A DNA stretch of 64,000 nt from assembly GCA_016867035.1 (NCBI GenBank), contig VGKO01000001.1:1998-65997 (forward strand), written 5' to 3'. The notes beneath the pieces were generated by a model. The model did not search any database and had not been told where the DNA came from. It saw only the letters and a list, made by a program, of their open reading frames with translations. How positions within the stretch are numbered: position 1 is the first letter of the stretch; the number at the start of each line of letters is the position of its first letter. A program made the translations under genes and the position numbers. Of the stretch, positions 1 to 64,000 are shown piece after piece. This DNA comes from Candidatus Pacearchaeota archaeon. GTDB lineage: Archaea; Nanobdellota; Nanobdellia; Pacearchaeales; GW2011-AR1.

Positions 1-639
1 GAGGATGAAATGCAAAGACTTGTTACTGCAATTGCTCTTAAAATGCCTAATCATGAAAAAATGTCTGAGTTCATAGGCAACCTATTCTTAATAAAATTCT
101 TTAACAGGCTTGAGGATGCGCGAGAAATGTCTGCGTTAGTAAATGCTTGTTCAAGAATGGGCGAGTCTAATGTTGCATTATTATTTTGCATGGGAAATGA
201 AAATGCAAGAAAGCAAGCAGAAACCGTTTATATAAAATACAAACAAAGCCTGATAGAAGCTCTAAATCATGTTAATACTAATCCAAAAATACAGGGCAAG
301 CAATACATGATTATTAATGCCAAAGATAAAATTCAAGACACAATTATAGGCACAGTAGCCAGCATTTTATCCATGTCTGCATTGTATGAAGAAGGAACAA
401 TAATAATTACTATGGCTTATAATCAAGATAAAATAAAAGTCTCTTCAAGAATTTGCGGCCGTGAGAAGATAGATGACAGCAAAAATCTAAAAGAAATTAT
501 GGATTCTATTACTGAGTTAATTGGTGGAGAATCAGGCGGGCATAAACTTGCAGCCGGCTGCATTATTGGCAAAGATAAAGAAGAAGCCTTCATAGACTTA
601 GTTAAAAAGAAACTTGATATTGAAGTTATTAAGTGTTAA
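1..639 (+). CDS. DHH-family phosphoesterase, C-terminal part (DHHA1 domain; RecJ/GAN-like); 5' end lies outside the window
   Basis: The ORF 10..639 is open in frame back to base 1. The C-terminal 'GGESGGHKLAAGC' matches the GGGH motif of DHHA1 domains. Confidence 0.5.
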   Translation, partial: EDEMQRLVTAIALKMPNHEKMSEFIGNLFLIKFFNRLEDAREMSALVNACSRMGESNVALLFCMGNENARKQAETVYIKYKQSLIEALNHVNTNPKIQGKQYMIINAKDKIQDTIIGTVASILSMSALYEEGTIIITMAYNQDKIKVSSRICGREKIDDSKNLKEIMDSITELIGGESGGHKLAAGCIIGKDKEEAFIDLVKKKLDIEVIKC

Positions 640-685
640 TTCTCTTAATCAGAAGTTTTAAAAACCCCCTAAACCCCTTGTTTTT

Positions 686-856
686 ATGGCAAAATTAAGA
701 TTCATAAAGGTTAGATGTCAAGCATGCAAAAACGAACAGGTAATGTTCGAAGGAGCAACTACAAAAGTAAAATGTTTGATTTGCAATGCTGTTATAGCAG
801 AGCCAAAAGCCGGAAAAGCAGAACTTAAGGCAAGCAGAATAGAAGTTCTTAATTAA
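686..856 (+). CDS. rps27e: 30S ribosomal protein S27e (56 aa, C4 zinc ribbon)
   Basis: Hand translation gives MAKLRFIKVRCQACKNEQVMFEGATTKVKCLICNAVIAEPKAGKAELKASRIEVLN, with CxxC...CxxC spacing and the KV(K/R)C..C..EQV.F signature of S27e. It was missed by the ORF track (under 60 aa). It lies directly upstream of aIF2-alpha, as in the conserved archaeal cluster. Confidence 0.8.
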   Translation: MAKLRFIKVRCQACKNEQVMFEGATTKVKCLICNAVIAEPKAGKAELKASRIEVLN

Positions 857-915
857 TTCTTTTAATAAAATCTTAAAATACTAATATTTAAAAGTCTTCT
901 AAACCCCCTATAAAC

Positions 916-1659
916 ATGGTAAAAAATAATATTGAAGAAGGACAATTAGTTCTTTGTAATGTAGAAAAAATTCTAGGCACAAGCGTATTTGTTAAGATAG
1001 AAGGCTACAACATAGATGGTGCAATTACTTTTCCAGAAATAGCTCCCGGAAGAATCAGGAATATAAGAGATTTTGTATTTCCGGGCAAGAAAATAGTTTG
1101 TAAAGTTCTTAAAATTCATCAAAATTCTATAGAGTTATCCTTAAGAAGAGTAAAAACCACAGAAAGAAATGAATTTAATGAATACTACAAAAAAGAAAAA
1201 AGCTATTCTGCACTTGTTAGAACCCTTTTAGGAGATAAAGCTGAAGCAGTTATTAATGAAATAAAAGAAAAGGAAAATTCTATTGTAGATGTTTTTGATA
1301 GCTGTAAAGAAAATCCCAAAAATGTAGAAAAATATTTTGCAAAAGAAAATGCAGAGAAGATATGTAAGATATTAAGAGAAAAAGAAAATAAAACTAAAGA
1401 AACTATTATCAATCGAGAATTCTCTTTGACAAGCAAAGACCCGGCTGGAATAAATATAATAAAAAACATAATTCTTGAAGCTTCAAAAGGCACAAACATT
1501 AATTTTTCATACATAGCTGCAGGCAAATATTTGGCAAAAGTAAAAAGTAAAGATCCAAAGAAAGATGAGTTTACGCTTAATCAGGTAATAGATAAAATCG
1601 AGGATTTGTCAAAGAAAAAATATTGTTCAAGCTGTAATTTCGTCTATCAAAAGAAGTAA
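916..1659 (+). CDS. Translation initiation factor 2 alpha subunit (aIF2-alpha)
   Basis: An N-terminal S1/OB domain ('GQLVLCNVEKI...GAITFPEIAPGRIRNIRDF...GKKIVCKVLKI') is followed by a helical and an alpha-beta domain. The conserved archaeal S27e-aIF2alpha gene order supports the call. Confidence 0.8.
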   Translation: MVKNNIEEGQLVLCNVEKILGTSVFVKIEGYNIDGAITFPEIAPGRIRNIRDFVFPGKKIVCKVLKIHQNSIELSLRRVKTTERNEFNEYYKKEKSYSALVRTLLGDKAEAVINEIKEKENSIVDVFDSCKENPKNVEKYFAKENAEKICKILREKENKTKETIINREFSLTSKDPAGINIIKNIILEASKGTNINFSYIAAGKYLAKVKSKDPKKDEFTLNQVIDKIEDLSKKKYCSSCNFVYQKK

Positions 1660-1663
1660 TTAT

Positions 1664-2998
1664 CTAAATCAATGTCTTTTGGTTCTCTGAATTCTTTTCA
1701 ACCAAAACCCCATACTCTCCGTCAAAACCTGGTTTGACTTTAAGATTTGCTATCCTATTATCAATAATTAAATCCGCGAGTTTCTCTAGTTTATCCTTGG
1801 CCAGTTCAGAAGCCAAAACATTTTTATCTACTTTAAGCAAAATATTAAATTCATTACCAAATTTTTCAATAAGTTTATTATAAATCTCCCAGGTTTTCTT
1901 GTTTTCTACTTTACTCTTAATAAAAAAAGCAATTAATTCGTGTAAAGGCAAAATTTTGAAAAAGGCCCGGGCATTATTAGGAATTCCGGTATTGTTTGCA
2001 AGCTCTTCTACTCTATTTTCAACCCCTATAACAAGAGGCTTGCTACAGACAGGACAAATACCTTTCAACTCGCGAGTTTTAGCAGGAGCACAAGAGAAAC
2101 CACAATTTCTGTGCCCATCAAAATGATATTTTCCATAGCCGGGCTCTGTTTCAATAGTTGATTTAAAAGTTTTTTCTCTGATTTGTTTAATAAGTTCGTT
2201 GTAACTAAAGTTTTCTAATCCATCAGACTTGAAAATAGTTGCTTCCCTTCCCAGTCTCCAAGGCCAAAAGCTATGCGAATCTGAAAAACTTATAATGGCT
2301 TTGTCTCCAAGTTCTTTTAATTTCCAATTCATCTCAGGATCACTAGACATTCCTGTTTCAATCGCATGAATATTTCCAAATTGGCTTGCAAATGCATCCT
2401 TAAGACTATTAAACCCGCTCTCGCTTCCAAAAACCCCAAACCACGGAGTCCAAACATGAGCAGGAATTATTTCTATTCTTGAATCTATTTCTTTTAAAAC
2501 TCGAGTAAATTCCTCGCAAGATACTGAAAAAATAGGCCTGCCATCGTAATCGCGCCTTCCCAAGCTATCCAAATACTTATTTATTTTAGAATTCGTTTCT
2601 AGACTTGGAACAAGATAAACTAAGTGGACGCGTCTGCCTTTTCCAAGACTTGTGAACACCAAACTTATCTCGCCTGTTAAAATAAAAGGAAACTTAGTTT
2701 TATCTTCAAACTCATACCACAATATTCCTGTTTCTTTATTCTCAACAAGTTTAGTTTTAATCTCTGCAAGCCATTCTTCATGAGAGATATCTCCTGTACC
2801 TAACAAATTTATCCCTTTAATTCTCGCCCACTTAGCCAAATTATCAATACTAAGATTTTTACTAGTTGCTCGCGAGAATCTTGAGTGAATATGCAAATCC
2901 GCAATAATATCCTTCTCTTCAAGTTTAACAGGTTTTATTTTCTCACTATTAGAACTATTATCAAGATTAACAATTGCCTCTTTTATCAAACTTAACAT
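1664..2998 (-). CDS. PHP-domain nuclease, endonuclease Q (EndoQ)-like
   Basis: It has the N-terminal PHP motif 'ADLHIHSRFSRA' and a later Zn-binding 'CPVCSKPL' and 'HRNCGFSCAP'. The size (444 aa) and architecture match archaeal EndoQ. Confidence 0.5.
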   Translation of the reverse strand: MLSLIKEAIVNLDNSSNSEKIKPVKLEEKDIIADLHIHSRFSRATSKNLSIDNLAKWARIKGINLLGTGDISHEEWLAEIKTKLVENKETGILWYEFEDKTKFPFILTGEISLVFTSLGKGRRVHLVYLVPSLETNSKINKYLDSLGRRDYDGRPIFSVSCEEFTRVLKEIDSRIEIIPAHVWTPWFGVFGSESGFNSLKDAFASQFGNIHAIETGMSSDPEMNWKLKELGDKAIISFSDSHSFWPWRLGREATIFKSDGLENFSYNELIKQIREKTFKSTIETEPGYGKYHFDGHRNCGFSCAPAKTRELKGICPVCSKPLVIGVENRVEELANNTGIPNNARAFFKILPLHELIAFFIKSKVENKKTWEIYNKLIEKFGNEFNILLKVDKNVLASELAKDKLEKLADLIIDNRIANLKVKPGFDGEYGVLVEKNSENQKTLI

Positions 2999-3072
2999 CT
3001 CTTACCTCAATTTTCAAAGATAGCTTAAGCTTTTAAACTTTTATAAAGTCAAGAATAATAATAAATAAGTAA

Positions 3073-3146
3073 GCCCTTATAGTTCAGCCCGGATAGAATA
3101 CGACCTTGCGGAGGTTGTGACCGAGGTTCAAATCCTCGTGGGGGCG
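3073..3146 (+). tRNA. tRNA-Arg (anticodon GCG)
   Basis: Cloverleaf read by eye: acceptor GCCCUUA/UGGGGGC (two G-U pairs), D arm GTTC..GAAT, anticodon stem CGACC/GGTTG with loop TTGCGGA, T arm CGAGG-TTCAAAT-CCTCG, discriminator G. CCA is not encoded. Confidence 0.7.
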
Positions 3147-3165
3147 TTCAGTAGAAAATTTCTGC

Positions 3166-6100
3166 TCAGGAAATCTTAGGTTTATCTAAATTTTGAAGGC
3201 CCTTGCTAAAATCGTCTAAATAGTTTTCTATACTACTTTTAAGAATAATAACATCTTTTATAGAATAAACTGCATCTTGCTTTATCAAGATAAGTTTCTT
3301 TCCTATCTTCTTGCTTATTCTTTTATCAACTCTAATAAGCCAACCATAAATTTTTGGAATCTTATCTTCCAAGTAAATTTCCTCGACTTTTCCAATAAAG
3401 TTGCCATCTTCAGAATAGACTTTTGTGCCAGTTAGACGACTTAATCTATTTTTAGAACCTTTATTGAAAATTCTTCTAACTTCAAAAATTATATTTTTAA
3501 TTAAAGAGTAAACTTTAATTCTCATCTTATAAATAAGAATAATTAATAATAAAATTAAAAGTATTGCTAAATTCTCTCCTTTAGAAGAGATTCCCTTAAC
3601 CCCCCTAAAAATATGGTTGAAAGTATTCCCAAAGATATCCTTTGTTTTGGTTATAACGCTAGAATTATCTTTTAATTCTACATTTTGATTTTTGCTTTCA
3701 TCTTTTATATTTGTGCTAATATCTTCATCACTATCGCATATGCTATTATTGTTCTTATCTAAACAGCATTCGGCCCCATATCTTATATAAGGGGGGTTGC
3801 AAACAATATTATCCTTAATAACATTTCCAAGAAGATTGCTTCCACCAGAACCTCCTGTAGAACCGCTTGATCCTCCCGTGTTATCTGTAACAGAAGAACT
3901 AACCACAAAACTATCATAAGCTGTAGCTGTACCTCCTGCCCAAGAGACTAATCCTCTAAATCTATAATTTCCAGAAGAACTTGGAGAAGTTAAAGTAGCC
4001 GTTAAATAAGAGTTCCCATTAGCAGATACATATATTGTTTGTTGCCCAGAAGTATAATTTGTATTCTCATTTTCATTAGTAATCCAATAATCAATGACAA
4101 AATCTTGCCCTACGTCTGAATTTTTATTCTCAATAGTAATTATTGTATTAAAACTTGTTGAGGCGGTTACAGATGCAGGCGCATTTACAATAGCATCGGC
4201 AGGCCCCCCATATCCGGGAATTCTTACATTGATTTGGTTTGAAGAATAAGTAATAGAATTAACTGTCGCTGTTGCCTTTACGAATAATTTATTTGCATTT
4301 GAAGCCGCTTTATCTATAATAATAGAACTTAAATAAGTATAATTTTGGGTTCTGTTTAGGTTAGTCGTTGTAGTTAATTCTAAATCAGAATCTATTAAAG
4401 TTATATTTGTTAAATCTTCTCCACCGGAATTTACAATTTCTAGAGATATTGTATAATTAACAGAAGTTGAATTTTCAGAATTATAATATGCATTTTTAGT
4501 TAAAGTCAACTGCTGTTCTGTTTCAGCAGCAGGAATAATTAAAATAATCTCAGAAGAATTTGCAGAAACTTGATTTCCAGAGTAAGAATTAGTTGCATTC
4601 ACTCTTGCAATCGCAATGCTAATATTATACGTAGATGAATTTCTCTCATACAACTTAATATAACTTCTAGTAGAGGAAGAATTTGCAGAAATATTTTCTA
4701 AATTGTAAGGAGAATCTGTTGAGTCTGAGTCAGTTAAAATTGTTGAAGTTGCATCACTTAAACCCTTATTTATTACTCTTAAAGTAAAATTATAAATTAT
4801 CGAGGTATTTGTCATATTATGGATACTCAATATTTTATCCAAAACAAAAGAAGCAGGCCCTCCTATGGAAAAAGTATCTTGGCAAGTCTCATTATATCCC
4901 TTATATGTTGAAGTTGCATTTAAAACATAACTTCCCACAGAAAGATTCGCAAAGCTTGTTTCAAATCCACCATCACTTGCAGTTGTTAAATTTTGATTAG
5001 CGTCTAAATTATTATTTGAATCATAGATGCTTAAATTAACAGCATAATTTGGAACAACAACACTTTCATTTAAAATTGTTCCTTGAACCAAGACAAGAGC
5101 CCCTTGTTGATACGAACCTCCGGCTTCACAAGAAATGGAAAAATTAGTCAAGTTAAAATAAAAGAAATAATTTGTAGAATTTGCTTTTCCATCGCTTGCA
5201 ATAACCGTCCAATTATATCTTCCAGAACTTCCTAAACTCCAGTTGTAAGTTACTTGAGTGCCATTTGTGATATTATAAGTTATATTAATCAAAGAATAAG
5301 TTCCATTTGGATATCCCCCATAAAACCAGACAGTGAAATTATCTAAATTGCCATTATTGTCTGAAGCAGTTGCATTAAGCAATATTGATATTCTATTGTT
5401 CAGATGAGAATTGTTTGTAGGATAATTTAAAGTTATGTTAGGGGCAATATTCGATTGTAATATTATTGTTCTATTTGTACTCCAATTTGAATTTCCTAGA
5501 CTATCAAAAGCAAGACAATTCCAAGTATAATTTCCAACCCCCAAGGCTAATGTCCAATTAGTTGAATTAAGTGTTCCAGTTATATTTGTTGTTTTATTAA
5601 GTATAAAATTGCCATTAGAGCTATTAGTTATATATAGGCTGATATTCTTTAAGGCAAAATTATCTGCAGAAGAGCAGTTAAAGGAAACATTAGTTGTCGA
5701 GCTTGTTATTGTAGCAGCATAATTTAAAGCCGGTGAGTTTAAAGTTAAATTTGGAGCAACGTTATCCATGTTAAAACTAATCAAGTTACTTCCTATATTA
5801 TTACTGGTGTCATTGCAATAAACTATCCAATTATTCCAGCCCGATATACTAGTTAATCCGGTAAAATTTTGTCCTGCCGATTGTATCGAATAATTATTTA
5901 TACCAGAATTATTTGAATACCAACAAGCACTCAAGGCAACATCGTCACTAACGCTATAATTAAGTGTAGTTATACTACCATAGCCCGTTCCATTAATAGG
6001 ATAAGTTATGTTTACTACAGGAAGAGTAGAATCTGAAAAGCCTATTGTTATTGTTCTGTTAATCGAAAAATTTGAATTTCCTAAGCTATCCGAGACAAAA

Positions 6101-9100
6101 CAATTCCAAGTATAAGTCCCTATTCCCAAAGTTAAAGTCCAGTTTGTTGTGTTTATTGTTCCATTTATGTTGGTAGTTCTATTAAAGGTAAAATTGCCAT
6201 TAGAATTATTAGTTAGGTATAAACTAATATTTTTCAAAGCCAAATTATCTGCAGAAGAGCAGTTAAAGGAAACATTAACCGAATTTGAAGTTCCCAAACT
6301 ATATGCATCGGACGGCGAATTCAAAGTTACATTTGGTGTAAAAGTATCTTTATAAAATGAAGAAACACCATTTCCAATATTATTAAGACTATCATTACAA
6401 TAAACTGTCCAATTATTCCAGCCCTCATTACTTGTTAATCCGGTCCAGTTTATTCCTGCAGAAAAAATAGATGAATTTGTTTCTGCATTATTAACTGAAT
6501 ACCAACAGGCACTAATATTCTCATTTGAAGAAACACTATAATTCAAAACAGAAATATTGGTTGCATAACTTGTGCCATTTAAAGGATAAACAATACTTAT
6601 AGCCGGATTGGCATTTCTTATAATAATTGTTCTTTGTTCTGTTGAATTTGAAAATCCAATTGAATCAGATGCAAAAAGCTGATAAGAATATGTCCCCAAA
6701 TCTAATCCAGCAGTTGAATTTTTGCTCTGATTTGCATAAAAATACCATTGAGTAGAATTAAATTTTTGCAAATTAGAAACATACTGCTCATAAATTTCTT
6801 CAGCGCTTAAACTTCTATTCCAAATTCTTACTTCATCAATTGAACCGTTAAAATAATAACCGTCGCTTCTCGCCCCAACCCTCAATAATTCGGTGTTGGC
6901 AACTGCATTCGTAGAATAGGCCGTGCTATTATCCAAAACACCATCAATATAAATCCTTAATTGGCTTCCATTATAAGTTACAGCCAAATGGCTCCAATTA
7001 CCTACGGAAAGGTTATTTTTTGATATTATGGTTTCTGCAAGGTCTGTTGACCATCTAAAAGTAATTCTTCCTGTTGTCGCATAATCCATTAATTGATAAC
7101 CTGTACTTGTCGAACCAGGAGTTGCCTTTGTAACATACATCTGATAACTCTTGAGTGAGTTTCTCTTTGCCCATAAAGAAATAGTGCCTCTTGTAGTTAA
7201 ATCTAGAGAATTTGAATCTGCAACACTAATGACGTCGTTGATTCCATCGAAAAAAGCACCCATTCCATATTTTCCAGAGGTGGAGTTTATTACTGCCCCA
7301 CTTAAAGTTCCATTATTTCCATTAATACTTGCATCCTTCACATGAGTTACATTCTCTCCAAGAGAGGAAATATTATCAAAATTATACATCAAAACCAGAG
7401 AGTTTTCATAGAAAGTATAATTTACCCCATTCCAATTATAAATTATATTTGTAAGCCCATGCGACCCTACAATTGAGGTATTTATTTGAATAGATGTATT
7501 TGTTGTACTTGTTCCGTCTATTGGTGTGGGGGATATAAAACTTAATTGAGGATAGTTTCTTGGAGTTGCATTAACAAAAATTGTTCTAGAGGCAAGATTA
7601 TTCAAGGTATCATTTACAGTTATATTTAAATTATATAAACCAACAGCTAAAAGCGTATTATTTTTTAAATATCCTGAACAATTTACATTGAAATTAGTTG
7701 TGTCATTAACCGTATAGCAAGATATTCCAGAAGCATCTGTAGCATTTATCTGATATGTAAATGCATTCCCATATAAAACTGTTTGATTTGTCAAATTGTT
7801 AAAAGTTGGGAAATTACTATCAGAAACATTTACAAAAATAATATTTGAAACTCTATTATTTAGTGTATCATTAATTGTAATATTGATCCAATAAGTCCTA
7901 CCTGCGAGAAGAGTATTATTTTTTAAATATCCTGAACAATTTACATTGAAATTAGTTGTGTCATTTACAGTAAAACAACTTATGTTATTAGAATCTGTAG
8001 CATTTATCTGATACCCCAACCCTAAAACTTCTGTTGTTGTTTGATTTGCGAGATTATTGAACACGGGTAAAATAGTATCCTTAAAGAATCTGTTTATTCT
8101 ACTTCCCAAATTATTATAACTATCATTGCAATAAACACTCCAATTATTCCAGCCTTCATTGCTTGTCAATCCTGTCCAGTTTATTCCTGCTGAAACAATT
8201 GAAGAATTCCAGATTCCTGAAGAATTACTCCACCAACATCCACTAATACTCGAGTTATCCGCAACAGTATAATTTAGAGTTGAAATATTAACAATATAAT
8301 TAGTGTTGTTTGCAGGATAGATTATGTTAATCGCCGGAGCAAGAGAATCTGAAACATTCACCCACATTAAACCAGAAGCAAGGTTATTAGAAGTATCATT
8401 AATTGTTATATTTAAGTTATGTAATCCTACATTAAGCAAAGTTTTATTCGTTAAAATACCAGCACAAGACATTGCAAAATTAGTTGTGTCATTAACCGTA
8501 TAGCAAGAAACCCCAAATGTATCTGATGCGCTTATTGTATGAGATAAAGCCGAGCCGTATTCTATAGACTTATTAGAGAGGTTTGTGAAAGTTGGGGAGA
8601 CTATATCTCTTATTGTAACATTCCATTTTGTAGTTATATTACTTATAGTCATATTAGAAGTCATATTAGCATATACAAAAAAAGTATTAGGAGATAAACT
8701 TGTTCCAGTTGCATTAACAATCCAAGTTATTGTTGAAGTCTGGGCATGGCTCAATGTAACATTATATGGATTTTGTGTTGTTGTATAAAATGGGGTTGCA
8801 CTTGTATTCATGGAAACTAGCCCAGATTTTACTCCCGTGCCGCCCGTATAAGTAAGCCATATTTTTGGAACAAGAGTATATGGAGTTGAAGCCATGCTAT
8901 CAAAAGGCCAAATATAACCAGAGTCACTTTGCCCACCAAGAGATCTCCCGTTAGCCAACCCTGTTACAACATACAAACCACCATTAGAAGTCCAGCCACT
9001 ATTATCCCTTGAGAAGTCTATAATAATATTACTTGTACCATCCCATGTGAAATTATTCGTAAAATTAAATTCGAACAAACGACTTACTGAAAATGAAGAG

Positions 9101-11709
9101 GTTGCTATACTTGTTGGGCCATATGCTGTAGTATTCCAAGAAGTAATTGCACTCGATGTAGTATTTAAGTTTGTATGATTCATTCTTATTCTAAAATTCC
9201 CTAATGCTTGTCCTGGAACTTGAGAAACATTAATATATAATTGTTTAATTACAGAACCCGTTGAAAGCCCTGCTGCCCTTAAATCAGAAGCAAGATAAAC
9301 AGACTGCATTCTTGCATCATGAAAATAAGTATTTAATGGATCTGGATTTGATGACGAGCCCCAACCCAAAGTTGAAGTAGCATTTCCTGCATGAATCTCC
9401 ACCATTGTTCCCCCAGATATAGGATCCAAACTTATATTTATCTCTCCGCAATAACCATCGAAACATGAAACATTAACAGAAATATTAAACAATTCGCTAT
9501 AGTTAGCTCCAATATTTTCAGTAGGATAAACCATCTCGAGTGTAATTCTTGGAATTGAGCTTCTTGTAAGAGATATAACCCGCGAGTTCAGATTATTATA
9601 GCTATCATTTACAGTTATATTAAACGTATAATAATAATCTTCCAAAGCAGTTTTATTTGTCAAGTAACCCGAACAATTAATATTAAAATTTGTTGTATCA
9701 TTAACAGTATAGCAAGATATTTCTGAAAGGTCTGTAGCATTTATCTGATAAGCTAATGAATCATACTGTCCGATTGTTTGGTTTGCTAAGTTATTGAATA
9801 AAGGAGGGGTTGTATCTGAAACATTGACAAATATTTCAGCCGATATAAGATGATTGACAGTGTCATTAACAGTTATGTTTACCCAATATAAACCAATTGC
9901 AAGATTTGTGTTGTTTGTCAAGTAACCTGAACAATTAATATTGTAATTAGTTGTGTCATTAACTGTAAAACAATTAATAGCCCCGTCGTCTGTAGCATTT
10001 ATTTGATAGTTAAATGAAGAACCATATTCCGATGTTTTGTTTTCAATTGCTGTGAAATTAGGATTTAGTACATCTTTATTAAATGTAGCAGACTTACTAC
10101 CTATTGCCCCGGTAGTATCATTGCAATAAACACTCCAATTATTCCAACCGTCATTACTTGTCAATCCTGTCCAGTTTGTTCCTGCTGAAACAATTGAAGA
10201 ATTCCAGATTCCTGAAGAATTACTCCACCAACAACTATCAATCGCATTTGTATCTGTAACAGTATAGTTTAATTCTGTGATATCTAAATAACTCGTCCAA
10301 TTAACAGGGTAAGTTATATTTATTGTAGGCGGAACCAAACCCATACCTATACCCATTCCAACCCCCACTAATGCAGGATAACCATCATTTACATTTGAAC
10401 TGATATCCCAATAATTATTGTTTAAAGTATCATTGTAAGGATTAAAAGCAAAATCCCATGAATTAGATATATTTGTATATGTTGAAACATTTTTCATTTG
10501 TGCGGTTGTTTTTCCTATTCCTCCAGAGGAAGTTGTTTTGCTTGTTGTTTGATTATCCCAGAAGCAATTTGCACAAGCATAATCTTGATAATCGCTAAAC
10601 CCTCCCCCGCCAGAGTCTCCAGAAACTCTTCCAGTGGCATAGCATGCAAAAAGATAAACGTCTTGCATCTCTCCTCCAAAAGCAGCTGTGTAGCCAGAGC
10701 TACCTCCACCAGTAACATTACCTCTTGCAAAGGAGTTATTAATAAAATTCGTTCCTAAATATGCTAAACCGACAAAACCCCCACAACCCCTGCTAACACA
10801 ATAAACATTACCTGTAGCATATGATTCCTTGATTTTTCCATCGTATTCTAAGTCTCCTACAAAACCACCAACACTTTCATATCCGGTAGCATTTCCCGTA
10901 GAATAACATCTAGTTATTGTTCCGGTATTATGAGAGCCTACAAAACCACCGACCGAATCTTGATAACTATAAGATGTTGAGGCCAAGGCAGAGGCAGTAG
11001 AATAAGAATCGAAAACAGAACCCCCGTTACCTCCAATAAAACCCCCGCAGTCATCGCTTGTACCGCAGTTAACACTTCCAGTAGAATAAGAATTATTTAT
11101 ATTACCGCCATGAGAACCGACAAAACCCCCTCCAGAATCCCATGAAGTTACATTTATAATTGAATAAGAATTTTTTATGTATCCCAAGCTTAATCCGGCA
11201 AATCCACCAGTATAACTCTGACCTGCGATTCTGCCACTAACAAAAGAATTTGAAATATTTCCCTTATTGTAACCTATTAACCCTCCAGTATAAGAAGCTC
11301 CACTTATATTTACATTTATCAATCCAAGATTAGAGATATTACTTGATAATTCTGAATACCCTATTAATCCAATATAACTTGTAGAAGTTCTTTTTATGTA
11401 TAAATCCGTAATGTTATAATATTGGCCATTCAAGCTTCCTCTAAAGCTACTTGAAGAAGTTCCAATCGGAGAAAATCCTAATGCAGAGTTCCAAGATGTC
11501 GTTTCAGAACAGTTTATATTATTTGCAAGGCCAAAATTTCCTAATAAGTCTAGGCTCAAGTTTTGAAGCTGAGTACAATTTGTTATTAAACAAGGATCTA
11601 ATGTTGTGTTACCACCCGACATTCCCGCGACGCAACCAGCACTTACAAAGTTTATTGCAAATATAAAAAACAAAATTACAATAGTAAAAACAAGTAGACT
11701 TTTTTTCAT
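3166..11709 (-). CDS. Giant (2847 aa) cell-surface protein: signal peptide, Gly-rich GGF(V/I)G repeats, many Ig-like repeats, LamG/ConA-like lectin domain, one C-terminal TM helix, cytoplasmic PRC-barrel-like tail
   Basis: There is an uninterrupted 8.5-kb ORF. The N-terminus 'MKKSLLVFTIVILFFIFAINFVSA' looks like a signal peptide. Repeated modules contain 'CYTVNDTTNFN(I/V)NCSGYL' and 'CWWSNSSGIWNSSIVSAG.NWTGLTSN.GWNNW'. 'SIDEVRIWNRSLSAEEI' is typical of LamG_3 domains. 'LAILLILLLIILIY' is a TM helix near the C-terminus. The tail 'GTKVYSEDGNFIGKVEEIYLED...WLIRVDKR' resembles PRC-barrel domains. N-x-S/T sequons are very dense throughout. Confidence 0.8.
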   Translation of the reverse strand: MKKSLLVFTIVILFFIFAINFVSAGCVAGMSGGNTTLDPCLITNCTQLQNLSLDLLGNFGLANNINCSETTSWNSALGFSPIGTSSSSFRGSLNGQYYNITDLYIKRTSTSYIGLIGYSELSSNISNLGLINVNISGASYTGGLIGYNKGNISNSFVSGRIAGQSYTGGFAGLSLGYIKNSYSIINVTSWDSGGGFVGSHGGNINNSYSTGSVNCGTSDDCGGFIGGNGGSVFDSYSTASALASTSYSYQDSVGGFVGSHNTGTITRCYSTGNATGYESVGGFVGDLEYDGKIKESYATGNVYCVSRGCGGFVGLAYLGTNFINNSFARGNVTGGGSSGYTAAFGGEMQDVYLFACYATGRVSGDSGGGGFSDYQDYACANCFWDNQTTSKTTSSGGIGKTTAQMKNVSTYTNISNSWDFAFNPYNDTLNNNYWDISSNVNDGYPALVGVGMGIGMGLVPPTINITYPVNWTSYLDITELNYTVTDTNAIDSCWWSNSSGIWNSSIVSAGTNWTGLTSNDGWNNWSVYCNDTTGAIGSKSATFNKDVLNPNFTAIENKTSEYGSSFNYQINATDDGAINCFTVNDTTNYNINCSGYLTNNTNLAIGLYWVNITVNDTVNHLISAEIFVNVSDTTPPLFNNLANQTIGQYDSLAYQINATDLSEISCYTVNDTTNFNINCSGYLTNKTALEDYYYTFNITVNDSYNNLNSRVISLTRSSIPRITLEMVYPTENIGANYSELFNISVNVSCFDGYCGEINISLDPISGGTMVEIHAGNATSTLGWGSSSNPDPLNTYFHDARMQSVYLASDLRAAGLSTGSVIKQLYINVSQVPGQALGNFRIRMNHTNLNTTSSAITSWNTTAYGPTSIATSSFSVSRLFEFNFTNNFTWDGTSNIIIDFSRDNSGWTSNGGLYVVTGLANGRSLGGQSDSGYIWPFDSMASTPYTLVPKIWLTYTGGTGVKSGLVSMNTSATPFYTTTQNPYNVTLSHAQTSTITWIVNATGTSLSPNTFFVYANMTSNMTISNITTKWNVTIRDIVSPTFTNLSNKSIEYGSALSHTISASDTFGVSCYTVNDTTNFAMSCAGILTNKTLLNVGLHNLNITINDTSNNLASGLMWVNVSDSLAPAINIIYPANNTNYIVNISTLNYTVADNSSISGCWWSNSSGIWNSSIVSAGINWTGLTSNEGWNNWSVYCNDSYNNLGSRINRFFKDTILPVFNNLANQTTTEVLGLGYQINATDSNNISCFTVNDTTNFNVNCSGYLKNNTLLAGRTYWINITINDTLNNRVSNIIFVNVSDSNFPTFNNLTNQTVLYGNAFTYQINATDASGISCYTVNDTTNFNVNCSGYLKNNTLLAVGLYNLNITVNDTLNNLASRTIFVNATPRNYPQLSFISPTPIDGTSTTNTSIQINTSIVGSHGLTNIIYNWNGVNYTFYENSLVLMYNFDNISSLGENVTHVKDASINGNNGTLSGAVINSTSGKYGMGAFFDGINDVISVADSNSLDLTTRGTISLWAKRNSLKSYQMYVTKATPGSTSTGYQLMDYATTGRITFRWSTDLAETIISKNNLSVGNWSHLAVTYNGSQLRIYIDGVLDNSTAYSTNAVANTELLRVGARSDGYYFNGSIDEVRIWNRSLSAEEIYEQYVSNLQKFNSTQWYFYANQSKNSTAGLDLGTYSYQLFASDSIGFSNSTEQRTIIIRNANPAISIVYPLNGTSYATNISVLNYSVSSNENISACWYSVNNAETNSSIFSAGINWTGLTSNEGWNNWTVYCNDSLNNIGNGVSSFYKDTFTPNVTLNSPSDAYSLGTSNSVNVSFNCSSADNLALKNISLYLTNNSNGNFTFNRTTNINGTINTTNWTLTLGIGTYTWNCFVSDSLGNSNFSINRTITIGFSDSTLPVVNITYPINGTGYGSITTLNYSVSDDVALSACWYSNNSGINNYSIQSAGQNFTGLTSISGWNNWIVYCNDTSNNIGSNLISFNMDNVAPNLTLNSPALNYAATITSSTTNVSFNCSSADNFALKNISLYITNSSNGNFILNKTTNITGTLNSTNWTLALGVGNYTWNCLAFDSLGNSNWSTNRTIILQSNIAPNITLNYPTNNSHLNNRISILLNATASDNNGNLDNFTVWFYGGYPNGTYSLINITYNITNGTQVTYNWSLGSSGRYNWTVIASDGKANSTNYFFYFNLTNFSISCEAGGSYQQGALVLVQGTILNESVVVPNYAVNLSIYDSNNNLDANQNLTTASDGGFETSFANLSVGSYVLNATSTYKGYNETCQDTFSIGGPASFVLDKILSIHNMTNTSIIYNFTLRVINKGLSDATSTILTDSDSTDSPYNLENISANSSSTRSYIKLYERNSSTYNISIAIARVNATNSYSGNQVSANSSEIILIIPAAETEQQLTLTKNAYYNSENSTSVNYTISLEIVNSGGEDLTNITLIDSDLELTTTTNLNRTQNYTYLSSIIIDKAASNANKLFVKATATVNSITYSSNQINVRIPGYGGPADAIVNAPASVTASTSFNTIITIENKNSDVGQDFVIDYWITNENENTNYTSGQQTIYVSANGNSYLTATLTSPSSSGNYRFRGLVSWAGGTATAYDSFVVSSSVTDNTGGSSGSTGGSGGSNLLGNVIKDNIVCNPPYIRYGAECCLDKNNNSICDSDEDISTNIKDESKNQNVELKDNSSVITKTKDIFGNTFNHIFRGVKGISSKGENLAILLILLLIILIYKMRIKVYSLIKNIIFEVRRIFNKGSKNRLSRLTGTKVYSEDGNFIGKVEEIYLEDKIPKIYGWLIRVDKRISKKIGKKLILIKQDAVYSIKDVIILKSSIENYLDDFSKGLQNLDKPKIS

Positions 11710-11888
11710 TTTATCTTCATCTCCCTCTTAAATTTAATTATCTCTTCTGCATCTTTTATCTTCCAGAGAGCATTATTATAAAAATTAGAAACAGCAGGCT
11801 GCGAGATATTAAGTTTTTTAGCTATTTCTAGCTGAGTAAGCCCTTGTTTTTTCAACTTAAGAACCTCTTTTTCCCTGTCGCTAAGCAT
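11706..11888 (-). CDS. Small HTH DNA-binding protein (LuxR/sigma-70 region-4-like), putative regulator
   Basis: 'LTQLEIAKKLNISQPAVSNFYNNALWKI' is a classic HTH with a recognition helix. Its stop overlaps the start of the giant gene by 4 bp (11706-11709), suggesting co-transcription or translational coupling. Confidence 0.55.
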   Translation of the reverse strand: MLSDREKEVLKLKKQGLTQLEIAKKLNISQPAVSNFYNNALWKIKDAEEIIKFKREMKIK

Positions 11889-11999
11889 AACTATTATAAC
11901 TTATTTAGGTTATATAAAGCTATCTAAATACAACAATATTAAAAAATTAAAGGATAAAAATTATCCCAAAATTTAAAATAAGATTACATATCAGGGGCG

Positions 12000-13046
12000 T
12001 TAATCTTCTCCACTTTCTTCATCAGTAACGCCCTTGCTAGCTACAAAGAAAATAGTTTCATTATCAGGCAAGTTTGGGGAATCAATTAACTTAGCTACTC
12101 TTGAACCTTTCTTGCCTTTTCTAAGATAAATTCTATAAGTTGAAGCATGTCCAACTATATTCCCGCCAATAGCAGTTGTAGGATCTCCAAACAACATTCC
12201 GGGATTACTCATAACCTGATTAGTAACATAAATCGCAAGATTATTTTGCTCTGCAATTTTCATTAAATTATGTAAATACTTATTCAATTTTTGTTGTCTA
12301 TCTGCTAATTGTCCTCTTCCTGAGAATTCAGCTCTAAAATGAGCAGTAAGCGAATCGACTACAATTAACTTGATAGGCTCATTATTTTTAATCATCTCTT
12401 GAACCTTATCCAATAATAATATTTGATGGTCTGAATTAAAAGCTCTTGCAACAAATATATTTTTTAAAACATTTTCCGGATTTAGCCCAAGCCCTGTTGC
12501 AATTTGTCTTATTCTTTCAGGTCTGAAGGTTCCTTCAGTGTCAATAAATACTGCTTTTCCATTAGCTCCACCCATTTCCACAGGTAATTGAGTTCTGATG
12601 GCTAAAGTAAATCCAAGCTGAGATTTTCCACTTCCAAAAGCACCATAAGCCTCTGTAATTGATTTAGTTTCAACACCCTTGCCCCCTAGAAGATTATCTA
12701 AATTTTTGCTTCCTGTACCAATAAAAAATATTTCTTTTCTCTTTTCTGAAAACTCTGAACCTGTTTGAAAACCCAAGTCCATCATTTTTCTTGCTGCTTG
12801 GATTGCTTTTCTAGCAACCGCTTCTCCAAGCCCAGCCATTTCTCCAAGTTCGGCAGGCGATAATACTGCAACACCCATTAAATCATAAATACCCGCATCC
12901 TCAAGCTTTTGGACAGTTCCCGGCCCAATTCCAGGCAAATCTGAGATTTTGTTTTCTTTTTTTTCTTCTTTTTCTTTTTTGGATTTTTTCTTAGATTCTT
13001 CTTTTTCCTCTATAACCTCTTCTTTTATCTCTTTTAAAGTTACCAT
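12000..13046 (-). CDS. radA: DNA repair and recombination protein RadA (Rad51/RecA family)
   Basis: An N-terminal HhH ('LPGIGPGTVQKLEDAGIYDLMGVA') is followed by Walker A 'GAFGSGKSQL' and Walker B '...LIVVDSL'. It carries a Lys/Glu-rich N-terminal extension. Confidence 0.9.
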   Translation of the reverse strand: MVTLKEIKEEVIEEKEESKKKSKKEKEEKKENKISDLPGIGPGTVQKLEDAGIYDLMGVAVLSPAELGEMAGLGEAVARKAIQAARKMMDLGFQTGSEFSEKRKEIFFIGTGSKNLDNLLGGKGVETKSITEAYGAFGSGKSQLGFTLAIRTQLPVEMGGANGKAVFIDTEGTFRPERIRQIATGLGLNPENVLKNIFVARAFNSDHQILLLDKVQEMIKNNEPIKLIVVDSLTAHFRAEFSGRGQLADRQQKLNKYLHNLMKIAEQNNLAIYVTNQVMSNPGMLFGDPTTAIGGNIVGHASTYRIYLRKGKKGSRVAKLIDSPNLPDNETIFFVASKGVTDEESGED

Positions 13047-13148
13047 AGAAAAACAGGACTTTCTTTATTTATAAGGTTTATTTTCTTGTGTTATATATAT
13101 CAAAGATACTTGGAAAAAATTTATATATATGTCCTCCCTTAAAAAAAA

Positions 13149-13502
13149 GTGGGAAGCACCTATTATCAAGAAGTTAAAGAATTAATGGCTTCGCAAGGAT
13201 ATGGCCGATGTACCCTAGATCAAGCCCATGTTTTTGATAAACTAGGTGTAGAAAACTACAAAAGAATTCTTAAGTTGGTTTTCCAAAAAAGCACAATTGA
13301 ATTTGAACTCGAGAATAGACTCGCAAGAAGGTATGCTTTTGTCGAAAGATGCAGAAGAAGAACCAAGGAGATTTTTAAAAGGCTAAGAGTCAAGATAACC
13401 ACCCTAGAAAAAGAAAAACATAATCTAAATGATTTACAAATAGCAGACTTAGAACACTCAGAGATATTTACAAGGACTCTTGAAGGAATATTCTCGAATT
13501 AA
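13149..13502 (+). CDS. Hypothetical protein (117 aa)
   Basis: The only support is the ORF itself. The stop abuts tRNA-Thr on the opposite strand. No recognisable motifs were found. Confidence 0.3.
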   Translation: MGSTYYQEVKELMASQGYGRCTLDQAHVFDKLGVENYKRILKLVFQKSTIEFELENRLARRYAFVERCRRRTKEIFKRLRVKITTLEKEKHNLNDLQIADLEHSEIFTRTLEGIFSN

Positions 13503-13574
13503 GCCTGTAGCCGGGATTGAACCGGCGACCCCCGCATTACGAATGCGATGCTCTACCAACTGAGCTATACAGGC
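13502..13574 (-). tRNA. tRNA-Thr (anticodon CGU)
   Basis: Reverse complement reads GCCTGTA-TA-GCTCAGTTGGTAGAGC-A-TCGCA-TTCGTAA-TGCGG-GGGTC-GCCGGTTCAATCCCGGC-TACAGGC. The 7-bp acceptor stem is perfect, with canonical D and T loops. The anticodon loop TTCGTAA gives anticodon CGT. Confidence 0.75.
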
Positions 13575-13637
13575 ATAAAAGGCTAAAAAAGAACAATTAT
13601 TTAATTTTTGCTACTCTTATTATTTTAATATCCCTAG

Positions 13638-13964
13638 TTAGCTCTTCTCACTAACATGAAGCCTGTGCTCAATCTCGTTCAACAGAGCTTGGAAAGCACT
13701 ATTTAGGGCTTTATTTAAATCCCAATCAAAAGCACTTGCGTTCATTCGTGGTATTTGCCCAGAGATTTCTAAATCAATACTATACTTTTTTCTCTTATTT
13801 TTATTTTCTTCAATTTTATTATGCTCTTTTACTAGAATTCTTAGATAAAAGTCATTGTTAATCCAGTTTTTTATTTTATGAGAGTATTTGCTGATTTTTT
13901 CATTAACTACTTGTCTTTCAGATTCGTTAAGAAGTTCTAACCCTTTTATTTCAATTGTTTCCAT
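13638..13964 (-). CDS. Ribosome hibernation factor-like protein (HPF/RaiA/YfiA family), tentative
   Basis: Hydrophobic and charged residue spacing ('IEIKGLELLNESERQVVNEKISKYSHKI...LRILVKE...YSIDLEISGQIPRMNASAFDWDLNKALNSAFQALLNEIEHRLH') aligns by eye with E. coli YfiA/HPF ('[28 protein letters not shown]...ILSKE...[34 protein letters not shown]'). Confidence 0.4.
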   Translation of the reverse strand: METIEIKGLELLNESERQVVNEKISKYSHKIKNWINNDFYLRILVKEHNKIEENKNKRKKYSIDLEISGQIPRMNASAFDWDLNKALNSAFQALLNEIEHRLHVSEKS

Positions 13965-14038
13965 TTAAAGAAGGAGATATTTTAATTTATATATCTTGTG
14001 AAACATTTTATTACAAACTATATTATTGTTTTTTCAAA

Positions 14039-14977
14039 TTAGGGTTTTTCTAATTCTTCTATTAATTTATCCAAATCTACTTCATGAATGTCATTAACAA
14101 AAATCTCCAGGTTCTCGGAAAGCTTGTTCTTTCTAACTCCGCCACCGATAAAAACCTCTTTCCCTAAAAGACTTTCTCTCTGAAGCATAAATTCTTCAGA
14201 ACTAGGGATTTCTGGAGTATTTGTCAATTTTTTTATTTGTTCTGAAAAAAGAACCGCCCTTATACTTGAAGTACCATCATCTATAATCAAAGTGAGTATA
14301 GCATTTTTTTTAGGTATAATCTTTCCATGAATTTCGCACTCTCCCATTTCATTCACTTTTTTATTACATTCAGAACATACACTATAAAAGGTTGGCCCGA
14401 AAATTTGAACAATAAAGGCTCTTGAAATTACATTATCATTCATTTGCATTTTCTCTATAGTTTTTTGTTGCAATACTTGCTTAGTTTGAACATTCTCAAG
14501 GATAACATTACTCAACTTAATGTCTCCAAAACTTGAGAGGTGCATCTCTCCGTTTCTTATATCTCCATTAGAAATTTCAACAACATCCCCTTCTTTTACT
14601 TCCCCCCTTTCTATTAAACCAATATGATTAACATCCCATAAAACTACTCTAATATTACTCGAATCGTCTGCAACTAAAAAACTTCCAATTTTACCGCTTC
14701 TCCCATTTTTATTATACTCAGCTACTTTATTCAATCTTATAATCTTACCAACAAGATTAATTCTTCTCATTCCGCTGAGTAATCCAGAAATTTTCATCTT
14801 TTGCTTATCAAAACTTATTCCTAGCTCAGAGGCTATAATCTGCGCAGCCCCTTCTTTACTAATAAGCCCAGATAACTTGGCTCTCTTAGCCTCTATCCTT
14901 CTCTCAATCTCATCTATAGGTAATTGCGAGCTTTCCGAGAGCATCTTTAGTATTTGTTCGTAATTTCCGTTTATCAT
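14039..14977 (-). CDS. Replication protein A (RPA)-like single-stranded DNA-binding protein with OB folds and a Zn ribbon
   Basis: It has an RPA-type N-terminal helical segment ('ISKEGAAQIIASELGI'), an OB-fold region ('GKIGSFLVADDSSNIRVVLWD') and a 'CSECNKKV...CEIHG' zinc ribbon. Confidence 0.6.
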   Translation of the reverse strand: MINGNYEQILKMLSESSQLPIDEIERRIEAKRAKLSGLISKEGAAQIIASELGISFDKQKMKISGLLSGMRRINLVGKIIRLNKVAEYNKNGRSGKIGSFLVADDSSNIRVVLWDVNHIGLIERGEVKEGDVVEISNGDIRNGEMHLSSFGDIKLSNVILENVQTKQVLQQKTIEKMQMNDNVISRAFIVQIFGPTFYSVCSECNKKVNEMGECEIHGKIIPKKNAILTLIIDDGTSSIRAVLFSEQIKKLTNTPEIPSSEEFMLQRESLLGKEVFIGGGVRKNKLSENLEIFVNDIHEVDLDKLIEELEKP

Positions 14978-15121
14978 CTTCCCTTTTTTATATTGTTCTC
15001 CTTTTACAAACAGATTTTTTGAGTTTTTAAAGACTATTGTTAATTAAAGCATAATAACAAAAAATGATGAAAACAAAAGTATAAAACAAATCTTTATAAA
15101 CCTAAAAAAACCAAGAAGATT

Positions 15122-15394
15122 ATGGGATTTACAGCAGTACAAATGAAATTAATGCCAGAGTCTCCTAGCGTAGACTTAAAGGCCATAGAAGTAAGTGCAG
15201 AGCAGATTATTAATTCAATGCATAAAACCCAAGTCAGAGTTGAAGAACAACCGATTGCCTTCGGATTAAAGGCAATAATTCTTAGTTTTGCTTGGAACGA
15301 TGAGATAGAACTTGAAAAACTAGAAGCAGAGTTCCAAAAAATACCCCAAGTTTCAAGTGTTGAAGTTCTTGATATAAGAAAAGCTTTCGGATAA
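15122..15394 (+). CDS. Elongation factor 1-beta (aEF-1beta)
   Basis: The 90-aa product has 'KLMPESPSVDLKAIE...IAFGLKAIIL...VSSVEVLDIRK', typical of archaeal EF-1beta. Confidence 0.8.
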   Translation: MGFTAVQMKLMPESPSVDLKAIEVSAEQIINSMHKTQVRVEEQPIAFGLKAIILSFAWNDEIELEKLEAEFQKIPQVSSVEVLDIRKAFG

Positions 15395-15456
15395 TTTTTA
15401 TCTTAATATAAATAAAAAAGTCAAAAATATTTATACTCCCCCATTCTAGATTTTTT

Positions 15457-16062
15457 ATGGAGTTTAAAATAAAAACACCCAAAAATGATTTGACTATTGA
15501 ATTATATTCCAAGTTTATTAAAAAACAAGAAATAAAATTACAAAGACAAGAGTTTATCGAATTATGCAAAAAATGCAGGAATTATAATAAAAAGTATTCT
15601 TGCCCTCCAAAATCCCCCGACTTTTATAATATTTGCAATAAAGAAGGATTATTTATTGTTCTTTTAAAAATAAATCTAGAGAATATTAAATCTACCGAAT
15701 ATAACAAAGTTCAATTAGCAAATTCTATACTTAAAAGTCGAGTTGATAAATTAATGCGAATTCTAGAAAAAGAGTTTAATACAAAATTTCTTAGCAGCGG
15801 CAGTTGCAGACTATGCAAACCTTGTAATCTTCAAAAAAATCTTCCTTGCAAACACCCCAAGGAAATGCGTTTTTCTTTAGAAGCAACAGGAATAGATTGT
15901 AATTTTCTTTCGCAAACCCTCTTTAACCTCCCATTACTCTGGTTTAAAGATAAAAAAGCCCCAGATTATACCTGTGTTCTAGCAGGTTTAATCTGCAATC
16001 AAGAAGAAACCGAAGCTATTAAACAGGCATTATCAAAAAATATAAATCAAATCCTTTATTAA
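15457..16062 (+). CDS. Cys-rich hypothetical protein, possible metal-binding
   Basis: Spaced cysteines are present: 'CKKCRNYNKKYSCPP', 'CRLCKPCNLQ', 'CKHP'. Confidence 0.4.
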   Translation: MEFKIKTPKNDLTIELYSKFIKKQEIKLQRQEFIELCKKCRNYNKKYSCPPKSPDFYNICNKEGLFIVLLKINLENIKSTEYNKVQLANSILKSRVDKLMRILEKEFNTKFLSSGSCRLCKPCNLQKNLPCKHPKEMRFSLEATGIDCNFLSQTLFNLPLLWFKDKKAPDYTCVLAGLICNQEETEAIKQALSKNINQILY

Positions 16063-16083
16063 CCTGATTTTCTAATATATTTT

Positions 16084-16782
16084 ATGCCAATAAATGATGA
16101 ACAAGCTAAGCAAATAAAGGAACAAATTTTAAAGCAAGTAGAAAACCTCCCAGAAGAAAAAAGGGCAGAAATAAAAAGTTATATTGAGCCGATGTCTAAT
16201 CAAGAGCTTGAAGAATTCTTAATAAAAAATAAAATGATTAGGCAAGAAGGAGAAAGCGAAAGTTCAGAAGATAGCGCAGGAGAAAATAGTTCAGGACTAG
16301 GGAAAGAATGTATTATGTGTGCTCTAGCTAATAAAAAGATAAGTTCTCTGGCTATTTACGAGGATAAAGATTACCTGGCAGCACTTGAAATCAATCCTTT
16401 CACAAAAGGACATACTATCTTAATCCCAAAACAGCATTTAGAAGAAACCAAACAAATAAAAAACAAAGCCCTAACTCTTGCAAACAGAATAGGAAAACAT
16501 ATAGTAAGCAAACTAGAAGCCGAAAGTTATGAGATAAATACTTCTGCAGAGCTAAAACATGCAATAATAAATATAATCCCTAAATATAAAGGCGAGAAAC
16601 TAGATTATCAAAGAAAGCCCGCTAAAAAAGAGGAATTAACTGAGATAGCAAGCAAGATAGGAACAATAAAACCAAGAATAAGCAAACCAAGAGAGAAAAA
16701 ACCAAAAGGCGAGAAAAATAATAAGGAAGAAAAAGAAGTAAGTAAAAAGAGTCTACCTTCAATGAATAGAAGAATTCCCTAA
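16084..16782 (+). CDS. HIT-family (histidine triad) protein with acidic N-terminal and Lys-rich C-terminal extensions
   Basis: 'ECIMCALANKKISSLAIYEDKDYLAALEINPFTKGHTILIPKQHLEE' matches the HIT N-terminal core. The His-triad region is degenerate ('HAIINIIPKY'). Confidence 0.6.
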   Translation: MPINDEQAKQIKEQILKQVENLPEEKRAEIKSYIEPMSNQELEEFLIKNKMIRQEGESESSEDSAGENSSGLGKECIMCALANKKISSLAIYEDKDYLAALEINPFTKGHTILIPKQHLEETKQIKNKALTLANRIGKHIVSKLEAESYEINTSAELKHAIINIIPKYKGEKLDYQRKPAKKEELTEIASKIGTIKPRISKPREKKPKGEKNNKEEKEVSKKSLPSMNRRIP

Positions 16783-16794
16783 TTTCTATTAAAA

Positions 16795-17418
16795 TTATAT
16801 TATATCTATAATTCCATTTTTTACACTTCCGGTATCTGAACAATGATAAACTTTATGGAAAAAATTGAAAGAGTGATGATTAATACTCATATTTAAAGAC
16901 CCCAATCTAACTTCATTATCCTTGCTTAAAGCAAGTTGTGGAGCCTCAAACAAAGTAGGATAAAAACCAAAGCATTTCTTGAACTCCCGCATACCATTTT
17001 TAATATAATTTTCGTCACGAATCTCTAAAAATTCTTGGAAAGTATGATAAAAACCAAAGCATTTCTTGAACTCCCGCATACCATTTTTAATATAATCTTC
17101 GTCACGAATCTCTAAAAATTCTTGGAAAGTATGATAAACCCCATGCATCCCAAGAGTTTTATTCAAAGCTAATATTTCCTGACACCAAGTTTTATTTTCG
17201 GCAATTGAAATATTATTATAAAGTGGAATTACCATTAGAATCTCGCTCTTTTCTATTATCTCTTTCTCGCAATATATTTGTGGAGAGAAGTCATCTACCT
17301 GTCTAGCCCAAAGGGCTCTTGCAAGAATAAAGTCAGCTATTAAAAAAACGATGGCAATTCCCAGAATTATAAGTATTATTCGCCATTTACTAATCCCTTT
17401 TTTATTTTTGTTTATCAT
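16795..17418 (-). CDS. N-terminally membrane-anchored protein containing a perfect-looking 29-aa tandem duplication
   Basis: An N-terminal TM helix ('WRIILIILGIAIVFLIADFIL') is present. 'YHTFQEFLEIRDE(D/N)YIKNGMREFKKCFGF' occurs twice in tandem. Confidence 0.5.
   Translation of the reverse strand: MINKNKKGISKWRIILIILGIAIVFLIADFILARALWARQVDDFSPQIYCEKEIIEKSEILMVIPLYNNISIAENKTWCQEILALNKTLGMHGVYHTFQEFLEIRDEDYIKNGMREFKKCFGFYHTFQEFLEIRDENYIKNGMREFKKCFGFYPTLFEAPQLALSKDNEVRLGSLNMSINHHSFNFFHKVYHCSDTGSVKNGIIDII
16960..17133. repeat. 87-bp tandem direct duplication (2 copies, about 2 mismatches) inside CDS 16795..17418
   Basis: The string 'ataaaaaccaaagcatttcttgaactcccgcataccatttttaatataat(t/c)ttcgtcacgaatctctaaaaattcttggaaagtatg' is seen twice back to back. 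Confidence 0.8.
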
Positions 17419-17431
17419 ATTATTTTATTAA

Positions 17432-18316
17432 TTATAACATCGCAAGCAAGATTAAGAGAAGAATAGCAAATAGAAAAGCCGGAGTAAAAGGAATACCATA
17501 TTTTATTTCAACCTTCTTGTTTTTTCCAAATCTTTTAGTAATTATTTTAAGTTCTTCTTCACTTAAACCTTCCCAATTAGGCTTTATTATTTTTTTTCCA
17601 ATCTTTACTTTAGTAGTTAACCAGTCTCCAATAGTTAAGTTAGAAACCGGGGGAAATTTAGTTAAGCAAGATTCCTCTATAGCCTTAGCAGCCAATAATA
17701 AAATAGGCAAAATAATCATCACCCCTGCTAAAATCATACCAATTGCTAGATTAAATAAAAAGAATACTCCAAAAACAATTGCAAAGAACAAGATAGAAGA
17801 TAGTGTCTGAATCTTATACTTAGAGAAAGAAATTATAAAACTTTTCTTAAACTTCCCCAGATGTAAAAACATTAAAGTTAAACTATAAATCAAGCCATAA
17901 ATACTTCCGGCCAGTATAAAGAAAAAAATAAACAAGCAAAATATCCAAATATTTTGATTAAAATTATTTGTTAAAGGTAAAAAAGCGCCAAGGGCTATTA
18001 AGAGTTTAGCATCCCCGCCGGCGAAAACCCTAGCATAATAAAAAATATTAGCCAATATAAAACCAACAACCACTCCAATCAAACCCCAAACAAAAAAACC
18101 CCAGTTAGCTAGTTCAATAGATAAAAAGAACCTATAAGCCAAAATAAAGACAATTAGACTAAAGTTCCACCAATTAGCAACCTCTCTCTTCCTAAAATCC
18201 TGGATAACAGCAATTAAAACCCAAAACAAAACCCCTATGATTAAAAACCAATTATAACTTGTTAATATCTCTTTAAGGTTGAGATTGAATAAGAATTGCA
18301 TAAAAAATAAGTCCAT
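17432..18316 (-). CDS. Type IV prepilin/preflagellin peptidase (A24 family; PibD/FlaK-like)
   Basis: It is a polytopic membrane protein. 'IQDFRKREVANWW' matches the first catalytic-Asp motif and 'FAGGDAKLLIALGAF' matches the GGD(V/A)KL second-Asp motif. It sits at the end of the pilin gene array. Confidence 0.7.
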   Translation of the reverse strand: MDLFFMQFLFNLNLKEILTSYNWFLIIGVLFWVLIAVIQDFRKREVANWWNFSLIVFILAYRFFLSIELANWGFFVWGLIGVVVGFILANIFYYARVFAGGDAKLLIALGAFLPLTNNFNQNIWIFCLFIFFFILAGSIYGLIYSLTLMFLHLGKFKKSFIISFSKYKIQTLSSILFFAIVFGVFFLFNLAIGMILAGVMIILPILLLAAKAIEESCLTKFPPVSNLTIGDWLTTKVKIGKKIIKPNWEGLSEEELKIITKRFGKNKKVEIKYGIPFTPAFLFAILLLILLAML

Positions 18317-18522
18317 TAGATATAAATTATTAATTATTATTTCCAGAGTTTATTTGATTAACCTCAGATGTTCTAAACTTACCGCCATGCTTATAAGGAA
18401 AAAGTTTACGTCTTTTTTTCTTGTCCTTACCTTTATTTCTTCTTTCACTACCTGAAGAATAAAAATCATCACCCATTATAAGAATAGGAAAAAAGGGTTT
18501 AAAAGTTTAATTAAAATTGAAT

Positions 18523-19041
18523 TTATTCTGTTCCTGTTTCTTCAATATTAGCAACTGTCTTTTCACAGCAAACCTCAGTCTTTACATCATGCATTTCTGA
18601 ATTTTGTATTTGAGAAGTAAAATCTTTTGCGGTTCCGCATCCAGGGTTCTTTGACTTCCAGTCACAGTTAAGGACACCATCATCTTTTAATGAAGTTTCA
18701 GCACAATCCACATTTGGACAACTTTCAAGTCCTGCCTCGCCCACATTAGTTCTCAGAGTAGAACAACTTCCTCTAAAAGAACGCTTATCGTCTAAATTAA
18801 TTGTTCTTGATTTTCCACAGAACTCATAAACCTGACTAGTAGAACATGCCGCAGTACAAGCATTTTTAATAGTATCTACATTTGTACCTGAACCAAAGAA
18901 ATTTTTAATATTATCCATCAAACTTCCGCCGCTTCTAGTAAAACTAAATATTAAGAAAACCAATACAACAATAGCAATAATAATTACAATTATTGTACCA
19001 ACACTCATTTCCTGAGCTTTTTTATTCAATAAGTTTCTCAT
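18523..19041 (-). CDS. Pilin-like protein with class III (type IV pilin) signal peptide; Cys-rich C-terminal domain
   Basis: '...NKKAQEMSVGTIIVIIIAIVVLVFLIF' is a KKA|Q processing-site-like motif followed by a hydrophobic stretch. There are 12 or more Cys C-terminally. Confidence 0.6.
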   Translation of the reverse strand: MRNLLNKKAQEMSVGTIIVIIIAIVVLVFLIFSFTRSGGSLMDNIKNFFGSGTNVDTIKNACTAACSTSQVYEFCGKSRTINLDDKRSFRGSCSTLRTNVGEAGLESCPNVDCAETSLKDDGVLNCDWKSKNPGCGTAKDFTSQIQNSEMHDVKTEVCCEKTVANIEETGTE

Positions 19042-19078
19042 GTTCCTCTTTGTATCTAACCATATATGTTTCTGGGGT

Positions 19079-19555
19079 TTAAAAATCTATCTCAAAAACA
19101 ACGTCTGTGTTAAAATTAACCGCCTCTATTCCGAAATCCTTATTGGCATCTATAACCTTACTAATCCTAAATCCAGAAAGATAAAAATATAGTTTATTTC
19201 CCTCAACTTTTGATTTAGCATAATTTCCTTCTTGTACTTGAAGATTATATTCTTCTAATTCTTTAATTCCTTCGGCTTGATTTGAGAATTCTTGCTTGAA
19301 CTGAACTATAAAGTCTGAAGTCCCAAATTTTGCCCCTTGATTTTCTGTTAAAACTTTTTCTGCAACAGCCCTCATGGTGAATTCAATCCCTTGTTGTTCT
19401 GAATAAATATGCAACAACTCTGAAGAACCCTGTATCTTCTCTTGATTACTAGCTTTCGAAGTCATAAACATAAATAAGGCAAAACCTACGAGTAAAACAG
19501 TCATTATGACTAAAATTGTAATTGCAATATCTCCTTTCTTTCTTTTAAACATCAT
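19079..19555 (-). CDS. Pilin-like protein with class III signal peptide
   Basis: 'MMFKRKKGDIAITILVIMTVLLVGFALFMF'. The start overlaps the upstream gene's stop by 4 bp. Confidence 0.6.
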   Translation of the reverse strand: MMFKRKKGDIAITILVIMTVLLVGFALFMFMTSKASNQEKIQGSSELLHIYSEQQGIEFTMRAVAEKVLTENQGAKFGTSDFIVQFKQEFSNQAEGIKELEEYNLQVQEGNYAKSKVEGNKLYFYLSGFRISKVIDANKDFGIEAVNFNTDVVFEIDF

Positions 19556-20157
19556 GTTATTGAAGTCCCCCTTGCAGCTCTTTCAGCAGCCTTGTCTAAT
19601 GCCGACTCTGTTAAGCTTTTTTGAACATAACCCTCACAATCAACCAGACCTAGTTTTATTTTAATAAATTTATCCTCGCTTGGATAAAAAAAGACTATGC
19701 TATTTGGAGACAGACATTTGGATTGTATTGTAGGGTCTGCTTCTTTATTAAAAATGGATTTATCATTGATAGAAACCGAATGAAAAACAAAGTTAGAACC
19801 TTTGAATATCTCTTGATTCAACGAAGCGATAAAGCTTCCTAGTTCAGAATAAGATACTTCGCCTTTTACATAACTTAAAATTTCTTGTTTAAGAGAGGTT
19901 TGTCTTTCTTTAAATAAAATTATTTGATTAAAATTTGAAAAAGCAGCAGAGGTAGTTGCTTCCACTAAAAGACTTGAAGACCTTTCAGTTTTACCAAAGA
20001 GTCCAGAAACACTTGAAACTGCTTTTCTTGGGGCAGCCATCCCAACAGAAAAGCTTACAAATAGAAAAATAATAAAAAATATAATAATAAAACCCACCAC
20101 CCAAGTAAGAGTAGAGGGAGTTTGTGCCTTTCTAAGTTTTATTTTATTTGATTTCAT
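19552..20157 (-). CDS. Pilin-like protein with class III signal peptide
   Basis: 'KLRKAQTPSTLTWVVGFIIIFFIIFLFV'. Confidence 0.55.
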   Translation of the reverse strand: MKSNKIKLRKAQTPSTLTWVVGFIIIFFIIFLFVSFSVGMAAPRKAVSSVSGLFGKTERSSSLLVEATTSAAFSNFNQIILFKERQTSLKQEILSYVKGEVSYSELGSFIASLNQEIFKGSNFVFHSVSINDKSIFNKEADPTIQSKCLSPNSIVFFYPSEDKFIKIKLGLVDCEGYVQKSLTESALDKAAERAARGTSIT

Positions 20158-20159
20158 TT

Positions 20160-20642
20160 TTATTTTTTAACAAATTTATAGTTTGAACCCGTAGTCATTT
20201 CAATGTTAACTTTTTCACCCAAATAAGACGAAGAAATCTTTTTTTGAGTACAAAGAGGATAGGCCTTAGCATTTAATTGTGAAGCAAATAAACAATCCTC
20301 TTCAAAAGCACGATTACCGAAGACTAAATTTTTAGAATTAACTCCACTAATAGAGAGTTTTATATAAAAGAAGCCAGAATTTTCGATTAGATTTCTATTT
20401 AAATCACAGGTATCAAAAAAATTAAAGTCTTCTGAAAATACGCTAGGATTAACTTGGCCATTATTTATTAAACAATCAACTACTTTATTTGTAATAATTT
20501 CAGACTGTAAAACCCGAATATCAATGTCGCTAGCATAAAATATTGAAGTCCCTGCAATCATTCCTGCCCCAATAACTGCAAGTACCAAAAACCACCAAAC
20601 AGACAATAAATTACCCTTTCTTCCAATTTTTTTAGATAGCAT
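20160..20642 (-). CDS. Pilin-like protein with class III signal peptide
   Basis: 'KIGRKGNLLSVWWFLVLAVIGAGMIAG'. Confidence 0.55.
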   Translation of the reverse strand: MLSKKIGRKGNLLSVWWFLVLAVIGAGMIAGTSIFYASDIDIRVLQSEIITNKVVDCLINNGQVNPSVFSEDFNFFDTCDLNRNLIENSGFFYIKLSISGVNSKNLVFGNRAFEEDCLFASQLNAKAYPLCTQKKISSSYLGEKVNIEMTTGSNYKFVKK

Positions 20643-20643
20643 T

Positions 20644-21054
20644 TTAAACTTTTTTTAGAACAAGAACCTCCTGATTCTCTTGAGATTTATCTACATAGTA
20701 ACTAAAAGACTTTGAAGAAGATAAAAATTGAAAATTATATCCCCCTGATCCAAGTACCTGAATGTGAATTGTGTTGGTATTACTATCTATAGAAATAACT
20801 TGCCCACTATATCTATTTTTTTCTGCGAAATCATATAACTTTGTTAGAGAAAAATTAGCTTCTGTACCTGGTTTCATTGAATCTATTAAGATAGCAACTG
20901 TTTTAGCACTTGTTTCTTCTAAAACAGCAGCACCGGTGCTAGCCCGAACAATAAAAAACATAATTGCAAGTAAAAAAATCAGATTTAGAATAAGAAAAAT
21001 TAATTGTTTGGAGATTATTTCATCCCCTTTTTTATTTTTAATAAAGTTTTTCAT
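20644..21054 (-). CDS. Pilin-like protein with class III signal peptide
   Basis: 'KNKKGDEIISKQLIFLILNLIFLLAIMFFIV'. Confidence 0.55.
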   Translation of the reverse strand: MKNFIKNKKGDEIISKQLIFLILNLIFLLAIMFFIVRASTGAAVLEETSAKTVAILIDSMKPGTEANFSLTKLYDFAEKNRYSGQVISIDSNTNTIHIQVLGSGGYNFQFLSSSKSFSYYVDKSQENQEVLVLKKV

Positions 21055-21060
21055 CTTAAA

Positions 21061-22149
21061 TTAGGGGATACTCTCTATATTAGAACAATATTTCGCAATC
21101 TCACTAACATTATAATCTACGCTTCTTACAACTGAACAACCCTCATAGGTATCGTCGCCAATTTTAGAATCCCCACAATAACTAGCGGTTATCTGCCTAT
21201 TATAAGCTACATTTGACTGTTGTAACCCTATTCCAACTGCAGCAGATATAAGCGCTACCAATGGATTTTTAAAAAGCCCAGAAGCTAATTGTTTAGTCCA
21301 AGTAGGAGCTAATACTCTACTTGCTCCATATCCTCCTAAAAGAGCAGTTGCGCTATTTTTAAGACTGGTGCCGTATTGTGGAGCAGATATCTGCATAAAA
21401 ACTATTGCAGACTCTTTATTAAATGCAGAATAATCTGAAACCGGTTCTTTTAAGTCTTCAGGTTTTATAGAGGAGCCTTCTGACTTAAGAGTATTTCCAT
21501 CTTTTTGATAATTAAAATCTCCGAAAGAGATATCTGAATTTAATGAATCCTTAAAGTTATATAATCCTCCAGCGCCAGAAATATATTCCATATAAGTTTT
21601 CTCCTCGCCAGGAACCTTATGCGTTATCATATAACTGCCAACATCAATTTTTGAGAAATCAAATTCAGGTTCTTTTATTCTAGATTTATCAAAGGCTATC
21701 CTTGTACAGATAATGCAACTTGGAGAAACGGTTCCGAATCCAAAATTTTTAGCTAGAGTTTGGGAGAACAAATTTAATTTGCCTTCGCCCATGGTGCTCC
21801 AGCAATCCAAAATTTCTTGTGCGTAAATTTGTTCTATCTGTTCTTCATTTCTAACCCTCACTCGAGTTATACCTTTTTCACCAATAAAATCTGCGCACTC
21901 TCCCCCCAGTAATCCTGAAGTAATACAAATTTTATTAGTTTTACATTTTAAAGGAAGAAACCCCTGAGTCGATTCAGGAATAGTAGCTCTGAATATTACC
22001 GATTGATGACAAACTTCCCTATCCATTGCACCAGTTCCACCAAGGTTATAGAAAAAAATAAGAACCATCATGAATCCAAGAACAAGAAGCACGATAGTTA
22101 CTATCCAAGCTATCGTTATTTCCCCTTTTCTTTTTTTATCCTTTCCCAT
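21061..22149 (-). CDS. Large pilin-like / pilus-associated protein with class III signal peptide (362 aa)
   Basis: 'KKRKGEITIAWIVTIVLLVLGFMMVLIFF' is followed by a Cys-containing globular region. Confidence 0.55.
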   Translation of the reverse strand: MGKDKKRKGEITIAWIVTIVLLVLGFMMVLIFFYNLGGTGAMDREVCHQSVIFRATIPESTQGFLPLKCKTNKICITSGLLGGECADFIGEKGITRVRVRNEEQIEQIYAQEILDCWSTMGEGKLNLFSQTLAKNFGFGTVSPSCIICTRIAFDKSRIKEPEFDFSKIDVGSYMITHKVPGEEKTYMEYISGAGGLYNFKDSLNSDISFGDFNYQKDGNTLKSEGSSIKPEDLKEPVSDYSAFNKESAIVFMQISAPQYGTSLKNSATALLGGYGASRVLAPTWTKQLASGLFKNPLVALISAAVGIGLQQSNVAYNRQITASYCGDSKIGDDTYEGCSVVRSVDYNVSEIAKYCSNIESIP

Positions 22150-22344
22150 TTTAAATAATCAAAAGATTTCAACATTAAAAATCTATGCAGTGAGATTATC
22201 AACTAGTAATTTAACCCCAAAAGCAAGTATGGCAAAAAGAGCAATTCTTAATAGCCATAAAAAAAAGTGGCTTCCTGGATTTTCCTCGCCTTTTTTATTT
22301 TTAAAAAGATTTACCATTGTATTAAGAGTTGTATTAGGATTTAT

Positions 22345-23223
22345 TTAAGACTTACATTCAGGAACCCCCAATTCCCAGATTTTTAATTTTACTTCAAAAC
22401 TTTTTCCATTTGGAGAAGTAAGCTGAGCAGAACCCAAATCTAAAACCTTGCTAGAGCCATCCCAGCCAAAAGCCATGCCTGTATTCGTAATAACGCTATT
22501 ACTATTAAAGCCACCAACATTAGAAATTTCCATTCTGAAAGCAAGAGAATTGGTTTTTTCGGAAAAATATTCGTTAAGAACATTTAAAGGATAATTGCTA
22601 TAAACTCCGCCGGGCTCATCAACATAAAGACCGAGTATATAAGAAATATCTGCATCATGAACATTGGAATCATATTGGGGTTTATACTGTGCAGAAGAAC
22701 TTAAAATCTCGATTAGCTTAATATTTTGACCAACCAACTTATACTCTTCTGAATAAATAAGGATATTTCCAGAATCATTCTTTATTAAAAGGTTCAAGGG
22801 TGTTTTTAAAATAACAAAGCAAGGATAAATATTATCATATTGTTCAAACCCTTGCTGATAAAAATAAAATTTTTCTTTAGTTGATTTACATTGACCTGTT
22901 TTAAAACAATCTTGCCTACCTTCCTTACAAAGACAAAGGCAATTAGAATCTCCGCAGGAAGAAGGTTTACTCTCTTCTTCTTTAAAAGAAAAAATAGACC
23001 AATCTTTTAAATTAGTAATAAGATATTGAGCTTGAGCACCATTAGCTAAAGCCTTTCCTTTGCCAGCAATATCTTCTAATATTGCTTTAGCCTGTTCTAT
23101 TTCAGAACCTCTTGTAAAAATACCATAAAGTCCGAATGCTAAATAAAGAAGAAGTATTATGCAGAAAACTGCAATAACTAACTTCAAAACTTCTGGTAAA
23201 ACAATTGCTTTTTTGTTTATCAT
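22345..23223 (-). CDS. Pilin-like / pilus-associated protein with class III signal peptide (292 aa)
   Basis: 'MINKKAIVLPEVLKLVIAVFCIILLLYLAFG', with a Cys-rich segment 'CGDSNCLCLCKEGRQDCFKTGQC'. Confidence 0.5.
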   Translation of the reverse strand: MINKKAIVLPEVLKLVIAVFCIILLLYLAFGLYGIFTRGSEIEQAKAILEDIAGKGKALANGAQAQYLITNLKDWSIFSFKEEESKPSSCGDSNCLCLCKEGRQDCFKTGQCKSTKEKFYFYQQGFEQYDNIYPCFVILKTPLNLLIKNDSGNILIYSEEYKLVGQNIKLIEILSSSAQYKPQYDSNVHDADISYILGLYVDEPGGVYSNYPLNVLNEYFSEKTNSLAFRMEISNVGGFNSNSVITNTGMAFGWDGSSKVLDLGSAQLTSPNGKSFEVKLKIWELGVPECKS

Positions 23224-23224
23224 T

Positions 23225-24121
23225 TTAAGAATTATTTTTAATTATTTCTAATTTACCTGATTTATAGACTAAATTGGTTAAATAAAAACCAGTATCTCCT
23301 AGTTCTTCACCAAAAGTTATTCTAGAATCAAAAGTATAGTAAGAGTCTACAAGATAACTTTTACGAACATAAACCTTCCCATCAGACATTACCATTGCCA
23401 AAAGTTTCCTGCTATTACCCACATAAAGAAGGCTATTTTCTTTTGAGTTCTCTATTAAAATCCTACCTTCTTCGCCTTCTTTTGCAACCAAGAGAAGACT
23501 TTTATCCGCAATATTTTTAGATTTAAAATAAATAGTATTAAGTTGTGAAATTAAAGTTACAATAGGATCTTCAGGCAACAACTCTTTACTTTTGCTTTTA
23601 AATATTTCTGCCCCCACTATTTTCGCGCCTTCTAATTTTCGAACATAAATCTCATTTACATCGACCGAACCAATATATTTATGATAATATATTGAATTAA
23701 TTACAAAGAAATAATTCTTAATTGTTCCAAGAGTCTTATCATTCCAAGCGCCCGGAACATTTATAATAATCTCGCCTTGTCCTTCATTCAATTCAACATA
23801 AAGATTGCTAGGAATTTCCTTATAACTTGGTTTTTCAGAAGTTCCAACATTATCTAAAAAAATAATGTAAAAATCTTTAACACTTTCTTGTTTTAATTCA
23901 ATCTTACCTATTAATTCATAATTAAGAGCTTTTATTTGTGTAGGAGTAAGCGTATTTTCATTATCCGGACTTTGTTGAAAACCTGGAAGATTTCTTATCC
24001 ATCCAAATATTTCTGGTTTGGTAAAGAATAATACGACTGCTACTATAACTAATAAAACCAAGATTAGAGTAATAATTTTACTAATTGCCAAGCTCTCAGC
24101 TGCTTTTTTATTTTTTAACAT
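23225..24121 (-). CDS. Pilin-like / pilus-associated protein with class III signal peptide (298 aa)
   Basis: 'KNKKAAESLAISKIITLILVLLVIVAVVLFF'. Confidence 0.55.
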   Translation of the reverse strand: MLKNKKAAESLAISKIITLILVLLVIVAVVLFFTKPEIFGWIRNLPGFQQSPDNENTLTPTQIKALNYELIGKIELKQESVKDFYIIFLDNVGTSEKPSYKEIPSNLYVELNEGQGEIIINVPGAWNDKTLGTIKNYFFVINSIYYHKYIGSVDVNEIYVRKLEGAKIVGAEIFKSKSKELLPEDPIVTLISQLNTIYFKSKNIADKSLLLVAKEGEEGRILIENSKENSLLYVGNSRKLLAMVMSDGKVYVRKSYLVDSYYTFDSRITFGEELGDTGFYLTNLVYKSGKLEIIKNNS

Positions 24122-24290
24122 TTTAGTGTAACCTCAAAAAATTTCTTATAAATTCTAGTAACGATGTTCCGTGGTTTTTTGCGGCTATATAAGCAAATAC
24201 TAAAATAGCAAGAGCAATTGCCCCGATTATCCAATAACCAAGGACTTTTAGTTCCATAGCTTTTTTATTTCTAAAAAAACTTAGCATGAC

Positions 24291-24623
24291 TTAACAAGCA
24301 CCAGTGCAAACCAATTTATTTATACTAGAACCCCAAGATTTCTCACTAGCTAAAGAACAAGTTAACTCTAATTTCTCAGATTTGGATAGCTTGACAGTCC
24401 TATTAACACAACAAAATTCATATTTTCGTTCTTGCTCTCCAAGAGTATCACATTGGCTTACAACTGAATCAACATTACTTGAAGTAAAAAATGAATCCAT
24501 CTTCTCACCAAAACTACCAGAAGAGCGATTAAACAATAGCACAAGAGCAACAAGTACAATTATTGCTAAAACAATTAAAATAATAGTATTCAAAGCCAAC
24601 TCCACTCCCTTTTTACCTTTCAT
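24291..24623 (-). CDS. Pilin-like protein with class III signal peptide (110 aa)
   Basis: 'MKGKKGVELALNTIILIVLAIIVLVALVLLF'. A C-terminal 'YEFCC...C...C' motif is shared with 18523..19041. Confidence 0.6.
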   Translation of the reverse strand: MKGKKGVELALNTIILIVLAIIVLVALVLLFNRSSGSFGEKMDSFFTSSNVDSVVSQCDTLGEQERKYEFCCVNRTVKLSKSEKLELTCSLASEKSWGSSINKLVCTGAC

Positions 24624-24762
24624 AAATTCCTCAAGAAACCCAATTATTTAAAGGTTATTAATGGAAGTAATAATAAGCCCCCTTTCTCTTCTTAACCCAA
24701 TTGTAGAATAAACCCCAAAATAAAAGATTAAAACAAAAAAGTTAATTAAAAACTAATAAAAA

Positions 24763-25074
24763 TTATGAACTAGCAGAAGCAGGCGGCCAATAGCCTCTTC
24801 CTTCAATAAAAAGAGGTTCCTTAGAAAGAGCTTTTGGAGACCTATTCAAAACACCCACTAAAAAACGGCCCATACCCAATCTTCTTAACCTTTCTGCTTC
24901 TCTTTCAGCGCCTTCAAGCAATGCCTGTTGCACTTCTGCTTCTGTCGGCATTCTTGCTCTGCAAGGAACATCCCCCAACGCTTTAAGCCCTCTTACAACA
25001 TGTTCATCCCTATCAAAAGGTTCGAAAGGAGGATAAGGTAAAACATAGTTATTTCTCATAAAAGATATAATCAA
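24763..25074 (-). CDS. Hypothetical protein of atypical (Arg/Ala/Gly/Glu-rich, GC-richer) composition
   Basis: The ORF sits between the platform gene and the pilin array. Local GC is visibly higher than the flanks. 'PCRARMPTEAEVQQALLEGAEREAERLRRLG' is unlike the K/I/N-rich host proteins. Confidence 0.3.
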   Translation of the reverse strand: MIISFMRNNYVLPYPPFEPFDRDEHVVRGLKALGDVPCRARMPTEAEVQQALLEGAEREAERLRRLGMGRFLVGVLNRSPKALSKEPLFIEGRGYWPPASASS

Positions 25075-25119
25075 AACAACTATTTAAGGATTTCTATATA
25101 AACAAAAACAATGTGTGAT

Positions 25120-27282
25120 TTATATTGTCAGATTACTCAAGGCAACCCCTGCAAGTAAACTCAAAGCGATTATTGCAATTAAGGAAACAATCAAGTACAG
25201 CCATCCGCCCTTCAAAAGATTTTTAGAAATATCATAGGTAACTTTTAGTTTATCTTCACCAGCATCAACTGTAACTAAAGCTTTAGTGAGAATAAAAATT
25301 ATTTCAATTATATACAGTCCAACTGAAATTTGTAAGAAATAAGGGGGGATCATAGCATCTACCGGGAACAAATCTTTAATCCTAACAATATTTCCAAATC
25401 CTGAAAGATCTGCTCCAGAAATTTCAGCAGAACTTAAAACAGCATCGAGTTTACTTAAAATTAAAGTTATCATCCCGCCAAGCCCAACAACAATTCCTGC
25501 AAGTAAAGGAGCAAGGAAAGTCATATTACTCTTCATATCACTTACTACATCAGCAAGTAAATCCCTAAGTCTATCGTTAATCTTTTTAATATTTCTAACA
25601 TAATCTGCAATACTCATCAGAGATTGCGCAGCAACCTTTAATCCTTTTTTTACCGCTTCAATTAAAATATGCATAGAAGTCGAAATTAGATTTGAAGGAT
25701 AATTAATAATCGCCCCTCTTTTTGGATCAAAAATAGCACGTTCAAGACCCATACCTAAACTTTGAATATTAGAATTAACTTGCTTAAAAAATTGTTCAGT
25801 AACTTGTCCTCTTGAACTTTCAATAACTCTGCCAAAAGCAAGTTCAGCAGGAGTTCCATCTCCAATTCTGTTAGCAAGTTGGAATAAGGAATTATTAAAT
25901 TCGTCCTCTAATTGCTTAGAAAAATCTCGTGATTTTATTATTTCTTTAGTTTTTCCAGAATAGGCTATAGAAAAAAACAAAAATACAGAAACAGGAATAA
26001 ACAAACTAAATAACAAAGCCAGAGGGCCCATTGGCATTCCGTTCACAAAGTCAAAAACCTTTATGTTACCTAAAAATCCTACTCCCAATTCCATAAAAGT
26101 ATAATCTTCCTGTAATCCTAAAAGAGAAGCCAAACCAGTATAATGCAAAAGGAAAGGTAGAATTCCCAAAATAAAAATTGGAACACTAATTAAAGCAGCC
26201 CTGAGATAGGGTCTTCTAGATTTATATTTAGGATATAAGGGATTTAATTCTAATATACTCGACTCGCCATAACCTCCTGGCCTGCGCGACATAATATCAT
26301 TAGTCATATAAAAAACCATAAAAGGTATAAGTAAATTAAAAATAACAAAAACATGATACCACTTAATTGCTCCTTCAAGTAAAGCCGAACCCAAGGGCAA
26401 TAAAGCAAGTCCAAGGGTTGGTAAAACAATACCCAACATATAAAGATTAGTTAAAGGTGCTTTAACATCGTGTGAGAATTTAAGCATTTTATCATAAACC
26501 CCGTCAAGAATTACCTGCAATGCTCTTTCTAAAATTTCAACCCTTCTAGCATCACTTGGTTCATACAAACTAGACTCGATTAAATTAAAACTCTCAACAA
26601 ATTCTGGGCTAGTTCCCCTCCAAGTTTCCAGATAATTATCTAAACTCTGTTTTATACTAGAAAATCTACCTATTTCAACATCCCAAAAAACTTTTCTTAA
26701 ATCTAAAGCAAGAGGAGGTTCGAGATGCTGGCTTGCAAATCTTATTGCCCTTTCTAAATTACTGGTGTGTTTCATATAAACTACAGTATAAAGTATACAG
26801 GGAACCATCTGTGAACCTGCTTTTAATCTCCATTCGTTACCCAATCTTTTTGGAGCACCATAAAAATAATAAAAAACAAATCCTGCAGTCAGCATTGCTA
26901 AAAATAAAAGTAAGAAGCTGAAAAAACTAGTAAAAAGATAAATAGCAACTGTCAAAATCAAGCCACCTAAAAAAATCAAAATAGAAGATAAAAAAGCCAA
27001 GCTTACAACATTACTTGGAGTAATATCTAGATGTGCCCCTTCAATCTCGGTCTGTATTCTTTTTTCATCGCTAGAAGCTAATTTAATCTTTAGACTCCCG
27101 CCAATATTTTTACATAATTTTTCATACCTTGAAAAATTAGGAAGCATATCTTGTTTAAATTGTGTAAATTCCGCAGAAATATCGCTTGAAGCAGGACTAT
27201 AATTACTAAGTACAGAAGAGCTAGTTCCTTTACTTAAAACTCCACCGTATTTTTTTAAAATATCTTCAGTACTTTTTGCCAT
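25120..27282 (-). CDS. Type IV pilus/archaellum platform protein (FlaJ/TadC/PilC-like; two T2SS-F-like cytoplasmic domains, polytopic)
   Basis: The 720-aa product has alternating long soluble segments and TM clusters, matching FlaJ/TadC topology. It is adjacent to the secretion ATPase. Confidence 0.65.
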   Translation of the reverse strand: MAKSTEDILKKYGGVLSKGTSSSVLSNYSPASSDISAEFTQFKQDMLPNFSRYEKLCKNIGGSLKIKLASSDEKRIQTEIEGAHLDITPSNVVSLAFLSSILIFLGGLILTVAIYLFTSFFSFLLLFLAMLTAGFVFYYFYGAPKRLGNEWRLKAGSQMVPCILYTVVYMKHTSNLERAIRFASQHLEPPLALDLRKVFWDVEIGRFSSIKQSLDNYLETWRGTSPEFVESFNLIESSLYEPSDARRVEILERALQVILDGVYDKMLKFSHDVKAPLTNLYMLGIVLPTLGLALLPLGSALLEGAIKWYHVFVIFNLLIPFMVFYMTNDIMSRRPGGYGESSILELNPLYPKYKSRRPYLRAALISVPIFILGILPFLLHYTGLASLLGLQEDYTFMELGVGFLGNIKVFDFVNGMPMGPLALLFSLFIPVSVFLFFSIAYSGKTKEIIKSRDFSKQLEDEFNNSLFQLANRIGDGTPAELAFGRVIESSRGQVTEQFFKQVNSNIQSLGMGLERAIFDPKRGAIINYPSNLISTSMHILIEAVKKGLKVAAQSLMSIADYVRNIKKINDRLRDLLADVVSDMKSNMTFLAPLLAGIVVGLGGMITLILSKLDAVLSSAEISGADLSGFGNIVRIKDLFPVDAMIPPYFLQISVGLYIIEIIFILTKALVTVDAGEDKLKVTYDISKNLLKGGWLYLIVSLIAIIALSLLAGVALSNLTI

Positions 27283-27582
27283 TTCTCCCTCTTTTTTACA
27301 TCCAGATTAGATAAATAATCTATATAAATGTTTATTCTCGCTCGGCTGCTGCCTCGCTTAGGCAATTAATAACTGCAACTTATTAACAACACCGCGCATA
27401 AGTTAATTAAACATACCAAACTATTTATTATCTTTAATTCTTTCTGTTTGGATTTGCAGGCATTGTAGGTTTGTTTTTTCTACTTGACTTACTTAACCTA
27501 TTTAACTATTCGAAACCAACACCACCCATTAAACTGACGCAGAATAAACATAATAAAAAAGTAAGAATTACACATAACAAAA

Positions 27583-29868
27583 CTAAATCTTCTTAGCAGC
27601 ATTAATCGCCCACTTTTGCCATTCAGGGAAAACCTTTTCTCCGAGAGGCAAACCTATTTCTTCAGTAATCTTATCAGAAACCTGATGAAAAATACTATTA
27701 CTTAGAACATTGAATCCTGCTTCAAGAATCTCTGGCTTGCCTATTTTTTCCGATAGATTAACTATTTCTGCTTTAATCTTAGCCCTAAGTAAAATATTAT
27801 CATAAACTGCATCCCAATTTCCAGCCCAGCTCTTAACTCCTGCCGCAATATTCTTAATTATCTCGCTATCACCATTAATTAAATCTTCACTCGGCTCAAG
27901 CTCGTCTTTCTCAACATTATATTTCAACAAATCTACAAATCCTTTTTCTTCTAGAGGATCTCGAGTCCAATGTTTTCTTACTTCTGTTAATTGTAAAACT
28001 CTTCTTACGCTATGCATTCCATCCGGAGTTTTAACAGGATTAGCAACAATAATACAATCTGTTGCTTTAAAACTAGTTACAGGAACTCCTAAATCATTTA
28101 CCACTCTATCAAAAACACCATAGGGGCTTGCACCATGAATTGTTCCTGCAACAACATTAGCCAAAGCCCCAATTCTCATTGCTTCATATAATGCTCGAGC
28201 TTCCTGACTTCTAACCTCACCAATAATCAGGCAAGAATCCCCAAGTCTAAGTGAAGTTCTAATTCCCTCATCAGCAGATACCTCATTAGTTGTTTGTAAT
28301 AAAGCACTCCTAACCTTCATCCTTAAAATATCATAATTCAGCTTTCTCATTGTATCTACTGCAAGTTCAGGAGTATCCTCTATTGTAATTATTCTATATT
28401 TTGGCATTATCTCGAGCATTAAACTTCCTAAGAGCGAAGTTTTACCTGAGCTCCTTGTTCCAGCAACTAACATTGTTCTAGAACCGTCCACTAAAAAACT
28501 CATAAGTCCTGCTCCAAAAGAATTAATCATTTTATTTTTTATAAAAAGAGGTAATGTCCAAGGCGATTCTCTATGACGTCTAACAGCATAAGCAATACCA
28601 CTTGGAGATAAAGGTTGCTGAACAACCGCAATTCTTGCTCTTATCTCCCCAATAGACAAGTCTGTGTCTAAAATAGGATTAGCTTCATCTAAAGGCCTGC
28701 CTGAAATCATTCTAAATTTAGCTGCCCAAGAGTCTGCATCTTCTTGACTAGGAATTATATTAGTAGAACATTCATCAAAATCATTATGCCTTAAAAAAAT
28801 AGGATTCTGAGTTATTGGTGCATTTAAAACAATATCTTGTAAATTTTTATCTTTTAATAATACTTCAATTAAACCAAATCCAATTGTATGTCTAACTAAA
28901 ATCATGGCTAATTTGTTTATGTCTGAATAACTAAGTTTTATTCCTTGATTGTCCGCAAGTTCGCGAACTAAATCTCGCGAAACATTAAAAAATACTTGCC
29001 TGGTTCTCTCAGGATCGGTAAATTCTTCTGCTTTAGGTTGATGTTCAATTAAAACATTTCTTGCAAGATTTAGGAGTAAATGATGGTCCTCTTTTAACGA
29101 GTATTCGGGAGGCATTAAATGATAAAAATATTTAACTTCTTCAGATTTTTTTAGTATCGTGACTACTGAGATATCATATCCTTCTCCAACCTGATATTGA
29201 TCCACTATCTTAGCTTCTCTAGGTAATTGAGAAACAAGTCTTGTAAAAGTAAAATTAGGGATAATATCCGGTCTGAAAATATAAGAATAAATTTTTCTAT
29301 CCCCAAACTTATAATCTTCGAGATATTTTTCAATAGCACCAAAAAATCTCAAATTCAAAAGAAACTGAATAAAATTTTCCAAAAGTCTAAGATAAAGTAA
29401 ATTATCGTATTCTGTATTTTTATTAGAACCAAGAGATGCCAAAAGAGATTTCTCTTTAGCAACAGCATTCTTTAATTCAAAAAAACAAGCAAGCGGGTCT
29501 GATTTAAGAAGTCCAAGTAAATAAGTAATAAAATTATATCTTACCGCAAGCTCATTGGGATTATTATAAGAAAGTTTATTGGGTGATAAAACCCTTTCTT
29601 CGTTTACCAATCGAGTATAAAGGTTAGCAATTTCCCTTAAAAAAACCAATTGGCTATAATCATAACTATAATTTCTTTGCTGAACAAAAACTATTCTTGA
29701 AACATTTGGTGTCTTTATCAAATAATCTATTACTTGTGCCATAATCTCTTGGGAATCAGCAATATTAGGAACCAAAGGTGCTCCTAAGAAATTAATGTAC
29801 ATTACATCTTCATCAGCTTCTTTTTCAACTTCGTATGCGTAAAGCGGTGTGCCTGGTTTAAATAACAT
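27583..29868 (-). CDS. Type II/IV secretion-system ATPase (FlaI/PilB/VirB11 family) with long N-terminal extension
   Basis: Walker A 'VAGTRSSGKTSLLGSL', 'ITIEDTPE', Asp and His boxes ('IIGEVRSQEA', 'GTIHGASP') are present. The catalytic core starts far into the 761-aa protein. Confidence 0.85.
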   Translation of the reverse strand: MLFKPGTPLYAYEVEKEADEDVMYINFLGAPLVPNIADSQEIMAQVIDYLIKTPNVSRIVFVQQRNYSYDYSQLVFLREIANLYTRLVNEERVLSPNKLSYNNPNELAVRYNFITYLLGLLKSDPLACFFELKNAVAKEKSLLASLGSNKNTEYDNLLYLRLLENFIQFLLNLRFFGAIEKYLEDYKFGDRKIYSYIFRPDIIPNFTFTRLVSQLPREAKIVDQYQVGEGYDISVVTILKKSEEVKYFYHLMPPEYSLKEDHHLLLNLARNVLIEHQPKAEEFTDPERTRQVFFNVSRDLVRELADNQGIKLSYSDINKLAMILVRHTIGFGLIEVLLKDKNLQDIVLNAPITQNPIFLRHNDFDECSTNIIPSQEDADSWAAKFRMISGRPLDEANPILDTDLSIGEIRARIAVVQQPLSPSGIAYAVRRHRESPWTLPLFIKNKMINSFGAGLMSFLVDGSRTMLVAGTRSSGKTSLLGSLMLEIMPKYRIITIEDTPELAVDTMRKLNYDILRMKVRSALLQTTNEVSADEGIRTSLRLGDSCLIIGEVRSQEARALYEAMRIGALANVVAGTIHGASPYGVFDRVVNDLGVPVTSFKATDCIIVANPVKTPDGMHSVRRVLQLTEVRKHWTRDPLEEKGFVDLLKYNVEKDELEPSEDLINGDSEIIKNIAAGVKSWAGNWDAVYDNILLRAKIKAEIVNLSEKIGKPEILEAGFNVLSNSIFHQVSDKITEEIGLPLGEKVFPEWQKWAINAAKKI

Positions 29869-30011
29869 TTCTCTTTTTTACAAAAACATAAAACTCAAGT
29901 AGGTTAAATAGTTTTTCATGTTACAGAATAATAGAAAAACTAGCTAGGATAAATATAAAGGAGAAAAATAACAAGAATTTTAAACCCCAAGATACTACTT
30001 AAATAGAAAAG

Positions 30012-30377
30012 ATGGCTGAAAATGAACAAATTCCCGATTATAGTGCATTTCTTTCAGATATCAGTGTAAAAATCAGAGATATAGAAGAAAAAGAAAACAT
30101 ATTGAAAGACAGAGTACTCTTAATCGGAGAAAATTTAGTAAATCAAAGAAATGATATAGATCAAGAATTCTTAGAAATAAAGGCCAAAATACTGGAAATA
30201 GAATCTGAGCTAAAGAGGATAAGATTAACCTTACAAGGAATTCTTGAAAATTCCGACAATCTCGTGAGAAGAAACGAGTTTGATATATTAAAAAGACAAT
30301 TTGAAATGTTTCAACCTCTTGAATTAGCCAGGATATCAGATGTAGAGAGAATGATAAATAAAGCACTAAAAAAATAA
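30012..30377 (+). CDS. Coiled-coil protein (121 aa), function unknown
   Basis: Heptad-like periodicity is present throughout ('LEIKAKILEIESELKRIRLTLQGILEN'). It is divergent from the ATPase gene. Confidence 0.4.
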   Translation: MAENEQIPDYSAFLSDISVKIRDIEEKENILKDRVLLIGENLVNQRNDIDQEFLEIKAKILEIESELKRIRLTLQGILENSDNLVRRNEFDILKRQFEMFQPLELARISDVERMINKALKK

Positions 30378-30432
30378 TTTAATTAAACAACAATAATTAA
30401 AAACCCAATAAACCTTTACTTATAGAAAAAAG

Positions 30433-31266
30433 ATGGCATTACTTGATAGAATAGGAAAAATGAAACAAACAGGAATGAGCGATAGCCAGGTAGCCGATAC
30501 CCTAATGCAAGAAGGCATTTCTCCTAGAGAAGTTAATGATGCACTAGGACAATCAAAAATAAAATCCGCGATTTATCCTAATGAACAAGCACAAGGAGAA
30601 GAACAAGCAATGCAACCAAGCATAATGGAGCAATCCGAAGGAGGTACAGCAGCACCACTTCCAAGTCAAGGATATCAAAATCAAAATTATTATCCTGGCC
30701 AAGATAATACTCAAGGATTCTATCAAGACCCAACCCAAGCCTATGCGCAAGACGGCTATGATCAAACCCAGCAAGGATATGATCAAGTTTACTATCAACA
30801 AGCAATTGATATGGAAACTGTCCGCGACATAACTAGACAAGAAATTGAAGATAGTTTGAAAAAGATTAAGCAAGATATGGATGCTTTAAGTAAAATTAAA
30901 ACAGAAATGAAATTTCAAGTTCAAGGAATAGACTCAAGATTAGCAAGAATCGAGAACATTATACAAGAACTACAATCAGCAATAATTCGCAAGATGGGTG
31001 AATATGGGGAAGCCATTTCTAGTGTTTCTGAAGAACTTCAAGCAACCCAGAATAGTTTTTCTAAAATGATTAATCCATTAATGGATAAAAAACGAGGCTA
31101 TCAAGAAGATTTGAAAAATCAAGCCCAAGAATCTCAAGAACAATATGAAGAACCAGCGCCCACAACAAACCCACCAGAAAAACAATTTAAAAAGAAACCA
31201 CAAGCACAACAATCAAAAAACAGAAAAGCCGATTCAAGAGTAAGTGTAGAAGACTACTTTAGATAA
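30433..31266 (+). CDS. Protein with N-terminal UBA-like domain, Q/Y/N-rich low-complexity (prion-like) region and C-terminal coiled coil
   Basis: 'LLDRIGKMKQTGMSDSQVADTLMQEGISPREVNDAL' resembles UBA-like domains such as the EF-Ts N-terminus and NAC-alpha C-terminus. 'GYQNQNYYPGQDNTQGFYQDPTQAYAQDGYDQTQQGYDQVYYQQ' is low-complexity. Coiled-coil heptads lie in the C-terminal half. Confidence 0.5.
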   Translation: MALLDRIGKMKQTGMSDSQVADTLMQEGISPREVNDALGQSKIKSAIYPNEQAQGEEQAMQPSIMEQSEGGTAAPLPSQGYQNQNYYPGQDNTQGFYQDPTQAYAQDGYDQTQQGYDQVYYQQAIDMETVRDITRQEIEDSLKKIKQDMDALSKIKTEMKFQVQGIDSRLARIENIIQELQSAIIRKMGEYGEAISSVSEELQATQNSFSKMINPLMDKKRGYQEDLKNQAQESQEQYEEPAPTTNPPEKQFKKKPQAQQSKNRKADSRVSVEDYFR

Positions 31267-31282
31267 TTCTAACAATGGCGAA

Positions 31283-31825
31283 TTAAATAAAATCACTAAT
31301 TTTGTGTTTTATTTCCAAATAAATAAGCCAAAAAATTAAAAGAACAGCGTCTATAGCCGGAATAAAACTACCCCTCCAAGCAGAAGGTAAAAAATTAATT
31401 AAATTAAGTCCAATAGCCAAATCAGATATGGGATAAAAAGGCATTATCACTCCAGCTATTAATGCATCCAAAACAAGATGAGTAAAAATTCCAAAACTAA
31501 TTACAAAGAAAACCCAAGATAATTTAAGATGGTGTCTTCCCAGTTCTTTATTCTTAAAACTCATAAATAAAAAACCAAGTAATAGGAAAAAAATAACAAT
31601 AAATAGATTATGCGAGAAGGTTCTATGAACCTGTTCTAAAGTAAAACCAAAAAAATTAAGAATATAATAAGCAAGTACATCTAAATCCGGTATAAGCGAA
31701 GCAATACCTCCTATCAAAACATAATGTAAGGGAAATTTCTCCTTTTTCTTGCCCTTAAAAAAGATATCTCTAAACAAACTAAGTAAGATAATTGCTATTA
31801 ATACATGAGTAACTGATTGTGGCAT
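31283..31825 (-). CDS. Membrane-bound metal-dependent hydrolase (YdjM/DUF457-like)
   Basis: 'VTHVLIAIILL...DLDV...HRTFSHNL...FTHLVLD' is a His/Asp pattern typical of that family. There are 4-5 TM helices. Confidence 0.45.
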   Translation of the reverse strand: MPQSVTHVLIAIILLSLFRDIFFKGKKKEKFPLHYVLIGGIASLIPDLDVLAYYILNFFGFTLEQVHRTFSHNLFIVIFFLLLGFLFMSFKNKELGRHHLKLSWVFFVISFGIFTHLVLDALIAGVIMPFYPISDLAIGLNLINFLPSAWRGSFIPAIDAVLLIFWLIYLEIKHKISDFI

Positions 31826-31952
31826 GCTCTTTTACTTAAATAATCGCTCTGTCTTTTTAAATTCTATTAATCCCCCCTGTTTTAAATCAAATAACCACTC
31901 TATAGTTACAACAAACCAAAAGCTTTATAAATAAACCAAAACTGAAGTAAAT

Positions 31953-32474
31953 ATGATACAATTCAGTTTCGCAGAATACTATGCACCTTTACTAGTTTTA
32001 ATTGCAAGTTTCATAATTATATTTGCAGGTTTAAAGAAACTTGAATTTGGAGGCAGCAATTGGACTACAGCTATTCTTGCATTACTTTTATCTTTTATAT
32101 TAATCTCTTCTGATGTTCTAGTGGAATACACTATTGCCTTATTACCTTTAATAACTATAATTGCAGTGATAACTTTCTTTATTACACTTGCTTTAGTTTT
32201 CGTGAACTTTGATAATTCTCCGTTCAAAAAAACACTTGCCTGGATTGGTTTTGCTGTAGCTATTTTAATTACTTTATCTCTAGCCTTTGACACCTTCCCA
32301 ACCCTAGGTAATCTATTACCCGGAAGTTCTGATCGTGGACTAAATTCAGGATTAGTAGAATTGAAAGACCGAGTTTATACTCAAAATTTTCAGGACTTTT
32401 TAGTTTTTGTAGTATCTATAGTGATAGTTTGTTTTGTAATGGTAAAGGGCATTGCAGTCAAAGTTAAAAAGTAG
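31953..32474 (+). CDS. Integral membrane protein, unknown function
   Basis: Four or more hydrophobic helices. Confidence 0.4.
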   Translation: MIQFSFAEYYAPLLVLIASFIIIFAGLKKLEFGGSNWTTAILALLLSFILISSDVLVEYTIALLPLITIIAVITFFITLALVFVNFDNSPFKKTLAWIGFAVAILITLSLAFDTFPTLGNLLPGSSDRGLNSGLVELKDRVYTQNFQDFLVFVVSIVIVCFVMVKGIAVKVKK

Positions 32475-32493
32475 TTAAAAAAATAAAAGAGAG

Positions 32494-32979
32494 TTATCTT
32501 GCCTTGGTTACCCAATAGATTAATCCAATTAAAATACCCAAGACAACAATTGCACTACCATATTCTTGCCAAATATATATTCCGCCAAAAGCATAATCGC
32601 TCATAGAACTATAAGCAACAACAATAAATATAGTTATTGCAACAAGAGCAATAATCCAATTGGCAGTTTTCTTTATAGTTTCATTTTCATTAGTCATGAA
32701 TAATCCTATTAGAACAATAGCTGCAACTAAAAAGCTGATTCCAATTCCTAAATTAGGAAAGATTCTTTGGAAAAACATAGGGACATAATCTCCAACCAAA
32801 GATAAAGCACCGACTGCAAGAGCAAGAACAATATTAACTCCTCTGTTTTCTTCACCGAAGATTTTTGTCTTACTAAGAACACCATAAATAACAGCGAAAA
32901 CAATTAAAAAAGGAAGCACATAAGCAAATACTCCTGAAGCCGCCCATTGATTTAATATATAAGTTACGTCAAACACCAT
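32494..32979 (-). CDS. Integral membrane protein, unknown function
   Basis: Multiple hydrophobic helices. Confidence 0.4.
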   Translation of the reverse strand: MVFDVTYILNQWAASGVFAYVLPFLIVFAVIYGVLSKTKIFGEENRGVNIVLALAVGALSLVGDYVPMFFQRIFPNLGIGISFLVAAIVLIGLFMTNENETIKKTANWIIALVAITIFIVVAYSSMSDYAFGGIYIWQEYGSAIVVLGILIGLIYWVTKAR

Positions 32980-33045
32980 TTTTCTTTTTATACCTTCAAT
33001 TATTTTAAAACTTAAGTCTTTATATATCTTTTGTTATCTAATCAA

Positions 33046-33549
33046 TTAAGAATTACTTGGTTTGCTAGAACCACTTTTTCCGCTGAAAACAACCGCGATA
33101 ACCGCTGCAATAATTAAAACAAGGAATAATAAATTTTGCCCTGTTCCCTGAGTTGTAAAAAACGTAGATACAGTTCCCCAAGTATTAGTTATAATTAATG
33201 CGCCAACAATTACTGCAACAAAAATAATCCCTAAAATCCAATACTGCAATTTCAAAGCTTTTAAAGGGTCTCCATCTCCGGTTCCTCTTGCAAATCCAAA
33301 TAACATTAAGAAAACAAACAAGATTACTAGTCCAACTGAAAGGAATACAGTAAACTGCGCAATATAATCTACTGCTTGGCTAAAACCCACAAGTAAAGCG
33401 GCAACAACAAACCCTATTAAAGCATCAACTTGTGTTTTTCCGTCTCCAAGAAGTTTTGATTTTTGAAGAATAGCAAAGATTAAAACAAAAATTAAGACAA
33501 ATGGTAGTATTAATTCTTTAAATAGTGGTAGCGTTAGAAAATTCGCCAT
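33046..33549 (-). CDS. Integral membrane protein, unknown function
   Basis: Multiple hydrophobic helices. It is paralog-like to 32494..32979. Confidence 0.4.
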   Translation of the reverse strand: MANFLTLPLFKELILPFVLIFVLIFAILQKSKLLGDGKTQVDALIGFVVAALLVGFSQAVDYIAQFTVFLSVGLVILFVFLMLFGFARGTGDGDPLKALKLQYWILGIIFVAVIVGALIITNTWGTVSTFFTTQGTGQNLLFLVLIIAAVIAVVFSGKSGSSKPSNS

Positions 33550-33562
33550 TTTTTATTTGAAT

Positions 33563-33874
33563 TTAATTTAAACCAGAGTTTCCTTGGCTTAAATCCATTG
33601 TTTCAGATTCAGAGAAGCCCTCTTCTACATCAGCTATTGGAAGACTTGCTTTGTTAACAACAAAAACATCTCCAATTGCCTTTACGAATTGGTGAGGCAC
33701 TATTACTCCTCTTGCACCATTCAAATTTCGAATCATCTCTCGAGATACTCGAATTCTCCAGCTGTCTATCTTGTTTTCAGCAAGAACAGCTTCTTCGATT
33801 TCTCCGAAAAAATCACCGCTATCAGTAAATACTCTTTTTCCAAGCATTGAACTGATCTTTTTTATTTTTAGCAT
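33563..33874 (-). CDS. PRC-barrel domain protein (stand-alone)
   Basis: 'MLGKRVFTDSGDFFGEIEEAVLAENKIDSWRIRVSRE' matches the G(K)xV.D.dGe.iG.ve.....v..l.v PRC-barrel pattern. Confidence 0.55.
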   Translation of the reverse strand: MLKIKKISSMLGKRVFTDSGDFFGEIEEAVLAENKIDSWRIRVSREMIRNLNGARGVIVPHQFVKAIGDVFVVNKASLPIADVEEGFSESETMDLSQGNSGLN

Positions 33875-34006
33875 ACCACTTTTAAAAAAAGGGTATTTAT
33901 ATACTTTTCTCTTTTAGAAAAAATATTTTGATATATACTCTTTTTGAGGAAAATAAAAATAAAGAAACGCAGATAGCTTTTTATAGGAATTAAACCTTAA
34001 TTTAGA

Positions 34007-34645
34007 ATGGTTAAAAAAGGAGAAGTTGGAGTAATAATTGGGGCAATAATCTTGATGACTTTGTTACTAAGTTTTAACAAAGGACAATTAATTGTTTCAA
34101 CTCTTCTGAATTCTTTAGTCATTTCAATAGTAGTTATATTAACCTCAATTATCTGTAAAAAATTAGTAGCGAAAAAAATAGATACAGAAATAGAATTTAA
34201 ATTTTGGGCTTTGAGTAGATTTTGGATAACCCGAAGAGCTTACTTAAAAAGACCAGTTACTATGGGGCTAATATTACCCTTACTTATAGCGTTTTTATCG
34301 CGCGGATTTGTAAAATTTTTAACAATTTTAGAATTCAATATAAAAGCACTTCCAGCCAAAGCAGCTAAAAAGTACGGCAAACACCGATTCACCAATATAA
34401 ATGATTGGGATGAAGCCCTAATAATTTTTTATAGTCTTGTAGGTCTTTTAATAGTTTCAATCGTAACTGATTTTTTCAATTATAGTTTACTCCAAGGAAT
34501 TTCAAAGTGGGCATTATACTATGCAGCTTATAGTCTAGTGCCCCTAGGTTCTTTAGATGGAACCAAATTATTATTTGCCTCAAAACCCCTATATGCTTTC
34601 TCAGCTATCCTAATAGCAATAATAAGTTTGATCATTTTACCATAA
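34007..34645 (+). CDS. Integral membrane protein, unknown function
   Basis: 5-6 TM helices. Confidence 0.4.
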   Translation: MVKKGEVGVIIGAIILMTLLLSFNKGQLIVSTLLNSLVISIVVILTSIICKKLVAKKIDTEIEFKFWALSRFWITRRAYLKRPVTMGLILPLLIAFLSRGFVKFLTILEFNIKALPAKAAKKYGKHRFTNINDWDEALIIFYSLVGLLIVSIVTDFFNYSLLQGISKWALYYAAYSLVPLGSLDGTKLLFASKPLYAFSAILIAIISLIILP

Positions 34646-34679
34646 ATAAATTTATTAACAAACCAACAGGAGTAATTCT

Positions 34680-36251
34680 ATGCCATTTGAAACTCTAAGC
34701 AATATTAAACCCCGAGAATATCAAAAAGAGATTTATGAATCTTGTAAAAACAATAATTGCTTAGTTATTTTACCCACAGGTATAGGAAAAACCCTGGTTG
34801 CGTTAATGCTTGCAATTAACAGGCAAAAAACCTTCCCAGGAAGTAAAACACTTTTTCTTGCTCCAACTCGCCCCCTAGCTCAACAACACCTCGAGTATTT
34901 TAAAAAAAATCTTCCAGAGTTATTTGCAGAAATGAATTTATTTACAGGAAAGGTTGATGCAAAAAAACGCCAAGAACTTTGGGAAGTTTCAGATATTATT
35001 TTTTCAACCCCCCAATGCATAGGCAATGACATAAAAAAAGGACTTTACAACTTAGAAGAAGCAAGTTTGTTAATAGAAGACGAGTGCCATAGGTGTGTAA
35101 AAAATTATGCCTATACCTATGTCGCTCAAAAATATTTAGAACAAGCTAAAAATCCCCGAGTCTTAGGATTAACCGCAAGCCCTGGCACAGAAAAAGCAAT
35201 AATACAACAAATAGCAAAAAATTTAGGAATAGAAAAAATCGAGCTTCGTACCCGAGATAGCCCTGATGTAAAACCCTACTTACAAGAGCTTAATTTTAAA
35301 ACAATAAAAGTAGAATTCCCAAAAGAACTTGAGAATATACGAAGTTTAATAAAAACCATGCTTAATAAAAAAATAAGCGAACTGCAAAATAGAAAGCTCT
35401 TATTTAAACCCCCTATGAAAAAATATATTTTAGAATGTCAAGCAGGAATAATGAAATCAATTAATGCAGGAAATAGAAATCTTAACATGATGCTTGGCGC
35501 TAGTGCAGCAAGTCAAGCAATTAAACTCGAGCATTTATTAGAACTAATTGAAACTCAAACCCTTACTTCAGCTAATGATTATTTTAAAAGTATTTTTGAA
35601 CAAGCCCGACAGCAAACAACCAAAGCAGTTCAACATCTAGCCCGAGCTCCTGAGTTTAACCAAGCTTATATTCTATTAAATGAGTTATTAATAAAAAAAC
35701 GCGAACACCCTAAAATAGAAGTAGCAAAAGACTTAATAGAAAGTATAATGAAAAACAACTCTAAAGCAAAAGTAATAATTTTCTCACAATTTAGATTAAC
35801 CTCACAAAAGCTCACAGAAGAGTTAAATGCAACTTCAGGAATAAAATCCAAAATGTTCGTAGGACAATCTTCAAAAAAAGATTCCAAAGGAGTAAAAACA
35901 GGTTTAAATCAAAAAGAACAAAGCCAAATAATAAATGAATTTAAATCAGGCGAGATAAATGTTTTATGCTCAACATCCATTGGAGAAGAGGGCTTGGATA
36001 TTCCAGAAGTAAATGCCGTTATTTTTTATGAGCCTATTCCAAGTGCAATTCGCAAAATACAGCGAGCAGGACGAACCGCGAGATTAATGAAGGGGGAACT
36101 TTTTATATTGATTACTCAAGGTACAAGAGATGAAGCCTATTATTATGCCTCTATAAACAAAGAAAAAAAGATGCATAATGCAATTCAAGATATAAAAAAT
36201 AAACTCGATAATGAGCTTCCCATCTCTAAAGTTCAAAAAACACTATTCTAA
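34680..36251 (+). CDS. Hef/FANCM/Mph1-type SF2 helicase (helicase part only, no nuclease domain)
   Basis: 'PREYQKEIYESCKNNNCLVILPTGIGKTLVA' (Q motif plus motif I), 'DECHR' (DExH), and C-terminal helicase motifs 'TSIGEEGLDIPEVNAVIFYEP', 'QRAGRTAR'. Confidence 0.75.
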   Translation: MPFETLSNIKPREYQKEIYESCKNNNCLVILPTGIGKTLVALMLAINRQKTFPGSKTLFLAPTRPLAQQHLEYFKKNLPELFAEMNLFTGKVDAKKRQELWEVSDIIFSTPQCIGNDIKKGLYNLEEASLLIEDECHRCVKNYAYTYVAQKYLEQAKNPRVLGLTASPGTEKAIIQQIAKNLGIEKIELRTRDSPDVKPYLQELNFKTIKVEFPKELENIRSLIKTMLNKKISELQNRKLLFKPPMKKYILECQAGIMKSINAGNRNLNMMLGASAASQAIKLEHLLELIETQTLTSANDYFKSIFEQARQQTTKAVQHLARAPEFNQAYILLNELLIKKREHPKIEVAKDLIESIMKNNSKAKVIIFSQFRLTSQKLTEELNATSGIKSKMFVGQSSKKDSKGVKTGLNQKEQSQIINEFKSGEINVLCSTSIGEEGLDIPEVNAVIFYEPIPSAIRKIQRAGRTARLMKGELFILITQGTRDEAYYYASINKEKKMHNAIQDIKNKLDNELPISKVQKTLF

Positions 36252-36290
36252 TACCTATATCTTTTTATATTAAAAATTCAACAGGTTTTA

Positions 36291-36428
36291 ATGGCTTTTG
36301 AGATATTTAGAGCAAAAAGAAAACCCGTCCCTTTTCCAGAATTAGAAGATTTTTTAGATTATTGGGTGGGCGCACAAGAAGATGCATTAAACGCCGATAG
36401 GGTTGTTCAAGATTACATAAAAAAGTAA
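36291..36428 (+). CDS. Small ORF (45 aa), hypothetical
   Basis: Hand translation gives MAFEIFRAKRKPVPFPELEDFLDYWVGAQEDALNADRVVQDYIKK. Composition is non-random but there is no other support. Confidence 0.2.
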   Translation: MAFEIFRAKRKPVPFPELEDFLDYWVGAQEDALNADRVVQDYIKK

Positions 36429-36508
36429 AAAAGTAATAAAGCGATTATTCTCCAAAGCATATTTTAGAATAGCTAATTGTTTATAAAAAGGAAAAAACCA
36501 CTAAAGTT

Positions 36509-37585
36509 ATGGCAAATTATAAAGGAGCAGTGGACGTTGTTATCGGCGGACAACGAGGAGATGAGGGAAAAGGAAATTTCTGTGCTTGGCTTGGATTAAA
36601 TGGAGATTATTCTATAGGTTTACGAAGTGCTTCTCCTCAAGCAGGACACAGCATTTATATTCAAGGAAAAAGAGTGGGCATTGCACATTTGCCTTGTGCA
36701 GCAGTTAACCCCAAATTAAGACTTTTGTTAGGAGGTTCAAGTTTTATTGATGCAAGAAAATTATTCTACGGTGGAAAAGAAACAAGACCTCATACAGGTG
36801 AAACAATTGAGTTACAAGCAGAAATACCAACATTAGGTTTAACTCCAGATAGATTAGGAATAGATTATAATGCCAAATTAGTAACAGAAGAACACAAGGA
36901 AAGAGAAAGACAAAGCAATTTAATGAAATTAGGAAGTATTGGAAGCGGAGTTAATCCTGCTAAACATGATTTAATTGACAAGAAAGCAAAATTTGTAGCA
37001 GAAGACCCTGAACTAAAGAAGTTTGCTGCAAATACTCTTGAAGAAATGTTTAGAGCCCTAGCAGAAGGAAGAAATATTTTATTTGAAACCGACCATGGAA
37101 TAGAATTATGCCAACACTTCGGAGGATACTTTCCCTACAATACTGCAAGAACAATTAATACTTCGGCCTATTTGGGTGAAGTTGGTTTGCCGCCTCAAGC
37201 AGTTAGAAGAGTTTATCTTATCCTCAAACCCTATATTACGGCTGTAGCAAAAGATGCTCCACTCAAAGAAGAAATTATAGACTCGAAGACTTTAGACGAA
37301 TTATTACACACCGGAGGCGAATCTGGAAGCATCTCTGGAAGAGTGAGAAGAGCAGGAAAATTCGATTTTAAAAGCTTAAGAAAATCTATTTTTTTAAGCG
37401 GAGCAACAGACTTATGTATTTCCCATCTAGATTTATCCCCCCATGCCTGGAGAACCCTTGGTTTCAAAGGAGAAGAAGAATTTTTAGAAAGATTACAAGC
37501 AGAATCCGGAGCAACTGCAGGAAAACCAAAATTAACCTTAGTTTCTCACGGCCCTAGAATTGAGGACATTAGCAGGGCAAATTAA
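36509..37585 (+). CDS. purA: Adenylosuccinate synthetase (short archaeal type)
   Basis: The P-loop 'VVIGGQRGDEGKGN' matches the PurA G(A/G)QWGDEGKGK signature. The 358-aa length is typical of archaeal PurA. Confidence 0.75.
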   Translation: MANYKGAVDVVIGGQRGDEGKGNFCAWLGLNGDYSIGLRSASPQAGHSIYIQGKRVGIAHLPCAAVNPKLRLLLGGSSFIDARKLFYGGKETRPHTGETIELQAEIPTLGLTPDRLGIDYNAKLVTEEHKERERQSNLMKLGSIGSGVNPAKHDLIDKKAKFVAEDPELKKFAANTLEEMFRALAEGRNILFETDHGIELCQHFGGYFPYNTARTINTSAYLGEVGLPPQAVRRVYLILKPYITAVAKDAPLKEEIIDSKTLDELLHTGGESGSISGRVRRAGKFDFKSLRKSIFLSGATDLCISHLDLSPHAWRTLGFKGEEEFLERLQAESGATAGKPKLTLVSHGPRIEDISRAN

Positions 37586-37605
37586 AAAATAAAAATTTAA
37601 AAAAC

Positions 37606-39024
37606 ATGGCAAAAAAAGTCGTTATCTTTGGTGCGGGCCCGGCAGGATTGGCAGCAGCCTATACTCTTGCAGAAAATACTAAACCAGGTGAGCTTGAGAT
37701 AACCTTAATTGATCAAGGTAAGCGAGTTGAACAAAGACAAAGAGCAAGTGACTTTGATAGAGCCTGTGGAGTTGGCGGCGTTGGTGCTTATTCTGATGGA
37801 AAATTTATTTTTGATACAATTGTTGGGAAAAGACAAATAGGAACAAATCTTGGCGAGCTAATAGGTGAAAGAGATAGAGATTATATGATTGCTGCAAAAG
37901 AAATATTTAGGAGATTTTTTGAACCAATTCACGGCCCTATTAAAGAAATTTCTCAAGAAAGACTTAGAGAAGCAGAAAGAATAGCTGCTCTTGCAGGAAG
38001 AAACGATATGGATTATATTGTTGCACACGATTACCATATCGGTACTGATAGACTTCCAGAACTAATTGGAGCAATTCAAGAAGAACTTGAAGCAAAGGGA
38101 GTAAAAATTGTTACAGGAGAAAGAGTTACTGATTTCGAAAAAGGAAAAGTCTACACTCAAAATGAACAGGGTTCTCAAGAATATCAAGCAGATTATATTT
38201 TAGTTGCTCCTGGTAGAGATGGTTCAGCATGGTTGCAAGAAACCCTTAAAAAAAGAGGAGTCAAACACACTACTCGAGCAATTGATGTGGGCTTAAGAAT
38301 AGAAACAGATTCAGCGGTATTAAAACATCTTACAGATATTGAAAGAGATGTTAAACTCGAGTTTAGACATCCTAATGGCGATTTAATTAGAACTTTCTGT
38401 GTATGTCCTTATGGCGAAGTAGCTCAAGAAGGCAAGGATAAAAGGCCCGAAATGGGAGGATTAGATTTTTGCTTAGTAAATGGAGCTTCATCCTCAACAA
38501 GATTATCAAATAATACTAATTTTGCTCTTTTAGTAAGAATGCCATTGCGTGGCGATGGAGATAATGCAGCTTGGGGCAGAGAAATTGCTAGAACTTACAA
38601 AGAAGCAGGTATAAACAAGATTGTTTTACAAAGAATGGCTGATTTAAAATCTGAAAGAAGCAGCAAGCCAGGAAAAGTTTTAGAATGGAGAGTTAAACCA
38701 ACCCTACCCGAAGAATTTTATTTCCCCGGAGATGTAAGAATAGGCATGCCTGCAAGAATAATGGATGATTTACGCTATGGAATTGAGAGATTAAGTGTTC
38801 CGGGTTTAATGGAAGGCTTAAACCAAGATTCTACTTTGCTTTATGGCCCTGAAATAAAAATGCATGGAATAAAAGTAGCAACTGACGATTATCTTGAATC
38901 AGAATCAATGCCGGGTTTATTTTTAGCAGGAGACGGAACAGGCTTTTCTCGAGGAATTGGCGGAGCAATGGCTTCAGGTATAAGAGCTGCCGAAGGAATT
39001 TTAAGATATTGTAAAAAAAGTTAG
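37606..39024 (+). CDS. FAD-dependent oxidoreductase (COG2509-like uncharacterised FAD-dependent dehydrogenase)
   Basis: N-terminal Rossmann dinucleotide motif 'KVVIFGAGPAGLAAAYTLAE' and C-terminal 'LFLAGDGTGFSRGIGGAMASG'. Confidence 0.6.
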   Translation: MAKKVVIFGAGPAGLAAAYTLAENTKPGELEITLIDQGKRVEQRQRASDFDRACGVGGVGAYSDGKFIFDTIVGKRQIGTNLGELIGERDRDYMIAAKEIFRRFFEPIHGPIKEISQERLREAERIAALAGRNDMDYIVAHDYHIGTDRLPELIGAIQEELEAKGVKIVTGERVTDFEKGKVYTQNEQGSQEYQADYILVAPGRDGSAWLQETLKKRGVKHTTRAIDVGLRIETDSAVLKHLTDIERDVKLEFRHPNGDLIRTFCVCPYGEVAQEGKDKRPEMGGLDFCLVNGASSSTRLSNNTNFALLVRMPLRGDGDNAAWGREIARTYKEAGINKIVLQRMADLKSERSSKPGKVLEWRVKPTLPEEFYFPGDVRIGMPARIMDDLRYGIERLSVPGLMEGLNQDSTLLYGPEIKMHGIKVATDDYLESESMPGLFLAGDGTGFSRGIGGAMASGIRAAEGILRYCKKS

Positions 39025-39079
39025 AGGGATAGTTAATTTTATATTCTTAAAAATATTAGTTTATTTATCACAATATACT

Positions 39080-39742
39080 ATGATATTTGATATCTTCTCC
39101 AAGAAAAAAAGCAAATTAAATATAAAGAAAAGCAAACAGGCAAGAATAATAGTAGATATTCATGAAAAAAATTCTTTAGTTTTAGCCAACCTCCAACAAT
39201 CAGAAGCAGATATAGAAATAAAATCCTTGAAAGTAGGAGATTATATTATTTCAAATACTTTAATAGAAAGAAAAACCACAAGTGATTTTGTCTCAAGCAT
39301 GATATCTAAAAGATTAATTATACAACTTCGAGAAATGCAACCTTATAAAAACAAAATTCTAATTTTAGAAGGAGAAATTAGCGAGAACATTAATTTTAAT
39401 ATAAATGCAATTCGTGGAATGATTCTTTCTATATCTTTAGATTTTAATATTCCGATAATTCAAACAAAAAATAGCGAGGATACAGCAAAATTTTTATTAG
39501 TTTTAGCAAAAAAACAAAATCAAGAAAAAGAATTAAGCCTTCATTCAAGAAAAGGCTTAACAAAAAAACAGCAAATCCAGTATATTTTAGAGAGTTTTCA
39601 GGGTATAGGTCCTGCAACCGCAAAAAAACTTCTAAAGAAATATAAAAATCTAAAAAATATTTTCAATTTAGCTCAAGAAGAACTACAAAAAGAATTAGGT
39701 AAAAAATCTCAAGCCTTTAATATCTTAGACGAAAGTTATTAA
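39080..39742 (+). CDS. ERCC4-type nuclease with tandem HhH (XPF/Hef nuclease module)
   Basis: 'IIVDIHEKNS...GDYIISN...IERKTTSDF' gives the ERCC4 catalytic motifs (D.RE, GDY, ERK). The C-terminal 'FQGIGPATAKKLLKKYKNLKNIFNLAQEEL' is an HhH2 motif. Confidence 0.7.
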   Translation: MIFDIFSKKKSKLNIKKSKQARIIVDIHEKNSLVLANLQQSEADIEIKSLKVGDYIISNTLIERKTTSDFVSSMISKRLIIQLREMQPYKNKILILEGEISENINFNINAIRGMILSISLDFNIPIIQTKNSEDTAKFLLVLAKKQNQEKELSLHSRKGLTKKQQIQYILESFQGIGPATAKKLLKKYKNLKNIFNLAQEELQKELGKKSQAFNILDESY

Positions 39743-39765
39743 GAATTAAAGATTAAGTTGGCAAA

Positions 39766-40023
39766 TTACTTTTCACTTAAAGCTCGCAATCTTGCTCGCT
39801 CTTCTAAACCCAGACCTTTTGTTATCCTAGAATCATATAAACAAAGAACCCTCCCTGAATCTCGGCTATTATCCAATAATGCTTGATAAATCCTACCAAC
39901 ATATGCCCTCTCCTCTTCACTACCCTGAAATCCAGAAACCCAAGCATCGATTCCCGCCCTGCCCAAAGTACTAAAAACAGAAGCAGCCACTTCAAAAATT
40001 CTGCTCTTCTGGAGGCTGTCCAT
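39766..40023 (-). CDS. Hypothetical protein (85 aa) of atypical composition, downstream of the 1010-aa gene
   Basis: ORF only. It is Arg/Ala/Gly-rich like its neighbour and its GC is above the window background. Confidence 0.3.
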   Translation of the reverse strand: MDSLQKSRIFEVAASVFSTLGRAGIDAWVSGFQGSEEERAYVGRIYQALLDNSRDSGRVLCLYDSRITKGLGLEERARLRALSEK

Positions 40024-40148
40024 TTTAAGAGAAAATATTTTTTAGTTTAAAAACAAATACACCTTTAGAATATAATTAATAGTCTGCAATAATTATTTAA
40101 ACCCACAAAGCCTTTCTAAAGTATATTTTTTGCAAGAGAAAATAAAAT

Positions 40149-43100
40149 TTATAACATTTTATCCCTTTTAACAATGGCTTCTAATGTTGGGTTTAATACC
40201 ATTTCCCAACCATAAGTTTCTCGTTTAGAAGGATCATAAAGAACATTAACTACTCCTCTAACTCCTGCTTGCTTCCCAACAAAAGGAACATAGGTGTTTA
40301 TAGGCTCCATTCCAGGATGTAATGCTCCAGCATGTCCATCTGCATAAAAGATAATTGGTTGGTGCCTATCTCCTGCAATAACCACGTCTGATTCATTATT
40401 CATACTTCTTAAATGAGAAAGTACACCGTAGCCCTCATCTTGCCTTACCGGAAACTTATGCATTACAAATAATTTTCTTCCTTTTGTTCCCGGAAGAGTT
40501 GTCCAACCAACACCAACACTACTTCCTTTTCCACTAAAAACTTGGAGTTGTCTATTATCTCTATAAGCTTCATCAAACTGGCTAGCTAAACTTGCAGCCT
40601 CGTCAGAATTTCTAACAGAATTATTTGCATGGTTCCCACTTGCAAGGACAAGAGTTCCTTTCTTCTTTAAAATTTCTTGTGCATAAGGTTTGCATAAGAG
40701 TGCAAATAACCTCTCTTGATCCGCCAAGTTGTGGTCAGTTATTGCCCGCAGGTTGCCCATAGCTCTTTGCGCAAGAAGATAAGCTTTCTGATCTCCATTT
40801 AAATTCTTATCAGCTAAAATAGGTTCAACGACAGATTGTCTAAATTTTTCAGGAGGTAAACCTAAATATCTTGTTCCGCTATCAAATTTGCCTTGCATAA
40901 CTCCGTGTAACAGCTCATCCCAACTTGCAACATCAGGAAGCCCATGTTCTCTTTGATATTGCTGATAAGCTCTAATAAATTGATCCTTAGAATATCTTCC
41001 CATTATGTCTGGAGCACCTAAATGGAAATCTCCTGCAGCTTCAACTTTTTTAAAATCTAATTTAACCGCTGCCTTTCTTTCTTTGATTATTTGCGCAAGT
41101 CTTCTCTTTTCAGCAGCATTTTTTGTTTCACCCATAGCCTTCCTATAAGCCTCAATTTCTTTAGCTATTTTTCCAAATCTAATCAAATCAGTATTCCCCA
41201 TAAATAAGAATTTATTAACTCCCTCTGCGTCTTCAGTATGTAGAACCGCCCCAGAAGCATAAGGTCCTGTTAAATATCTTTTTGTATCCCAATTACTAAA
41301 TCCATGACCAACTAACCAATCCAATCTCTCTATAGATTGCATTGTAGGAAGATTAACTAAGTAAGAAATTTTCTGTCCTTCGACAGCCATCGGTTCATCA
41401 GAACCTTCTGCAGAACCAATTATATCTGAATCTTTAAACCACGGCATCGCTCTAAAACCACCGCCGTTGTGCGCACCAAGTAAAATAATATCAGGTCGAT
41501 TATCTATAGCATTACCCGAACCCTCTGTCGGATTAAACAATTTTCTTAAAACCATATTTTGAACATTCTGTTCAAGTTTAGCATCTCTTATTGCCCTAGG
41601 CCCAACTGCATCGGAAAAGGTACTTCTTATATTATGAATTAAAAGCAAATTTTTGCCGCCCCGCTTTATTTCTTCTACCTCTGCTTCTGCTCTAATTGTC
41701 CTTCCACTAGAAATATCCATTACTCCACTATCTACTTCCACAAGTTTTCTTGCCGATGGATGTGGATGAATTTGTTGTAAAACATCCCATCTGAAATAAT
41801 GCCTTGTATAAAGATTTTTAGCATTATTCCAAGCTACTTCAACTTCATCAGGATTAACAGGATATTGTCGAGTAAAGCGCGTTACAGAAGCCCTGTTTGT
41901 TGCAAGTAATTGATCTGTCCAAGTAACTGATCTAGCAAGTTCTTCAAGTCTTGCTTTAGAATCTTCTCTTAATCTTTGAGCTTCGCGTAATTGATCTTGA
42001 ACTTTTGCAAGTTTAGCTTTAACAAGCCCTCTATATTGCTCAGGAGTTTTTTTGCCAGAAGAAGCCCAAGAGAGATATTTAGGAACCTCTTTTCCCAAGA
42101 CAAGCCCATGTTCCTCTTCTTCCCAAAATGTCTCTCCTGCTAATTGCTTTAATCTAGCTGAAACTCTTTCCTGATGTGCTTTTAGTTTTTCCTCTGGTTT
42201 TCTAGCAAATTCTTGCATTAAACCCATATTACCATATATGTCTGATAAAAATTTATTTCTCGCAGACTCATATTCTAAAGCTGCAATTTTTCTTTCATAA
42301 ACTTTTTGATCGCTAACTAGCTTTTCTTTTTTTTCACCAGCCCAAGTAGCGATAGTTGCATCCACAATATGATCAATATTTTTTCTATCTTCCTCACCAT
42401 GTTGAACTCTTACTTGCGCCTCTTCAGGTATGCATCTCAATAATGTGCTAACTTCTGTTCCAGCAGCGTCAAAGGCATCAGCTAAATCTCTAATTTTTCT
42501 TCTTTCAAGATTATTAACGTGTTTAGGATAGAAATCGTTTAAATAAGGATCATCAATTTGCGCTACTCTTTCTTCAAGCATAGTTTCTGAAATAGTTTTT
42601 GCCTCACCAGGTCTTCTAGGAATCCAACCCAAGAATTTCATAGCAGTTAAATTAGCTTTTGAAGCATAAGGAGGTAAGTGAGGAATGACTCCGCCTTGAA
42701 AAATAACTTCTTGTACCTCTCTATTCAAACCATTGGCTTCTAAAAATAATCTTAATCCAAGCATACTATGCGGATCATAAGCTTTAGTACCAAAACCAGG
42801 TTCAGAAACATATAATGCGCTAAATCTTGTTTGCCTTTGTGGCCTTTGTGATTCAGAACCAGTAACCTCTGCTCGTGGCTTAACAGTAGTTTCTATTGTC
42901 TCAGGAGATAAAAAATAGTGGGGCTCTTTTTTTACCCCCTCTCTTTCAATATGGGTAAAAACATCAATACCGTCTACGCTTTTTAAATTCGTAAGAGCCC
43001 TTTTTGTTTCTGCCAAACTAGAAAATCCCATCTCTCCTTGGATTTCCGCCAAGGTTGGGGCTACATGATGATCTCCTGATCTTTTTCTTAAAAAATCAAA

Positions 43101-43181
43101 TAACCTATGTTGAGAAGTAGACAGATGTACTACTTGACCATTCACGCCCCTTTGATCCATGTTGTTTAAAATTTTTCTCAC
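40149..43181 (-). CDS. Large (1010 aa) protein: N-terminal LexA-like winged-helix DNA-binding domain, central helical/coiled region, C-terminal calcineurin-like metallophosphoesterase domain. Compositionally foreign.
   Basis: 'QHRLFDFLRKRSGDHHVAPTLAEIQGEMGFSSLAETKRALTNLKS' aligns by eye with the E. coli LexA N-terminal DBD ('[47 protein letters not shown]'). The C-terminal motifs 'AAGDFHLG' (GDxHxG), 'LASGNHAN' (GNH), 'VMHK' and 'AGDRHQP...GHAGALH' follow the metallophosphatase motif order. GC and amino-acid composition are unlike the flanking genes. Confidence 0.6.
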   Translation of the reverse strand: MRKILNNMDQRGVNGQVVHLSTSQHRLFDFLRKRSGDHHVAPTLAEIQGEMGFSSLAETKRALTNLKSVDGIDVFTHIEREGVKKEPHYFLSPETIETTVKPRAEVTGSESQRPQRQTRFSALYVSEPGFGTKAYDPHSMLGLRLFLEANGLNREVQEVIFQGGVIPHLPPYASKANLTAMKFLGWIPRRPGEAKTISETMLEERVAQIDDPYLNDFYPKHVNNLERRKIRDLADAFDAAGTEVSTLLRCIPEEAQVRVQHGEEDRKNIDHIVDATIATWAGEKKEKLVSDQKVYERKIAALEYESARNKFLSDIYGNMGLMQEFARKPEEKLKAHQERVSARLKQLAGETFWEEEEHGLVLGKEVPKYLSWASSGKKTPEQYRGLVKAKLAKVQDQLREAQRLREDSKARLEELARSVTWTDQLLATNRASVTRFTRQYPVNPDEVEVAWNNAKNLYTRHYFRWDVLQQIHPHPSARKLVEVDSGVMDISSGRTIRAEAEVEEIKRGGKNLLLIHNIRSTFSDAVGPRAIRDAKLEQNVQNMVLRKLFNPTEGSGNAIDNRPDIILLGAHNGGGFRAMPWFKDSDIIGSAEGSDEPMAVEGQKISYLVNLPTMQSIERLDWLVGHGFSNWDTKRYLTGPYASGAVLHTEDAEGVNKFLFMGNTDLIRFGKIAKEIEAYRKAMGETKNAAEKRRLAQIIKERKAAVKLDFKKVEAAGDFHLGAPDIMGRYSKDQFIRAYQQYQREHGLPDVASWDELLHGVMQGKFDSGTRYLGLPPEKFRQSVVEPILADKNLNGDQKAYLLAQRAMGNLRAITDHNLADQERLFALLCKPYAQEILKKKGTLVLASGNHANNSVRNSDEAASLASQFDEAYRDNRQLQVFSGKGSSVGVGWTTLPGTKGRKLFVMHKFPVRQDEGYGVLSHLRSMNNESDVVIAGDRHQPIIFYADGHAGALHPGMEPINTYVPFVGKQAGVRGVVNVLYDPSKRETYGWEMVLNPTLEAIVKRDKML

Positions 43182-43216
43182 TTTATAAACACTATTGTTC
43201 TAAAATATAATAATAT

Positions 43217-43774
43217 TCAGTTTTTCAGATTATATCGAGCCAAGTCAGTATAAATTGGCCCTTCGTGCTTTAATTCAGACTTCTTTAGAACAAAATCGCA
43301 AACATTGAAGCTAATTTTTTTCGATTTTATATTTTTTATATAATCTAAGAATATTTTTCTATCGAAAACTTTTTTTATTCTAGCAATAGTAATATGTCCC
43401 ATGAACCTTTCTTCTGGTTGGAAGGAATCTCCAAGTACCTTATCTATTTCTTTCTGTAGACTATAAACTCCTTCTCCAAGCATCTTTATCCACAAAATTC
43501 TAAAAGATTTTTTAGAAAACAAACCAAAGGGGCCTAACTTGGCAGAAAAACAATTAGCTTTTATTTCCCCAAGTTTTTTTATAATTTCTTCAATTTTTTC
43601 TTCAGGTATTTCACCTAAAAACTTAAGGGTTAGGTGTAAATTCTCGGGCTCTGTGAGCTTGCCTTGAAAGAGGTTCTTCTTTTTTATCAAGTTTTGTAAA
43701 TCTTCAATATAATCAATAGCTTCTCGTGGCATTTCCAAGCATACAAAACACCGAATTAACTTTATTACCTTCAT
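43217..43774 (-). CDS. 2H phosphoesterase (RNA 2',3'-cyclic phosphodiesterase / 2'-5' RNA ligase LigT-ThpR family)
   Basis: Two H-x-T/S-x motifs, 'HLTLKFLG' and 'HITIARI', with the expected spacing in a 185-aa protein. Confidence 0.7.
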   Translation of the reverse strand: MKVIKLIRCFVCLEMPREAIDYIEDLQNLIKKKNLFQGKLTEPENLHLTLKFLGEIPEEKIEEIIKKLGEIKANCFSAKLGPFGLFSKKSFRILWIKMLGEGVYSLQKEIDKVLGDSFQPEERFMGHITIARIKKVFDRKIFLDYIKNIKSKKISFNVCDFVLKKSELKHEGPIYTDLARYNLKN

Positions 43775-43778
43775 TTTA

Positions 43779-44453
43779 TTAACTAGCTAAAAACCTGGCC
43801 ACCCCTCCATTATTACTGCCAGAAGGGTGAGGTAAAAATATGACTTCTTTACCATTTTCTTCCAATAGCTGTTTTATACTCTTCCCATCAACCAATTCCG
43901 AACTTACTGCAAATTCAGCTTTTTTTCCAAAAAAAATTATTTTTTTTAAAGAGGCATAACAATTGATATCCTCGATAAATCTATGAGCCATACATTTTCT
44001 TCCAAAATCAAAATCAAGAGGCTGAAAATCATCAGACCTTCCTTTTCCTTCTTTCAGAGCAGCACACTTAACTAAAGAACTTGTCAAGAATAAATCCGAA
44101 TTATTAAAATCAAAGTTGTCATCAAGGTCTATGCCTAAAAATTTGTCAACTTCAATTTTTCTTAACATCTTTATTATGTTCTTGGAAGATTTTCTGAAAC
44201 TTGAAACCCCGGAAGATTCAAGGAAGTTACCTGTTTTGTTATATTCTTGCACAAGTGCATGAAGTTGCGTGAAGCCCGGGCATAAACCTATTAAAGCAAC
44301 CCTAGGATTTTTGGGGCAGTTACCAACTATACTAAAATAAATTTTTCTTTCGCCCTCTGTTTTAATTAATAAATCGGATTCATTTATAGGCGGGGCTTTT
44401 AATTCTATATCTCTTCCCCCGCACCAAATATTACAGAAATTCCTTGACTTCAT
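43779..44453 (-). CDS. Uracil-DNA glycosylase superfamily protein
   Basis: 'ALIGLCPGF' (motif A, GEAPG-like) and 'LPHPSGSNNG' (motif B, HPSPLN-like). Confidence 0.5.
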   Translation of the reverse strand: MKSRNFCNIWCGGRDIELKAPPINESDLLIKTEGERKIYFSIVGNCPKNPRVALIGLCPGFTQLHALVQEYNKTGNFLESSGVSSFRKSSKNIIKMLRKIEVDKFLGIDLDDNFDFNNSDLFLTSSLVKCAALKEGKGRSDDFQPLDFDFGRKCMAHRFIEDINCYASLKKIIFFGKKAEFAVSSELVDGKSIKQLLEENGKEVIFLPHPSGSNNGGVARFLAS

Positions 44454-44459
44454 AAAGTT

Positions 44460-45662
44460 TTACTCCGGGATTAAAACAATTATAGAATAATCCTTTAGCT
44501 CTGCTAATTTCTTTACGTCAGCAAGACTAACTTTCTTTATTTCTTGCTCATATTGATAAGATTTAGCAGCATCGCCATAAGCTTCATTATACAATAAATC
44601 AAGCATTTGTCCCTGACTATCTTCTCGGCTTATTTTACTATTACCTATTAATTGTTCTTTAGCGTCTTCTACTTCTTTTTCCCCAAGTTTCTTTAATTTT
44701 TTTATTTCTTCTAAAATAAGTTTTTTGACTTTATCTATATTCTTAGGGGAGGTTCCAATGTAAATTGTATTATAACCAAAATATTTAGCAGAATGACAGC
44801 TCCCCTTAACTGCATAAGCCAGATTTCTTTTTTCCCTTATTTCTTGAAACAATCTAGAGCTCATTCCTCCAGCCAAAACAGCATTAAGAACCTGAGCAGA
44901 ATAATATTCTTGCTCAGTAGCTTTAGGAACATGATATGCAAGTATCATATTAGCTTGGTCTATTCCTTTTCTTTTTTCTACAATGATTTTATTTTTTAAA
45001 CCGATTTTTGGAATTGGAATCTTTTTATTCTTTTTTCTATCAAAATTCTTTTCTACAAAACCACATAATTCTTCGAAACTTGCATCGCCTACGACACAGA
45101 GAATAATATTATTTGGAGAATATATTTCCTTAAATTTCTTTAATATTTTGTCCCGAGTTATTGAACTCATTGTCTTCTCAGTACCAATTAAATCATAAGC
45201 CATATTCCCCGTAAAAAGAAGAGGCTGAATTTTATCATAAACATAAATTTGAGGAGTATCTCTTCTCATTTTCATTTCTTCGAAAATTACAAGTCGTTCT
45301 TTATTTAACTCTTTTTCTTCAAACTTTGGATTTTTAACCATATCTGAAAGAACATCTAGAGCAACCCCCAAATGTTTGGATGGCATCTTACACCAATATG
45401 CAGTCATTTCTTCTTCAGTAAAGCCATTTAATATCCCTCCTCTTTTTTCTATTTCTTCAGAAATTTGTTTAGAACTCCTCTTATTTGTCCCCTTGTAAAG
45501 CATATGTTCTATAAAATGAGAAATACCTTTTTCCGCCGGACTTTCGTGCACCCCGCCATAGAGAACAGCAAAAGCCACACTTACAACCCCTGAGCCCAAT
45601 CGTTGCTCAAAAATAACAGTAACCCCATTATCTAACTTTTTTTTGAAAAAATTCTCAGTCAT
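44460..45662 (-). CDS. M16-family zinc peptidase (insulinase/pitrilysin-like)
   Basis: The inverted zinc-binding motif 'HFIEH' lies near the N-terminus. The size and two-domain organisation fit M16. Confidence 0.75.
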   Translation of the reverse strand: MTENFFKKKLDNGVTVIFEQRLGSGVVSVAFAVLYGGVHESPAEKGISHFIEHMLYKGTNKRSSKQISEEIEKRGGILNGFTEEEMTAYWCKMPSKHLGVALDVLSDMVKNPKFEEKELNKERLVIFEEMKMRRDTPQIYVYDKIQPLLFTGNMAYDLIGTEKTMSSITRDKILKKFKEIYSPNNIILCVVGDASFEELCGFVEKNFDRKKNKKIPIPKIGLKNKIIVEKRKGIDQANMILAYHVPKATEQEYYSAQVLNAVLAGGMSSRLFQEIREKRNLAYAVKGSCHSAKYFGYNTIYIGTSPKNIDKVKKLILEEIKKLKKLGEKEVEDAKEQLIGNSKISREDSQGQMLDLLYNEAYGDAAKSYQYEQEIKKVSLADVKKLAELKDYSIIVLIPE

Positions 45663-45790
45663 ATTATAAATTACAGAAAGTAGTTATTAAATCCTTCTGT
45701 CTAACTTCGGAATGAAATAAAACTCCGAACACGTCTTTGCTAATTAATTTAATTGCTTGAGGAATTTTAGAAGAAGAATGTACTTAAAAT

Positions 45791-46330
45791 TTATTTTTTA
45801 ATTGGGAGATATTGTTTACCTACACGAAACTTTGATTTAGAAAGGACTAGAAGCCACCGATTAGAATCAAATTTTTCTTCTTTATCCTTCCAACGCCTCA
45901 AAAGTACAGAGTTAGAGATGAAAAAATTTTTACCATTCCAGGGATCGTTTAGAGAAAAGCCTCTTTTATTATAACCGACTACAACAGCATAATGCCCCTC
46001 ATTTGAGCAAGGTTCAATATAATTTATTATTATTGGGAACTTTTTGTCAATAAAATATTTTAATTGTTCGAGTGTAGAATTCTCTTGTACATAAGAAAAA
46101 AATCCGTGCTTACTTACTACTTTAATTAAATCCCCATGCGAGGTACCTGTTTTTTTACTAGTTCTTGCTTCTTTAGTAAGTTTATTTTCACTATATTTCT
46201 TACCTAAAAATTTAAAGACCATCTTGAGTGAGGCAGGCCCACAAGTATATTCTTTTTTTTGTTTGAAATAAGGCACCCTTTTTATTATCATTTTACTCAA
46301 ACTCTGCCCTCCAAGCATTTCCTTCGCCAA
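45791..46330 (-). CDS. Papain-like cysteine peptidase domain protein (C39-like)
   Basis: 'KEYTCGPASLKMV' (Cys in a C39-type context) and 'GHYAVVVGYN' (His). The annotated start probably lies downstream of 46330, because the ORF overlaps the upstream gene by 38 bp. Confidence 0.45.
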   Translation of the reverse strand: MAKEMLGGQSLSKMIIKRVPYFKQKKEYTCGPASLKMVFKFLGKKYSENKLTKEARTSKKTGTSHGDLIKVVSKHGFFSYVQENSTLEQLKYFIDKKFPIIINYIEPCSNEGHYAVVVGYNKRGFSLNDPWNGKNFFISNSVLLRRWKDKEEKFDSNRWLLVLSKSKFRVGKQYLPIKK

Positions 46331-46955
46331 TTATATTCTTAATTTTAAAATCAAGTTTATTTTTGAAAAGAGGACAATCTATTACAAGGGATTCAAATTC
46401 CCCTCCTTCGCCAGCAGGATTAATTTTATATTTCTCATGCAGTTTTTTCATTTCTTCAATAAAAAATTTATCAATTTTTCTTCCAACCCATTTTTTATCT
46501 AAAGGATAAGCCGCAACTCCAGAAAGAATTACCTGAAATTTATTTTTCAAGAGTTCTTCTAGCAATTCAATTTGATTCTTCTGCCAAAGGGGATTAAAGC
46601 ACTCTAAACCAAGCTTGTTACAAATATTTTGTATCCTACTAGCTTGATAGACACTCCCAACGGCGCCAGTAACAACCCCCCGTATTTTATACTTTTTAAT
46701 AGCAGAAACAATCGCTCTTTCTAAATCTTGTAGTTCTAATTCCTTTTTCCCAAGAGTTTCAAAGACTATTAAAGGCAAACCCATTAGATTTGATTGTTTT
46801 TTAGTAAGTTCAATAGCAGGCGTATGAAACATAAAACTATCTTTATTTTTACTGAAGATACTTATCAAGCAACTTAACTTATATCCTCTTTTTTTAGCTA
46901 GAAAAGCAGAGTACATAGAGTCCTTCCCACCAGAAAATAAAACACCCAATCTCAT
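46293..46955 (-). CDS. PP-loop ATP pyrophosphatase of the Dph6/MJ0570 family (diphthine-ammonia ligase-like)
   Basis: N-terminal PP-loop 'GVLFSGGKDS'. The 220-aa size matches the archaeal stand-alone domain. Confidence 0.6.
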   Translation of the reverse strand: MRLGVLFSGGKDSMYSAFLAKKRGYKLSCLISIFSKNKDSFMFHTPAIELTKKQSNLMGLPLIVFETLGKKELELQDLERAIVSAIKKYKIRGVVTGAVGSVYQASRIQNICNKLGLECFNPLWQKNQIELLEELLKNKFQVILSGVAAYPLDKKWVGRKIDKFFIEEMKKLHEKYKINPAGEGGEFESLVIDCPLFKNKLDFKIKNIIGEGNAWRAEFE

Positions 46956-47011
46956 GATATCCCAAAGAAGAGAGAGTTTAAAAATTATATTAAACTAAAA
47001 TTAGAAAGACA

Positions 47012-47923
47012 ATGGCAACAAATCCAGGATACGAATTCACACAAGCAGAAAAGCATTATGATGAAGCCCAAACAGATGAGGAAAAGCTGAAGGCTTTGGA
47101 AGAAATGATTAGAACCATGCCCGGGCATAAGTCTGCAGAAGCGCTTCGCGCCAATCTAAGATCAAGGTATAAAAGAATAAAGCTTGAAATGGTTGAAAAA
47201 AAGAAAAGAGGAAAGCAAACCAATAGGCAGACAATAAAAAAGGGAGATATGCAAGCAGTTTTAGTAGGTTTAACCAATGCAGGCAAGTCTTCTATCTTAA
47301 AAATATTAACAAATGCTAATCCCAAAATAGCAAGCTATGGATTTACAACCCAAGAGCCAGAAATAGGTATTCTCTATTATCAAACTTGCCCAATACAGAT
47401 TATAGACTTGCCAGCGATAGGAGCCGAAACTTTTGAAACAGGAATTATTAATACTGCAGATACAATCTTAGTAGTTATAGAAAAAATTCATGAAATTTCA
47501 GAAATTGAAAAAGTCCTCGAGAAAGCCAAAGGAAAAAGAATAATTATTTTTAATAAAATAGATTTATATGATGAACAAACTAAAAGAAAGATTCAAGAAA
47601 CTCTAAGGACAAAAAGATATAATTTTGCATTAATCTCTTGTAAAACACGAGAAGGAATAGAAGAATTAAAAGAAAAAATATTCAAGAGCTTTAGCAAAAT
47701 CCGAGTTTACACCAAACAGCCAGGCAAGCAAGCAGACCCAGACCCAATTATCATGAATCCTGGCGCCATAGTTGAAGATGCAGCCAAAATAATCTTTAAA
47801 GGCAGACTAGATGTAATAAAAAGAATAAGAATTTGGGGCCCGAGTAGCAAGTTCGGCGGACAAGAAGTTGGCATCAAACACGAGCTTAAAGATAAAGATA
47901 CTCTAGAGTTTCAGACCAGATAA
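47012..47923 (+). CDS. OBG/DRG-family GTPase with C-terminal TGS domain
   Basis: G1 'GLTNAGKSS', G2 'TT' in 'YGFTTQEPEIG', G4 'NKID', and a C-terminal TGS-like beta-grasp ('IRVYTKQPG...IIFKGRLDVIKRIRIWG'). Confidence 0.6.
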   Translation: MATNPGYEFTQAEKHYDEAQTDEEKLKALEEMIRTMPGHKSAEALRANLRSRYKRIKLEMVEKKKRGKQTNRQTIKKGDMQAVLVGLTNAGKSSILKILTNANPKIASYGFTTQEPEIGILYYQTCPIQIIDLPAIGAETFETGIINTADTILVVIEKIHEISEIEKVLEKAKGKRIIIFNKIDLYDEQTKRKIQETLRTKRYNFALISCKTREGIEELKEKIFKSFSKIRVYTKQPGKQADPDPIIMNPGAIVEDAAKIIFKGRLDVIKRIRIWGPSSKFGGQEVGIKHELKDKDTLEFQTR

Positions 47924-47927
47924 TATA

Positions 47928-49193
47928 TTAAGAAGAAATATATTTTCTTTGAAGCACGCCCTTTACCTCATCTAAATTCTTTAAGATTTTCTTTGGCCCC
48001 GGTAAATTTTTATTCATTTTAGAAAAATAAAGATTTGCAACATTTCTAGGTAGAGAAGGATAAATAATTTTTTCGGCTATATTCATTAAAGAACAAGCGT
48101 TTATATCGGGTTTGATAAATGAATTAGAGATTATTTTAGCCTCGCCCCTACAACCACCCAAACATAAGGGAAAATAGCGACATTTTAAGCATTCTTTTAA
48201 ATCACTAAAACTTAATTTTTTAAAATTTAGAGAGTTTTTTATTTTTACTACAGAGTTAAAGTCAGCATTATCTACCGAAGCCAGAGTAATATCTTGACAA
48301 GGGATAGAGGGACAAAGAATATATTTTCCCTCGGCATTAATAAATAGAGAATAATCAGTTTTATATGCACAAGGATTTTCTGTTAAGGAAGGAGTAAAAA
48401 CATTTTTAGAATTAATTTTGGAGTTAAAAACTTTATAAATCTTTAAGAAAAATGGCTTTTTATCCAAAAAATATTTTTTTAAGACTTGTTTTAATTTAAG
48501 AGCTATAAGATTATAATCTGCAGAGAATTTTTCTTTTTTTTCTGCCAATCTACCCCTCAACTGAGGAAAGTCTATATGCCACTCATCGATGCCTATTCTT
48601 TTAAGGAGATTATAGAGTTTGGGGAGCTCTCTTACAGATTTACCATTAATCAAAGTATTAATCTTTATTTTAACTTCGGGGGCTTTCTTTCTTAAAACAA
48701 TAAGATTGTTTATTATTTTACGATAGTCGCTTCCAACCCTATAGAAATTATGGGAAGCCGTACCATCAAGAGTAACAGTTAGCCTAGAGACATAATCTTT
48801 AATTAAAGAGAGATTGTTTTTATTTGTAATTAAAGTCCCATTAGAATAAATTTCTACAAAACATCCATTACATTCTTTTAAAATCGTATCTAAGTCTTCT
48901 TTAACAAAAGCTTCTCCGCCGGTAAACAAAAAACTATTACATCCTTCTGCTCTCGCTTCCTTAATAACTTGGATGATTTTCTCGCTTTTTAACTCACGGG
49001 ATATTTTTTGAGGAGAATTTAAATAACCACGACAACAATAAAAACATTTAAGATTACATTTTCCCGTAACTTCAAAAGAAACCCTTTGTATTTTTTTAGA
49101 AACTAATCGTAGTGATCTCTTACTGTTTCTTTTTTTCTTATTCTTATAGGGTCTTTTCTTTTCTTTTTTGATTCTTTTTTCATAATAAGGCAT
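47928..49193 (-). CDS. Radical SAM enzyme with C-terminal SPASM/twitch-type auxiliary cluster domain; polybasic N-terminal tail
   Basis: 'CNLKCFYCC' (CxxxCxxC), C-terminal 'CLKCRYFPLCLGGCRGEA', and N-terminal 'KRIKKEKKRPYKNKKKRNSKRSLR'. Confidence 0.7.
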   Translation of the reverse strand: MPYYEKRIKKEKKRPYKNKKKRNSKRSLRLVSKKIQRVSFEVTGKCNLKCFYCCRGYLNSPQKISRELKSEKIIQVIKEARAEGCNSFLFTGGEAFVKEDLDTILKECNGCFVEIYSNGTLITNKNNLSLIKDYVSRLTVTLDGTASHNFYRVGSDYRKIINNLIVLRKKAPEVKIKINTLINGKSVRELPKLYNLLKRIGIDEWHIDFPQLRGRLAEKKEKFSADYNLIALKLKQVLKKYFLDKKPFFLKIYKVFNSKINSKNVFTPSLTENPCAYKTDYSLFINAEGKYILCPSIPCQDITLASVDNADFNSVVKIKNSLNFKKLSFSDLKECLKCRYFPLCLGGCRGEAKIISNSFIKPDINACSLMNIAEKIIYPSLPRNVANLYFSKMNKNLPGPKKILKNLDEVKGVLQRKYISS

Positions 49194-49217
49194 AGTATCA
49201 ATTATTTATAAATATTA

Positions 49218-50393
49218 TTATCTTGTAATAATCAGTTTCTCCATCTCTTCCTTAAGTTTTTTGATTTTTGGTTGATTAAGATGTTCTGTGGCGGGTTTTA
49301 AAATTTCAATAATTTTTTCTGCGACAGCGGCCTTTAGATCCATCGGATGCAATTTTTTTTCTGCGAAATCCTTTTCAAGCTCTTCGTAACTAGAATAACT
49401 CTTGTTTCCACCAAACTTTTCCGGTCTCCTGATATCTAGTTTCGGATTTTTGCCTATTCCAAAAACAATGTATTTACACCAATCTAAAATGGGATTATAA
49501 TCAATTTCGCCTTCTAAACAAAAAGCCTTATTTACTTTAGTTTTAATTTCTTCAGGAGAATCATCCATATAAACTGCAGAACTTGGAATACTTTTACTCA
49601 TTTTCATCTCTGCTCTAAAATCTTGAAGATTTTCTTTTGGAACAGGCCAGGTAGTTGGTTTTTGTAAACCCAAAACCAAATGCCCATGCACAGCACAGGG
49701 CTTTATTTGGTTTCCCTCTGCATCACAAACAATTTTAAAAGACAATTTATCAGCAACGTCTCTTGCTATTACCTGGGCTTTTCTTTGATCCATTCCTGCA
49801 TGAGCCATATTAATATCTTGAATAAAAATATCTGCTACCTGCATAGGGGGATAGATTAATTTAGCAAAATCCACAGTTTCCCCTTCTTTTCTGCCAGCAA
49901 TAGTTATACTTCTTAACATTCTCGAAAGAGAAGTATTTTTACTTATGTCTATTACGGTTAACCAATATAAATCATTATTATGGTATAATTGGCTACCTAA
50001 AACAAATTTTAATTTTTCAGAATCGCCACCAACACATTTAAATGCGGCCTTTATACACTCTTTAAAATAAGGAACGCCTATTTTTTGAATTGTTTCCATA
50101 TTTCCGCCCAATTTATCATTTATCCAAGAATGCCAATCTGCCAGAAAGATACTGCAATCTACTCCCGCATCTTGAAAATCTTTTACTTTAGCCATACAAA
50201 CTAAACCATGTCCAATGTGAGGTTTATTAGAAATTTCAAAGCCAATATAATGCTTAAGCTTTTCGCCTTTTTTTATTAATTCTTTTAACTCCTCTTCGCC
50301 TATAATTTCCTCTGTGTTTCTCTTAATTAAATTAAATCTTTCTTCCCAACTCAAACCACTTGTCATTTTTTTGCTCTTTGCTTCTTTTGCCAT
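49218..50393 (-). CDS. Class I aminoacyl-tRNA synthetase of the Tyr/Trp subfamily (most likely tyrosyl-tRNA synthetase)
   Basis: HIGH motif 'KPHIGHGL' and KMSKS motif 'KMSKSIP'. 'FLADWHSWIN' resembles the TyrRS 'LLADLHAYLN' segment. Confidence 0.7.
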   Translation of the reverse strand: MAKEAKSKKMTSGLSWEERFNLIKRNTEEIIGEEELKELIKKGEKLKHYIGFEISNKPHIGHGLVCMAKVKDFQDAGVDCSIFLADWHSWINDKLGGNMETIQKIGVPYFKECIKAAFKCVGGDSEKLKFVLGSQLYHNNDLYWLTVIDISKNTSLSRMLRSITIAGRKEGETVDFAKLIYPPMQVADIFIQDINMAHAGMDQRKAQVIARDVADKLSFKIVCDAEGNQIKPCAVHGHLVLGLQKPTTWPVPKENLQDFRAEMKMSKSIPSSAVYMDDSPEEIKTKVNKAFCLEGEIDYNPILDWCKYIVFGIGKNPKLDIRRPEKFGGNKSYSSYEELEKDFAEKKLHPMDLKAAVAEKIIEILKPATEHLNQPKIKKLKEEMEKLIITR

Positions 50394-50442
50394 AATTATA
50401 CGGTATAGAAATACTTAATAAATCTTTTTACGAATACATTTT

Positions 50443-50808
50443 ATGGAAAAGCTCTTGAAAACAGCTTTGGCTATTTCCCTTTTAGGCATCCTTCTTTTAT
50501 TATTTCTCTCAACGAAACTCCAAACACCACTTACAACAATAAACCAATCTCTTAGTTTAGAGGAATATGAAAAAGTCAAATTAGAAGGCCAAGTATTAAA
50601 TTTTAGAGAACTGAGCCCAAACTTTTATATCTTAGGATTAAAAGACTCTACTTCAGAGATAGATATAGTTTTTAATAGCAAAAATAATCTTAGTCAACTA
50701 ATAAAAAATAACAATACCCTGATGCAAATAACCGGTAAAATAAACTTTTATAATAATAAAACTCAAATAAACGCAGATAAAATAGTTTTGTTGAAAAATG
50801 CTACTTGA
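50443..50808 (+). CDS. Small membrane-anchored/secreted OB-fold-like protein
   Basis: N-terminal hydrophobic helix, then 'VKLEGQVLNF...FYILGLKDSTSEIDIVFN...MQITGKINFYNNKTQINADKIVLL', reminiscent of BOF/YgiW-type OB folds. Confidence 0.35.
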   Translation: MEKLLKTALAISLLGILLLLFLSTKLQTPLTTINQSLSLEEYEKVKLEGQVLNFRELSPNFYILGLKDSTSEIDIVFNSKNNLSQLIKNNNTLMQITGKINFYNNKTQINADKIVLLKNAT

Positions 50809-52000
50809 AATCTTTTTAGCCATTATTTTAGGAGTTATTATCGGAACCATCACAGGAATAACCCCGGGAATACATATTAATTTAGTTTCTGCATTATTAT
50901 TGGCGGCAACAACTTCTTTGCTTTTGAGTTTTGATTCAATAATTTTAATAGTTTTCTTAGTTTCGATAGCCATAACCCATACTTTTGTAGATTTTATCCC
51001 CTCTATTTTTTTAGGTGCTCCTGATGAGGATAATTTTTTATCGATTTTACCAGGACATCAAATGTTAATCCAAGGCCAGGGTTTTACAGGAATCGTTCTC
51101 ACCGCTTACGGAGGATTAATGGCTTTAGCAATATTTCTTATCTTGGCTCCTATTTTTATTTATTTTTTACCAATAATTTACCCCTACGCCCAAAGAATAA
51201 TGATTTTTATTTTACTTATTACTTGTTTTTTTCTGATTTATTTTGAAAAGAAAAATAGATTTTTAGCACTTCTTATTTTTTTACTAGCTGGTTTCTTAGG
51301 TTACGCAACCTTTAATCTTCCTCTGAAAGAAAATCTCTTGCCTTTATTCACTGGTTTATTTGGGGTTTCTTCTATAATAACTTCTATTTTGAAAAAACAA
51401 AAACTACCTGAACAGAAAATAATAAAATTAAAAAATATTAAAATAAAAAACCAGGGTTTTTCAAAATCTATTTTTGCATCGCTAATAGCCTCGCCACTTT
51501 GCAGTTTTCTTCCTGGCTTAGGGAGCGGTCAAGCTGCAGTAATAGGTAGCGAAGTCATAGGACAATTAAATAAAAAACAGTTTCTTTTTCTTTTAGGTAT
51601 AGTAAACACCTTAGTCACAAGTTTATCTTTTATAACGCTTTATTCCATATCTAAAGCAAGAACAGGAGTCGCGGTTGCAGTAGGGAAATTAACCGAACTT
51701 GGTTTAAAAGAAATATTTATTATAGTTGGCGCGATAATTATAGCAGGAATATTTGCTTTTATAATAACAATTTGGTTAGCAAAAATATTCTCTAAGATAA
51801 TCTGTAAATTAAATTATCAGATACTTTCAATAATAATTTTAATCTTGCTTCTTGTGATTGTTGTTTATTTTTCTGGTTGGTTGGGTTTGTTAGTTTCCCT
51901 GGTTTCTTCGGCTTTGGGGCTAGCTTGCATACTTTTAGGAATTCGCAGAACTCATTTAATGGGTTGCCTATTGATTCCGGCAATATTATTTTACATATAG
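50798..52000 (+). CDS. Polytopic membrane protein (TctA/DUF112-like), unknown substrate
   Basis: About 10 TM helices with repeated 'G(I/L)(T/L)PG(I/L)' motifs ('GITPGIHINL', 'LPGLGSGQAAV'). Confidence 0.4.
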   Translation: MLLEIFLAIILGVIIGTITGITPGIHINLVSALLLAATTSLLLSFDSIILIVFLVSIAITHTFVDFIPSIFLGAPDEDNFLSILPGHQMLIQGQGFTGIVLTAYGGLMALAIFLILAPIFIYFLPIIYPYAQRIMIFILLITCFFLIYFEKKNRFLALLIFLLAGFLGYATFNLPLKENLLPLFTGLFGVSSIITSILKKQKLPEQKIIKLKNIKIKNQGFSKSIFASLIASPLCSFLPGLGSGQAAVIGSEVIGQLNKKQFLFLLGIVNTLVTSLSFITLYSISKARTGVAVAVGKLTELGLKEIFIIVGAIIIAGIFAFIITIWLAKIFSKIICKLNYQILSIIILILLLVIVVYFSGWLGLLVSLVSSALGLACILLGIRRTHLMGCLLIPAILFYI

Positions 52001-52013
52001 AGACTCAGAAAAT

Positions 52014-55000
52014 TTAACTAGTAATAAAATCCCCCAAACCACTTTGTTTCTCAGTTTCTTTACCAAAGATACTTTCAATATATCTCCTTGTTAACAGAAG
52101 GTTTTGTTTGATGTAGGCTGGAACAGCATATTTATTTGCAAGTTCTGTTGCTGGCTCTAAGTATTTTACAATACTACCATAAGAAATCGTAAATATAATT
52201 TTTCCTTCGCACTTAGTACATTTTCCTGTAAGGGGCGGACGCCTAAACTTAGAATTACATGCAACACATCTAAATTCTTGTTCGCAGAATTTTCTTAAGT
52301 TACCTCTTAAATCCCTCATAAAATGTCTATCTATTACTAATCTTGCAACATCCCCTGTTTCTGCTGCCCTTAGTTTAGTAACCAAGTCCATCTGAGCCCT
52401 AACTTTTTCAAGCATATTAGGAATTGTCTTATAAGAGGAATTGGTAACCCCTTCATTAAAGTCATTAGTGTCATGAGTAAAACCAATATTGGTAAAAGTA
52501 TCAAGGCCCTTGGCAAGTCTTTGTTTAACATTATCTATTTTTATTTCACTTGAATGATGTCCGCCCTGCTCTGAAAGTTCATACATCTCCAAAGGATAGC
52601 TTCCGCACATCTCTAAATCAAGAATTTGATCATCAACCTCTCCTGCACGTATTCTTGCATTTAAAACAAGCGGAGCATCTTGTGTACCGCCCCTATGCGA
52701 AGGCAAGTATTGTCTAGAAAAATTCAAAAGAGTGTCGAGAAGCATCATTACAGCAAGTTCATCTCCATCACAATCTCTACGACAAGCAGCATGAATATAG
52801 GGCGAAGCAAAAATAGTTTGGGTTTTGCTAAAACCAATAATTCTAGAAACAACACACGCACAATTATGAGGAGATATACAAACGGTAAGTTGCCCAATTA
52901 AATCTTCTTTCTTTTTAACATTATAAAAAGGTTTTAATTTGTAAAACTTGACAAGTAAATCATCTATAAAATTACAAATTTTGATAAAAACATCGTCTCC
53001 TCTTTCGTCAAGAGTATCTGGACAAGCGGAAATTAAAATATCATGGGGCTTAAGTTCAAGAATTTGATTTTCATTCTCAAGGACCTTCCCAAAAATATCT
53101 TGCTCATACCCTAGGCTTCTTAACTTTTCGATTGGTGCTTGAACCTCTTTTGGCTTGAAATGAGTTATTGGTGCTTCTGTACCATCATATCTAATTGTCC
53201 CGTCTTTGTTAACCGCAAGCCCATGCCTTGCTCGCAAAATCCCTTTTGCCAAATTTTCAGGAATATGGTTCTCGTTACTTGTACCTTTAACTCCTTTAAT
53301 TAAAGGAGGTACCTGGTCTTTCTCAATTCCTAAATGAGTATATGCTTTCTTAAAATAATTTTTCATATCTATTTTTCTGTTCGAATATCTTTGTCCAATT
53401 TTATGTTCAGGACATATTCTAGATTCAAATTTAGCCTTGCATTCTCTACAATAGTAAAGTGCTTTGGTTTGCTCACCACAATCTTCGCAAACAAAGTAAA
53501 TAGTTTCTTTATTGCATTTATTACAAAAGTATAATGGGAATTCTGCTTTAACTTCGCCAACCTCAAAAGATTCGTTGACACTTCTAAACCTGCCGCCCTC
53601 TTCACCAACAGGGAAGAGAACATTAGGATTCCCGATTAATCTTCTAAGCTTAGCTTTTTCAGGCCTGCCCATTCTTGTTCCAATAAATGTACCTGCTTTG
53701 TCCCGAATTCTGTATTTAGAAAATTGATTAATTGCAAATAATACTCCTTTAAGTTTAATTTCGTCCGAAGCAACCAAGGAAATAATATTATTTATTTCCG
53801 TATCTATTTTTTTACCAGAATATTCTAAAATATTTTCTGTAATCCCCAAGTTCGCCAGGAGGGCACCAGCCCAAGGGTCCGGAATGACAATATTCTCAAG
53901 CGTAACCTCATGTTCTATACCTAAAAGTTCTAAGGCCCTCTTTGCTCTTGAAAATTTTTCTCTGTTGGCTTCCCTATAAGGCAGAATTATTTTATCCTCA
54001 TTAATATTTGCATTTAAAAGATAATATAAAAGCTCCAAAAATTCTTCCCAAGTTATTTGTGTCCAGAAAAAAATAAAGGAAGGATGTAAGGAAACTCCAA
54101 AACTTTTACTTAACTCTAAAGCCTTTTCCAAACTAATATTAGATTTATCTATATTAAACTGATTAAAATCTAAATTTTTTTCTTTAAATATTTTCTTTAG
54201 TTCTAATTCCCACCACTCTTCAACAAATCCTGCTTTAAGGAGTTCGTAGTTTCTATTCAAAACATCTCCAAATGGGAAGAGAATATCTCCAAAATAAATT
54301 ATCTCTTCTACATTAGGATAAGCTTTCTTAGCCTCCGAGTAATTATTAAATTTTTTCACACTTCCGTTCTTTAACTTAACAATTGGTCCGTCAATACTAT
54401 CACAAGAACTAATTATACAACCTTTAGTCGGCTTTTCGATTTTTAGTTGAGTACCAGTAGACAAAAAATCATTAGAGATTCCCATTGTTGCTGGATGTAT
54501 CGAAGTTGCTGAAAAACCTGCTACCCTAGAACGGCCATATCTAAATCTAAATCCACCGCTTCTAGAGGGATGGCCGAAAACAGGACGCCCTGCAACCAAG
54601 TCTTTGATATAAGTTGGACTTGTATCTGTAGAACCTTTTTCTCTTTTCTTATGCAAAACAATATAATCATCTAAAAAACCCCAGTCACTAATTTTAAATC
54701 CCTTGGCTTGTAATCCCTTCAGCAACCTTTGTGCTTTTTGTGCTTTTTGTGCTAATCCTTCTCCAAAAATTAAACATAAACCCCCGCGAATAGCATTAGT
54801 CTGAACCCTAGGTAAATCTTTAAAATTAGAAACTTCTCTTTGCTCGCTCGGTTCTCCGGAAATTTGAATCGGAAGACTTTTAGCTAAGAAATAAGATTCT
54901 TCTTCTGTGGGTAAATACTGAAGATTTGTAACCCTTTCATGATAATCTACTATTTCCGTAACAAATCTTTTTATTTCATTTTCATCAGGGTCAAACTTAG

Positions 55001-55526
55001 CATAACCAAAAGTTTCCCTTATATAATCTATAAGAATCAGAGCCATACAAGAAGCTGTTGTTCCTGCGCTTCTAATTGGTCCAGAAAAATAAGGAACAAA
55101 ATACTCTTTTCCTTCCTTAGTCTTACCTAATTTTAATTCTGTAAAACCTTCTATAGGACTAGAAACCACCCCAAGCGTAGCATAAGCAAAACCCACCCTT
55201 ATACCTGCTTCCATTGCTTGTAGTAAGCTTTCAAACTTGCAGAATTTTTCTTTAGCTATTTCCTCTGCTATTCTAAATGCAACACCATAATCTAATTGTC
55301 CAAATTCTTTCTCAAGCTCTAAAATTCTTTTGACTATTCTTTCGTCGTTGATTTGAGGATATAAAACACTAATCAGCCCCACTACTTTTTCTGCAAGAGT
55401 TCTAGCAAGGGGAATTTCAACTTTATTTAGGGGATCTAGACCTTTTTTTCGAGCTTCTTCAGCTATACTATAACAAGCTCTTACTTGATCCTCCAGTTCA
55501 TGAAAATATTTTTCTATATCTACCAT
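52014..55526 (-). CDS. DNA polymerase II (PolD) large subunit DP2
   Basis: The 1170-aa product has an N-terminal 'MVDIEKYFHELEDQVR' characteristic of DP2, Zn modules 'CNKCNKETIYFVCEDCG' and 'CRECKAKFESRICPEH', and the C-terminal 'CVACNSKFRRPPLTGKCTKCEG'. There is no intein. It starts 1 bp after DP1. Confidence 0.9.
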   Translation of the reverse strand: MVDIEKYFHELEDQVRACYSIAEEARKKGLDPLNKVEIPLARTLAEKVVGLISVLYPQINDERIVKRILELEKEFGQLDYGVAFRIAEEIAKEKFCKFESLLQAMEAGIRVGFAYATLGVVSSPIEGFTELKLGKTKEGKEYFVPYFSGPIRSAGTTASCMALILIDYIRETFGYAKFDPDENEIKRFVTEIVDYHERVTNLQYLPTEEESYFLAKSLPIQISGEPSEQREVSNFKDLPRVQTNAIRGGLCLIFGEGLAQKAQKAQRLLKGLQAKGFKISDWGFLDDYIVLHKKREKGSTDTSPTYIKDLVAGRPVFGHPSRSGGFRFRYGRSRVAGFSATSIHPATMGISNDFLSTGTQLKIEKPTKGCIISSCDSIDGPIVKLKNGSVKKFNNYSEAKKAYPNVEEIIYFGDILFPFGDVLNRNYELLKAGFVEEWWELELKKIFKEKNLDFNQFNIDKSNISLEKALELSKSFGVSLHPSFIFFWTQITWEEFLELLYYLLNANINEDKIILPYREANREKFSRAKRALELLGIEHEVTLENIVIPDPWAGALLANLGITENILEYSGKKIDTEINNIISLVASDEIKLKGVLFAINQFSKYRIRDKAGTFIGTRMGRPEKAKLRRLIGNPNVLFPVGEEGGRFRSVNESFEVGEVKAEFPLYFCNKCNKETIYFVCEDCGEQTKALYYCRECKAKFESRICPEHKIGQRYSNRKIDMKNYFKKAYTHLGIEKDQVPPLIKGVKGTSNENHIPENLAKGILRARHGLAVNKDGTIRYDGTEAPITHFKPKEVQAPIEKLRSLGYEQDIFGKVLENENQILELKPHDILISACPDTLDERGDDVFIKICNFIDDLLVKFYKLKPFYNVKKKEDLIGQLTVCISPHNCACVVSRIIGFSKTQTIFASPYIHAACRRDCDGDELAVMMLLDTLLNFSRQYLPSHRGGTQDAPLVLNARIRAGEVDDQILDLEMCGSYPLEMYELSEQGGHHSSEIKIDNVKQRLAKGLDTFTNIGFTHDTNDFNEGVTNSSYKTIPNMLEKVRAQMDLVTKLRAAETGDVARLVIDRHFMRDLRGNLRKFCEQEFRCVACNSKFRRPPLTGKCTKCEGKIIFTISYGSIVKYLEPATELANKYAVPAYIKQNLLLTRRYIESIFGKETEKQSGLGDFITS

Positions 55527-55527
55527 T

Positions 55528-57096
55528 TTAATTTTGCGGTTCTGTAAAATCCAAGATTTTTATTTCCCGAGTTTTTAGATTTAACATAGGCACCTTGCAA
55601 GGATCTGGAATATTTCCAACTTTTTCTTCAAAAGCAGTTTGACTTTGCCAACAAGAACCACATACAATCAAAATATTATTATACATATCAATATCTGTTC
55701 TATGCATGTCTCCTGTAGCCATTATATCTGGCACTTCTTTTATCATTTGCATATCTTCTTTATCACTTGGAACATAAACATTGCCTGCATGCATTGGACT
55801 TAGGTGTCTATGACGCAACATATACTTCACAACCTTTGAAGGGTTTTTATTTGCTTGACCTTGTCTCAAATCTTCTATAGAATCTATCCAATCGTGCATA
55901 CTAGCACCATGATACATTCCAACTTTAAACCCTGGCTTTCTTTCACTTGATTCTATTTCAATTAAAGCAGGATTGCTTACTAGAAACAAATTATTAATTT
56001 TTGTAAGCTCTAACCCAAATTCTTCATCTACCGGTGGTTGTGGTTCTGGAACCCTAACTGCATCGTGCTGTCCTGGGCACATAATCATAGTAATATTTTT
56101 AGGAATTCTTTCGAGTAATTCTGCAAGAGCTTTATATTGGTCTTTTATATCTTTAATTTTAAGCAAGGGTTCCTGAGCAGGGTGTACTCCAACCCCATCT
56201 ACATTATCTCCTAAAATGAAAAGATATTTTATTTTACTTATCTTCTCTTTCATTTTTTCATCATCAATTCTACCATTAATCCAATCTAAAAACTTAAGAA
56301 AACTTTTTTCTAAAAAGAGAGTTGAACCAATATGAATATCTGAAATAAAGAGAGCATAAACTTCCTCTTCTGCTCTTTTCTTATCTACAATAAAACTATC
56401 TGCAAAAAATAAGTCATTTACATAAATTAGATCTCCGTTTCCAGAGCATTTAAAACCAATTACATCGTCTAAAACTATTTCCTTTGCTTTATCAAAAACC
56501 TCTTTTTTATCACAACTTATTAATAGATTAACCTTTCCCGTAATATCTTCCACTTCTAAGATAATATTTTTGTTTTTTGTTACTCTCTTATTAAAAACCA
56601 AACCAATAATAGAAAAACTCCTACTATTTCCAATCTTATTTATAGATAAAAGATTAGTAAGCTCTTTTCTTTCTTTTAGAACGTCCTTAAAAAAATTATA
56701 CCTATTTTTAAAGTGCGTTACAAAGTCTCTCACTTCAATTTTCTTATAAGGAATAATATTAGAAGAGAGTATTTTTACGGTTGGAAAAACCTTCTTTTCC
56801 TGAATCTCTAGTCTTTTCTCTTCTTTTTTTTCTATAAATGGGTTAGATAGGAAAAAACTATCTAATATTTGTTTTTTCTCAGGAGAAAATTTAGCAAAAA
56901 AAGATTTCACCTCATTTAAATTTGATTCAAATAGTCTTTTAGATATAATTCTTTGTTTAGTTAGGGCAAATAGATGTGTAAGCAAGCTCTCTCCAAAGTC
57001 ATTATCTGCAATCTTATTAAATAATTCAGAGATATCTTTGTCTAGAAGAAATCCTTTCTTTGCAAAGTGTCTAATTATATTTTCGTTTGTTTCCAT
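55528..57096 (-). CDS. DNA polymerase II (PolD) small subunit DP1 (OB fold plus calcineurin-like phosphoesterase)
   Basis: Phosphoesterase motifs 'FISDIHIGS', 'FILGDNVDG', 'CPGQHD', 'ATGDMHRT'. Its position between cdc6 and DP2 fits. Confidence 0.9.
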   Translation of the reverse strand: METNENIIRHFAKKGFLLDKDISELFNKIADNDFGESLLTHLFALTKQRIISKRLFESNLNEVKSFFAKFSPEKKQILDSFFLSNPFIEKKEEKRLEIQEKKVFPTVKILSSNIIPYKKIEVRDFVTHFKNRYNFFKDVLKERKELTNLLSINKIGNSRSFSIIGLVFNKRVTKNKNIILEVEDITGKVNLLISCDKKEVFDKAKEIVLDDVIGFKCSGNGDLIYVNDLFFADSFIVDKKRAEEEVYALFISDIHIGSTLFLEKSFLKFLDWINGRIDDEKMKEKISKIKYLFILGDNVDGVGVHPAQEPLLKIKDIKDQYKALAELLERIPKNITMIMCPGQHDAVRVPEPQPPVDEEFGLELTKINNLFLVSNPALIEIESSERKPGFKVGMYHGASMHDWIDSIEDLRQGQANKNPSKVVKYMLRHRHLSPMHAGNVYVPSDKEDMQMIKEVPDIMATGDMHRTDIDMYNNILIVCGSCWQSQTAFEEKVGNIPDPCKVPMLNLKTREIKILDFTEPQN

Positions 57097-57221
57097 TTCC
57101 TTAGCCCCTGATTTACTTTGTTCTATTAAAGCAATTAACCAGTCCAGACCGGATTTATTTATTGTTTTTGTTTTTTTATTTTTTTAAATATAGTTGTACT
57201 GCATTTGTGCTATTCTCAAAG

Positions 57222-58460
57222 TCATATTCCGAGCGAATCTCTTAGTATTTCTTTGATTTTTTCAATAATTCCTTGAGGAATAGCTAACTTTATTTCTTTA
57301 GTTCTTCCGTAACGCCCTTTACTAATAACCTTAGCATTAATTATCCCCAACATATCGAACTCTGATAAAATATCGCCCACCCTTCTTTGTGTTAAAACTT
57401 CCATATTTATTCTCTTGCATAAATCTTGATAAACATTATAAACATCTCCTGTAAAAATCTTTCCTGTTTCGTCATCAAAGAGTTGTTTTTGCTTTCTTGA
57501 ATATTCTCTTCCTTCTTCTAAATGTATAATTGCTTGAAGAACTGCTTGAAATTGTTTAGGTTCTGTTTCAACAATATCTAAAATCTTGTCCCTTTCTATT
57601 TTATTATTCGCTTCGTCTATATGCTTTATAGTTATCTTATTATCACCATTCCTTTCTGCTATCTCTCCTGCTACTCTTAATAAGTCGAGTGCTCTTCTAG
57701 CATCCCCGTGCTCGCGAGCAGCAAAGGCAGCACACTTGGAAAGAGCGGCAGGATCTATTATATTCTCTTTAAAAGCTTCTAATGCTCTTTTATTTAATAT
57801 TCCTTGTAATTGAAGAGCGTTATAAGGTGGAAAAACTATTTCTTCTTCGCTTAGACTACTTCTTACTCGTGGATCAAGGCTTTCTAAAAATCTTAAATCA
57901 TTACTTATCCCAACAATTATAATTTGAGTTTTAGTCAACTCACTATTTAATCTAGTAAGATTATACAAAAAATTGTCCGAAATCTTCTTCACTAACTGAT
58001 CAATTTCGTCAAGAATTAAAATAAATAATTTTTCTTTTGAGTTTTGAAGTAAATTAAGAAACTTATTATAAACTTGGTCTGTAGGCAAACCCGTAGCAGG
58101 AACATCCCCTCCTAGCTGCTTGATTAATTCAGCTAACATTCTATACTCTGTATCTGCAACTTTCTTAAGTTTGCAATTAACATATTCTATTCTTAAGGGA
58201 TATTGTTCTTTTGCTCTTTTTGAAAGTTCATTGCGAACATACTGTACTGTTAAAGTTTTTCCGGTTCCTGTCTTTCCGTAAATAAAAAGGTTAGAAGTTT
58301 TCTGCCCAATTAAAGCAGGAGCAAGAATAGAGGCTACAGTCTCTATTTGTTTATCTCTATAAGGAATCTCCAATGGCGAATAATTTGACTGTAGAACAGT
58401 CTTATTTTTAAAAAGAGTTCTAGAATTAATTGAATCAAAAATTTTATCTATTTTATCCAT
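57222..58460 (-). CDS. cdc6: Orc1/Cdc6 replication initiator
   Basis: AAA+ Walker A 'IYGKTGTGKTLTV', Walker B 'LILDEID', sensor regions and a C-terminal winged helix. It is adjacent to the AT-rich putative origin. Confidence 0.9.
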   Translation of the reverse strand: MDKIDKIFDSINSRTLFKNKTVLQSNYSPLEIPYRDKQIETVASILAPALIGQKTSNLFIYGKTGTGKTLTVQYVRNELSKRAKEQYPLRIEYVNCKLKKVADTEYRMLAELIKQLGGDVPATGLPTDQVYNKFLNLLQNSKEKLFILILDEIDQLVKKISDNFLYNLTRLNSELTKTQIIIVGISNDLRFLESLDPRVRSSLSEEEIVFPPYNALQLQGILNKRALEAFKENIIDPAALSKCAAFAAREHGDARRALDLLRVAGEIAERNGDNKITIKHIDEANNKIERDKILDIVETEPKQFQAVLQAIIHLEEGREYSRKQKQLFDDETGKIFTGDVYNVYQDLCKRINMEVLTQRRVGDILSEFDMLGIINAKVISKGRYGRTKEIKLAIPQGIIEKIKEILRDSLGI

Positions 58461-59215
58461 CTCTTTTTGTTTGTTTATTCTTTGTTTTTTAATTAATAAT
58501 AAAGGTTATTTATATTGAGTGGATAAAAGTATTATATAAACATAATTGTAATTTTGAATATATTTAACAACCTATATTTCTCATAGAGGCTATTAAGCAT
58601 ATATTTTATCCCCAACGGAAAAACATCTAAAGAAGTTTATAAAACCATGCAATCACTTAAAAGAAAGAACACCTATTTTTCGCTTGGAAAAGAGGTAAAA
58701 CTAGAATTAAACTAAAAAGTAAATCTAAAACAACCAAATAAAGTAAAGTAAAGTAAAGTAAAAACCCTCCTACCCCTTAATACCCACTGGAAAAAGATAA
58801 ACAGGAAACATAATAATATTTTAATGATACCCTATAAATAAAAATAAGGAAAAATTACAAAAAACCTTAAACATTATTCTATAAAATATATTAATTAATA
58901 TATATAATATAATATATATACTATACTATACTATATATTTATAAATAAAAAATAAAAAAATAAAAACACTAGTTTTGATTTATAAATATTTCCATATGAA
59001 ATAAAAGGGTAGGTGTAACCCTTATTTTCCTTTATTTTTCATAGTTTTTCATAGTTTTTCGCAGCTTTTTGCTTAGAATAATATCTTTTACCTGCTTTTT
59101 TATCATAATCTTTAAATTAATTTTATTTATATCTTTTTTATTAAGAAATATAATCTTTTTTTATAATCAAACAAATATAGAAATATTTATAAAGAGGCTT
59201 TTGATACATTAAATT
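58461..59215. other. Candidate chromosomal replication origin (oriC): AT-rich intergenic region with ORB-like motifs, a DUE-like A/T block and short tandem repeats
   Basis: It lies immediately upstream of orc1/cdc6 and is the longest non-coding stretch in the window. The block 58861-58980 is almost pure A/T. ORB-like cores are 'cccaacGGAAAaac' (58611-58624) and 'cccactGGAAAaag' (58783-58796). An (aagta)x4 repeat lies at 58741-58760. On the minus strand, 'GGAAAAtaAGGGTT' lies within 59005-59030. 'atagtttttc' occurs twice at 59040-59060. Gene polarity diverges here. Confidence 0.6.
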
Positions 59216-59476
59216 ATGGCTATAGAAAAAAAGACATTAAAAGAGTTAATGGGTAAACTAATTGTTACAAAAGAAGGTAAGAGATTAGGTATTGTTCAAG
59301 ATGTTACTTTCGAAACTCGAACAGGCGAGCTTATTCATGTAGTAGTTAAAGATCCTACTCCTTACACAAGAAGCGTTAATTTAGAAAAGACAGCTGAAGG
59401 CGAGACACTTATACCTTACAATTCAATTATAGCAGTAGGGGATTTCTTAGTTATATCAGAAGAAGATTTAGTTTAA
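59216..59476 (+). CDS. PRC-barrel domain protein (stand-alone, 86 aa)
   Basis: 'LMGKLIVTKEGKRLGIVQDVTFETRTGELIHVVVKD' plus 'IPYNSIIAVGDFLVIS' give a PRC-barrel pattern. Confidence 0.55.
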   Translation: MAIEKKTLKELMGKLIVTKEGKRLGIVQDVTFETRTGELIHVVVKDPTPYTRSVNLEKTAEGETLIPYNSIIAVGDFLVISEEDLV

Positions 59477-59549
59477 TTCTTCTATTATTTAAATTTTATA
59501 TTTAGCCTGAAACAATAATCTTTAAAAACCAGGTTTATTATGCTTTAAC

Positions 59550-60020
59550 ATGAAAATAATAGGATTAGTATTTGAGAAGATCTCTATTGAGAAGAAAAAT
59601 GCTATTAAAGAAAAGACTGAAATAAAGTCTGGCTTAAGTATAACTGACATAAAAAAAGAAGAAAATAATCTTTCTGATAAGGATGCCTTACGCTTTGACT
59701 TCAGCTATGAAGTAGATTATTCTCCTGAAATTGCTAAAGTAGAGTTAAAAGGTAGCATAATCACAATAGATGATAAAGGAGAATCAAAAGAGATCTTTAA
59801 ATCTTGGAAAGAAAAGAAAGTAGAAGATAAAATAAGAATTCCTTTATTTAATTTTATAATGGAAAAATGCAATGTTAAAGCTTTAGCATTGGAAGATGAT
59901 TTAGGTATGCCTTTCCACATGCCCATGCCTAGGATAGGTGTTAGGGCTCAAACTCAAGATAACAAAGACGAAAAGAATAAAAACAATAAAGAAAAAAATC
60001 CCGCGAATTACGCAGGATAA
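59550..60020 (+). CDS. Hypothetical protein (156 aa) with Lys/Asn/Asp-rich C-terminal tail
   Basis: ORF only. Confidence 0.35.
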   Translation: MKIIGLVFEKISIEKKNAIKEKTEIKSGLSITDIKKEENNLSDKDALRFDFSYEVDYSPEIAKVELKGSIITIDDKGESKEIFKSWKEKKVEDKIRIPLFNFIMEKCNVKALALEDDLGMPFHMPMPRIGVRAQTQDNKDEKNKNNKEKNPANYAG

Positions 60021-60126
60021 TTTTTCCGAGAACCAATAGTTAAGAGGTGCCGGCCTCTTAGAGCCTTATTCTAAGCAATTAAATAAACTCAGAAAATAAA
60101 TAAGCAGCTTATTTTAATTTCATAAA

Positions 60127-60636
60127 ATGCCCGAACAAACATCCCAAGATGTTAGAACTTTTTTAGCAGAGCAAGTTTATCTTCCAGGTTATATGCTTTT
60201 AGGAAATCATGAACAACATGACGCACAGGGTTCTAATTTTTCTTTTAATGTTAGAGAACCGCCAGTTGCTAGAGAAAGCATACTACATTATCTTACTCCG
60301 CGAGGATTACATATCTGTTTGTCTCAAGCAGGTTATGCGATGGTAGAAAGAATGGTTTCACAGGGCGCATTTGGCGAGATGAATTTAGAAAAATTAAGGC
60401 AAACTTTGCTTTCTGGGAGGATTAAGATAAAAAGAATTTATGAGGATTTTAAAAGGGAAGTTGATTTAGCCGGTATTGTTGAAGCAAGATTTGATATCGT
60501 GGCCTTTAGAGCGGGCAGGCTTCCACTTTTAAAGATTGGTTTTAATTTTAATAATCGTGCAATAGGCGGTTTTTTTGTTTCTACTATTGTACCTACACCA
60601 ACAGCACAATTAAATTCAGATGTATCAAGAATTTAA
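60127..60636 (+). CDS. Hypothetical protein (169 aa), moderately GC-richer
   Basis: ORF only. No motif recognised. Confidence 0.35.
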   Translation: MPEQTSQDVRTFLAEQVYLPGYMLLGNHEQHDAQGSNFSFNVREPPVARESILHYLTPRGLHICLSQAGYAMVERMVSQGAFGEMNLEKLRQTLLSGRIKIKRIYEDFKREVDLAGIVEARFDIVAFRAGRLPLLKIGFNFNNRAIGGFFVSTIVPTPTAQLNSDVSRI

Positions 60637-61729
60637 AATGCCACTTGACTTAAGAACCCAAAAACTAGCAAAGCTAGTAGTAAACTACAGCGTATTTGTA
60701 AAACCAGGTGAAAATGTAGTTATTAGTGGAAGCACAGAAGCCCAAGATTTTATTCTTGCTTTATACAAAGAAGTTCTTTTAGCAGGCGCACATCCTATTC
60801 TTAGAGTTAATATCCCCGGAACAAACGAATTTTTCTTCAAGCATGCAAACAAAGAACAAGTAGAAAAGTTTCCAGAGTATTTTAATTATTTAGTCAAAAA
60901 CAGTCAAAAATATATTGGCATCTTAACAGAATCAAATACAAGAGAATTAACTAATTGCAATCCTAAAAAGATGACTGCTCGAGCAAAAGTAACTCATCCG
61001 ATTAGCGAATATATTTGCAATTCTAAACCAAAGATGCATCGCTGTTCTGTCGGATTTCCTTGTCAATCTCTTGCTCAAGAAGCAGATATGTCTCTTCAAG
61101 AATATGAGGCCTTTGTTTTTGGTGCTTGTTTACAAGATTGGAAAACCCTTGGAAAAAAGATGGATAAAATAAAATCCAGATTCAGAAAGAATTCTCAAGT
61201 TCATTTAATTGGCGAAGGAATTGATTTAAAGATGCAAGTTCATGGACATTTAGCTGTAGCTGATAAGGGTGAAGAAAATATGCCTGGCGGCGAGATTTTC
61301 ATGGCTCCGGTTAAAGAAAGTTTAGAAGGCTGGGTCAAATTTGATTATCCTTCTATTAGAGACGGAAAAGAAGTCACTGATATTTTTATCAAATTTAGTA
61401 AAGGTAAAGTTATTGAAGCAAAAGCAGGCAAAAACCAAGATTTCTTAAAAGAAATGCTCGCTACAGATGAAAACTCAAGTTATGTAGGCGAGTTAGGTAT
61501 TGGTTGTAATCCAAAAATAACAAAATTCACTAATGAACTTTTATTCGATGAAAAAATTGGCGGAACAATTCACTTAGCTTTTGGTGCAGCTTACAAAGAG
61601 AACACGCCCGAGGAGGAGCAAGGCAAAAGAAATTCTGCGGTTCATTGGGATATTGTCAAAGATATGAAGAAAGCCAAGATAATTGTTGATAATAAAGTCT
61701 TGCAAGAAAATGGTGTTTGGAAGTTATAA
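60620..61729 (+). CDS. M29-family aminopeptidase (AmpS/PepS, thermophilic metalloprotease type)
   Basis: N-terminal 'QKLAKLVVNYSVFVKPGENVVISG' is characteristic of M29. The 369-aa size and conserved His/Glu/Asp positions later ('HGHLAV', 'GGEIFMAP', 'HLAFG') fit. Confidence 0.7.
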   Translation: MYQEFKMPLDLRTQKLAKLVVNYSVFVKPGENVVISGSTEAQDFILALYKEVLLAGAHPILRVNIPGTNEFFFKHANKEQVEKFPEYFNYLVKNSQKYIGILTESNTRELTNCNPKKMTARAKVTHPISEYICNSKPKMHRCSVGFPCQSLAQEADMSLQEYEAFVFGACLQDWKTLGKKMDKIKSRFRKNSQVHLIGEGIDLKMQVHGHLAVADKGEENMPGGEIFMAPVKESLEGWVKFDYPSIRDGKEVTDIFIKFSKGKVIEAKAGKNQDFLKEMLATDENSSYVGELGIGCNPKITKFTNELLFDEKIGGTIHLAFGAAYKENTPEEEQGKRNSAVHWDIVKDMKKAKIIVDNKVLQENGVWKL

Positions 61730-61756
61730 TCTTAATTTAACACACCAACACAATCA

Positions 61757-62524
61757 TTACTCCATCTCACCAAGTTTTCCAAACCCAAGTGCTTCTTTTC
61801 CCGGCTCTTGGATAATAAATATTTCAAAATCATCTAAATCTTTATTTGGAACTATAGAAAAAGAATTATCCATTATTTGATCCATGTCATTAGCAGCAAC
61901 ACCTTCTGTAAGACTCAAAAAACTAGGCACAATCACAAAATCTTTTTTATTGTATCTCCCAACTAGAAAGCATTTATATTTTTCATTTTTTATTTTCATT
62001 TCATCTCGGAGGGTTATACTCGGGTGTAGATGCCCCATAATCACTAGATTAATTTCTTTATCATAAATCTCTGAATAAGCCCTATCTCCATGTATAAAAG
62101 CAATATCTTTTAAGATATAGTAATCTAAATATTTTCCATTATTCTCATTCTTTTCGTGGTTTCCTCTAATAAAAATAATGTTTTTTTCCTCAACATAGTT
62201 TTTTAGGAAAGCCAAAAGTTGAAGAAGCTCCTTATTTTCTTCATAATTAAAGCCAAAATGGTGTTTTATATCTCCTAAAAAGATAATCTTACCGATTTTT
62301 CCATATTTTTCTTTAATATAACTCAGGGTTTCTTTTAACTCTCTAATTAAATCCTTAAATTGTTCTAAAGGTATAGAGAGGCCTTGCTCTCTTAGCATCT
62401 TTTCATAACCTAGATGCAAGTCTCCAATACATACTATCTTTTCCTTAGGGAAAAATAGAGTTTTTCCCACAAAAAAATATTTTTTTTCTTGTACTCTCTT
62501 TTCCATATATATTTTAGGATGCAA
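61757..62524 (-). CDS. Calcineurin-like metallophosphoesterase
   Basis: 'IVCIGDLHLGYE', 'FLGDIKHH', 'FIRGNHEKN', 'VIMGHLHP'. Confidence 0.65.
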   Translation of the reverse strand: MHPKIYMEKRVQEKKYFFVGKTLFFPKEKIVCIGDLHLGYEKMLREQGLSIPLEQFKDLIRELKETLSYIKEKYGKIGKIIFLGDIKHHFGFNYEENKELLQLLAFLKNYVEEKNIIFIRGNHEKNENNGKYLDYYILKDIAFIHGDRAYSEIYDKEINLVIMGHLHPSITLRDEMKIKNEKYKCFLVGRYNKKDFVIVPSFLSLTEGVAANDMDQIMDNSFSIVPNKDLDDFEIFIIQEPGKEALGFGKLGEME

Positions 62525-62558
62525 TTTTGTTTATAAACTCTTTTTATCTGGGTAAAAC

Positions 62559-62966
62559 ATGTCCGGACCAACAAGATCAGACCAAGCAAGAACTCTTCTA
62601 GAATTGGCCCAAGAACTAGAAAGAGAAAATAGGGCTTCAAACGAATTTGCAGTAGACCCACAAAATAAAATAAGAGTCTTTCTAAGATTAACAGAATATT
62701 CGCCTTCAGTACCCCCTAAAGATTTAAAATTGGGCGGAAACCTGGTTAAAGTAAGCTATACCTATGGGCAGGGGAAAAGTAAATTGTACATATTTAAAAC
62801 AGACGCGGACGGAGAAATAAGTATTTTAGATACTAAAAGAGAGCAACCCACCATGGTTTCTTCTATCGTACTGCCTTCATTGCTTGCCTTAAATAGCCCC
62901 GTATTATTTTTACCCGCAGCTAACTTTGGGAAATCAGCGAAGCTAGGATTATTAATTGGGGATTAA
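62559..62966 (+). CDS. Hypothetical protein (135 aa)
   Basis: ORF only. Confidence 0.3.
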   Translation: MSGPTRSDQARTLLELAQELERENRASNEFAVDPQNKIRVFLRLTEYSPSVPPKDLKLGGNLVKVSYTYGQGKSKLYIFKTDADGEISILDTKREQPTMVSSIVLPSLLALNSPVLFLPAANFGKSAKLGLLIGD

Positions 62967-63442
62967 GTTTTTCTTGAGAATATTTCTTTCAAATGCAACT
63001 CCTATATTTTTTTAATATTAAATCTATAAGACCCCATCGCTCGCTCTGCTCGCTTCTATAATACGCTCGCCCTGCTGGGCTCGCTTATGTAGCGGGCTCA
63101 ATTCTACCTAGTTCAAAACCTACCTTGATTTAACAGGCGGTTTTAATTTAACTGCTTCAAGATAAGTTCTGCACCCATCGTATCTCGAGCAAGTCAAACA
63201 CAAGGCATTAGTATTTCCAGCTGCTTCAGCATGCCTTATATAACAATCATAAGTTAATTCGGGTTGCATTCCTTTTTGCTCTTCTCACGTTCTTGCTAAT
63301 CTCTCCAGAATTCCCCTTATTTTTCTAACATCTATTTCAAATATCTTTAGCCATCTTTCGCACAAGCCCTCGTTTCTAGCTTCCATAAAAATTAATCAAA
63401 AAACCAGCTTATAATCATTATCAATCTTGAGTATAATAATTT

Positions 63443-63808
63443 TTATCTAAAATACTCATAAGGAATTCTTATAATATCCAAGTATAATAGAACTATGATT
63501 ATAATACTATAAATTACTACCCAGACCAAACCCATTACAATACTTTCTTTTTTCCAGCCATAAACTTGTTGTAAAGGGGTATTGATAGAATACTTGAGTA
63601 TTAGCAAACCCCCAATATTTAGTAAAAAATAAAATCCAACAAAGCACAAATTGAATAGATTTGGGTCATATTTGGCTATAGCAACTAAAAACGCAAATAA
63701 ATAAGCCAGGGGCGCATTAATTAATAAATTGTTCCACCAGGAAACAGGAGAGAGGAGATATCCTAAAAAATATAAAGAACCCACGAGCACTTCTTTTATT
63801 TTTTTCAT
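63443..63808 (-). CDS. Small integral membrane protein (3-4 TM), unknown function
   Basis: Hydrophobic helices throughout. Confidence 0.4.
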   Translation of the reverse strand: MKKIKEVLVGSLYFLGYLLSPVSWWNNLLINAPLAYLFAFLVAIAKYDPNLFNLCFVGFYFLLNIGGLLILKYSINTPLQQVYGWKKESIVMGLVWVVIYSIIIIVLLYLDIIRIPYEYFR

Positions 63809-64000
63809 AAATCTTCATGTTTTATTAGCTTAAAACCCTTTCTAATAAAAGTTTATCCAAAGATTTTCAAATACTATCTAGCATCTATTTTCTACTCTTA
63901 ATTTCGCTTAGGTGCAATTCGTGCATTCTTTTTAAAAAATCTTGTTTATCTTCTATTCTCAAAAAGTCAGTATGTCCCTGTAAAACCATGTTTAAGGCAA

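Follow-up and report, generated by a model that had tools for sequence, protein, structure and literature searches.

A minus-strand block at positions 17432-29868 of the 64-kb stretch of DNA analysed here (the window) is supported by HMM searches, fold comparison, synteny and motif tests as a complete, co-oriented type IV filament (TFF, type IV pilus-like) locus. It encodes a motor ATPase, a membrane platform, eleven pilin-like proteins and an A24 signal peptidase. The window derives from Candidatus Pacearchaeota (DPANN), in keeping with an earlier note on this DNA that had supposed a small-genome, possibly symbiotic archaeon. We are highly confident that this block constitutes a chromosomal locus for type IV filament biogenesis, one of a family conserved in both Pacearchaeota and Woesearchaeota. 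The machine is of a known type, here in a strongly conserved variant that is found throughout the lineage, and public databases already label parts of it ('type II/IV secretion system ATPase' for the ATPase, 'TadB' for some platform relatives).

Extent and conservation of the locus

All twelve ORFs named in the earlier note were found in place on the minus strand. Its gene list was not complete, since two small pilin-like genes (p54 and p44), a 98-aa ORF and a 48-aa microprotein had been overlooked; the latter two are co-oriented with the locus. The pilin-like genes thus number eleven rather than nine, and their products range from 44, not 110, to 362 aa. Spacing had been described as 0-6 bp or 4-bp overlaps: the overlap of p158 and p201 is real, but distances from p110 to the peptidase gene run from -4 to 46 bp, and the ATPase and platform genes are 300 bp apart. 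A TATA-like box lies 22-29 nt upstream of p110; in the 64-kb window such boxes, which could hint at transcription units, were not enriched over chance.

Table 1. Features of the locus and adjoining genes. Positions refer to the window; arrows mark predicted leader cleavage sites.
Feature	Position	Strand	Remarks
A24 prepilin (class III signal) peptidase, 294 aa	17432..18316	-	~8 TM segments; Pfam Peptidase_A24 2.7e-12
Basic microprotein, 48 aa	18330..18476	-	immediately upstream of peptidase gene; '(F)PYK(H/K)GGKFR' core
Prepilin-like p172, 172 aa	18523..19041	-	KKA↓Q; 10 Cys; p110 paralog; orthologs in 38/51 loci
Prepilin-like p158, 158 aa	19079..19555	-	KKG↓D; 4-bp overlap with p201
Prepilin-like p201, 201 aa	19552..20157	-	RKA↓Q; class-III motif and TM scan
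Prepilin-like p160, 160 aa	20160..20642	-	RKG↓N; 4 Cys; orthologs in 47/51 loci
Prepilin-like p136, 136 aa	20644..21054	-	KKG↓D; orthologs in 45/51 loci
Prepilin-like p362, 362 aa	21061..22149	-	RKG↓E; 10 Cys; orthologs in 48/51 loci
Prepilin-like p44, 44 aa	22183..22317	-	tiny; KKG↓E; leader KNKKG↓EENPG...
Prepilin-like p292, 292 aa	22345..23223	-	KKA↓I; 9 Cys; orthologs in 43/51 loci
Prepilin-like p298, 298 aa	23225..24121	-	KKA↓A; no Cys; class-III motif and TM scan
Prepilin-like p54, 54 aa	24123..24287	-	helix-only; KKA↓M; leader RNKKA↓MELKVLGYWIIGAIALAILVFAYI; single N-terminal TM
Prepilin-like p110, 110 aa	24291..24623	-	KKG↓V; 6 Cys; p172 paralog
98-aa ORF	24763..25059	-	no signal peptide or TM segment; called as gene by JGI
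Polytopic membrane platform, 720 aa	25120..27282	-	~9 TM segments; fold comparison and transitive homology
Secretion/assembly ATPase, 761 aa	27583..29868	-	GspE/VirB11/FlaI/TadA superfamily; lineage-specific N-terminal extension of ~200 aa
up121 and up277, divergent coiled-coil cytoplasmic genes	30012..31266 (up121 30012-30377; up277 30433-31266)	+	synteny with ATPase

The 98-aa product is not a pilin. Its gene sits in a local GC peak (up to 51%), it has no match in Rfam, Pfam or NCBIfam and no phage match, and an ortholog at the same position occurs only in the closest relative, locus L002 (59% identity). The microprotein is more widely kept, with orthologs of 36-48 aa at the same position in loci L001-L004 and an occurrence in 29 of 51 loci. 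Its residues R13, G31 and G32 are 100% conserved, and it has no Pfam match.

Members of the platform family turned up in Pacearchaeota, Woesearchaeota and Nanoarchaeota, in at least 297 species-level genomes altogether. The order of the pilin genes is identical in L001-L004, and complete loci mostly hold 8-11 class-III ORFs (median 10), with one locus that holds five and one short interval that holds none; tiny class-III ORFs of 36-70 aa are present in most of them. The ATPase core has a median identity of 75% and the platform one of 59%, compared with 56% and 41% for the syntenic genes encoding a DEAD helicase and aEF-1beta, and 29-37% for the pilins. The ATPase core therefore evolves more slowly than syntenic housekeeping genes, and the pilins evolve fast, a pattern typical of a surface machine.

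Motor, platform and peptidase

The ATPase matched Pfam T2SSE (3.3e-14), as the earlier note had anticipated. Its best NCBIfam match was FlaI (1.9e-36; 125.9 bits against an equivalog cut-off of 550), followed by TadA (3.5e-35; score 121.8, cut-off 373); the bindosome ATPase BasE (8.7e-19; 67.6 bits, cut-off 1000) also matched, and ComGA (3.4e-11) was among the weaker matches. Among solved structures, the closest relative was afGspE (2oap, 3.9e-28; query residues 218-609 on chain residues 27-397), with CpaF second (4.5e-22) and FlaI further off (1e-16). The catalytic motifs are invariant among 31 homologs, namely Walker A (G470-S478), the Asp box (E497/D498), Walker B (E551) and the His box (H578), and homologs fall into more than 120 clusters with lengths of 757-765 aa and identities of 69-90%. 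An N-terminal extension had been proposed and is present, but relative to afGspE and FlaI it covers only about 190-205 residues and not the whole stretch before the P-loop. Subsystem-specific N-terminal domains have been described for archaeal TFF ATPases (bioRxiv 10.64898/2026.04.22.720090).

The genes up121 and up277 adjoin the ATPase gene divergently in 46 of the 47 loci in which all three were found; about 20 of these loci have the ATPase 4.4-7.5 kb downstream of the platform and on the opposite strand. In the up277 protein, a Q/Y-rich linker joins a three-helix N-terminal domain to a coiled coil. Neither protein has a significant Pfam, NCBIfam or PDB family, the matches being coiled-coil noise (DivIVA, ZapA, CdvA and FlaC_arch, E>=0.01). 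The up277 family comprises 88 proteins, most of them metagenome entries; the handful with an organism name come from Pacearchaeota. We consider the pair candidate ATPase-associated accessory proteins.

The platform protein had likewise been expected to match the T2SS F family. It has no direct match in Pfam or NCBIfam, so that the refuting test set in the earlier note is, formally, half triggered, and its family profile matched no PDB sequence. However, fold comparison and transitive homology bear out its FlaJ/TadC-like identity. The protein has two cytoplasmic helical domains of the GspF/PilC/TadC type, at approximately residues 143-275 and 446-588, and Pfam T2SSF was matched at both domain positions by seven of ten distant full-length family members (best 7.6e-8, above the cut-off), as well as by 2 of 28 close ones. 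The family comprises 1217 clusters at 50% identity. The platform is thus a normal two-domain GspF/TadC-type protein that has diverged past the reach of Pfam, and calling it and the ATPase 'giant' was an overstatement, as the platform has the usual two domains and the ATPase some 200 extra N-terminal residues.

The peptidase assignment held: both catalytic residues, D40 and D102 (the latter in the motif F-x-G-G-D-x-K-L-L), are 100% conserved among 47 orthologs, and the C-terminal region carries a further conserved motif, G-I-P-F-x-P-A-F. FlaK was the only NCBIfam match (2.5e-10), below its cut-off.

Pilin-like genes

We scanned the window for class-III motifs, defined as K/R-G/A in the N-terminal 25 residues and then a hydrophobic stretch 17 or more residues long. 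Across the whole 64 kb, this recovered the eleven contiguous genes of the locus and only two other real genes. Each of the eleven products has one N-terminal TM segment directly after K/R-G/A; the nine cleavage contexts quoted previously are correct, as is the Cys-rich character of several products (p110, p292, p362, p160 and p172). Both overlooked genes, p54 and p44, have orthologs in related loci and were independently called as genes by JGI on the identical contig. None of the eleven proteins matched a pilin or archaellin family model in Pfam, so the label 'pilin' rests on the N-terminal signature, context and conservation.

The leader consensus across the locus family is M-x-N-K-[KR]-[GA]. 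Among 370 class-III ORFs from 84 loci, N at -4 (57%) and K at -3 (87%) are conserved, neither of which was imposed by the search pattern, and acidic residues or Q occur at +1/+2; in p201 orthologs, Q stands at +1 in 14 of 15. A helix and an 'xNFF...NVD' motif are common to p110, p172 and p54. Orthologs of p54, 50-70 aa in length and thus of Flp/Epd-like size, occur in 37 loci and share the consensus ..KKG↓xE..WWII..IKNLFRFG, and ORFs of 36-44 aa occupy the position of p44 in L002, L003 and L004. The p298 orthologs evolve fast (22-56% identity), and p298 has no Pfam match. The most widely retained pilin is p362, which has eight conserved Cys, including a 'CHxSV' motif, and no relatives in Pfam or PDB; we regard it as a candidate tip or adhesin subunit.

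Probable role and relation to known systems

By homology to characterised TFF systems, the eleven prepilins would enter the membrane via their N-terminal hydrophobic helix, and the aspartyl peptidase would cut the short basic leader after G/A, using D40 and D102. A hexameric GspE/FlaI-type ATPase would dock on the platform's two GspF-like cytoplasmic domains, and ATP hydrolysis would lift mature pilins from the bilayer into a helical filament. The larger, often Cys-rich ordered set (p298, p292, p362, p136, p160, p201 and p158) is probably a priming or tip complex with binding functions. The shaft would probably be built from the small p110/p172/p54 paralog group or from the 44-54-aa helix-only pilins, as in Flp/Epd-type pili, and the lineage-specific N-terminal domain of the ATPase, together with its two coiled-coil neighbours, would position or regulate the motor.

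The most likely role of such a filament is adhesion to host cells or surfaces, with DNA or nutrient uptake as a possible added role. Adhesion is suggested by lifestyle and by cryo-TEM of unassigned ultrasmall cells, not by data from this organism. In groundwater, pili-like appendages link ultrasmall cells to hosts, and the size fraction of host-attached cells is enriched in Pacearchaeota (PMC7906910). The locus is a plausible candidate for the attachment of these tiny DPANN archaea to other cells or surfaces.

A competence-type pilus or pseudopilus, whose short filament would bind extracellular DNA and bring it to a membrane channel, thereby feeding nucleotide-poor DPANN cells, would use the same core parts as an adhesive pilus. 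Pilin and competence genes are common in ultra-small prokaryotes (PMC9938205), ComGA appears among the ATPase matches, a nutritional role is in line with the motor being under strong purifying selection, and retraction in the absence of PilT is conceivable because CpaF, the second-best solved relative, is a bifunctional extension and retraction motor. However, the locus and scanned flanking ORFs showed no ComEC-, ComEA- or DprA-like gene, a DNA-binding domain was detected in none of the pilins, and eleven pilins, several of them large, Cys-rich and globular, exceed the needs of known competence pseudopili; we consider this reading unlikely. The several pilin-like proteins with sizeable globular domains of no recognised fold might instead point to a T2S-like or bindosome-like pseudopilus, that is, a short periplasm-spanning or surface-anchored assembly that exports or displays hydrolases or binding proteins and forms no long adhesive fibre. 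It has been proposed that archaeal TFF machineries can be functionalised with binding proteins that carry class-III signals (bioRxiv 10.64898/2026.04.22.720090), and the ATPase does match BasE, but far under the cut-off and more weakly than FlaI and TadA. With no substrate-binding-protein or hydrolase domain in any of the eleven products, and with helix-only pilins of 44-54 aa that are typical of fibre-forming Flp/Epd systems, a pseudopilus is very unlikely.

A rotating, FlaI/FlaJ-driven motility filament is scarcely credible. FlaI is the best NCBIfam match of the ATPase and FlaK the sole one of the peptidase, and JGI labels some ATPase homologs 'FlaI' and two up277 homologs 'FlaC'. Yet the FlaI score lies far under its cut-off, FlaI is a more distant solved relative than afGspE and CpaF, and archaellum motors do not typically have so elaborate an N-terminal ATPase domain. 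Of six proteins compared with FlaC_arch (up121 from the window and five up277 homologs), one matched, at only E=0.33. No product has an archaellin domain and, in accord with the earlier note, no FlaH, FlaF, FlaG or FlaCDE gene lies in or beside the locus. The archaellum reading is effectively refuted.

The locus shares with archaeal type IV pili and TFF systems (Makarova et al. 2016, PMC4858521; Sivabalasarma & Albers 2026, bioRxiv 10.64898/2026.04.22.720090) the minimal core of ATPase, platform, class-III-signal pilins and A24 peptidase, a subsystem-specific ATPase N-terminal domain, many co-localised pilins and cytoplasmic coiled-coil accessory candidates. It differs in that its platform escapes Pfam T2SSF, its pilins match no known pilin family, and it has its own leader consensus (N-K-[KR]-[GA]), a conserved microprotein and an ATPase-linked coiled-coil gene pair. 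The Epd pilus of Methanococcus maripaludis (TFF 'system 1'), a system reported in some DPANN, is similar in its multi-gene cluster of about 11 genes, many pilins, dedicated locus-encoded signal peptidase and very short pilins without a globular domain. It is marked by two platform genes, whereas here a single 720-aa gene contains both T2SSF-type domains. Resemblance to the bacterial Tad/Flp pilus (CpaF/TadA, TadB+TadC, Flp, TadV) extends to the ATPase, the tiny helix-only pilins, the dedicated A24 peptidase and the absence of a PilT-type retraction ATPase. In contrast to that system, the TadA score is below cut-off, the platform is one fused gene instead of separate TadB and TadC, neither a secretin nor an outer-membrane part is present, and the leader and mature N-terminus are unlike those of Flp. 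Subclade 4F systems of Halobacteria and Methanocella have a cytoplasmic coiled-coil component, arCOG07564 (Makarova et al., PMC4858521); the coiled-coil pair tied to the ATPase and the pilins invisible to family models resemble these systems as a lead only.

Two reports (PMC9894109, PMC11623550) show that pili drive episymbiotic attachment in Saccharibacteria. These CPR episymbionts are, by analogy of lifestyle and not by orthology, also ultrasmall, host-dependent cells that invest in type IV pili; their machinery is of the bacterial T4aP type with PilB, PilT, PilC and PilA, unlike the archaeal locus described here.

Gene content of the locus

Every long open reading frame (ORF) within 17432-29868 lies on the minus strand, and the earlier note had described this interval as a type IV pilus-like locus with nine tandem pilin genes, a giant ATPase and a giant platform protein. 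The ORF listing recovered all twelve genes of that description, with the quoted lengths and N-termini. When ORFs were re-listed down to 20 aa, four additional co-oriented genes appeared in the apparent gaps, of which the 98-, 54- and 44-aa genes are also among the JGI gene calls for an identical metagenome contig. The nine pilin-like genes are real, but two tiny ones had been overlooked and the array comprises eleven of them. Counting the four added genes, neighbours in the array, which runs from the gene of the 110-aa pilin to that of the peptidase at the 3' end, are spaced by -4 to 46 bp. Wider gaps occur only between the ATPase and platform genes (300 bp) and between the 98-aa ORF and the first pilin gene (139 bp).

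Features of the pilus locus, its neighbourhood and related loci in other genomes (L001-L004; L002 is the closest relative). A slash marks the predicted cleavage site.
Feature	Position	Strand	Remarks
ATPase gene, 761 aa	27583-29868	-	
Platform gene, 720 aa	25120-27282	-	
98-aa ORF	24763-25059	-	without hydrophobic segment
54-aa prepilin-like gene	24123-24287	-	N-terminus MLSFFRNKKA/MELKVLGYWIIGAIALAILVFAYI...
44-aa prepilin-like gene	22183-22317	-	N-terminus MVNLFKNKKG/EENPGSHFFLWLLRIALFAILAF...
362-aa pilin gene	21061-22149	-	
48-aa ORF (microprotein)	18330-18476	-	very basic
Peptidase gene, 294 aa	17432-18316	-	
Coiled-coil gene pair	30012-31266	+	121 and 277 aa
DUF2334 gene	16795-17418	-	directly downstream of peptidase
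2847-aa ORF	3166-11709	-	
PolD large and small subunits, Orc1/Cdc6, RadA	52014-58460 and 12000-13046	-	
Low-GC stretch (26%)	58001-60000		adjoins orc1/cdc6
98-aa ORF ortholog, L002	13347-13544		
Ribbon-helix-helix-like ORF, L001	9828-10004		
Ribbon-helix-helix-like ORF, L003	9850-10008		
Ribbon-helix-helix-like ORF, L004	9838-10017		
ABC transporter pair, L001	7378-9826		lineage-specific insertion between ATPase and platform
Acyl_transf_3 gene, L002	12174-13268		lineage-specific insertion after platform

In all six reading frames of the 64-kb window, we searched for K/R-G/A among the 25 N-terminal residues with a strongly hydrophobic 17-mer after it. Eleven contiguous genes matched, as did a further two real genes (the adjoining DUF2334 gene and one whose product is a multi-TM protein of 212 aa) and some spurious internal ORFs. 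All eleven products have a single predicted TM segment, which is N-terminal, and because the matches concentrate in these contiguous single-TM genes, a chance pattern is very unlikely for the cluster. Each has the basic leader ending in G/A and the helix of about 20 hydrophobic residues that define the class III signal peptides of the superfamily of type IV filaments (TFF), with cleavage being predicted. Alignment of 370 class-III ORFs at the putative cleavage site yielded the leader consensus M-x-N(57%)-K(87%)-[KR]-[GA], followed by E/Q/D at +1, E at +2 and a hydrophobic stretch of about 20 residues. Since positions -4 and -3 were free in the search pattern, the N-K consensus is real and lineage-specific.

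The 110-, 172- and 54-aa products share a motif after the helix (..IKNFF..) and look from their sequences like paralogs, some bearing a Cys-rich head and others lacking one. The most widely kept pilin is the 362-aa product, found in 48 of 51 loci and carrying eight conserved Cys; its family has no relatives in PDB or Pfam. Near its C-terminus (residues ~268-320) is a Gly/Ala-rich, moderately hydrophobic segment (..ALLGGYGAS..LVALISAAVGIGL..), and one ortholog matches Pfam Gly-zipper families (best 1.9e-5); that this segment is a membrane-interacting loop of a tip pilin is speculative.

The 98-aa ORF, between the platform and the first pilin, coincides with a local GC peak of up to 51% against a background of ~32%. 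A structured RNA was considered for the GC-rich stretch 24763-25074 and rejected, as Rfam was empty there both at the gathering score and at E<=10; the stretch is the ORF itself. Searches of its product revealed no TM segment, no family or Rfam match and no match among phage records. Its ortholog is confined to the closest relative, so the ORF may be a recent acquisition. Counts of sigma-70 promoters and terminators, two models that do not apply to archaea, were at shuffle level, and the archaeal TATA-like TTTAWATA was well placed before three genes yet not enriched overall.

ATPase, platform and peptidase

The ATPase matched Pfam T2SSE (PF00437) at 3.3e-14 and the NCBIfam models FlaI (1.9e-36) and TadA (3.5e-35), in both cases far under the curated equivalog thresholds, and its closest solved relatives are Archaeoglobus GspE (2oap, 3.9e-28), CpaF (4.5e-22) and FlaI (1e-16). 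The Walker A and Walker B motifs, the Asp box and the His box, which mark the GspE/VirB11/PilB/FlaI-family ATPases of TFF systems, do not vary among 31 homologs. Query residue 218 aligns with position 27 of the afGspE chain and query residue 300 with position 95 of the FlaI chain, from which we infer ~190-205 extra N-terminal residues; the remaining sequence before the P-loop is the usual N-terminal domain of the GspE/VirB11/FlaI-type family. In its model, the extra module consists of a beta-alpha unit and a confidently predicted bundle of five helices, and its structural neighbours are all generic.

The platform protein of the window has no Pfam or NCBIfam match, so a direct search for T2SSF (PF00482), the family named in the earlier note, came back empty, and a 28-sequence family profile found nothing among PDB sequences. 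DUF2207_C matches in 20 of the 28 members were dismissed as TM-composition noise. Searched against 1.84 billion cluster representatives, the profile recovered 1217 clusters at E<=1e-3, 484 of them at E<=1e-30. In a Pfam scan of ten distant full-length members, seven matched T2SSF, at residues ~138-280 or ~400-510, and one was above the gathering threshold (7.6e-8). The AlphaFold2 model (pLDDT 76, pTM 0.70) is all-helical with about nine TM helices. Because of this model and the matches of distant members, we consider the 720-aa protein, by predicted fold and transitive homology, to be a real two-domain platform of the GspF/PilC/TadC/FlaJ type that has diverged strongly, the T2SSF component of TFF systems. 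"Giant" overstated both proteins: the ATPase carries an extension of about 200 residues and the platform has an ordinary two-domain architecture.

The peptidase matched Pfam Peptidase_A24 (PF01478) at 2.7e-12, in agreement with the earlier note. Its D40 and D102 (F-x-G-G-D-x-K-L-L), the two catalytic Asp of the A24 peptidases of TFF systems, are 100% conserved in 47 orthologs, and a C-terminal G-I-P-F-x-P-A-F motif is likewise conserved. Overall, the type IV pilus-like reading of the locus was essentially right, apart from the pilin count, the four missed genes and the size attributed to the motor proteins. By homology, the peptidase would trim the pilin leaders, and an ATPase hexamer docked on the GspF-like domains of the platform would drive pilins from the membrane into the filament.

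Related loci, companion genes and rates of divergence

Exact matches identified the source as a Candidatus Pacearchaeota archaeon. The platform family occurs in at least 297 species-representative genomes, and all 80 titles fetched for it named Pacearchaeota, Woesearchaeota, Nanoarchaeota or an unclassified archaeon. Four long contigs display a common layout consisting of a coiled-coil gene pair, the divergent ATPase gene, the platform gene, about ten class-III genes in unchanged order, the microprotein gene and the peptidase gene, and they also share the flanking HIT, aEF-1beta and DEAD helicase genes. Of the 25 loci with a complete, analysable platform-to-peptidase interval, 24 contain 8-11 class-III ORFs except for one with 5 (median 10), most with tiny ones of 36-70 aa, and one short interval contains none. 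In all 84 related loci, as in the window, one gene encodes the platform with both its domains.

Several variants of this layout were observed. In a second architecture, found in ~20 genomes (loci L059, L060, L064, L067, L069, L072, L082, L084 and about 12 others), the ATPase gene and coiled-coil pair lie 4.4-7.5 kb downstream of the platform gene and on the other strand, instead of immediately upstream. At the platform start of 18 related loci lies an overlapping 52-59-aa ribbon-helix-helix-like ORF (VKIDKELxxxIEEFI...KKQVVNLAIIEFL), a possible locus regulator; no remnant of it was detected between the ATPase and platform genes of the window (27283-27582) or in the closest relative.

The coiled-coil proteins are cytoplasmic, and one of them combines a Q/Y-rich linker with a small N-terminal domain of three helices. 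Their genes lie divergently within 600 bp of the ATPase start in 46 of the 47 loci where both and the ATPase gene were found, and they stay with the ATPase gene in the ~20 loci where it sits on the opposite strand, kilobases downstream of the platform. This conserved linkage suggests that the pair is functionally tied to the ATPase, and it may act via the lineage-specific N-terminal module. Neither protein matched a known family: as homologs of FlaC, CdvA, DivIVA or ZapA they were rejected, all matches having E>=0.01 and being typical coiled-coil cross-matches, and the JGI "FlaC" label on two homologs of the 277-aa protein is unsupported, given that FlaC_arch reaches E=0.33 in one homolog only. 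The microprotein, encoded directly upstream of the peptidase, has the core (F)PYK(H/K)GGKFR. Orthologs of 36-48 aa occupy the same position in L001-L004 and were found by BLAST in 29 of 51 loci; it has no known family and no obvious role.

Compared with the window proteins, median identity was 67% for the whole ATPase (75% for its core, residues 218-761, and 48% for the N-terminal extension), 59% for the platform, a figure biased upward because loci were picked by platform similarity, 43% for the peptidase and 29-37% for the pilins. The corresponding values for syntenic neighbours were 56% (DEAD-box helicase), 52% (OB-fold protein) and 41% (aEF-1beta). Paired within the same loci, the ATPase was more conserved than the helicase in 23 of the 25 pairs listed, a comparison that is fair despite the choice of loci. 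A very slow motor combined with fast, ordered pilins would be expected if the locus encodes an important organelle of the cell surface, with shifting selection acting on its exposed parts.

Affiliation, possible role and chromosomal setting

Archaellin, FlaH, FlaF and FlaG are absent from the locus and the flanking genes covered, the ATPase is no FlaI equivalog (125.9 bits versus a cut-off of 550), and a motility archaellum is therefore rejected. None of the eleven products matched Arch_flagellin even at E<=1, and scans of the locus and its flanking genes revealed no ArlF/ArlG stator, ArlH, ArlCDE or ArlX, which upholds the earlier statement that archaellum-specific accessory genes are missing. 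The Sulfolobus bindosome (Bas) does not fit either: BasE scored 67.6 bits versus a cut-off of 1000, and no binding-protein domain was present in the pilin-like products. The TadA/CpaF equivalog of bacterial Tad/Flp systems scored 121.8 bits versus a cut-off of 373, and those systems have separate TadB and TadC, in contrast to the single fused platform gene here. The Epd pilus (TFF system 1) similarly has two separate platform genes, whereas a single gene here encodes both domains; it resembles the present locus in its dedicated peptidase and its short major pilin without a globular domain, for which the helix-only pilins of 54 and 44 aa are candidates here. A lead for classification is subclade 4F, for which Makarova et al. 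(PMC4858521) described a coiled-coil cytoplasmic component and an ATPase occurring in "nanoarchaea" for which no pilins could be located.

Abundant and uncultivated, the Pacearchaeota and Woesearchaeota have a minimal metabolism and are presumed to live attached to hosts. In Saccharibacteria, which are analogous bacterial episymbionts, type IV pili have reportedly been shown to drive attachment. Pacearchaeota are enriched in the host-attached size fraction, and unidentified ultrasmall groundwater cells show pili-like appendages reaching hosts in cryo-TEM (PMC7906910), which is indirect evidence on filament assembly. On these combined grounds the function with most support, by analogy, is that of an adhesive or host-contact pilus, with DNA uptake and a secretion- or display-type pseudopilus as possible alternative roles for the machine.

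The locus is a lineage-specific variant, another branch of a well-known machine family, and it overturns nothing; its ATPase already carries a secretion ATPase label in public databases. A literature search found no detailed description of this Pacearchaeota/Woesearchaeota locus family. We regard it as conceivable, if rather doubtful, that these loci form a distinct DPANN-specific (Pacearchaeota/Woesearchaeota) TFF subsystem, with its own ATPase N-terminal module, a diverged platform, ~10-11 private N-K-K-G/A pilins, the microprotein and the ATPase-linked coiled-coil pair. If so, the motor would be under stronger purifying selection than neighbouring housekeeping genes, fitting an essential host-contact organelle of obligate symbionts, and the locus could encode the pili that cryo-TEM of groundwater has shown extending into host cells.

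These data replace the database labels "hypothetical protein" or "TadB" with a defined parts list conserved in hundreds of species: a very slow motor pair, eleven fast-evolving, ordered pilins with a leader motif, a dedicated peptidase and three previously unremarked companions (the two ATPase-tied coiled-coil proteins and the microprotein). The pilin set is a candidate source of host-range determinants. Pfam and NCBIfam models miss the platform of the window and all its pilins; the N-K-[KR]-[GA] consensus and the platform alignment are directly usable for finding such systems.

The surrounding chromosome offers several further observations. The DUF2334 (polysaccharide-deacetylase-like) gene has a KKG/I-type N-terminus and an internal tandem duplication of ~30 residues (YHTFQEFLEIRDE[DN]YIKNGMREFKKCFGF, twice). 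Its position is unchanged in L002 and L003, but most loci lack it (6 of 51 have it). The 2847-aa ORF, 5.7 kb from the pilus locus, encodes a Sec-type signal peptide (MKKSLLVFTIVILFFIFAINFVSA/G), a ConA-like lectin/Laminin_G_3 domain (5e-30), GLUG motifs and a C-terminal PRC-barrel domain, which makes it a candidate for a giant adhesin of the cell surface. A chromosomal context is confirmed by core archaeal genes for replication and repair, and the low-GC stretch beside orc1/cdc6 may be a replication origin.

Follow-up and report, generated by a model that had tools for sequence, protein, structure and literature searches.

Two genes encode the archaeal fork-repair protein Hef in Candidatus Pacearchaeota

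In archaea, the protein corresponding to FANCM, XPF and Mus81 is Hef. In a stretch of 64,000 nucleotides from a Candidatus Pacearchaeota archaeon (hereafter the window), a first-pass annotation had placed genes for an SF2 helicase and, downstream on the same strand, an ERCC4 nuclease, with purA and an FAD-dependent oxidoreductase gene between them. The locus raises the question of whether Hef has undergone fission in this lineage, or whether a short XPF and a Hef-like helicase were retained independently. Translation of the window recovered all four ORFs on the + strand at the positions first assigned to them (Table 1), and both the Pfam domains and the positions agree with purA and the FAD gene separating the helicase from the nuclease, by 2828 nt (about 2.8 kb). 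The locus encodes Hef as two genes, in a tiny member of the DPANN.

Table 1. Features of the split Hef locus (positions in the window)
Feature	Position	Strand	Description
Hef helicase half	34680..36251	+	523 aa: RecA1, helical insertion domain, RecA2, C-terminal helix, disordered tail
Hef-type helical 'thumb-like' insertion domain	35322..35693	+	residues about 215-338; PF21210 at 227-329
QKTLF-COOH, putative N-terminal part of the PIP box in the Hef linker (short PIP)	36234..36248	+	helicase C-terminus
45-aa ORF MAFEIFRAKRK...	36291..36428	+	starts 39 nt past the helicase stop
purA-like, inserted gene 1	36509..37585	+	358 aa; probable short archaeal-type adenylosuccinate synthetase
FAD-dependent protein, inserted gene 2	37606..39024	+	472 aa; COG2509-like, uncharacterised
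Hef nuclease half	39080..39742	+	220 aa: N-terminal peptide, Lys-rich linker, ERCC4 domain, HhH2
Disordered tail MIFDIFSKKKSKLNIKKSKQ	39080..39139	+	nuclease N-terminus; putative hydrophobic C-terminal PIP piece and basic Hef-linker remnant
ERCC4 active-site signature GDY(53-55)...ERK(63-65)...D69	39236..39286	+	all residues intact
HhH2 domain	39563..39730	+	residues about 162-217; dimerisation and DNA binding; Pfam HHH_5/HHH_2

Two genes that together cover Hef

The helicase had been read as a Hef-type enzyme without a nuclease domain, and this is what the NCBIfam model of Hef (NF010337) indicates: the match, with a score of 574 bits, covers model positions 14-511 of 781 and stops there. Pfam detected the DEAD, ResIII and Helicase_C domains and the helical-bundle insertion PF21210. 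The SF2 core motifs of Hef (I, II of the DExH type, III and VI) are all present and intact, as PTGIGKT (Walker A, residues 32-38), DECH (134-137), TASP (165-168) and QRAGRTAR (461-468). Among solved structures, 1WP9, the Hef helicase of P. furiosus, was the closest (residues 9-498, 423 bits), whereas FANCM scored 231 bits and RIG-I-like helicases at most 123 bits; a grouping with non-Hef helicases, which would have spoken against fission, was thus not found. The Hef-specific insertion domain, whose retention was in question, is also there: besides PF21210, the region aligned to 1WP9 without a break, and in the AF2 model (mean pLDDT of 81 for the whole protein) residues 215-338 form a helical bundle with a pLDDT of about 90-97.

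The last gene encodes a protein with 100% identity to FJZ17_00220 from a Candidatus Pacearchaeota archaeon. Pfam detected an ERCC4 domain (84 bits) and an HhH domain (HHH_5, HHH_2), and the AF2 model had a mean pLDDT of 86. The GDXnERKX3D nuclease signature and the HhH2 domain that characterise Hef are both present, on a separate polypeptide. Residues D54, E63, R64, K65 and D69 were invariant in alignments of 38 and 50 sequences, and the HhH2 domain, modelled by AF2 as helices at residues 162-217 (pLDDT 85-92), aligned with that of A. pernix XPF (2BGW). The protein matched the P. furiosus Hef nuclease (1J22) with 87 bits and NF010337 with 182 bits over model positions 558-764, which bears out the view that this gene supplies the C-terminal module missing from the helicase. 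The two halves therefore cover a single Hef model in a complementary manner. Their scores add up to 756 bits, whereas the model's cutoff is 610 bits and neither of them reaches it separately.

All the modules of euryarchaeal Hef (P. furiosus PF2015; 1WP9, 1J22-1J25), that is, the SF2 core with its helical insertion, a putative PIP-type motif of the linker, the ERCC4 nuclease and HhH2, are shared with the two halves in the same order, and euryarchaeal Hef is the best sequence match for both. In contrast to euryarchaeal Hef, two polypeptides are made here and the PIP box is divided, the helicase carrying one piece at its C-terminus and the nuclease the other at its N-terminus. Genes for split Hef are currently annotated as 'hypothetical', 'DEAD/DEAH box helicase', 'Hel308' or 'FANCM'.

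Affiliation of the nuclease half

In length and architecture (ERCC4 and HhH2, 220 aa) the nuclease half is like a short XPF. It resembles the crenarchaeal enzymes (A. pernix 2BGW/2BHN; NF040956), homodimeric nucleases of 220-250 aa with ERCC4 and HhH2 domains, a terminal PIP-type peptide and no helicase. The locus could then involve no fission at all: the genome would independently retain a Hef-like protein consisting of a helicase only and a short XPF of crenarchaeal type, on the same strand by chance. The full-length alignment of the nuclease to A. pernix XPF 2BGW (79 bits) and the helicase-only Hef of Thermoplasma would both agree with this, as would the poor resolution of the deep nuclease phylogeny, whose deep branches were not resolved in a large tree of 155 sequences. 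However, the model of archaeal short Xpf (NF040956) gave 105 bits, far from its cutoff of 300 and below the score with the Hef model. The window nuclease scored 208 bits with an HMM of fused-Hef nucleases and 131 bits with an HMM of Desulfurococcales/Acidilobales XPF, and the former was favoured in all 49 clade members, by 53 bits on average, in a comparison that is biased toward the fused-Hef HMM because the fused Hefs were picked by similarity to the query, and in which XPF is represented by a narrow crenarchaeal sample. The clade nucleases grouped with at least one fused Hef, to the exclusion of XPF, in 98.5% of bootstraps. In unrooted neighbour-joining trees, an exclusive clade of these nucleases with XPF was recovered in 0 of 200 bootstraps, and the XPF set was monophyletic by itself in 98.5%.

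The terminal peptides also differ. Of the 77 XPFs, 59 carry a PIP-like motif, L[ED]x[FY], within their last 22 residues, but only one of 120 clade nucleases does; the window nuclease ends in ...QAFNILDESY and lacks such a peptide. Conversely, in the clade nucleases, which probably arose by Hef fission, the peptide is N-terminal, and an N-terminal PCNA-type peptide was found in none of the 77 Desulfurococcales/Acidilobales XPFs. Judged by sequence, the nuclease fits Hef better than crenarchaeal XPF. These HMM scores and bootstraps, together with the gene order and the junction motifs described below, disfavour the independent retention of a short XPF and a Hef-like helicase, which we consider very improbable.

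The break point and the age of the split

The linkers of fused Hefs contain motifs such as QKTLAEF, QKTLKEF, QATLKEF, QRDLTEFF and QKTFFDFE. In the split proteins, this PIP-type motif is present but divided. The helicase half ends in QKTLF, within a disordered C-terminus (residues 512-523, pLDDT below 50 in the AF2 model); Q519 and L522 were invariant and F523 at least 90% conserved among 46 helicases, and a terminal Q..L[FY] was present in 88 of 120 homologues. The nucleases of the clade begin with a disordered M-x-F-D-I-F-S-K-K-K, which in the window reads MIFDIFSKKK (mean pLDDT below 50 for residues 1-20). Here I5 and F6 were invariant in both the 38- and the 50-sequence alignment, like the catalytic residues, and in 119 of 120 homologues residues 1-9 include h-x-[DN]-I-F, with S-K-K-K after it. 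Moreover, some split helicases extend further, to QKTLFDINKK or QKKLFDIFKK, and in locus L068 a helicase that ends in EQKTLFDIRKTP before the stop codon is found alongside a nuclease that starts with MLHDIFSK. From these motifs, the break point appears to lie within the PIP box of the Hef linker, with one piece kept by each half. The cut would have hit the disordered inter-domain linker inside the PCNA-interacting peptide (Qx[TS]LxxF in fused Hefs), and we infer QKTLFDIF(S)KK as the ancestral motif in the clade. Fission would have left the whole helicase/translocase module in the first gene, with Q-K-T-L-F as its free C-terminus, and the whole nuclease module (ERCC4 and HhH2) in the fourth, with h-F-D-I-F-S-K-K-K and the rest of the Lys-rich linker as its free N-terminus.

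No fused Hef was found among 77 loci of Pacearchaeota, Woesearchaeota and Nanoarchaeota, and the closest 120 homologues of each half were all stand-alone; outside these groups, Ca. Iainarchaeum (P0292), also a DPANN lineage, does have a fused Hef. In all 77 loci, which have both genes on one strand, the helicase lies upstream of the nuclease. The halves are adjacent or overlapping in 38 of them: in 16 the genes overlap, 11 of these overlaps being of the ATGA type, and in 22 they are separated by 0-60 nt (9 nt in locus L006, for example). In about half of the loci, 0.2-5.7 kb lie between the halves and translational coupling is lost. The purA-FAD insert was found only in the window and in loci L001, L003, L007 and L068, and the helicases of these five make up a single clade. 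Since the halves are adjacent or overlapping in so many loci, the split preceded the insertion: adjacent or overlapping genes are the ancestral state after fission, and the purA-FAD insertion is later and restricted to the subclade of the window. Thus, comparison with relatives confirmed that the halves are linked and keep their order, but the interruption noted at first is a trait of one subclade, and the fission is not private to this genome.

Could the split be an artefact, or the decay of a Hef gene, by frameshift, mis-assembly, chimeric binning or an insertion that left a broken pseudogene? The source is a metagenome-assembled genome, the G+C content differs between purA-FAD (0.36-0.41) and the nuclease gene (0.24-0.27), and two related loci carry bacterial labels. 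Yet the same four-gene order recurs in four independent assemblies (those of L001, L003, L007 and L068), with nuclease identities of 60-69%, both ORFs are full length with all their catalytic motifs intact, and the termini are under strong constraint over more than 100 clusters. Gap lengths and frames also differ among loci, so that a consistent recoding signal is absent. An artefact or decay is exceedingly improbable.

The gene fission first suggested as a possibility is upheld by the complementary coverage of the Hef model, the absence of fused Hef from the 77 loci and the shared linker motif. We consider it very probable that the locus stems from a true and ancient fission of Hef, as regards the identity of the halves, the order of events and the polarity (fission rather than fusion), the latter resting on how the split is distributed and on the overlap between the motif halves, as the trees are unrooted. 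The split is real and lineage-wide, yet a variant of known biology. Split protein genes in Nanoarchaeota include those for reverse gyrase, AlaRS and others (Podar et al., 2013; PMC3655853); Hef is absent from the published list, and only an 'ERCC4-like helicase' arCOG is given as present (PMC3655853). As in those cases, a multidomain information-processing enzyme is divided over two genes of a reduced DPANN genome; unlike them, the Hef halves are linked and ordered, and the cut lies in a short linear motif.

Possible roles of the separate halves and of the genes between them

The helicase half, with 523 residues ending in QKTLF, is of the type of the helicase-only taHef of Thermoplasma acidophilum, whose C-terminal PIP box binds PCNA with a KD of 1 uM (Rohleder et al., 2016; PMC4838364). 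Both are stand-alone Hef helicases of about 510-520 aa with a PIP-type peptide at the extreme C-terminus. However, the motif of taHef is a full QxxIxxF and that of the window helicase is shortened; also, taHef is described without a nuclease domain (PMC4838364), whereas here a linked gene still encodes the nuclease half and carries the remainder of the motif. In P. furiosus, AKTLF and QKSFF serve as short PIP motifs for PCNA binding (PMC4858679), and from their resemblance to PIP motifs the five-residue QKTLF-COOH and the FDIF peptide, which has no Q, are predicted to bind PCNA. A search of the window and the compared loci with an approximate query sequence found no PCNA gene.

Each half would bind PCNA through its own PIP-derived peptide, and the PCNA ring would hold both at one fork in place of the lost covalent link. 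By analogy, the helicase half may remodel stalled forks, as thought for the helicase-only Thermoplasma Hef, and the nuclease half, a homodimer via HhH2, may cut fork and flap structures like the PCNA-dependent short XPF. Separate recruitment of the two halves to PCNA is a tentative proposal, to which we give slightly less than even chances; the N-terminal FDIF peptide could instead have the helicase half or another protein as its partner. It also seems possible, if rather unlikely, that a real fission was followed by subfunctionalisation into functionally independent halves, with separate partners for their terminal peptides and no joint complex, the helicase acting by itself as a fork translocase like FANCM or taHef and the nuclease by itself as a flap endonuclease like XPF. 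The lack of translational coupling in about half of the loci is consistent with independence, as is locus L004, in which the nuclease gene follows that for EF-1beta and the sole helicase fragment is on the opposite strand. Moreover, taHef functions without a fused nuclease and short XPF without a helicase, the enzymes of Sulfolobus and Aeropyrum being active alone. Against independence, the halves stay linked, co-oriented and ordered in nearly all loci, including those with intervening genes, which argues for continued co-expression, and both peptides stem from the same PCNA-binding motif.

Whether Hef needs a covalent link between helicase and nuclease is a mechanistic question that this naturally split clade touches: a long-standing two-polypeptide Hef with both PIP fragments constrained offers a natural test of PCNA replacing that link. 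The clade also documents a route from a long Hef to a short XPF-like nuclease with a PCNA-type peptide, which bears on the possible origins of crenarchaeal short XPF and of the helicase-only Thermoplasma Hef.

With regard to Hef chemistry, the purA and FAD genes would be passengers, possibly co-transcribed with the halves. The purA-like protein matched PF00709 (122 bits) and, over its full length, P. horikoshii PurA (2D7U/5K7X; 146 bits); it scored 181 bits with NF003295, below the cutoff of 368, and only 77 bits with the PurZ model, and a P-loop GDEGKG could be read by eye. The FAD protein has the Pfam domains Pyr_redox_2, DAO and FAD-depend_C (PF21688), and its sole relative in the PDB is the uncharacterised VP0956 (3NLC; 50 bits). 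Genes for nucleotide salvage recur between the halves, namely those for IMPDH/GMP reductase, cytidylate kinase, PurA and dCMP deaminase, and in P0251 a kinase is fused to the nuclease half. This repeated nesting is a separate lead for DPANN physiology. Conceivably, but in our view improbably, the split Hef genes are the ends of an operon for replication stress and nucleotide supply, in which fork processing or DNA cutting would be co-regulated or functionally coupled with salvage; on this equally speculative reading, host-dependent DPANN living on salvaged nucleotides would repeatedly have captured interconversion genes between the halves and kept them co-oriented.

The small ORF downstream of the helicase gene had not been listed in the first-pass annotation. 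It is a truncated remnant of a gene for a 165-aa protein in the closest relative, as blastn against L001 (4405-5403) revealed that about 830 nt are absent from the window. Its N-terminus resembles the N-terminal motif of the nuclease.

The two halves of Hef

The window is archaeal sequence with a G+C content of 32%, and its nuclease ORF is 100% identical to FJZ17_00220 of Candidatus Pacearchaeota archaeon, a DPANN lineage. The first-pass annotation had described a Hef-type helicase and an ERCC4 nuclease encoded by separate genes on the + strand with purA and an FAD oxidoreductase between them, and all four ORFs were found again at the same positions. The helicase half matches the NCBIfam Hef equivalog NF010337 over positions 14-511 of 781 (574 bits), and its best solved relative is the Pyrococcus furiosus Hef helicase 1WP9 (423 bits, residues 9-498), as against 231 bits for FANCM and no more than 123 bits for RIG-I-like helicases. 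Every helicase motif is intact, and the Hef-specific helical insertion domain, proposed earlier as a check, is present both as PF21210 (residues 227-329) and as helices 215-338 of the AF2 model; the assignment of the helicase to the Hef type thus holds. The nuclease half covers NF010337 positions 558-764 (182 bits), keeps the GDY...ERK...D active site and the HhH2 domain, and scores 105 bits with the short-Xpf model, below its cutoff of 300.

Features of the window around the split Hef genes
Feature	Coordinates	Strand	Size	Remarks
Run of small predicted membrane proteins	31953..34645		161-212 aa each	upstream of the helicase; no Pfam match
Hef helicase half	34680..36251	+	523 aa	complete Hef helicase module
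Short ORF	36291..36428	+	45 aa	begins 39 nt past the helicase stop
Short archaeal-type PurA	36509..37585	+		full-length match to P. horikoshii PurA, 146 bits
FAD protein	37606..39024	+		sole solved relative is the uncharacterised VP0956
Hef nuclease half	39080..39742	+	220 aa	ERCC4 active site and HhH2
Long ORF	40149..43181	-	1010 aa	convergent with the nuclease gene
PolD large-subunit-like ORF	52014..55526	-		by eye
PolD small-subunit-like ORF	55528..57096	-		by eye
Orc1/Cdc6-like ORF	57222..58460	-		by eye

The PurA-like protein scores 181 bits with the NCBIfam model for short archaeal PurA, a value under the NCBIfam cutoff. PurZ, of the 2-aminoadenine pathway, was considered for this gene and ruled out (77 bits): within the PDB the protein is closest to P. 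horikoshii PurA, and the GDEGKG motif is kept. The G+C content is 0.35-0.42 over purA and the FAD gene (36400..39000) versus 0.24-0.27 in the nuclease gene (39000..39800), and 0.36-0.40 in the 1010-aa ORF; the higher value of the inserted genes fits a foreign origin or a differing amino-acid usage.

Origin of the nuclease and extent of the split

The first-pass annotation had allowed for either fission of Hef or retention of a short XPF (the crenarchaeal helicase-less nuclease) beside a Hef-like helicase, and had named a phylogeny of the nuclease domain as the test. In a neighbour-joining tree of 155 sequences the split-type nucleases all fell in one clade without fused members, with a bootstrap value of 9%, and the placement of Aeropyrum pernix XPF, like the deep branches, was unresolved. 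HMM discrimination and a three-group bootstrap were used instead, with separate HMMs for 77 Desulfurococcales/Acidilobales XPFs, collected by a search with A. pernix XPF, and for the nuclease domains of 46 fused Hefs. The window nuclease scored 208 bits with the fused-Hef HMM and 131 bits with the XPF HMM, and all 49 split-type representatives preferred the former (mean margin 53 bits, minimum 23), in a comparison in which the fused Hefs were gathered by similarity to the query and the XPF sample is narrow. XPF was monophyletic in 98.5% of 200 bootstrap replicates of unrooted neighbour-joining trees; the split-type clade grouped with at least one fused Hef, XPF excluded, in 98.5%, and an exclusive clade of split-type nucleases and XPF appeared in none of the 200. 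The termini of the two types show opposite patterns, a C-terminal L[ED]x[FY] peptide being present in 59/77 XPFs but in only 1/120 split-type nucleases, and an N-terminal FDIF motif in 0/77 and 119/120, respectively. On these data the nuclease sides with fused Hef.

Among the 120 nearest homologue clusters of each half, all lengths fall within 216-249 aa for the nuclease and 510-565 aa for the helicase, and their named source organisms are Pacearchaeota, Nanoarchaeota, Nanoarchaeia or just "archaeon". A scan of one genome per GTDB species with an alignment of 12 nucleases yielded 80 loci titled Pacearchaeota, Woesearchaeota or Nanoarchaeota. With loci from exact-protein look-ups added, 77 non-redundant loci show the helicase gene preceding the nuclease gene in the same orientation, and a fused Hef is encoded at none of them. 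In the representative library, fused Hefs of 700-820 aa rank next, after about 33 short clusters; a fused Hef of 801 aa (P0292) occurs in another DPANN lineage, Candidatus Iainarchaeum. Because the homologues are short, no locus is fused and fused Hefs appear only as the next relatives, we conclude that the two-gene state is fixed throughout a large clade. The fission noted earlier is therefore real, but it is not an event private to the window genome.

Two loci with an archaeal split Hef pair carry bacterial titles, Candidatus Paceibacterota bacterium (L036, DAOTCN010000002.1) and Candidatus Omnitrophota bacterium (L041, DATJPO010000041.1); their nucleases show 49-50% identity, and the titles are probably binning or labelling errors. 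Four short ERCC4 nucleases of the representative library that lie outside the clade (P0379, P0369, P0282 and P0358) keep a whole PCNA-interacting peptide (PIP box), with starts upstream of it such as MEQKTLSGF... (P0379) and MY...KEQSTLESF.... Hef may have split separately in these cases, at a different position, or the gene calls may be cut short by the end of a contig.

The break point and the PIP box

The most informative new result is the position of the break. The helicase terminates exactly in Q..L[FY]-COOH in 88 of the 120 clusters and in Q..[LIM] plus at most one residue in another 11, and it extends further in 7 (QKTLFDINKK, QKKLFDIFKK and similar); Q519 and L522 are invariant in an alignment of 46 sequences. 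Conversely, 119/120 nuclease clusters carry h-x-[DN]-I-F within the first nine residues, then S-K-K-K, and a linker of about 14 residues, 45% of them Lys or Arg, follows this motif. In alignments with members as distant as 35% identity, I5 and F6 of the nuclease are invariant, which puts them on a level with the catalytic Asp, Glu, Arg and Lys. Both termini (helicase residues 512-523, nuclease residues 1-20) have AF2 pLDDT values below 50 and are predicted to be disordered, beside confidently folded domains.

The PIP box of Hef has been sited at the C-terminal end of the helicase part, and that of the helicase-only Thermoplasma Hef (taHef) binds PCNA with a KD of 1 uM, binding being abolished by deletion of the last seven residues or by I505R/F508S (Rohleder et al. 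2016, PMC4838364). A strict PIP regular expression gave almost no matches on fused Hefs; read directly, their linkers contain a single Qx[TS]LxxF at the break-point position (QKTLAEF, QKTLKEF, QATLKEF, QRDLTEFF), and the linker of the fragment P0322 reads QKTFFDFE. We take this Qx[TS]LxxF to be the PIP box described for Hef. Since the helicase and nuclease termini match pieces of this one linker PIP box, the ancestral motif of the clade is best reconstructed as QKTLFDIF(S)KK, of which the helicase would retain Q1-F5 and the nuclease h4-F8 with the basic flank. At the junction of L068 the helicase ends in EQKTLFDIRKTP and a stop codon, alongside a nuclease that starts MLHDIFSK, and this overlap of two or three codons suggests a small duplication at fission. 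PCNA-binding PIP variants of just five residues are on record for the P. furiosus proteins UDG (AKTLF) and DNA ligase (QKSFF) (PMC4858679).

By analogy with taHef, the helicase half would be recruited to PCNA through its free C-terminal peptide. The nuclease half, which appears to keep the hydrophobic plug and basic flank of the PIP box on a flexible tail, might be recruited likewise. Short XPF depends on PCNA. Because archaeal PCNA is trimeric, one ring could hold both halves, and proximity would then restore the former role of the covalent linker. A search confined to the window and the fetched loci, with a P. furiosus PCNA sequence, found no PCNA gene there. The main alternative is that the halves now act independently, which we consider rather unlikely; tight coupling has been lost in about half of the loci, yet the two genes stay linked, in order and on one strand nearly everywhere.

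All the components are already known, namely fused Hef, taHef with its C-terminal PIP box, the short PCNA-dependent XPF and the split genes of Nanoarchaeota; split Hef is not a new kind of system. What appears to be new is that Hef is a two-gene enzyme throughout a lineage, that the cut falls within the PIP box, both pieces of which are conserved, and that salvage genes repeatedly lie between the halves. A published list of nanoarchaeal split proteins does not include Hef (PMC3655853), and the literature searched did not turn up a split Hef from DPANN, which does not prove that none has been published. Split Hef offers a clean natural experiment on the mechanism of Hef and PCNA, and its recognition would correct the annotation of hundreds of MAGs.

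Spacing and the genes between the halves

The halves overlap in 16/77 loci (11 of the ATGA start/stop type) and are separated by 0-60 nt in 22, by 61-300 nt in 8, by 301-1000 nt in 12 and by more than 1 kb in 19. In the simplest state, L006, the helicase ends ...NNQKTLT before its stop codon, and 9 nt later comes MPIFDIFTKNKK. Only the window, L001/L002, L003, L007 and L068 have the purA-FAD pair between the halves, and they form one clade on the helicase tree; the adjacent-type loci L006, L016 and L069 are nested within this clade, possibly through secondary loss. Because of the spacing counts and the confinement of the insertion to one helicase clade, fission came first, adjacency is the ancestral post-fission state and the purA-FAD insertion is a later event. 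The interruption reported for the window is thus confirmed there, but it is late and limited to a subclade. The arrangement is old enough to be common to loci at 60% protein identity. Recoding by frameshift or readthrough that would unite adjacent halves was ruled out, as gap lengths (-38 to +60 nt) and frames differ without pattern.

Gene families between the Hef halves, confirmed with Pfam
Family	Loci	Orientation relative to Hef
IMPDH/GMP reductase	8	co-directional 6/8
Cytidylate-kinase-like	7	co-directional 7/7
PurA	6	co-directional 6/6
FAD protein	5	co-directional 5/5
dCMP deaminase	3	antisense
EEP nuclease/phosphatase	3	antisense
HD-domain protein	1	antisense

Together these families occur between the halves in 23/77 loci versus once in about 985 kb of flanking sequence. 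No p-value is attached to these counts, as the families were selected from what the gaps contain and common descent raises the numbers; the p-value of a uniform-placement binomial test, inflated by ascertainment and shared ancestry, is likewise not relied on. The FAD protein was always found with PurA. IMPDH/GMP reductase, cytidylate kinase and dCMP deaminase sit precisely between the halves in L011, L017, L019, L024, L029, L030, L044, L047, L058, L059, L060, L071, L075 and L079, versus one occurrence in the 8-10 kb flanks, and the IMPDH and cytidylate kinase inserts are scattered across the helicase tree. The space between the halves is filled non-randomly, and four nucleotide-interconversion families at one site are hard to put down to chance. 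Possibly, the site is a permissive one inside an operon; it also seems possible that nucleotide supply is co-regulated with stalled-fork processing, or that cassettes are spread by recombination with the Hef halves as homology arms. In P0251 (MCR4327338.1, Nanoarchaeota archaeon, 413 aa; labelled cytidylate kinase family protein) a cytidylate kinase is fused to the Hef nuclease half, with MYDIFSKK retained at the joint; a genuine fusion and the loss of a stop codon are both possible explanations.

The 45-aa ORF of the window (MAFEIFRAKRKPVPFPELEDFL...) is a truncated remnant of a 165-aa ORF at the same post-helicase site in the closest relative (L001, 4444..4941), for which Pfam gave no match; about 830 nt of L001 are missing from the window at this point. 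Its start, M-A-F-E-I-F-R-x-K-R-K, mimics the nuclease N-terminal motif, and the ORF may stem from a duplication of the junction or be a further gene that carries the nuclease N-terminal peptide.

In the wider neighbourhood, the membrane-protein run is syntenic in L001 and L003. The 1010-aa ORF has as its sole match a weak LexA-type winged helix (residues 20-67), with no sequence relative in the PDB, and shows by eye GDxH...GNH metallophosphoesterase-like motifs near its C-terminus; L001 (74% identity) and L007 (49%) have a conserved counterpart downstream of the nuclease, and L003 has none. The Orc1/Cdc6-like ORF is followed by a 1.1-kb stretch free of ORFs (region 52014..59549), where G+C falls to the window's minimum of 0.26. 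This stretch is a candidate replication origin, but the repeats in it are only low-complexity AT-rich matches.

Follow-up and report, generated by a model that had tools for sequence, protein, structure and literature searches.

The window, which is the whole 64-kb stretch of DNA analysed here, contains a 755-bp spacer (58461–59215) between two divergently oriented genes, orc1/cdc6 and a PRC-barrel gene, and this spacer is the candidate replication origin (oriC) considered below. The orc1/cdc6 gene (57222–58460, minus strand) encodes an initiator of the Orc1-1 type with Pfam AAA, Cdc6_lid and Cdc6_C winged-helix (WHD) domains. Its product shares 100% identity with a protein from a 'Candidatus Pacearchaeota archaeon' and is matched over its full length in the PDB by Sulfolobus solfataricus Orc1-1 (2qby_A, 2e-101) and Aeropyrum pernix ORC1 (2v1u_A, 1.4e-88), with Orc1-3 as a weaker match (3.7e-46). 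An initiator gene of this ORB-binding class, coding for AAA+, ISM and WHD and located beside or near the origin, is characteristic of an oriC of the Orc1-1/ORB type. Following orc1/cdc6 on the minus strand are the genes for the small subunit of DNA polymerase D, DP1 (55528–57096; Pfam DNA_pol_E_B and Metallophos), and for its large subunit, DP2 (52014–55526; N-terminal, central and catalytic domains of Pfam PolC_DP2, with E-values down to 1e-110), and the Pfam assignments thus uphold the order cdc6-PolD small-PolD large that a preliminary description had placed beside the candidate origin. On the other side, the PRC-barrel (CdpB-like) gene (59216–59476, plus strand) matches Pfam PRC (PF05239, 4.4e-9) and the PDB entries 8qzo_A (1.4e-9) and 8onw; in haloarchaea, the PRC-barrel family is tied to FtsZ/SepF-based cell division (bioRxiv 10.1101/2023.03.28.534520). 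In nearly all relatives, the spacer is likewise preceded by a divergently oriented ORF of about 86 aa, which was verified to be PRC in loci L081–L098, and the order PRC-spacer-cdc6-DP1-DP2 is syntenic in about 50 species-level relatives. Two unannotated neighbours of 156 and 169 aa had no informative match in PDB or Pfam. The switch in gene polarity described earlier at this point exists locally but does not extend farther, since of the ORFs to the left of the spacer 33 are minus-strand and 17 plus-strand, and the right side becomes mixed after about 2.5 kb.

The spacer has a GC content of 20.1%, versus 32.5% for the whole window, and the lowest-GC stretch of the 64 kb falls within it at each of four length scales (60, 120, 300 and 755 bp), in agreement with its description as the most AT-rich part of the window; likewise, the segment 58861–58980, said to be nearly pure A/T, has 11 G/C among 120 bases. 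No ORF longer than 47 aa was found in the spacer, those present being of low complexity, and Rfam at gathering thresholds placed no family there, returning only two tRNAs far away. AT-rich homologues of 187–1051 bp occupy the same place in 54 related loci.

Origin recognition boxes

To describe the origin recognition box (ORB), we derived a position weight matrix (PWM) of 30 nt by k-mer enrichment followed by iteration, using the 54 spacers of the relatives only and leaving the window out. The resulting element, cCAC(A/C)CC-N4-ATTTCyTATGGAAA, occurs at 141 sites in the related spacers (4.3 per kb) versus 0.08 per kb outside them. In the 64-kb window, the matrix found exactly three matches of at least 12 bits, every one in the spacer, and no further ORB cluster; the PWM search that had been proposed for this locus therefore came out in favour of an origin. 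The dyad part of the matrix alone is unspecific (nine window matches of at least 12 bits), but it recognized the Pyrococcus furiosus ORB1-3 and mini-ORB oligonucleotides, which bind Cdc6 in gel shifts (PMC1904270), with 12.5–15.1 bits, and gave −6.4 for the ORB1-mut oligonucleotide and −13.7 for an unrelated control (sequences from PMC1904270). The three matches in the spacer thus constitute multiple ORBs that fit the experimentally defined ORB/mini-ORB, in which a G/C-string flanks a dyad with the core TTCC...GAA.

The strongest, ORB-d (58985–59014, minus strand; ACCTACCCTTTTATTTCATATGGAAATATT, 29.9 bits), is inverted relative to the others and is kept in all eight sequences of alignment A1, in which the window was footprinted against seven close relatives with 84–92% Cdc6 identity and in which conservation was confined to the ORBs, an A/T core and promoter boxes. 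ORB-b (58665–58694, plus strand; AAGAACACCTATTTTTCGCTTGGAAAAGAG, 17.5 bits) and ORB-c (58768–58797, plus strand; 14.0 bits) are also conserved in A1, and both scores are modest compared with the 25–35 bits typical of relatives. The opposite strand of ORB-b, TTCCAAGCGAA, carries the TTCC and GAA core motifs of PMC1904270; that of ORB-c reads TTTTTCCAGTGGGTATTAAGGGGTAGGAGGG, and TTCCAGTGG is exactly how the P. abyssi 13-mer given in the same paper begins. A fourth, degenerate site, ORB-a (58566–58595, plus strand), stays below the PWM threshold, with 11.4 bits for the dyad and only 4.0 for the full matrix; it occupies the position of the family's cdc6-proximal ORB, its block 58556–58584 is 86% conserved, and the homologous site scores 12.6–18.2 bits in four relatives (L083, L087, L093 and L094). 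The exact palindrome TTCCNNNGGAA occurs nowhere in the window, so that all of its ORB dyads are imperfect.

These sites only partly coincide with the three ORB-like elements named previously. One of those, at 58783–58796, lies within ORB-c and is real. The second, at 58611–58624, fails the ORB matrix and fits a separate conserved AACG(G)AAAAA box; the third, an oppositely oriented GGAAAAtaAGGGTT (59017–59030), is present, as is an AAGGGT/ACCCTT hairpin (59005–59010 and 59018–59023), but neither is conserved in close relatives. ORB-d adjoins this last element and hairpin, and it and ORB-b, the two best ORBs, had been overlooked. The two plus-strand GGAAA cores do exist and together form a 22-nt direct repeat (77%); the pattern CCANYGGAAA has two occurrences in 64 kb, both in the spacer, but these are the very copies from which it was derived, and two or more matches turned up in 19 of 100 shuffles.

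Comparison with related archaea, another check suggested beforehand, revealed that the arrangement is a general one. Among 56 related loci having at least 700 bp upstream, 52 have one distal ORB inverted with respect to one to three proximal ORBs, without violations of the order, and the region between the inverted ORBs in relatives has a median length of 203 bp and 13.4% GC. The unit from ORB-a to ORB-b is fixed, as seen in 45 stacked units of about 98 bp. A 100-bp 'phased ORB array' that would continue this spacing from ORB-b to ORB-c was also considered, and was dropped because the distance between these two is anywhere from 28 to 103 bp among close relatives. Both repeats highlighted earlier, the pentamer and the decamer, were recovered by Tandem Repeats Finder, as (TAAAG)x4.8 at 58739–58762 and TTTTTCATAG x2.6 at 59035–59060, but the former is absent or gapped in close relatives and the latter is not conserved; judged by the alignment, both are lineage-specific noise, the pentamer array being filler.

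The inter-ORB region and putative promoter elements

ORB-c on the plus strand and ORB-d on the minus strand bracket a candidate duplex unwinding element (DUE) of 187 bp and 11.8% GC (58798–58984), and inverted ORBs flanking an AT-rich DUE are the arrangement typical of Orc1-1/ORB-type origins. The least stable 50-bp (58880–58929) and 100-bp (58866–58965) duplexes of the 64 kb both fall here, the minimum being −88.2 kcal/mol versus a mean of −121.5 (sd 6.7). Within the candidate DUE is an A/T-only core of 60 bp (58902–58961), with (TATAG)3 pentamers and a TATA-like ATTTATAAAT, in which column identity reaches 94% versus 61% for the whole spacer. An exact 38-mer of this core is present in eight metagenome contigs, each time between the PRC gene and cdc6. 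Exact matches of the core extend to 44–52 nt with loci whose Cdc6 proteins are only 66–76% identical, whereas the longest exact match in coding DNA is at most 27 nt, so the core surpasses the flanking genes in conservation, the initiator gene included. One conserved sub-block is inverted in L068 with its position unchanged. To judge from these matches, the A/T core is under sequence-level selection; a conserved element inside a DUE between inverted ORBs is also the composition of the Sulfolobus ucm/UBP module, and by analogy the core is most likely recognized by an additional factor, or must take a particular form for the DNA to melt or the helicase to be loaded.

Several conserved boxes resemble archaeal promoter elements. 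Between ORB-a and ORB-b lies a putative TATA box, GTTTATAAAA, together with CCATGCAATCACTTAAAAGAAAG (58635–58667, minus strand; block 58641–58676 85% conserved), whose homologue is TTATATAAA...TTATAACTACT in the unit of about 98 bp that the whole family shares. Eighteen nucleotides downstream of the TATA box and reading toward cdc6 is the AACGGAAAAA box (58612–58624, minus strand), a candidate initiator or transcription-start box of the cdc6 promoter. This AACG(G)AAAAA box has a fixed place in the 45 stacked units, and its CG is invariant in close relatives. The segment 58611–58624 is therefore less likely to be an ORB than to mark the start site of a cdc6 promoter that lies between ORBs. A putative TATA-like box near cdc6 (58532–58543, minus strand), conserved in close relatives, includes the block 58536–58543 with 95% column identity in A1. 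Another, abutting ORB-d (58979–58987, minus strand), forms a conserved extension of the distal ORB, where TTWWAAA follows in most of the 54 loci listed, and may act as a promoter element; together with the PRC promoter it forms a 95% inverted repeat. The probable promoter of the PRC-barrel gene itself (BRE/TATA, AGAAATATTTATAAAG; 59179–59194, plus strand; block 59178–59199 93% conserved) is assigned by archaeal promoter geometry. The distance from the end of its TATA box to the ATG at 59216 is 22 nt, which predicts a leaderless mRNA.

The spacer as a probable chromosomal origin

We consider it very probable that the spacer is the chromosomal oriC of this Pacearchaeota (DPANN) archaeon and is of the same Orc1-1/ORB type as Sulfolobus oriC1 and the Pyrococcus oriC. 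The central proposal of the preliminary description, an origin beside orc1/cdc6-DP1-DP2, is sustained by PWM matches restricted to the spacer, by recognition of the Pyrococcus ORBs with a matrix derived from Pacearchaeota, and by the recurrence of the layout in 52 of the 56 loci. From these elements we infer a mechanism in which Orc1/Cdc6 monomers made from the adjacent gene would bind the ORBs, always in the same polarity, with the TTTC..GGAAA dyad occupied by the winged-helix domain and the C/G-string by the AAA+ initiator-specific motif. The dyads of ORB-c and ORB-d would then face the 187-bp, 12% GC stretch, at the centre of which duplex stability is the lowest in the window, and MCM loading and DNA melting may take place there. 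ORB-b and the weak ORB-a, nearer cdc6, would enclose the cdc6 promoter (TATA 58635–58644), with transcription possibly starting near the CG at 58616–58617, and Orc1 bound at ORB-a on the 5' leader may result in autoregulation of cdc6. The A/T core at 58902–58961 may be read by an extra factor, in analogy to the ucm/UBP element in the Sulfolobus DUE.

In Sulfolobus oriC1, ORB1-3 flank a DUE holding the ucm motif, which is bound by UBP (PMC12141716). The Pacearchaeota locus shares with it an adjacent Orc1-1-type initiator gene, full-length ORBs composed of a dyad and a G/C-string, an inverted ORB pair on either side of an AT-rich DUE, one or more further ORBs toward the initiator gene, and a conserved sequence element inside the DUE. 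However, the ucm motif is 11 bp long versus 60 bp for the A/T-only core, and in Pacearchaeota the promoter of cdc6 sits between two ORBs, within a unit of constant length (about 98 bp). P. abyssi and P. furiosus have the same gene order, oriC-cdc6-dp1-dp2 (layout in PMC1904270), the same TTTCC..GGAA dyad in ORBs that our matrix recognizes (P. furiosus ORB1-3 and mini-ORB), and inverted ORBs with AT-rich regions. In contrast, the array of 13-bp mini-ORBs in Pyrococcus has no counterpart in the Pacearchaeota spacer, the C-string lies about 8 nt from the dyad there and about 4 nt here, and a clear skew reversal at the Pyrococcus oriC is lacking at the Pacearchaeota locus. A second ORB cluster in dp1, also a Pyrococcus trait, was not seen, there being no PWM match of at least 6 bits in 55528–57096. 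Within the DPANN archaea, the origin of Ca. Forterrea multitransposorum (Diapherotrites) was likewise placed beside cdc6, but by a classical cumulative GC-skew call and with no ORBs described (PMC5905446), whereas the Pacearchaeota locus has defined ORBs and a defined DUE and no skew extremum.

Strand skew and alternative readings

Raw cumulative GC skew was set aside because it tracks the gene strand, and was replaced by third-position skew decomposed by gene orientation. In the window, the orientation-corrected GC3 skew of the plus strand is −0.176 in the left arm and −0.058 ± 0.055 in the right arm, of which the window holds only 4.8 kb; the right-arm value is reached by 15% of equal-length left-arm stretches, and the cumulative GC3 skew has its minimum at 62.9 kb. 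In 42 relatives, measured over ±6–10 kb, the GC3 strand component amounts to +0.25 on the side of cdc6 and to +0.21 on that of the PRC gene, where it is weaker but of the same sign (paired Wilcoxon p=7e-7). No reversal of GC3 skew across the spacer was thus observed in the window or in the 42 relatives, and the inflection that had been set beforehand as a test of the origin did not appear. We do not count this as refuting an oriC, because a classical skew peak is found in only 18 of 224 RefSeq archaeal genomes (PMC7111523) and a reversal often accompanies a single bidirectional origin without being a defining feature, but its absence does lower confidence in a conventional bidirectional origin. 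Over 58 kb, G>C and T>A at third positions mark the cdc6-sense strand whatever the gene orientation (MWU p=5e-8), and this leading-strand signature fits a fork that runs from the spacer through cdc6 and PolD.

The same data may be explained by a functional origin from which replication is largely unidirectional, or strongly asymmetric, toward cdc6-DP1-DP2, with origin and terminus adjacent and the PRC side copied by a fork that comes in toward the origin; such a scheme modifies the oriC reading and does not contradict it. The uniform sign of the skew, its orientation-independent mark over 58 kb, its weakening without inversion on the PRC side (from +0.32 to 0.00 in L101) and the asymmetry of two or three ORBs on the cdc6 side versus one on the other would all be expected of it. 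There is also a precedent in ultra-small bacterial genomes of the CPR, in which monotonic skew has been read as one-directional replication (PMC7143001): in the Microgenomates Ch65, Collierbacteria and Beckwithbacteria, one strand is G-poor whatever the gene orientation (PMC7143001), with no reversal where the origin is expected, although these are DnaA/oriC bacteria with complete chromosomes, compared with 64 kb plus the ±6–10 kb of relatives here. Against it, the PRC side is covered over only 5–10 kb, skew is unreliable in most archaea (PMC7111523), L102 has almost no skew step, Sulfolobus oriC1 fires bidirectionally with a similar 2+1 ORB asymmetry (PMC12141716), and no dif-like site was matched in the window or near the spacer by the Thermococcales consensus. 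We therefore regard one-way replication as possible but rather unlikely. Its fuller form, in which replication would run toward cdc6/PolD with a terminus beside the origin on the PRC-barrel side and firing would depend, beyond low duplex stability, on a sequence-specific A/T-only core in the DUE, read by some factor as a functional analogue of ucm/UBP, is more doubtful still.

It is quite unlikely that the spacer is a divergent promoter/operator only, in which the ORB-like sites would be operators for Orc1/Cdc6 or another transcription factor, controlling cdc6 and the PRC-barrel gene, while replication starts elsewhere. Such a function would account for the conserved TATA boxes between and beside the ORBs, for the proximal ORB lying within the presumed cdc6 5' leader in several relatives, and for a skew that does not reverse at the spacer. 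However, known origins combine autoregulation with their replication function, so that the promoter evidence does not speak against an origin; the spacer is far longer than promoters require, 64 kb contain no second ORB cluster, and inverted full-length ORBs around an extreme A/T block with a constrained core are the defining anatomy of archaeal origins, of which promoters have no need. That the locus is instead the origin of an integrated plasmid or virus with its own orc1/cdc6 is highly improbable: extra origins of archaea are often captured elements carrying this gene (PMC4640148), but here the core replicase genes DP1 and DP2 come after cdc6, the order is syntenic across the species-level relatives, and the surroundings of the locus showed neither an integrase nor a tRNA target beside it nor a compositional island. 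Equally hard to credit is a non-coding RNA gene, for which long conserved non-coding blocks might be cited, since Rfam gave only the two distant tRNAs, the blocks consist of ORB repeats in both orientations and an A/T-only tract with T-runs, and the inversion of a sub-block at the same position in L068 better fits a duplex DNA site than an RNA.

Returning to the spacer as a probable chromosomal oriC, we found in the searchable literature no account of ORBs, or of how an origin is built, in Pacearchaeota or in other DPANN archaea of the Nanoarchaeota group. Because these archaea are uncultured, an origin defined by sequence is of practical use: it would serve as an anchor by which metagenome-assembled genomes can be oriented and checked, as a reference point for read-depth estimates of growth rate, and as an explanation for assembly breaks at the spacer, where 17 of 80 contigs end. 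The four ORBs, the nested cdc6 promoter and the invariant A/T core also provide testable DNA sites for recombinant Orc1/Cdc6 and MCM. Finally, either of two features, an A/T core that surpasses the initiator gene in conservation and a strong, orientation-independent strand skew that does not reverse at the origin, could be a sign that origins of ultra-small archaeal genomes work in a non-canonical way.

Origin recognition boxes beside orc1/cdc6

In this window from a Candidatus Pacearchaeota (DPANN) contig, the gene order was as stated in the preliminary description: orc1/cdc6 (57222-58460), PolD DP1 (55528-57096) and PolD DP2 (52014-55526), all on the minus strand, are separated by a 755-bp spacer (58461-59215) from a divergent PRC-barrel gene (59216-59476, plus strand). 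The Orc1/Cdc6 protein has an NCBI Pacearchaeota counterpart at 100% identity and gave full-length matches to S. solfataricus Orc1-1 (2qby_A, 2e-101) and A. pernix ORC1 (2v1u_A), with Orc1-3 being a far poorer match; by homology, it is a predicted initiator of the ORB-binding Orc1-1 class. In one lineage of relatives, a gene for a 192-aa HD-domain protein (L083:6024-6602 and L084:3451-4029) splits the otherwise tight DP1-DP2 pair.

Among 80 related loci taken from species-representative genomes, 54 had an AT-rich spacer before cdc6 (187-1051 bp, 12-29% GC), preceded in nearly all of these by a divergent ORF of ~86 aa. Enriched k-mers and iterative refinement of a position weight matrix (PWM), with the window left out of training, gave a 30-nt element, cCAC(A/C)CC-N4-ATTTCyTATGGAAA, with 141 sites within spacers (4.3 per kb) as against 0.08 per kb outside. 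The PWM search found only three matches of at least 12 bits in the 64-kb window, all within the spacer: origin recognition boxes ORB-b (58665-58694, plus strand, 17.5 bits), ORB-c (58768-58797, plus strand, 14.0 bits) and ORB-d (58985-59014, minus strand, 29.9 bits). A fourth site, ORB-a (58566-58595), has a good dyad (11.4 bits) with a decayed C-string and scores 4.0 bits as a whole; the homologous sites of close relatives reach 12.6-18.2 bits. Scored with the dyad portion of the PWM, the P. furiosus ORB1, ORB2, ORB3 and mini-ORB oligonucleotides, which bind Cdc6 in gel shifts (PMC1904270), gave 12.5-15.1 bits, and the ORB1-mut and control oligonucleotides gave -6.4 and -13.7 bits, respectively. 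Because it scores the P. furiosus ORBs and rejects mutant and control, the element is, judged from sequence, a member of the archaeal ORB family, not a mere local repeat.

An extra near-canonical ORB, AACCCCTTCATTTCCAGTGGAAA (18-36 bits), was observed in L057:2500-3126 and ~40 other related loci, 1.7-3.3 kb upstream of cdc6 and in the orientation of the distal spacer ORB. It lies inside a wHTH-like gene of 208-269 aa, recalling the intragenic ORB cluster in dp1 of Thermococcales, and directly adjoins a (GTCT)n tract encoding TDRQ repeats; the tract is also present in a divergent 205-aa neighbour, where it encodes VQTG repeats. Neither the tract nor a homologue of the wHTH-like gene is present in the window.

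Inverted ORBs and the A/T core

The spacer is the most AT-rich part of the window, as previously described, with 20.1% GC versus 32.5% and the lowest-GC stretch at all scales tested. At both 50 bp and 100 bp, the duplex of lowest stability in the 64 kb falls inside it, 58866-58965 having -88.2 kcal/mol versus a mean of -121.5 +/- 6.7. No Rfam family and no credible ORF were found in the spacer. An 87-bp tandem repeat at 16952-17138 (2.1 copies, 98% identity, score 360) is unrelated to the origin.

ORB-c and ORB-d are inverted, their dyads facing a 187-bp region of 11.8% GC. Related archaea shared this arrangement: in 52 of the 56 loci with enough upstream DNA, a distal inverted ORB is followed by an A/T region (median 203 bp, 13.4% GC), then by one to three proximal ORBs and finally by cdc6. 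No order violations were seen. At ORBs, protection of the conserved mini-ORB comes from the WHD, with the AAA+ ISM touching the flanking DNA (PMC3089459); in Sulfolobus, ORB2 and ORB3 lie in inverted orientation and guide MCM to the duplex unwinding element (DUE) between them (PMC12141716). The window layout fits this mechanism, in which Orc1 on ORB-c and ORB-d would direct MCM to the intervening A/T region.

A simple unwinding element would be expected to show constraint on base composition rather than on its exact sequence. The core at 58902-58961, with no G or C except three pentamer Cs, showed 94% column identity among the window and seven close relatives, the level of neighbouring coding sequence. 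An exact 38-mer of it is present in eight metagenome contigs (Cdc6 identity to the window 66-92%), in all eight between the PRC-barrel gene and cdc6 with inverted ORBs on both sides. Against six loci with Cdc6 identity of 66-76%, the core is the longest exact DNA match in ~10 kb (44-52 nt, versus at most 27 nt in coding sequence). The closest parallel is ucm, an essential motif within the Sulfolobus DUE; it is bound by UBP, a protein that contacts MCM.

The core occurs as discrete variants, patchy with respect to Cdc6 similarity: the TATAG type, an inverted-pentamer TATAG type in L068 (5682-5741), and a TATAT type, ATTTATAAATATTTATAT(TATAT)n, in L002, L003 and L101, which are at similar distance. 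Such a distribution may reflect allele-like replacement or recombination at the core of the origin. In addition, 17 of the 80 genome contigs end inside the spacer, 77-342 bp upstream of cdc6 (L001, L004, L005, L011, L013, L020, L029-L031, L033, L045, L055, L059, L062, L070, L076 and L080); short-read assemblies appear to be broken systematically by the A/T core or low-complexity DNA.

Candidate promoters within the spacer

In the alignment of the window with seven loci of 84-92% Cdc6 identity, spacer mean column identity was 61%, and conserved columns clustered in the ORBs, the A/T core, the boxes of the putative cdc6 promoter and the putative PRC promoter (59178-59199). Across the wider family, 45 of 53 cases have a distance of 96-99 bp between the two proximal ORBs, and superimposing these units showed fixed contents: proximal ORB, AACG(G)AAAAA box, the strongly conserved TTATATAAA, TTATAACTACT and the next ORB. 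The window carries a 101-bp version of this ORB-to-ORB unit (58566-58694). Reading in the direction of cdc6, the invariant CG comes 17-18 nt after the TATA box. Since the proximal ORB is just 21-32 nt from the cdc6 ATG in several species, leaving no other promoter position, the unit may represent the cdc6 promoter nested between two ORBs. Specifically, 58611-58624, previously called an ORB-like core, is better read from unit geometry as a candidate start-site box of this promoter, and the position of ORB-a in the cdc6 leader suggests autoregulation of cdc6.

The putative PRC promoter, AGAAATATTTATAAAG, ends 22 nt before the ATG, implying a predicted leaderless PRC mRNA. In the window clade the promoter sequence, ATAGAAATATTTATAAA, forms a 95% inverted repeat with the half-site of ORB-d and its TATA box. 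Nearly all Pacearchaeota loci examined (L002-L102 and the window) have the 86-aa PRC-barrel (CdpB-like) gene in divergent linkage with the origin and cdc6; neither cdc6 nor replication comes up in a published survey of the neighbourhoods of PRC-barrel genes.

Other proposed origin features, namely the AAGGGT/ACCCTT hairpin, the 'GGAAAAtaAGGGTT' element taken as an inverted ORB-like site, and the pentamer (TAAAG) and TTTTTCATAG repeats, were not conserved among the seven relatives. One of these, L085, carries a ~480-bp tandem array (1900-2380; alignment columns ~120-440) of ~21-22-nt units, TTTTAGGTTATTTTAAGATGG, as an insertion that separates the PRC promoter from the distal ORB; the 107-aa 'gene' predicted there is probably spurious.

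Strand skew and origin assignment

Because raw skew follows gene strand in the window, we measured skew at third codon positions with genes split by orientation. On the 58-kb cdc6 side, coding-strand GC3 skew was +0.197 for minus-strand and -0.183 for plus-strand genes (p=5e-8). This asymmetry (1-58460; GC3 ~0.17-0.19, TA3 ~0.16) has almost no coding-strand component and enriches the cdc6-sense strand in G and T; such a strand-wide signal is consistent with a fork that leaves the spacer and passes through cdc6. Right of the spacer, plus-strand GC3 skew was weaker, not inverted (-0.058 +/- 0.055 versus -0.176 on the left), a value that 15% of equally long left-arm segments attain. Across 42 relatives, the cdc6 side had a strand component of +0.25 and the PRC side one of +0.21 (paired p=7e-7 for the drop across the spacer), one long contig stepping from +0.32 to 0.00 at the spacer and another barely changing. 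The polarity argument of the preliminary description is not supported, the sign being the same on both sides in the window and the relatives, and the inflection expected at the spacer is a drop without an extremum, the cumulative minimum in the window lying at 62.9 kb. Replication may be strongly asymmetric, a possibility raised for certain ultra-small CPR bacteria (PMC7143001), or the skew may not be replicative. The absent extremum does not overturn the ORB and DUE evidence, because just 18 of 224 archaeal genomes show the classical pattern (PMC7111523).

The spacer is probably the replication origin. On the ORB and DUE evidence, the earlier placement of oriC beside orc1/cdc6-DP1-DP2 was right, with an annotation of single elements that was largely wrong or incomplete. 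Read from sequence and its conservation, the spacer is a predicted sequence-defined oriC of the known Orc1-1/ORB type, conserved across Pacearchaeota.
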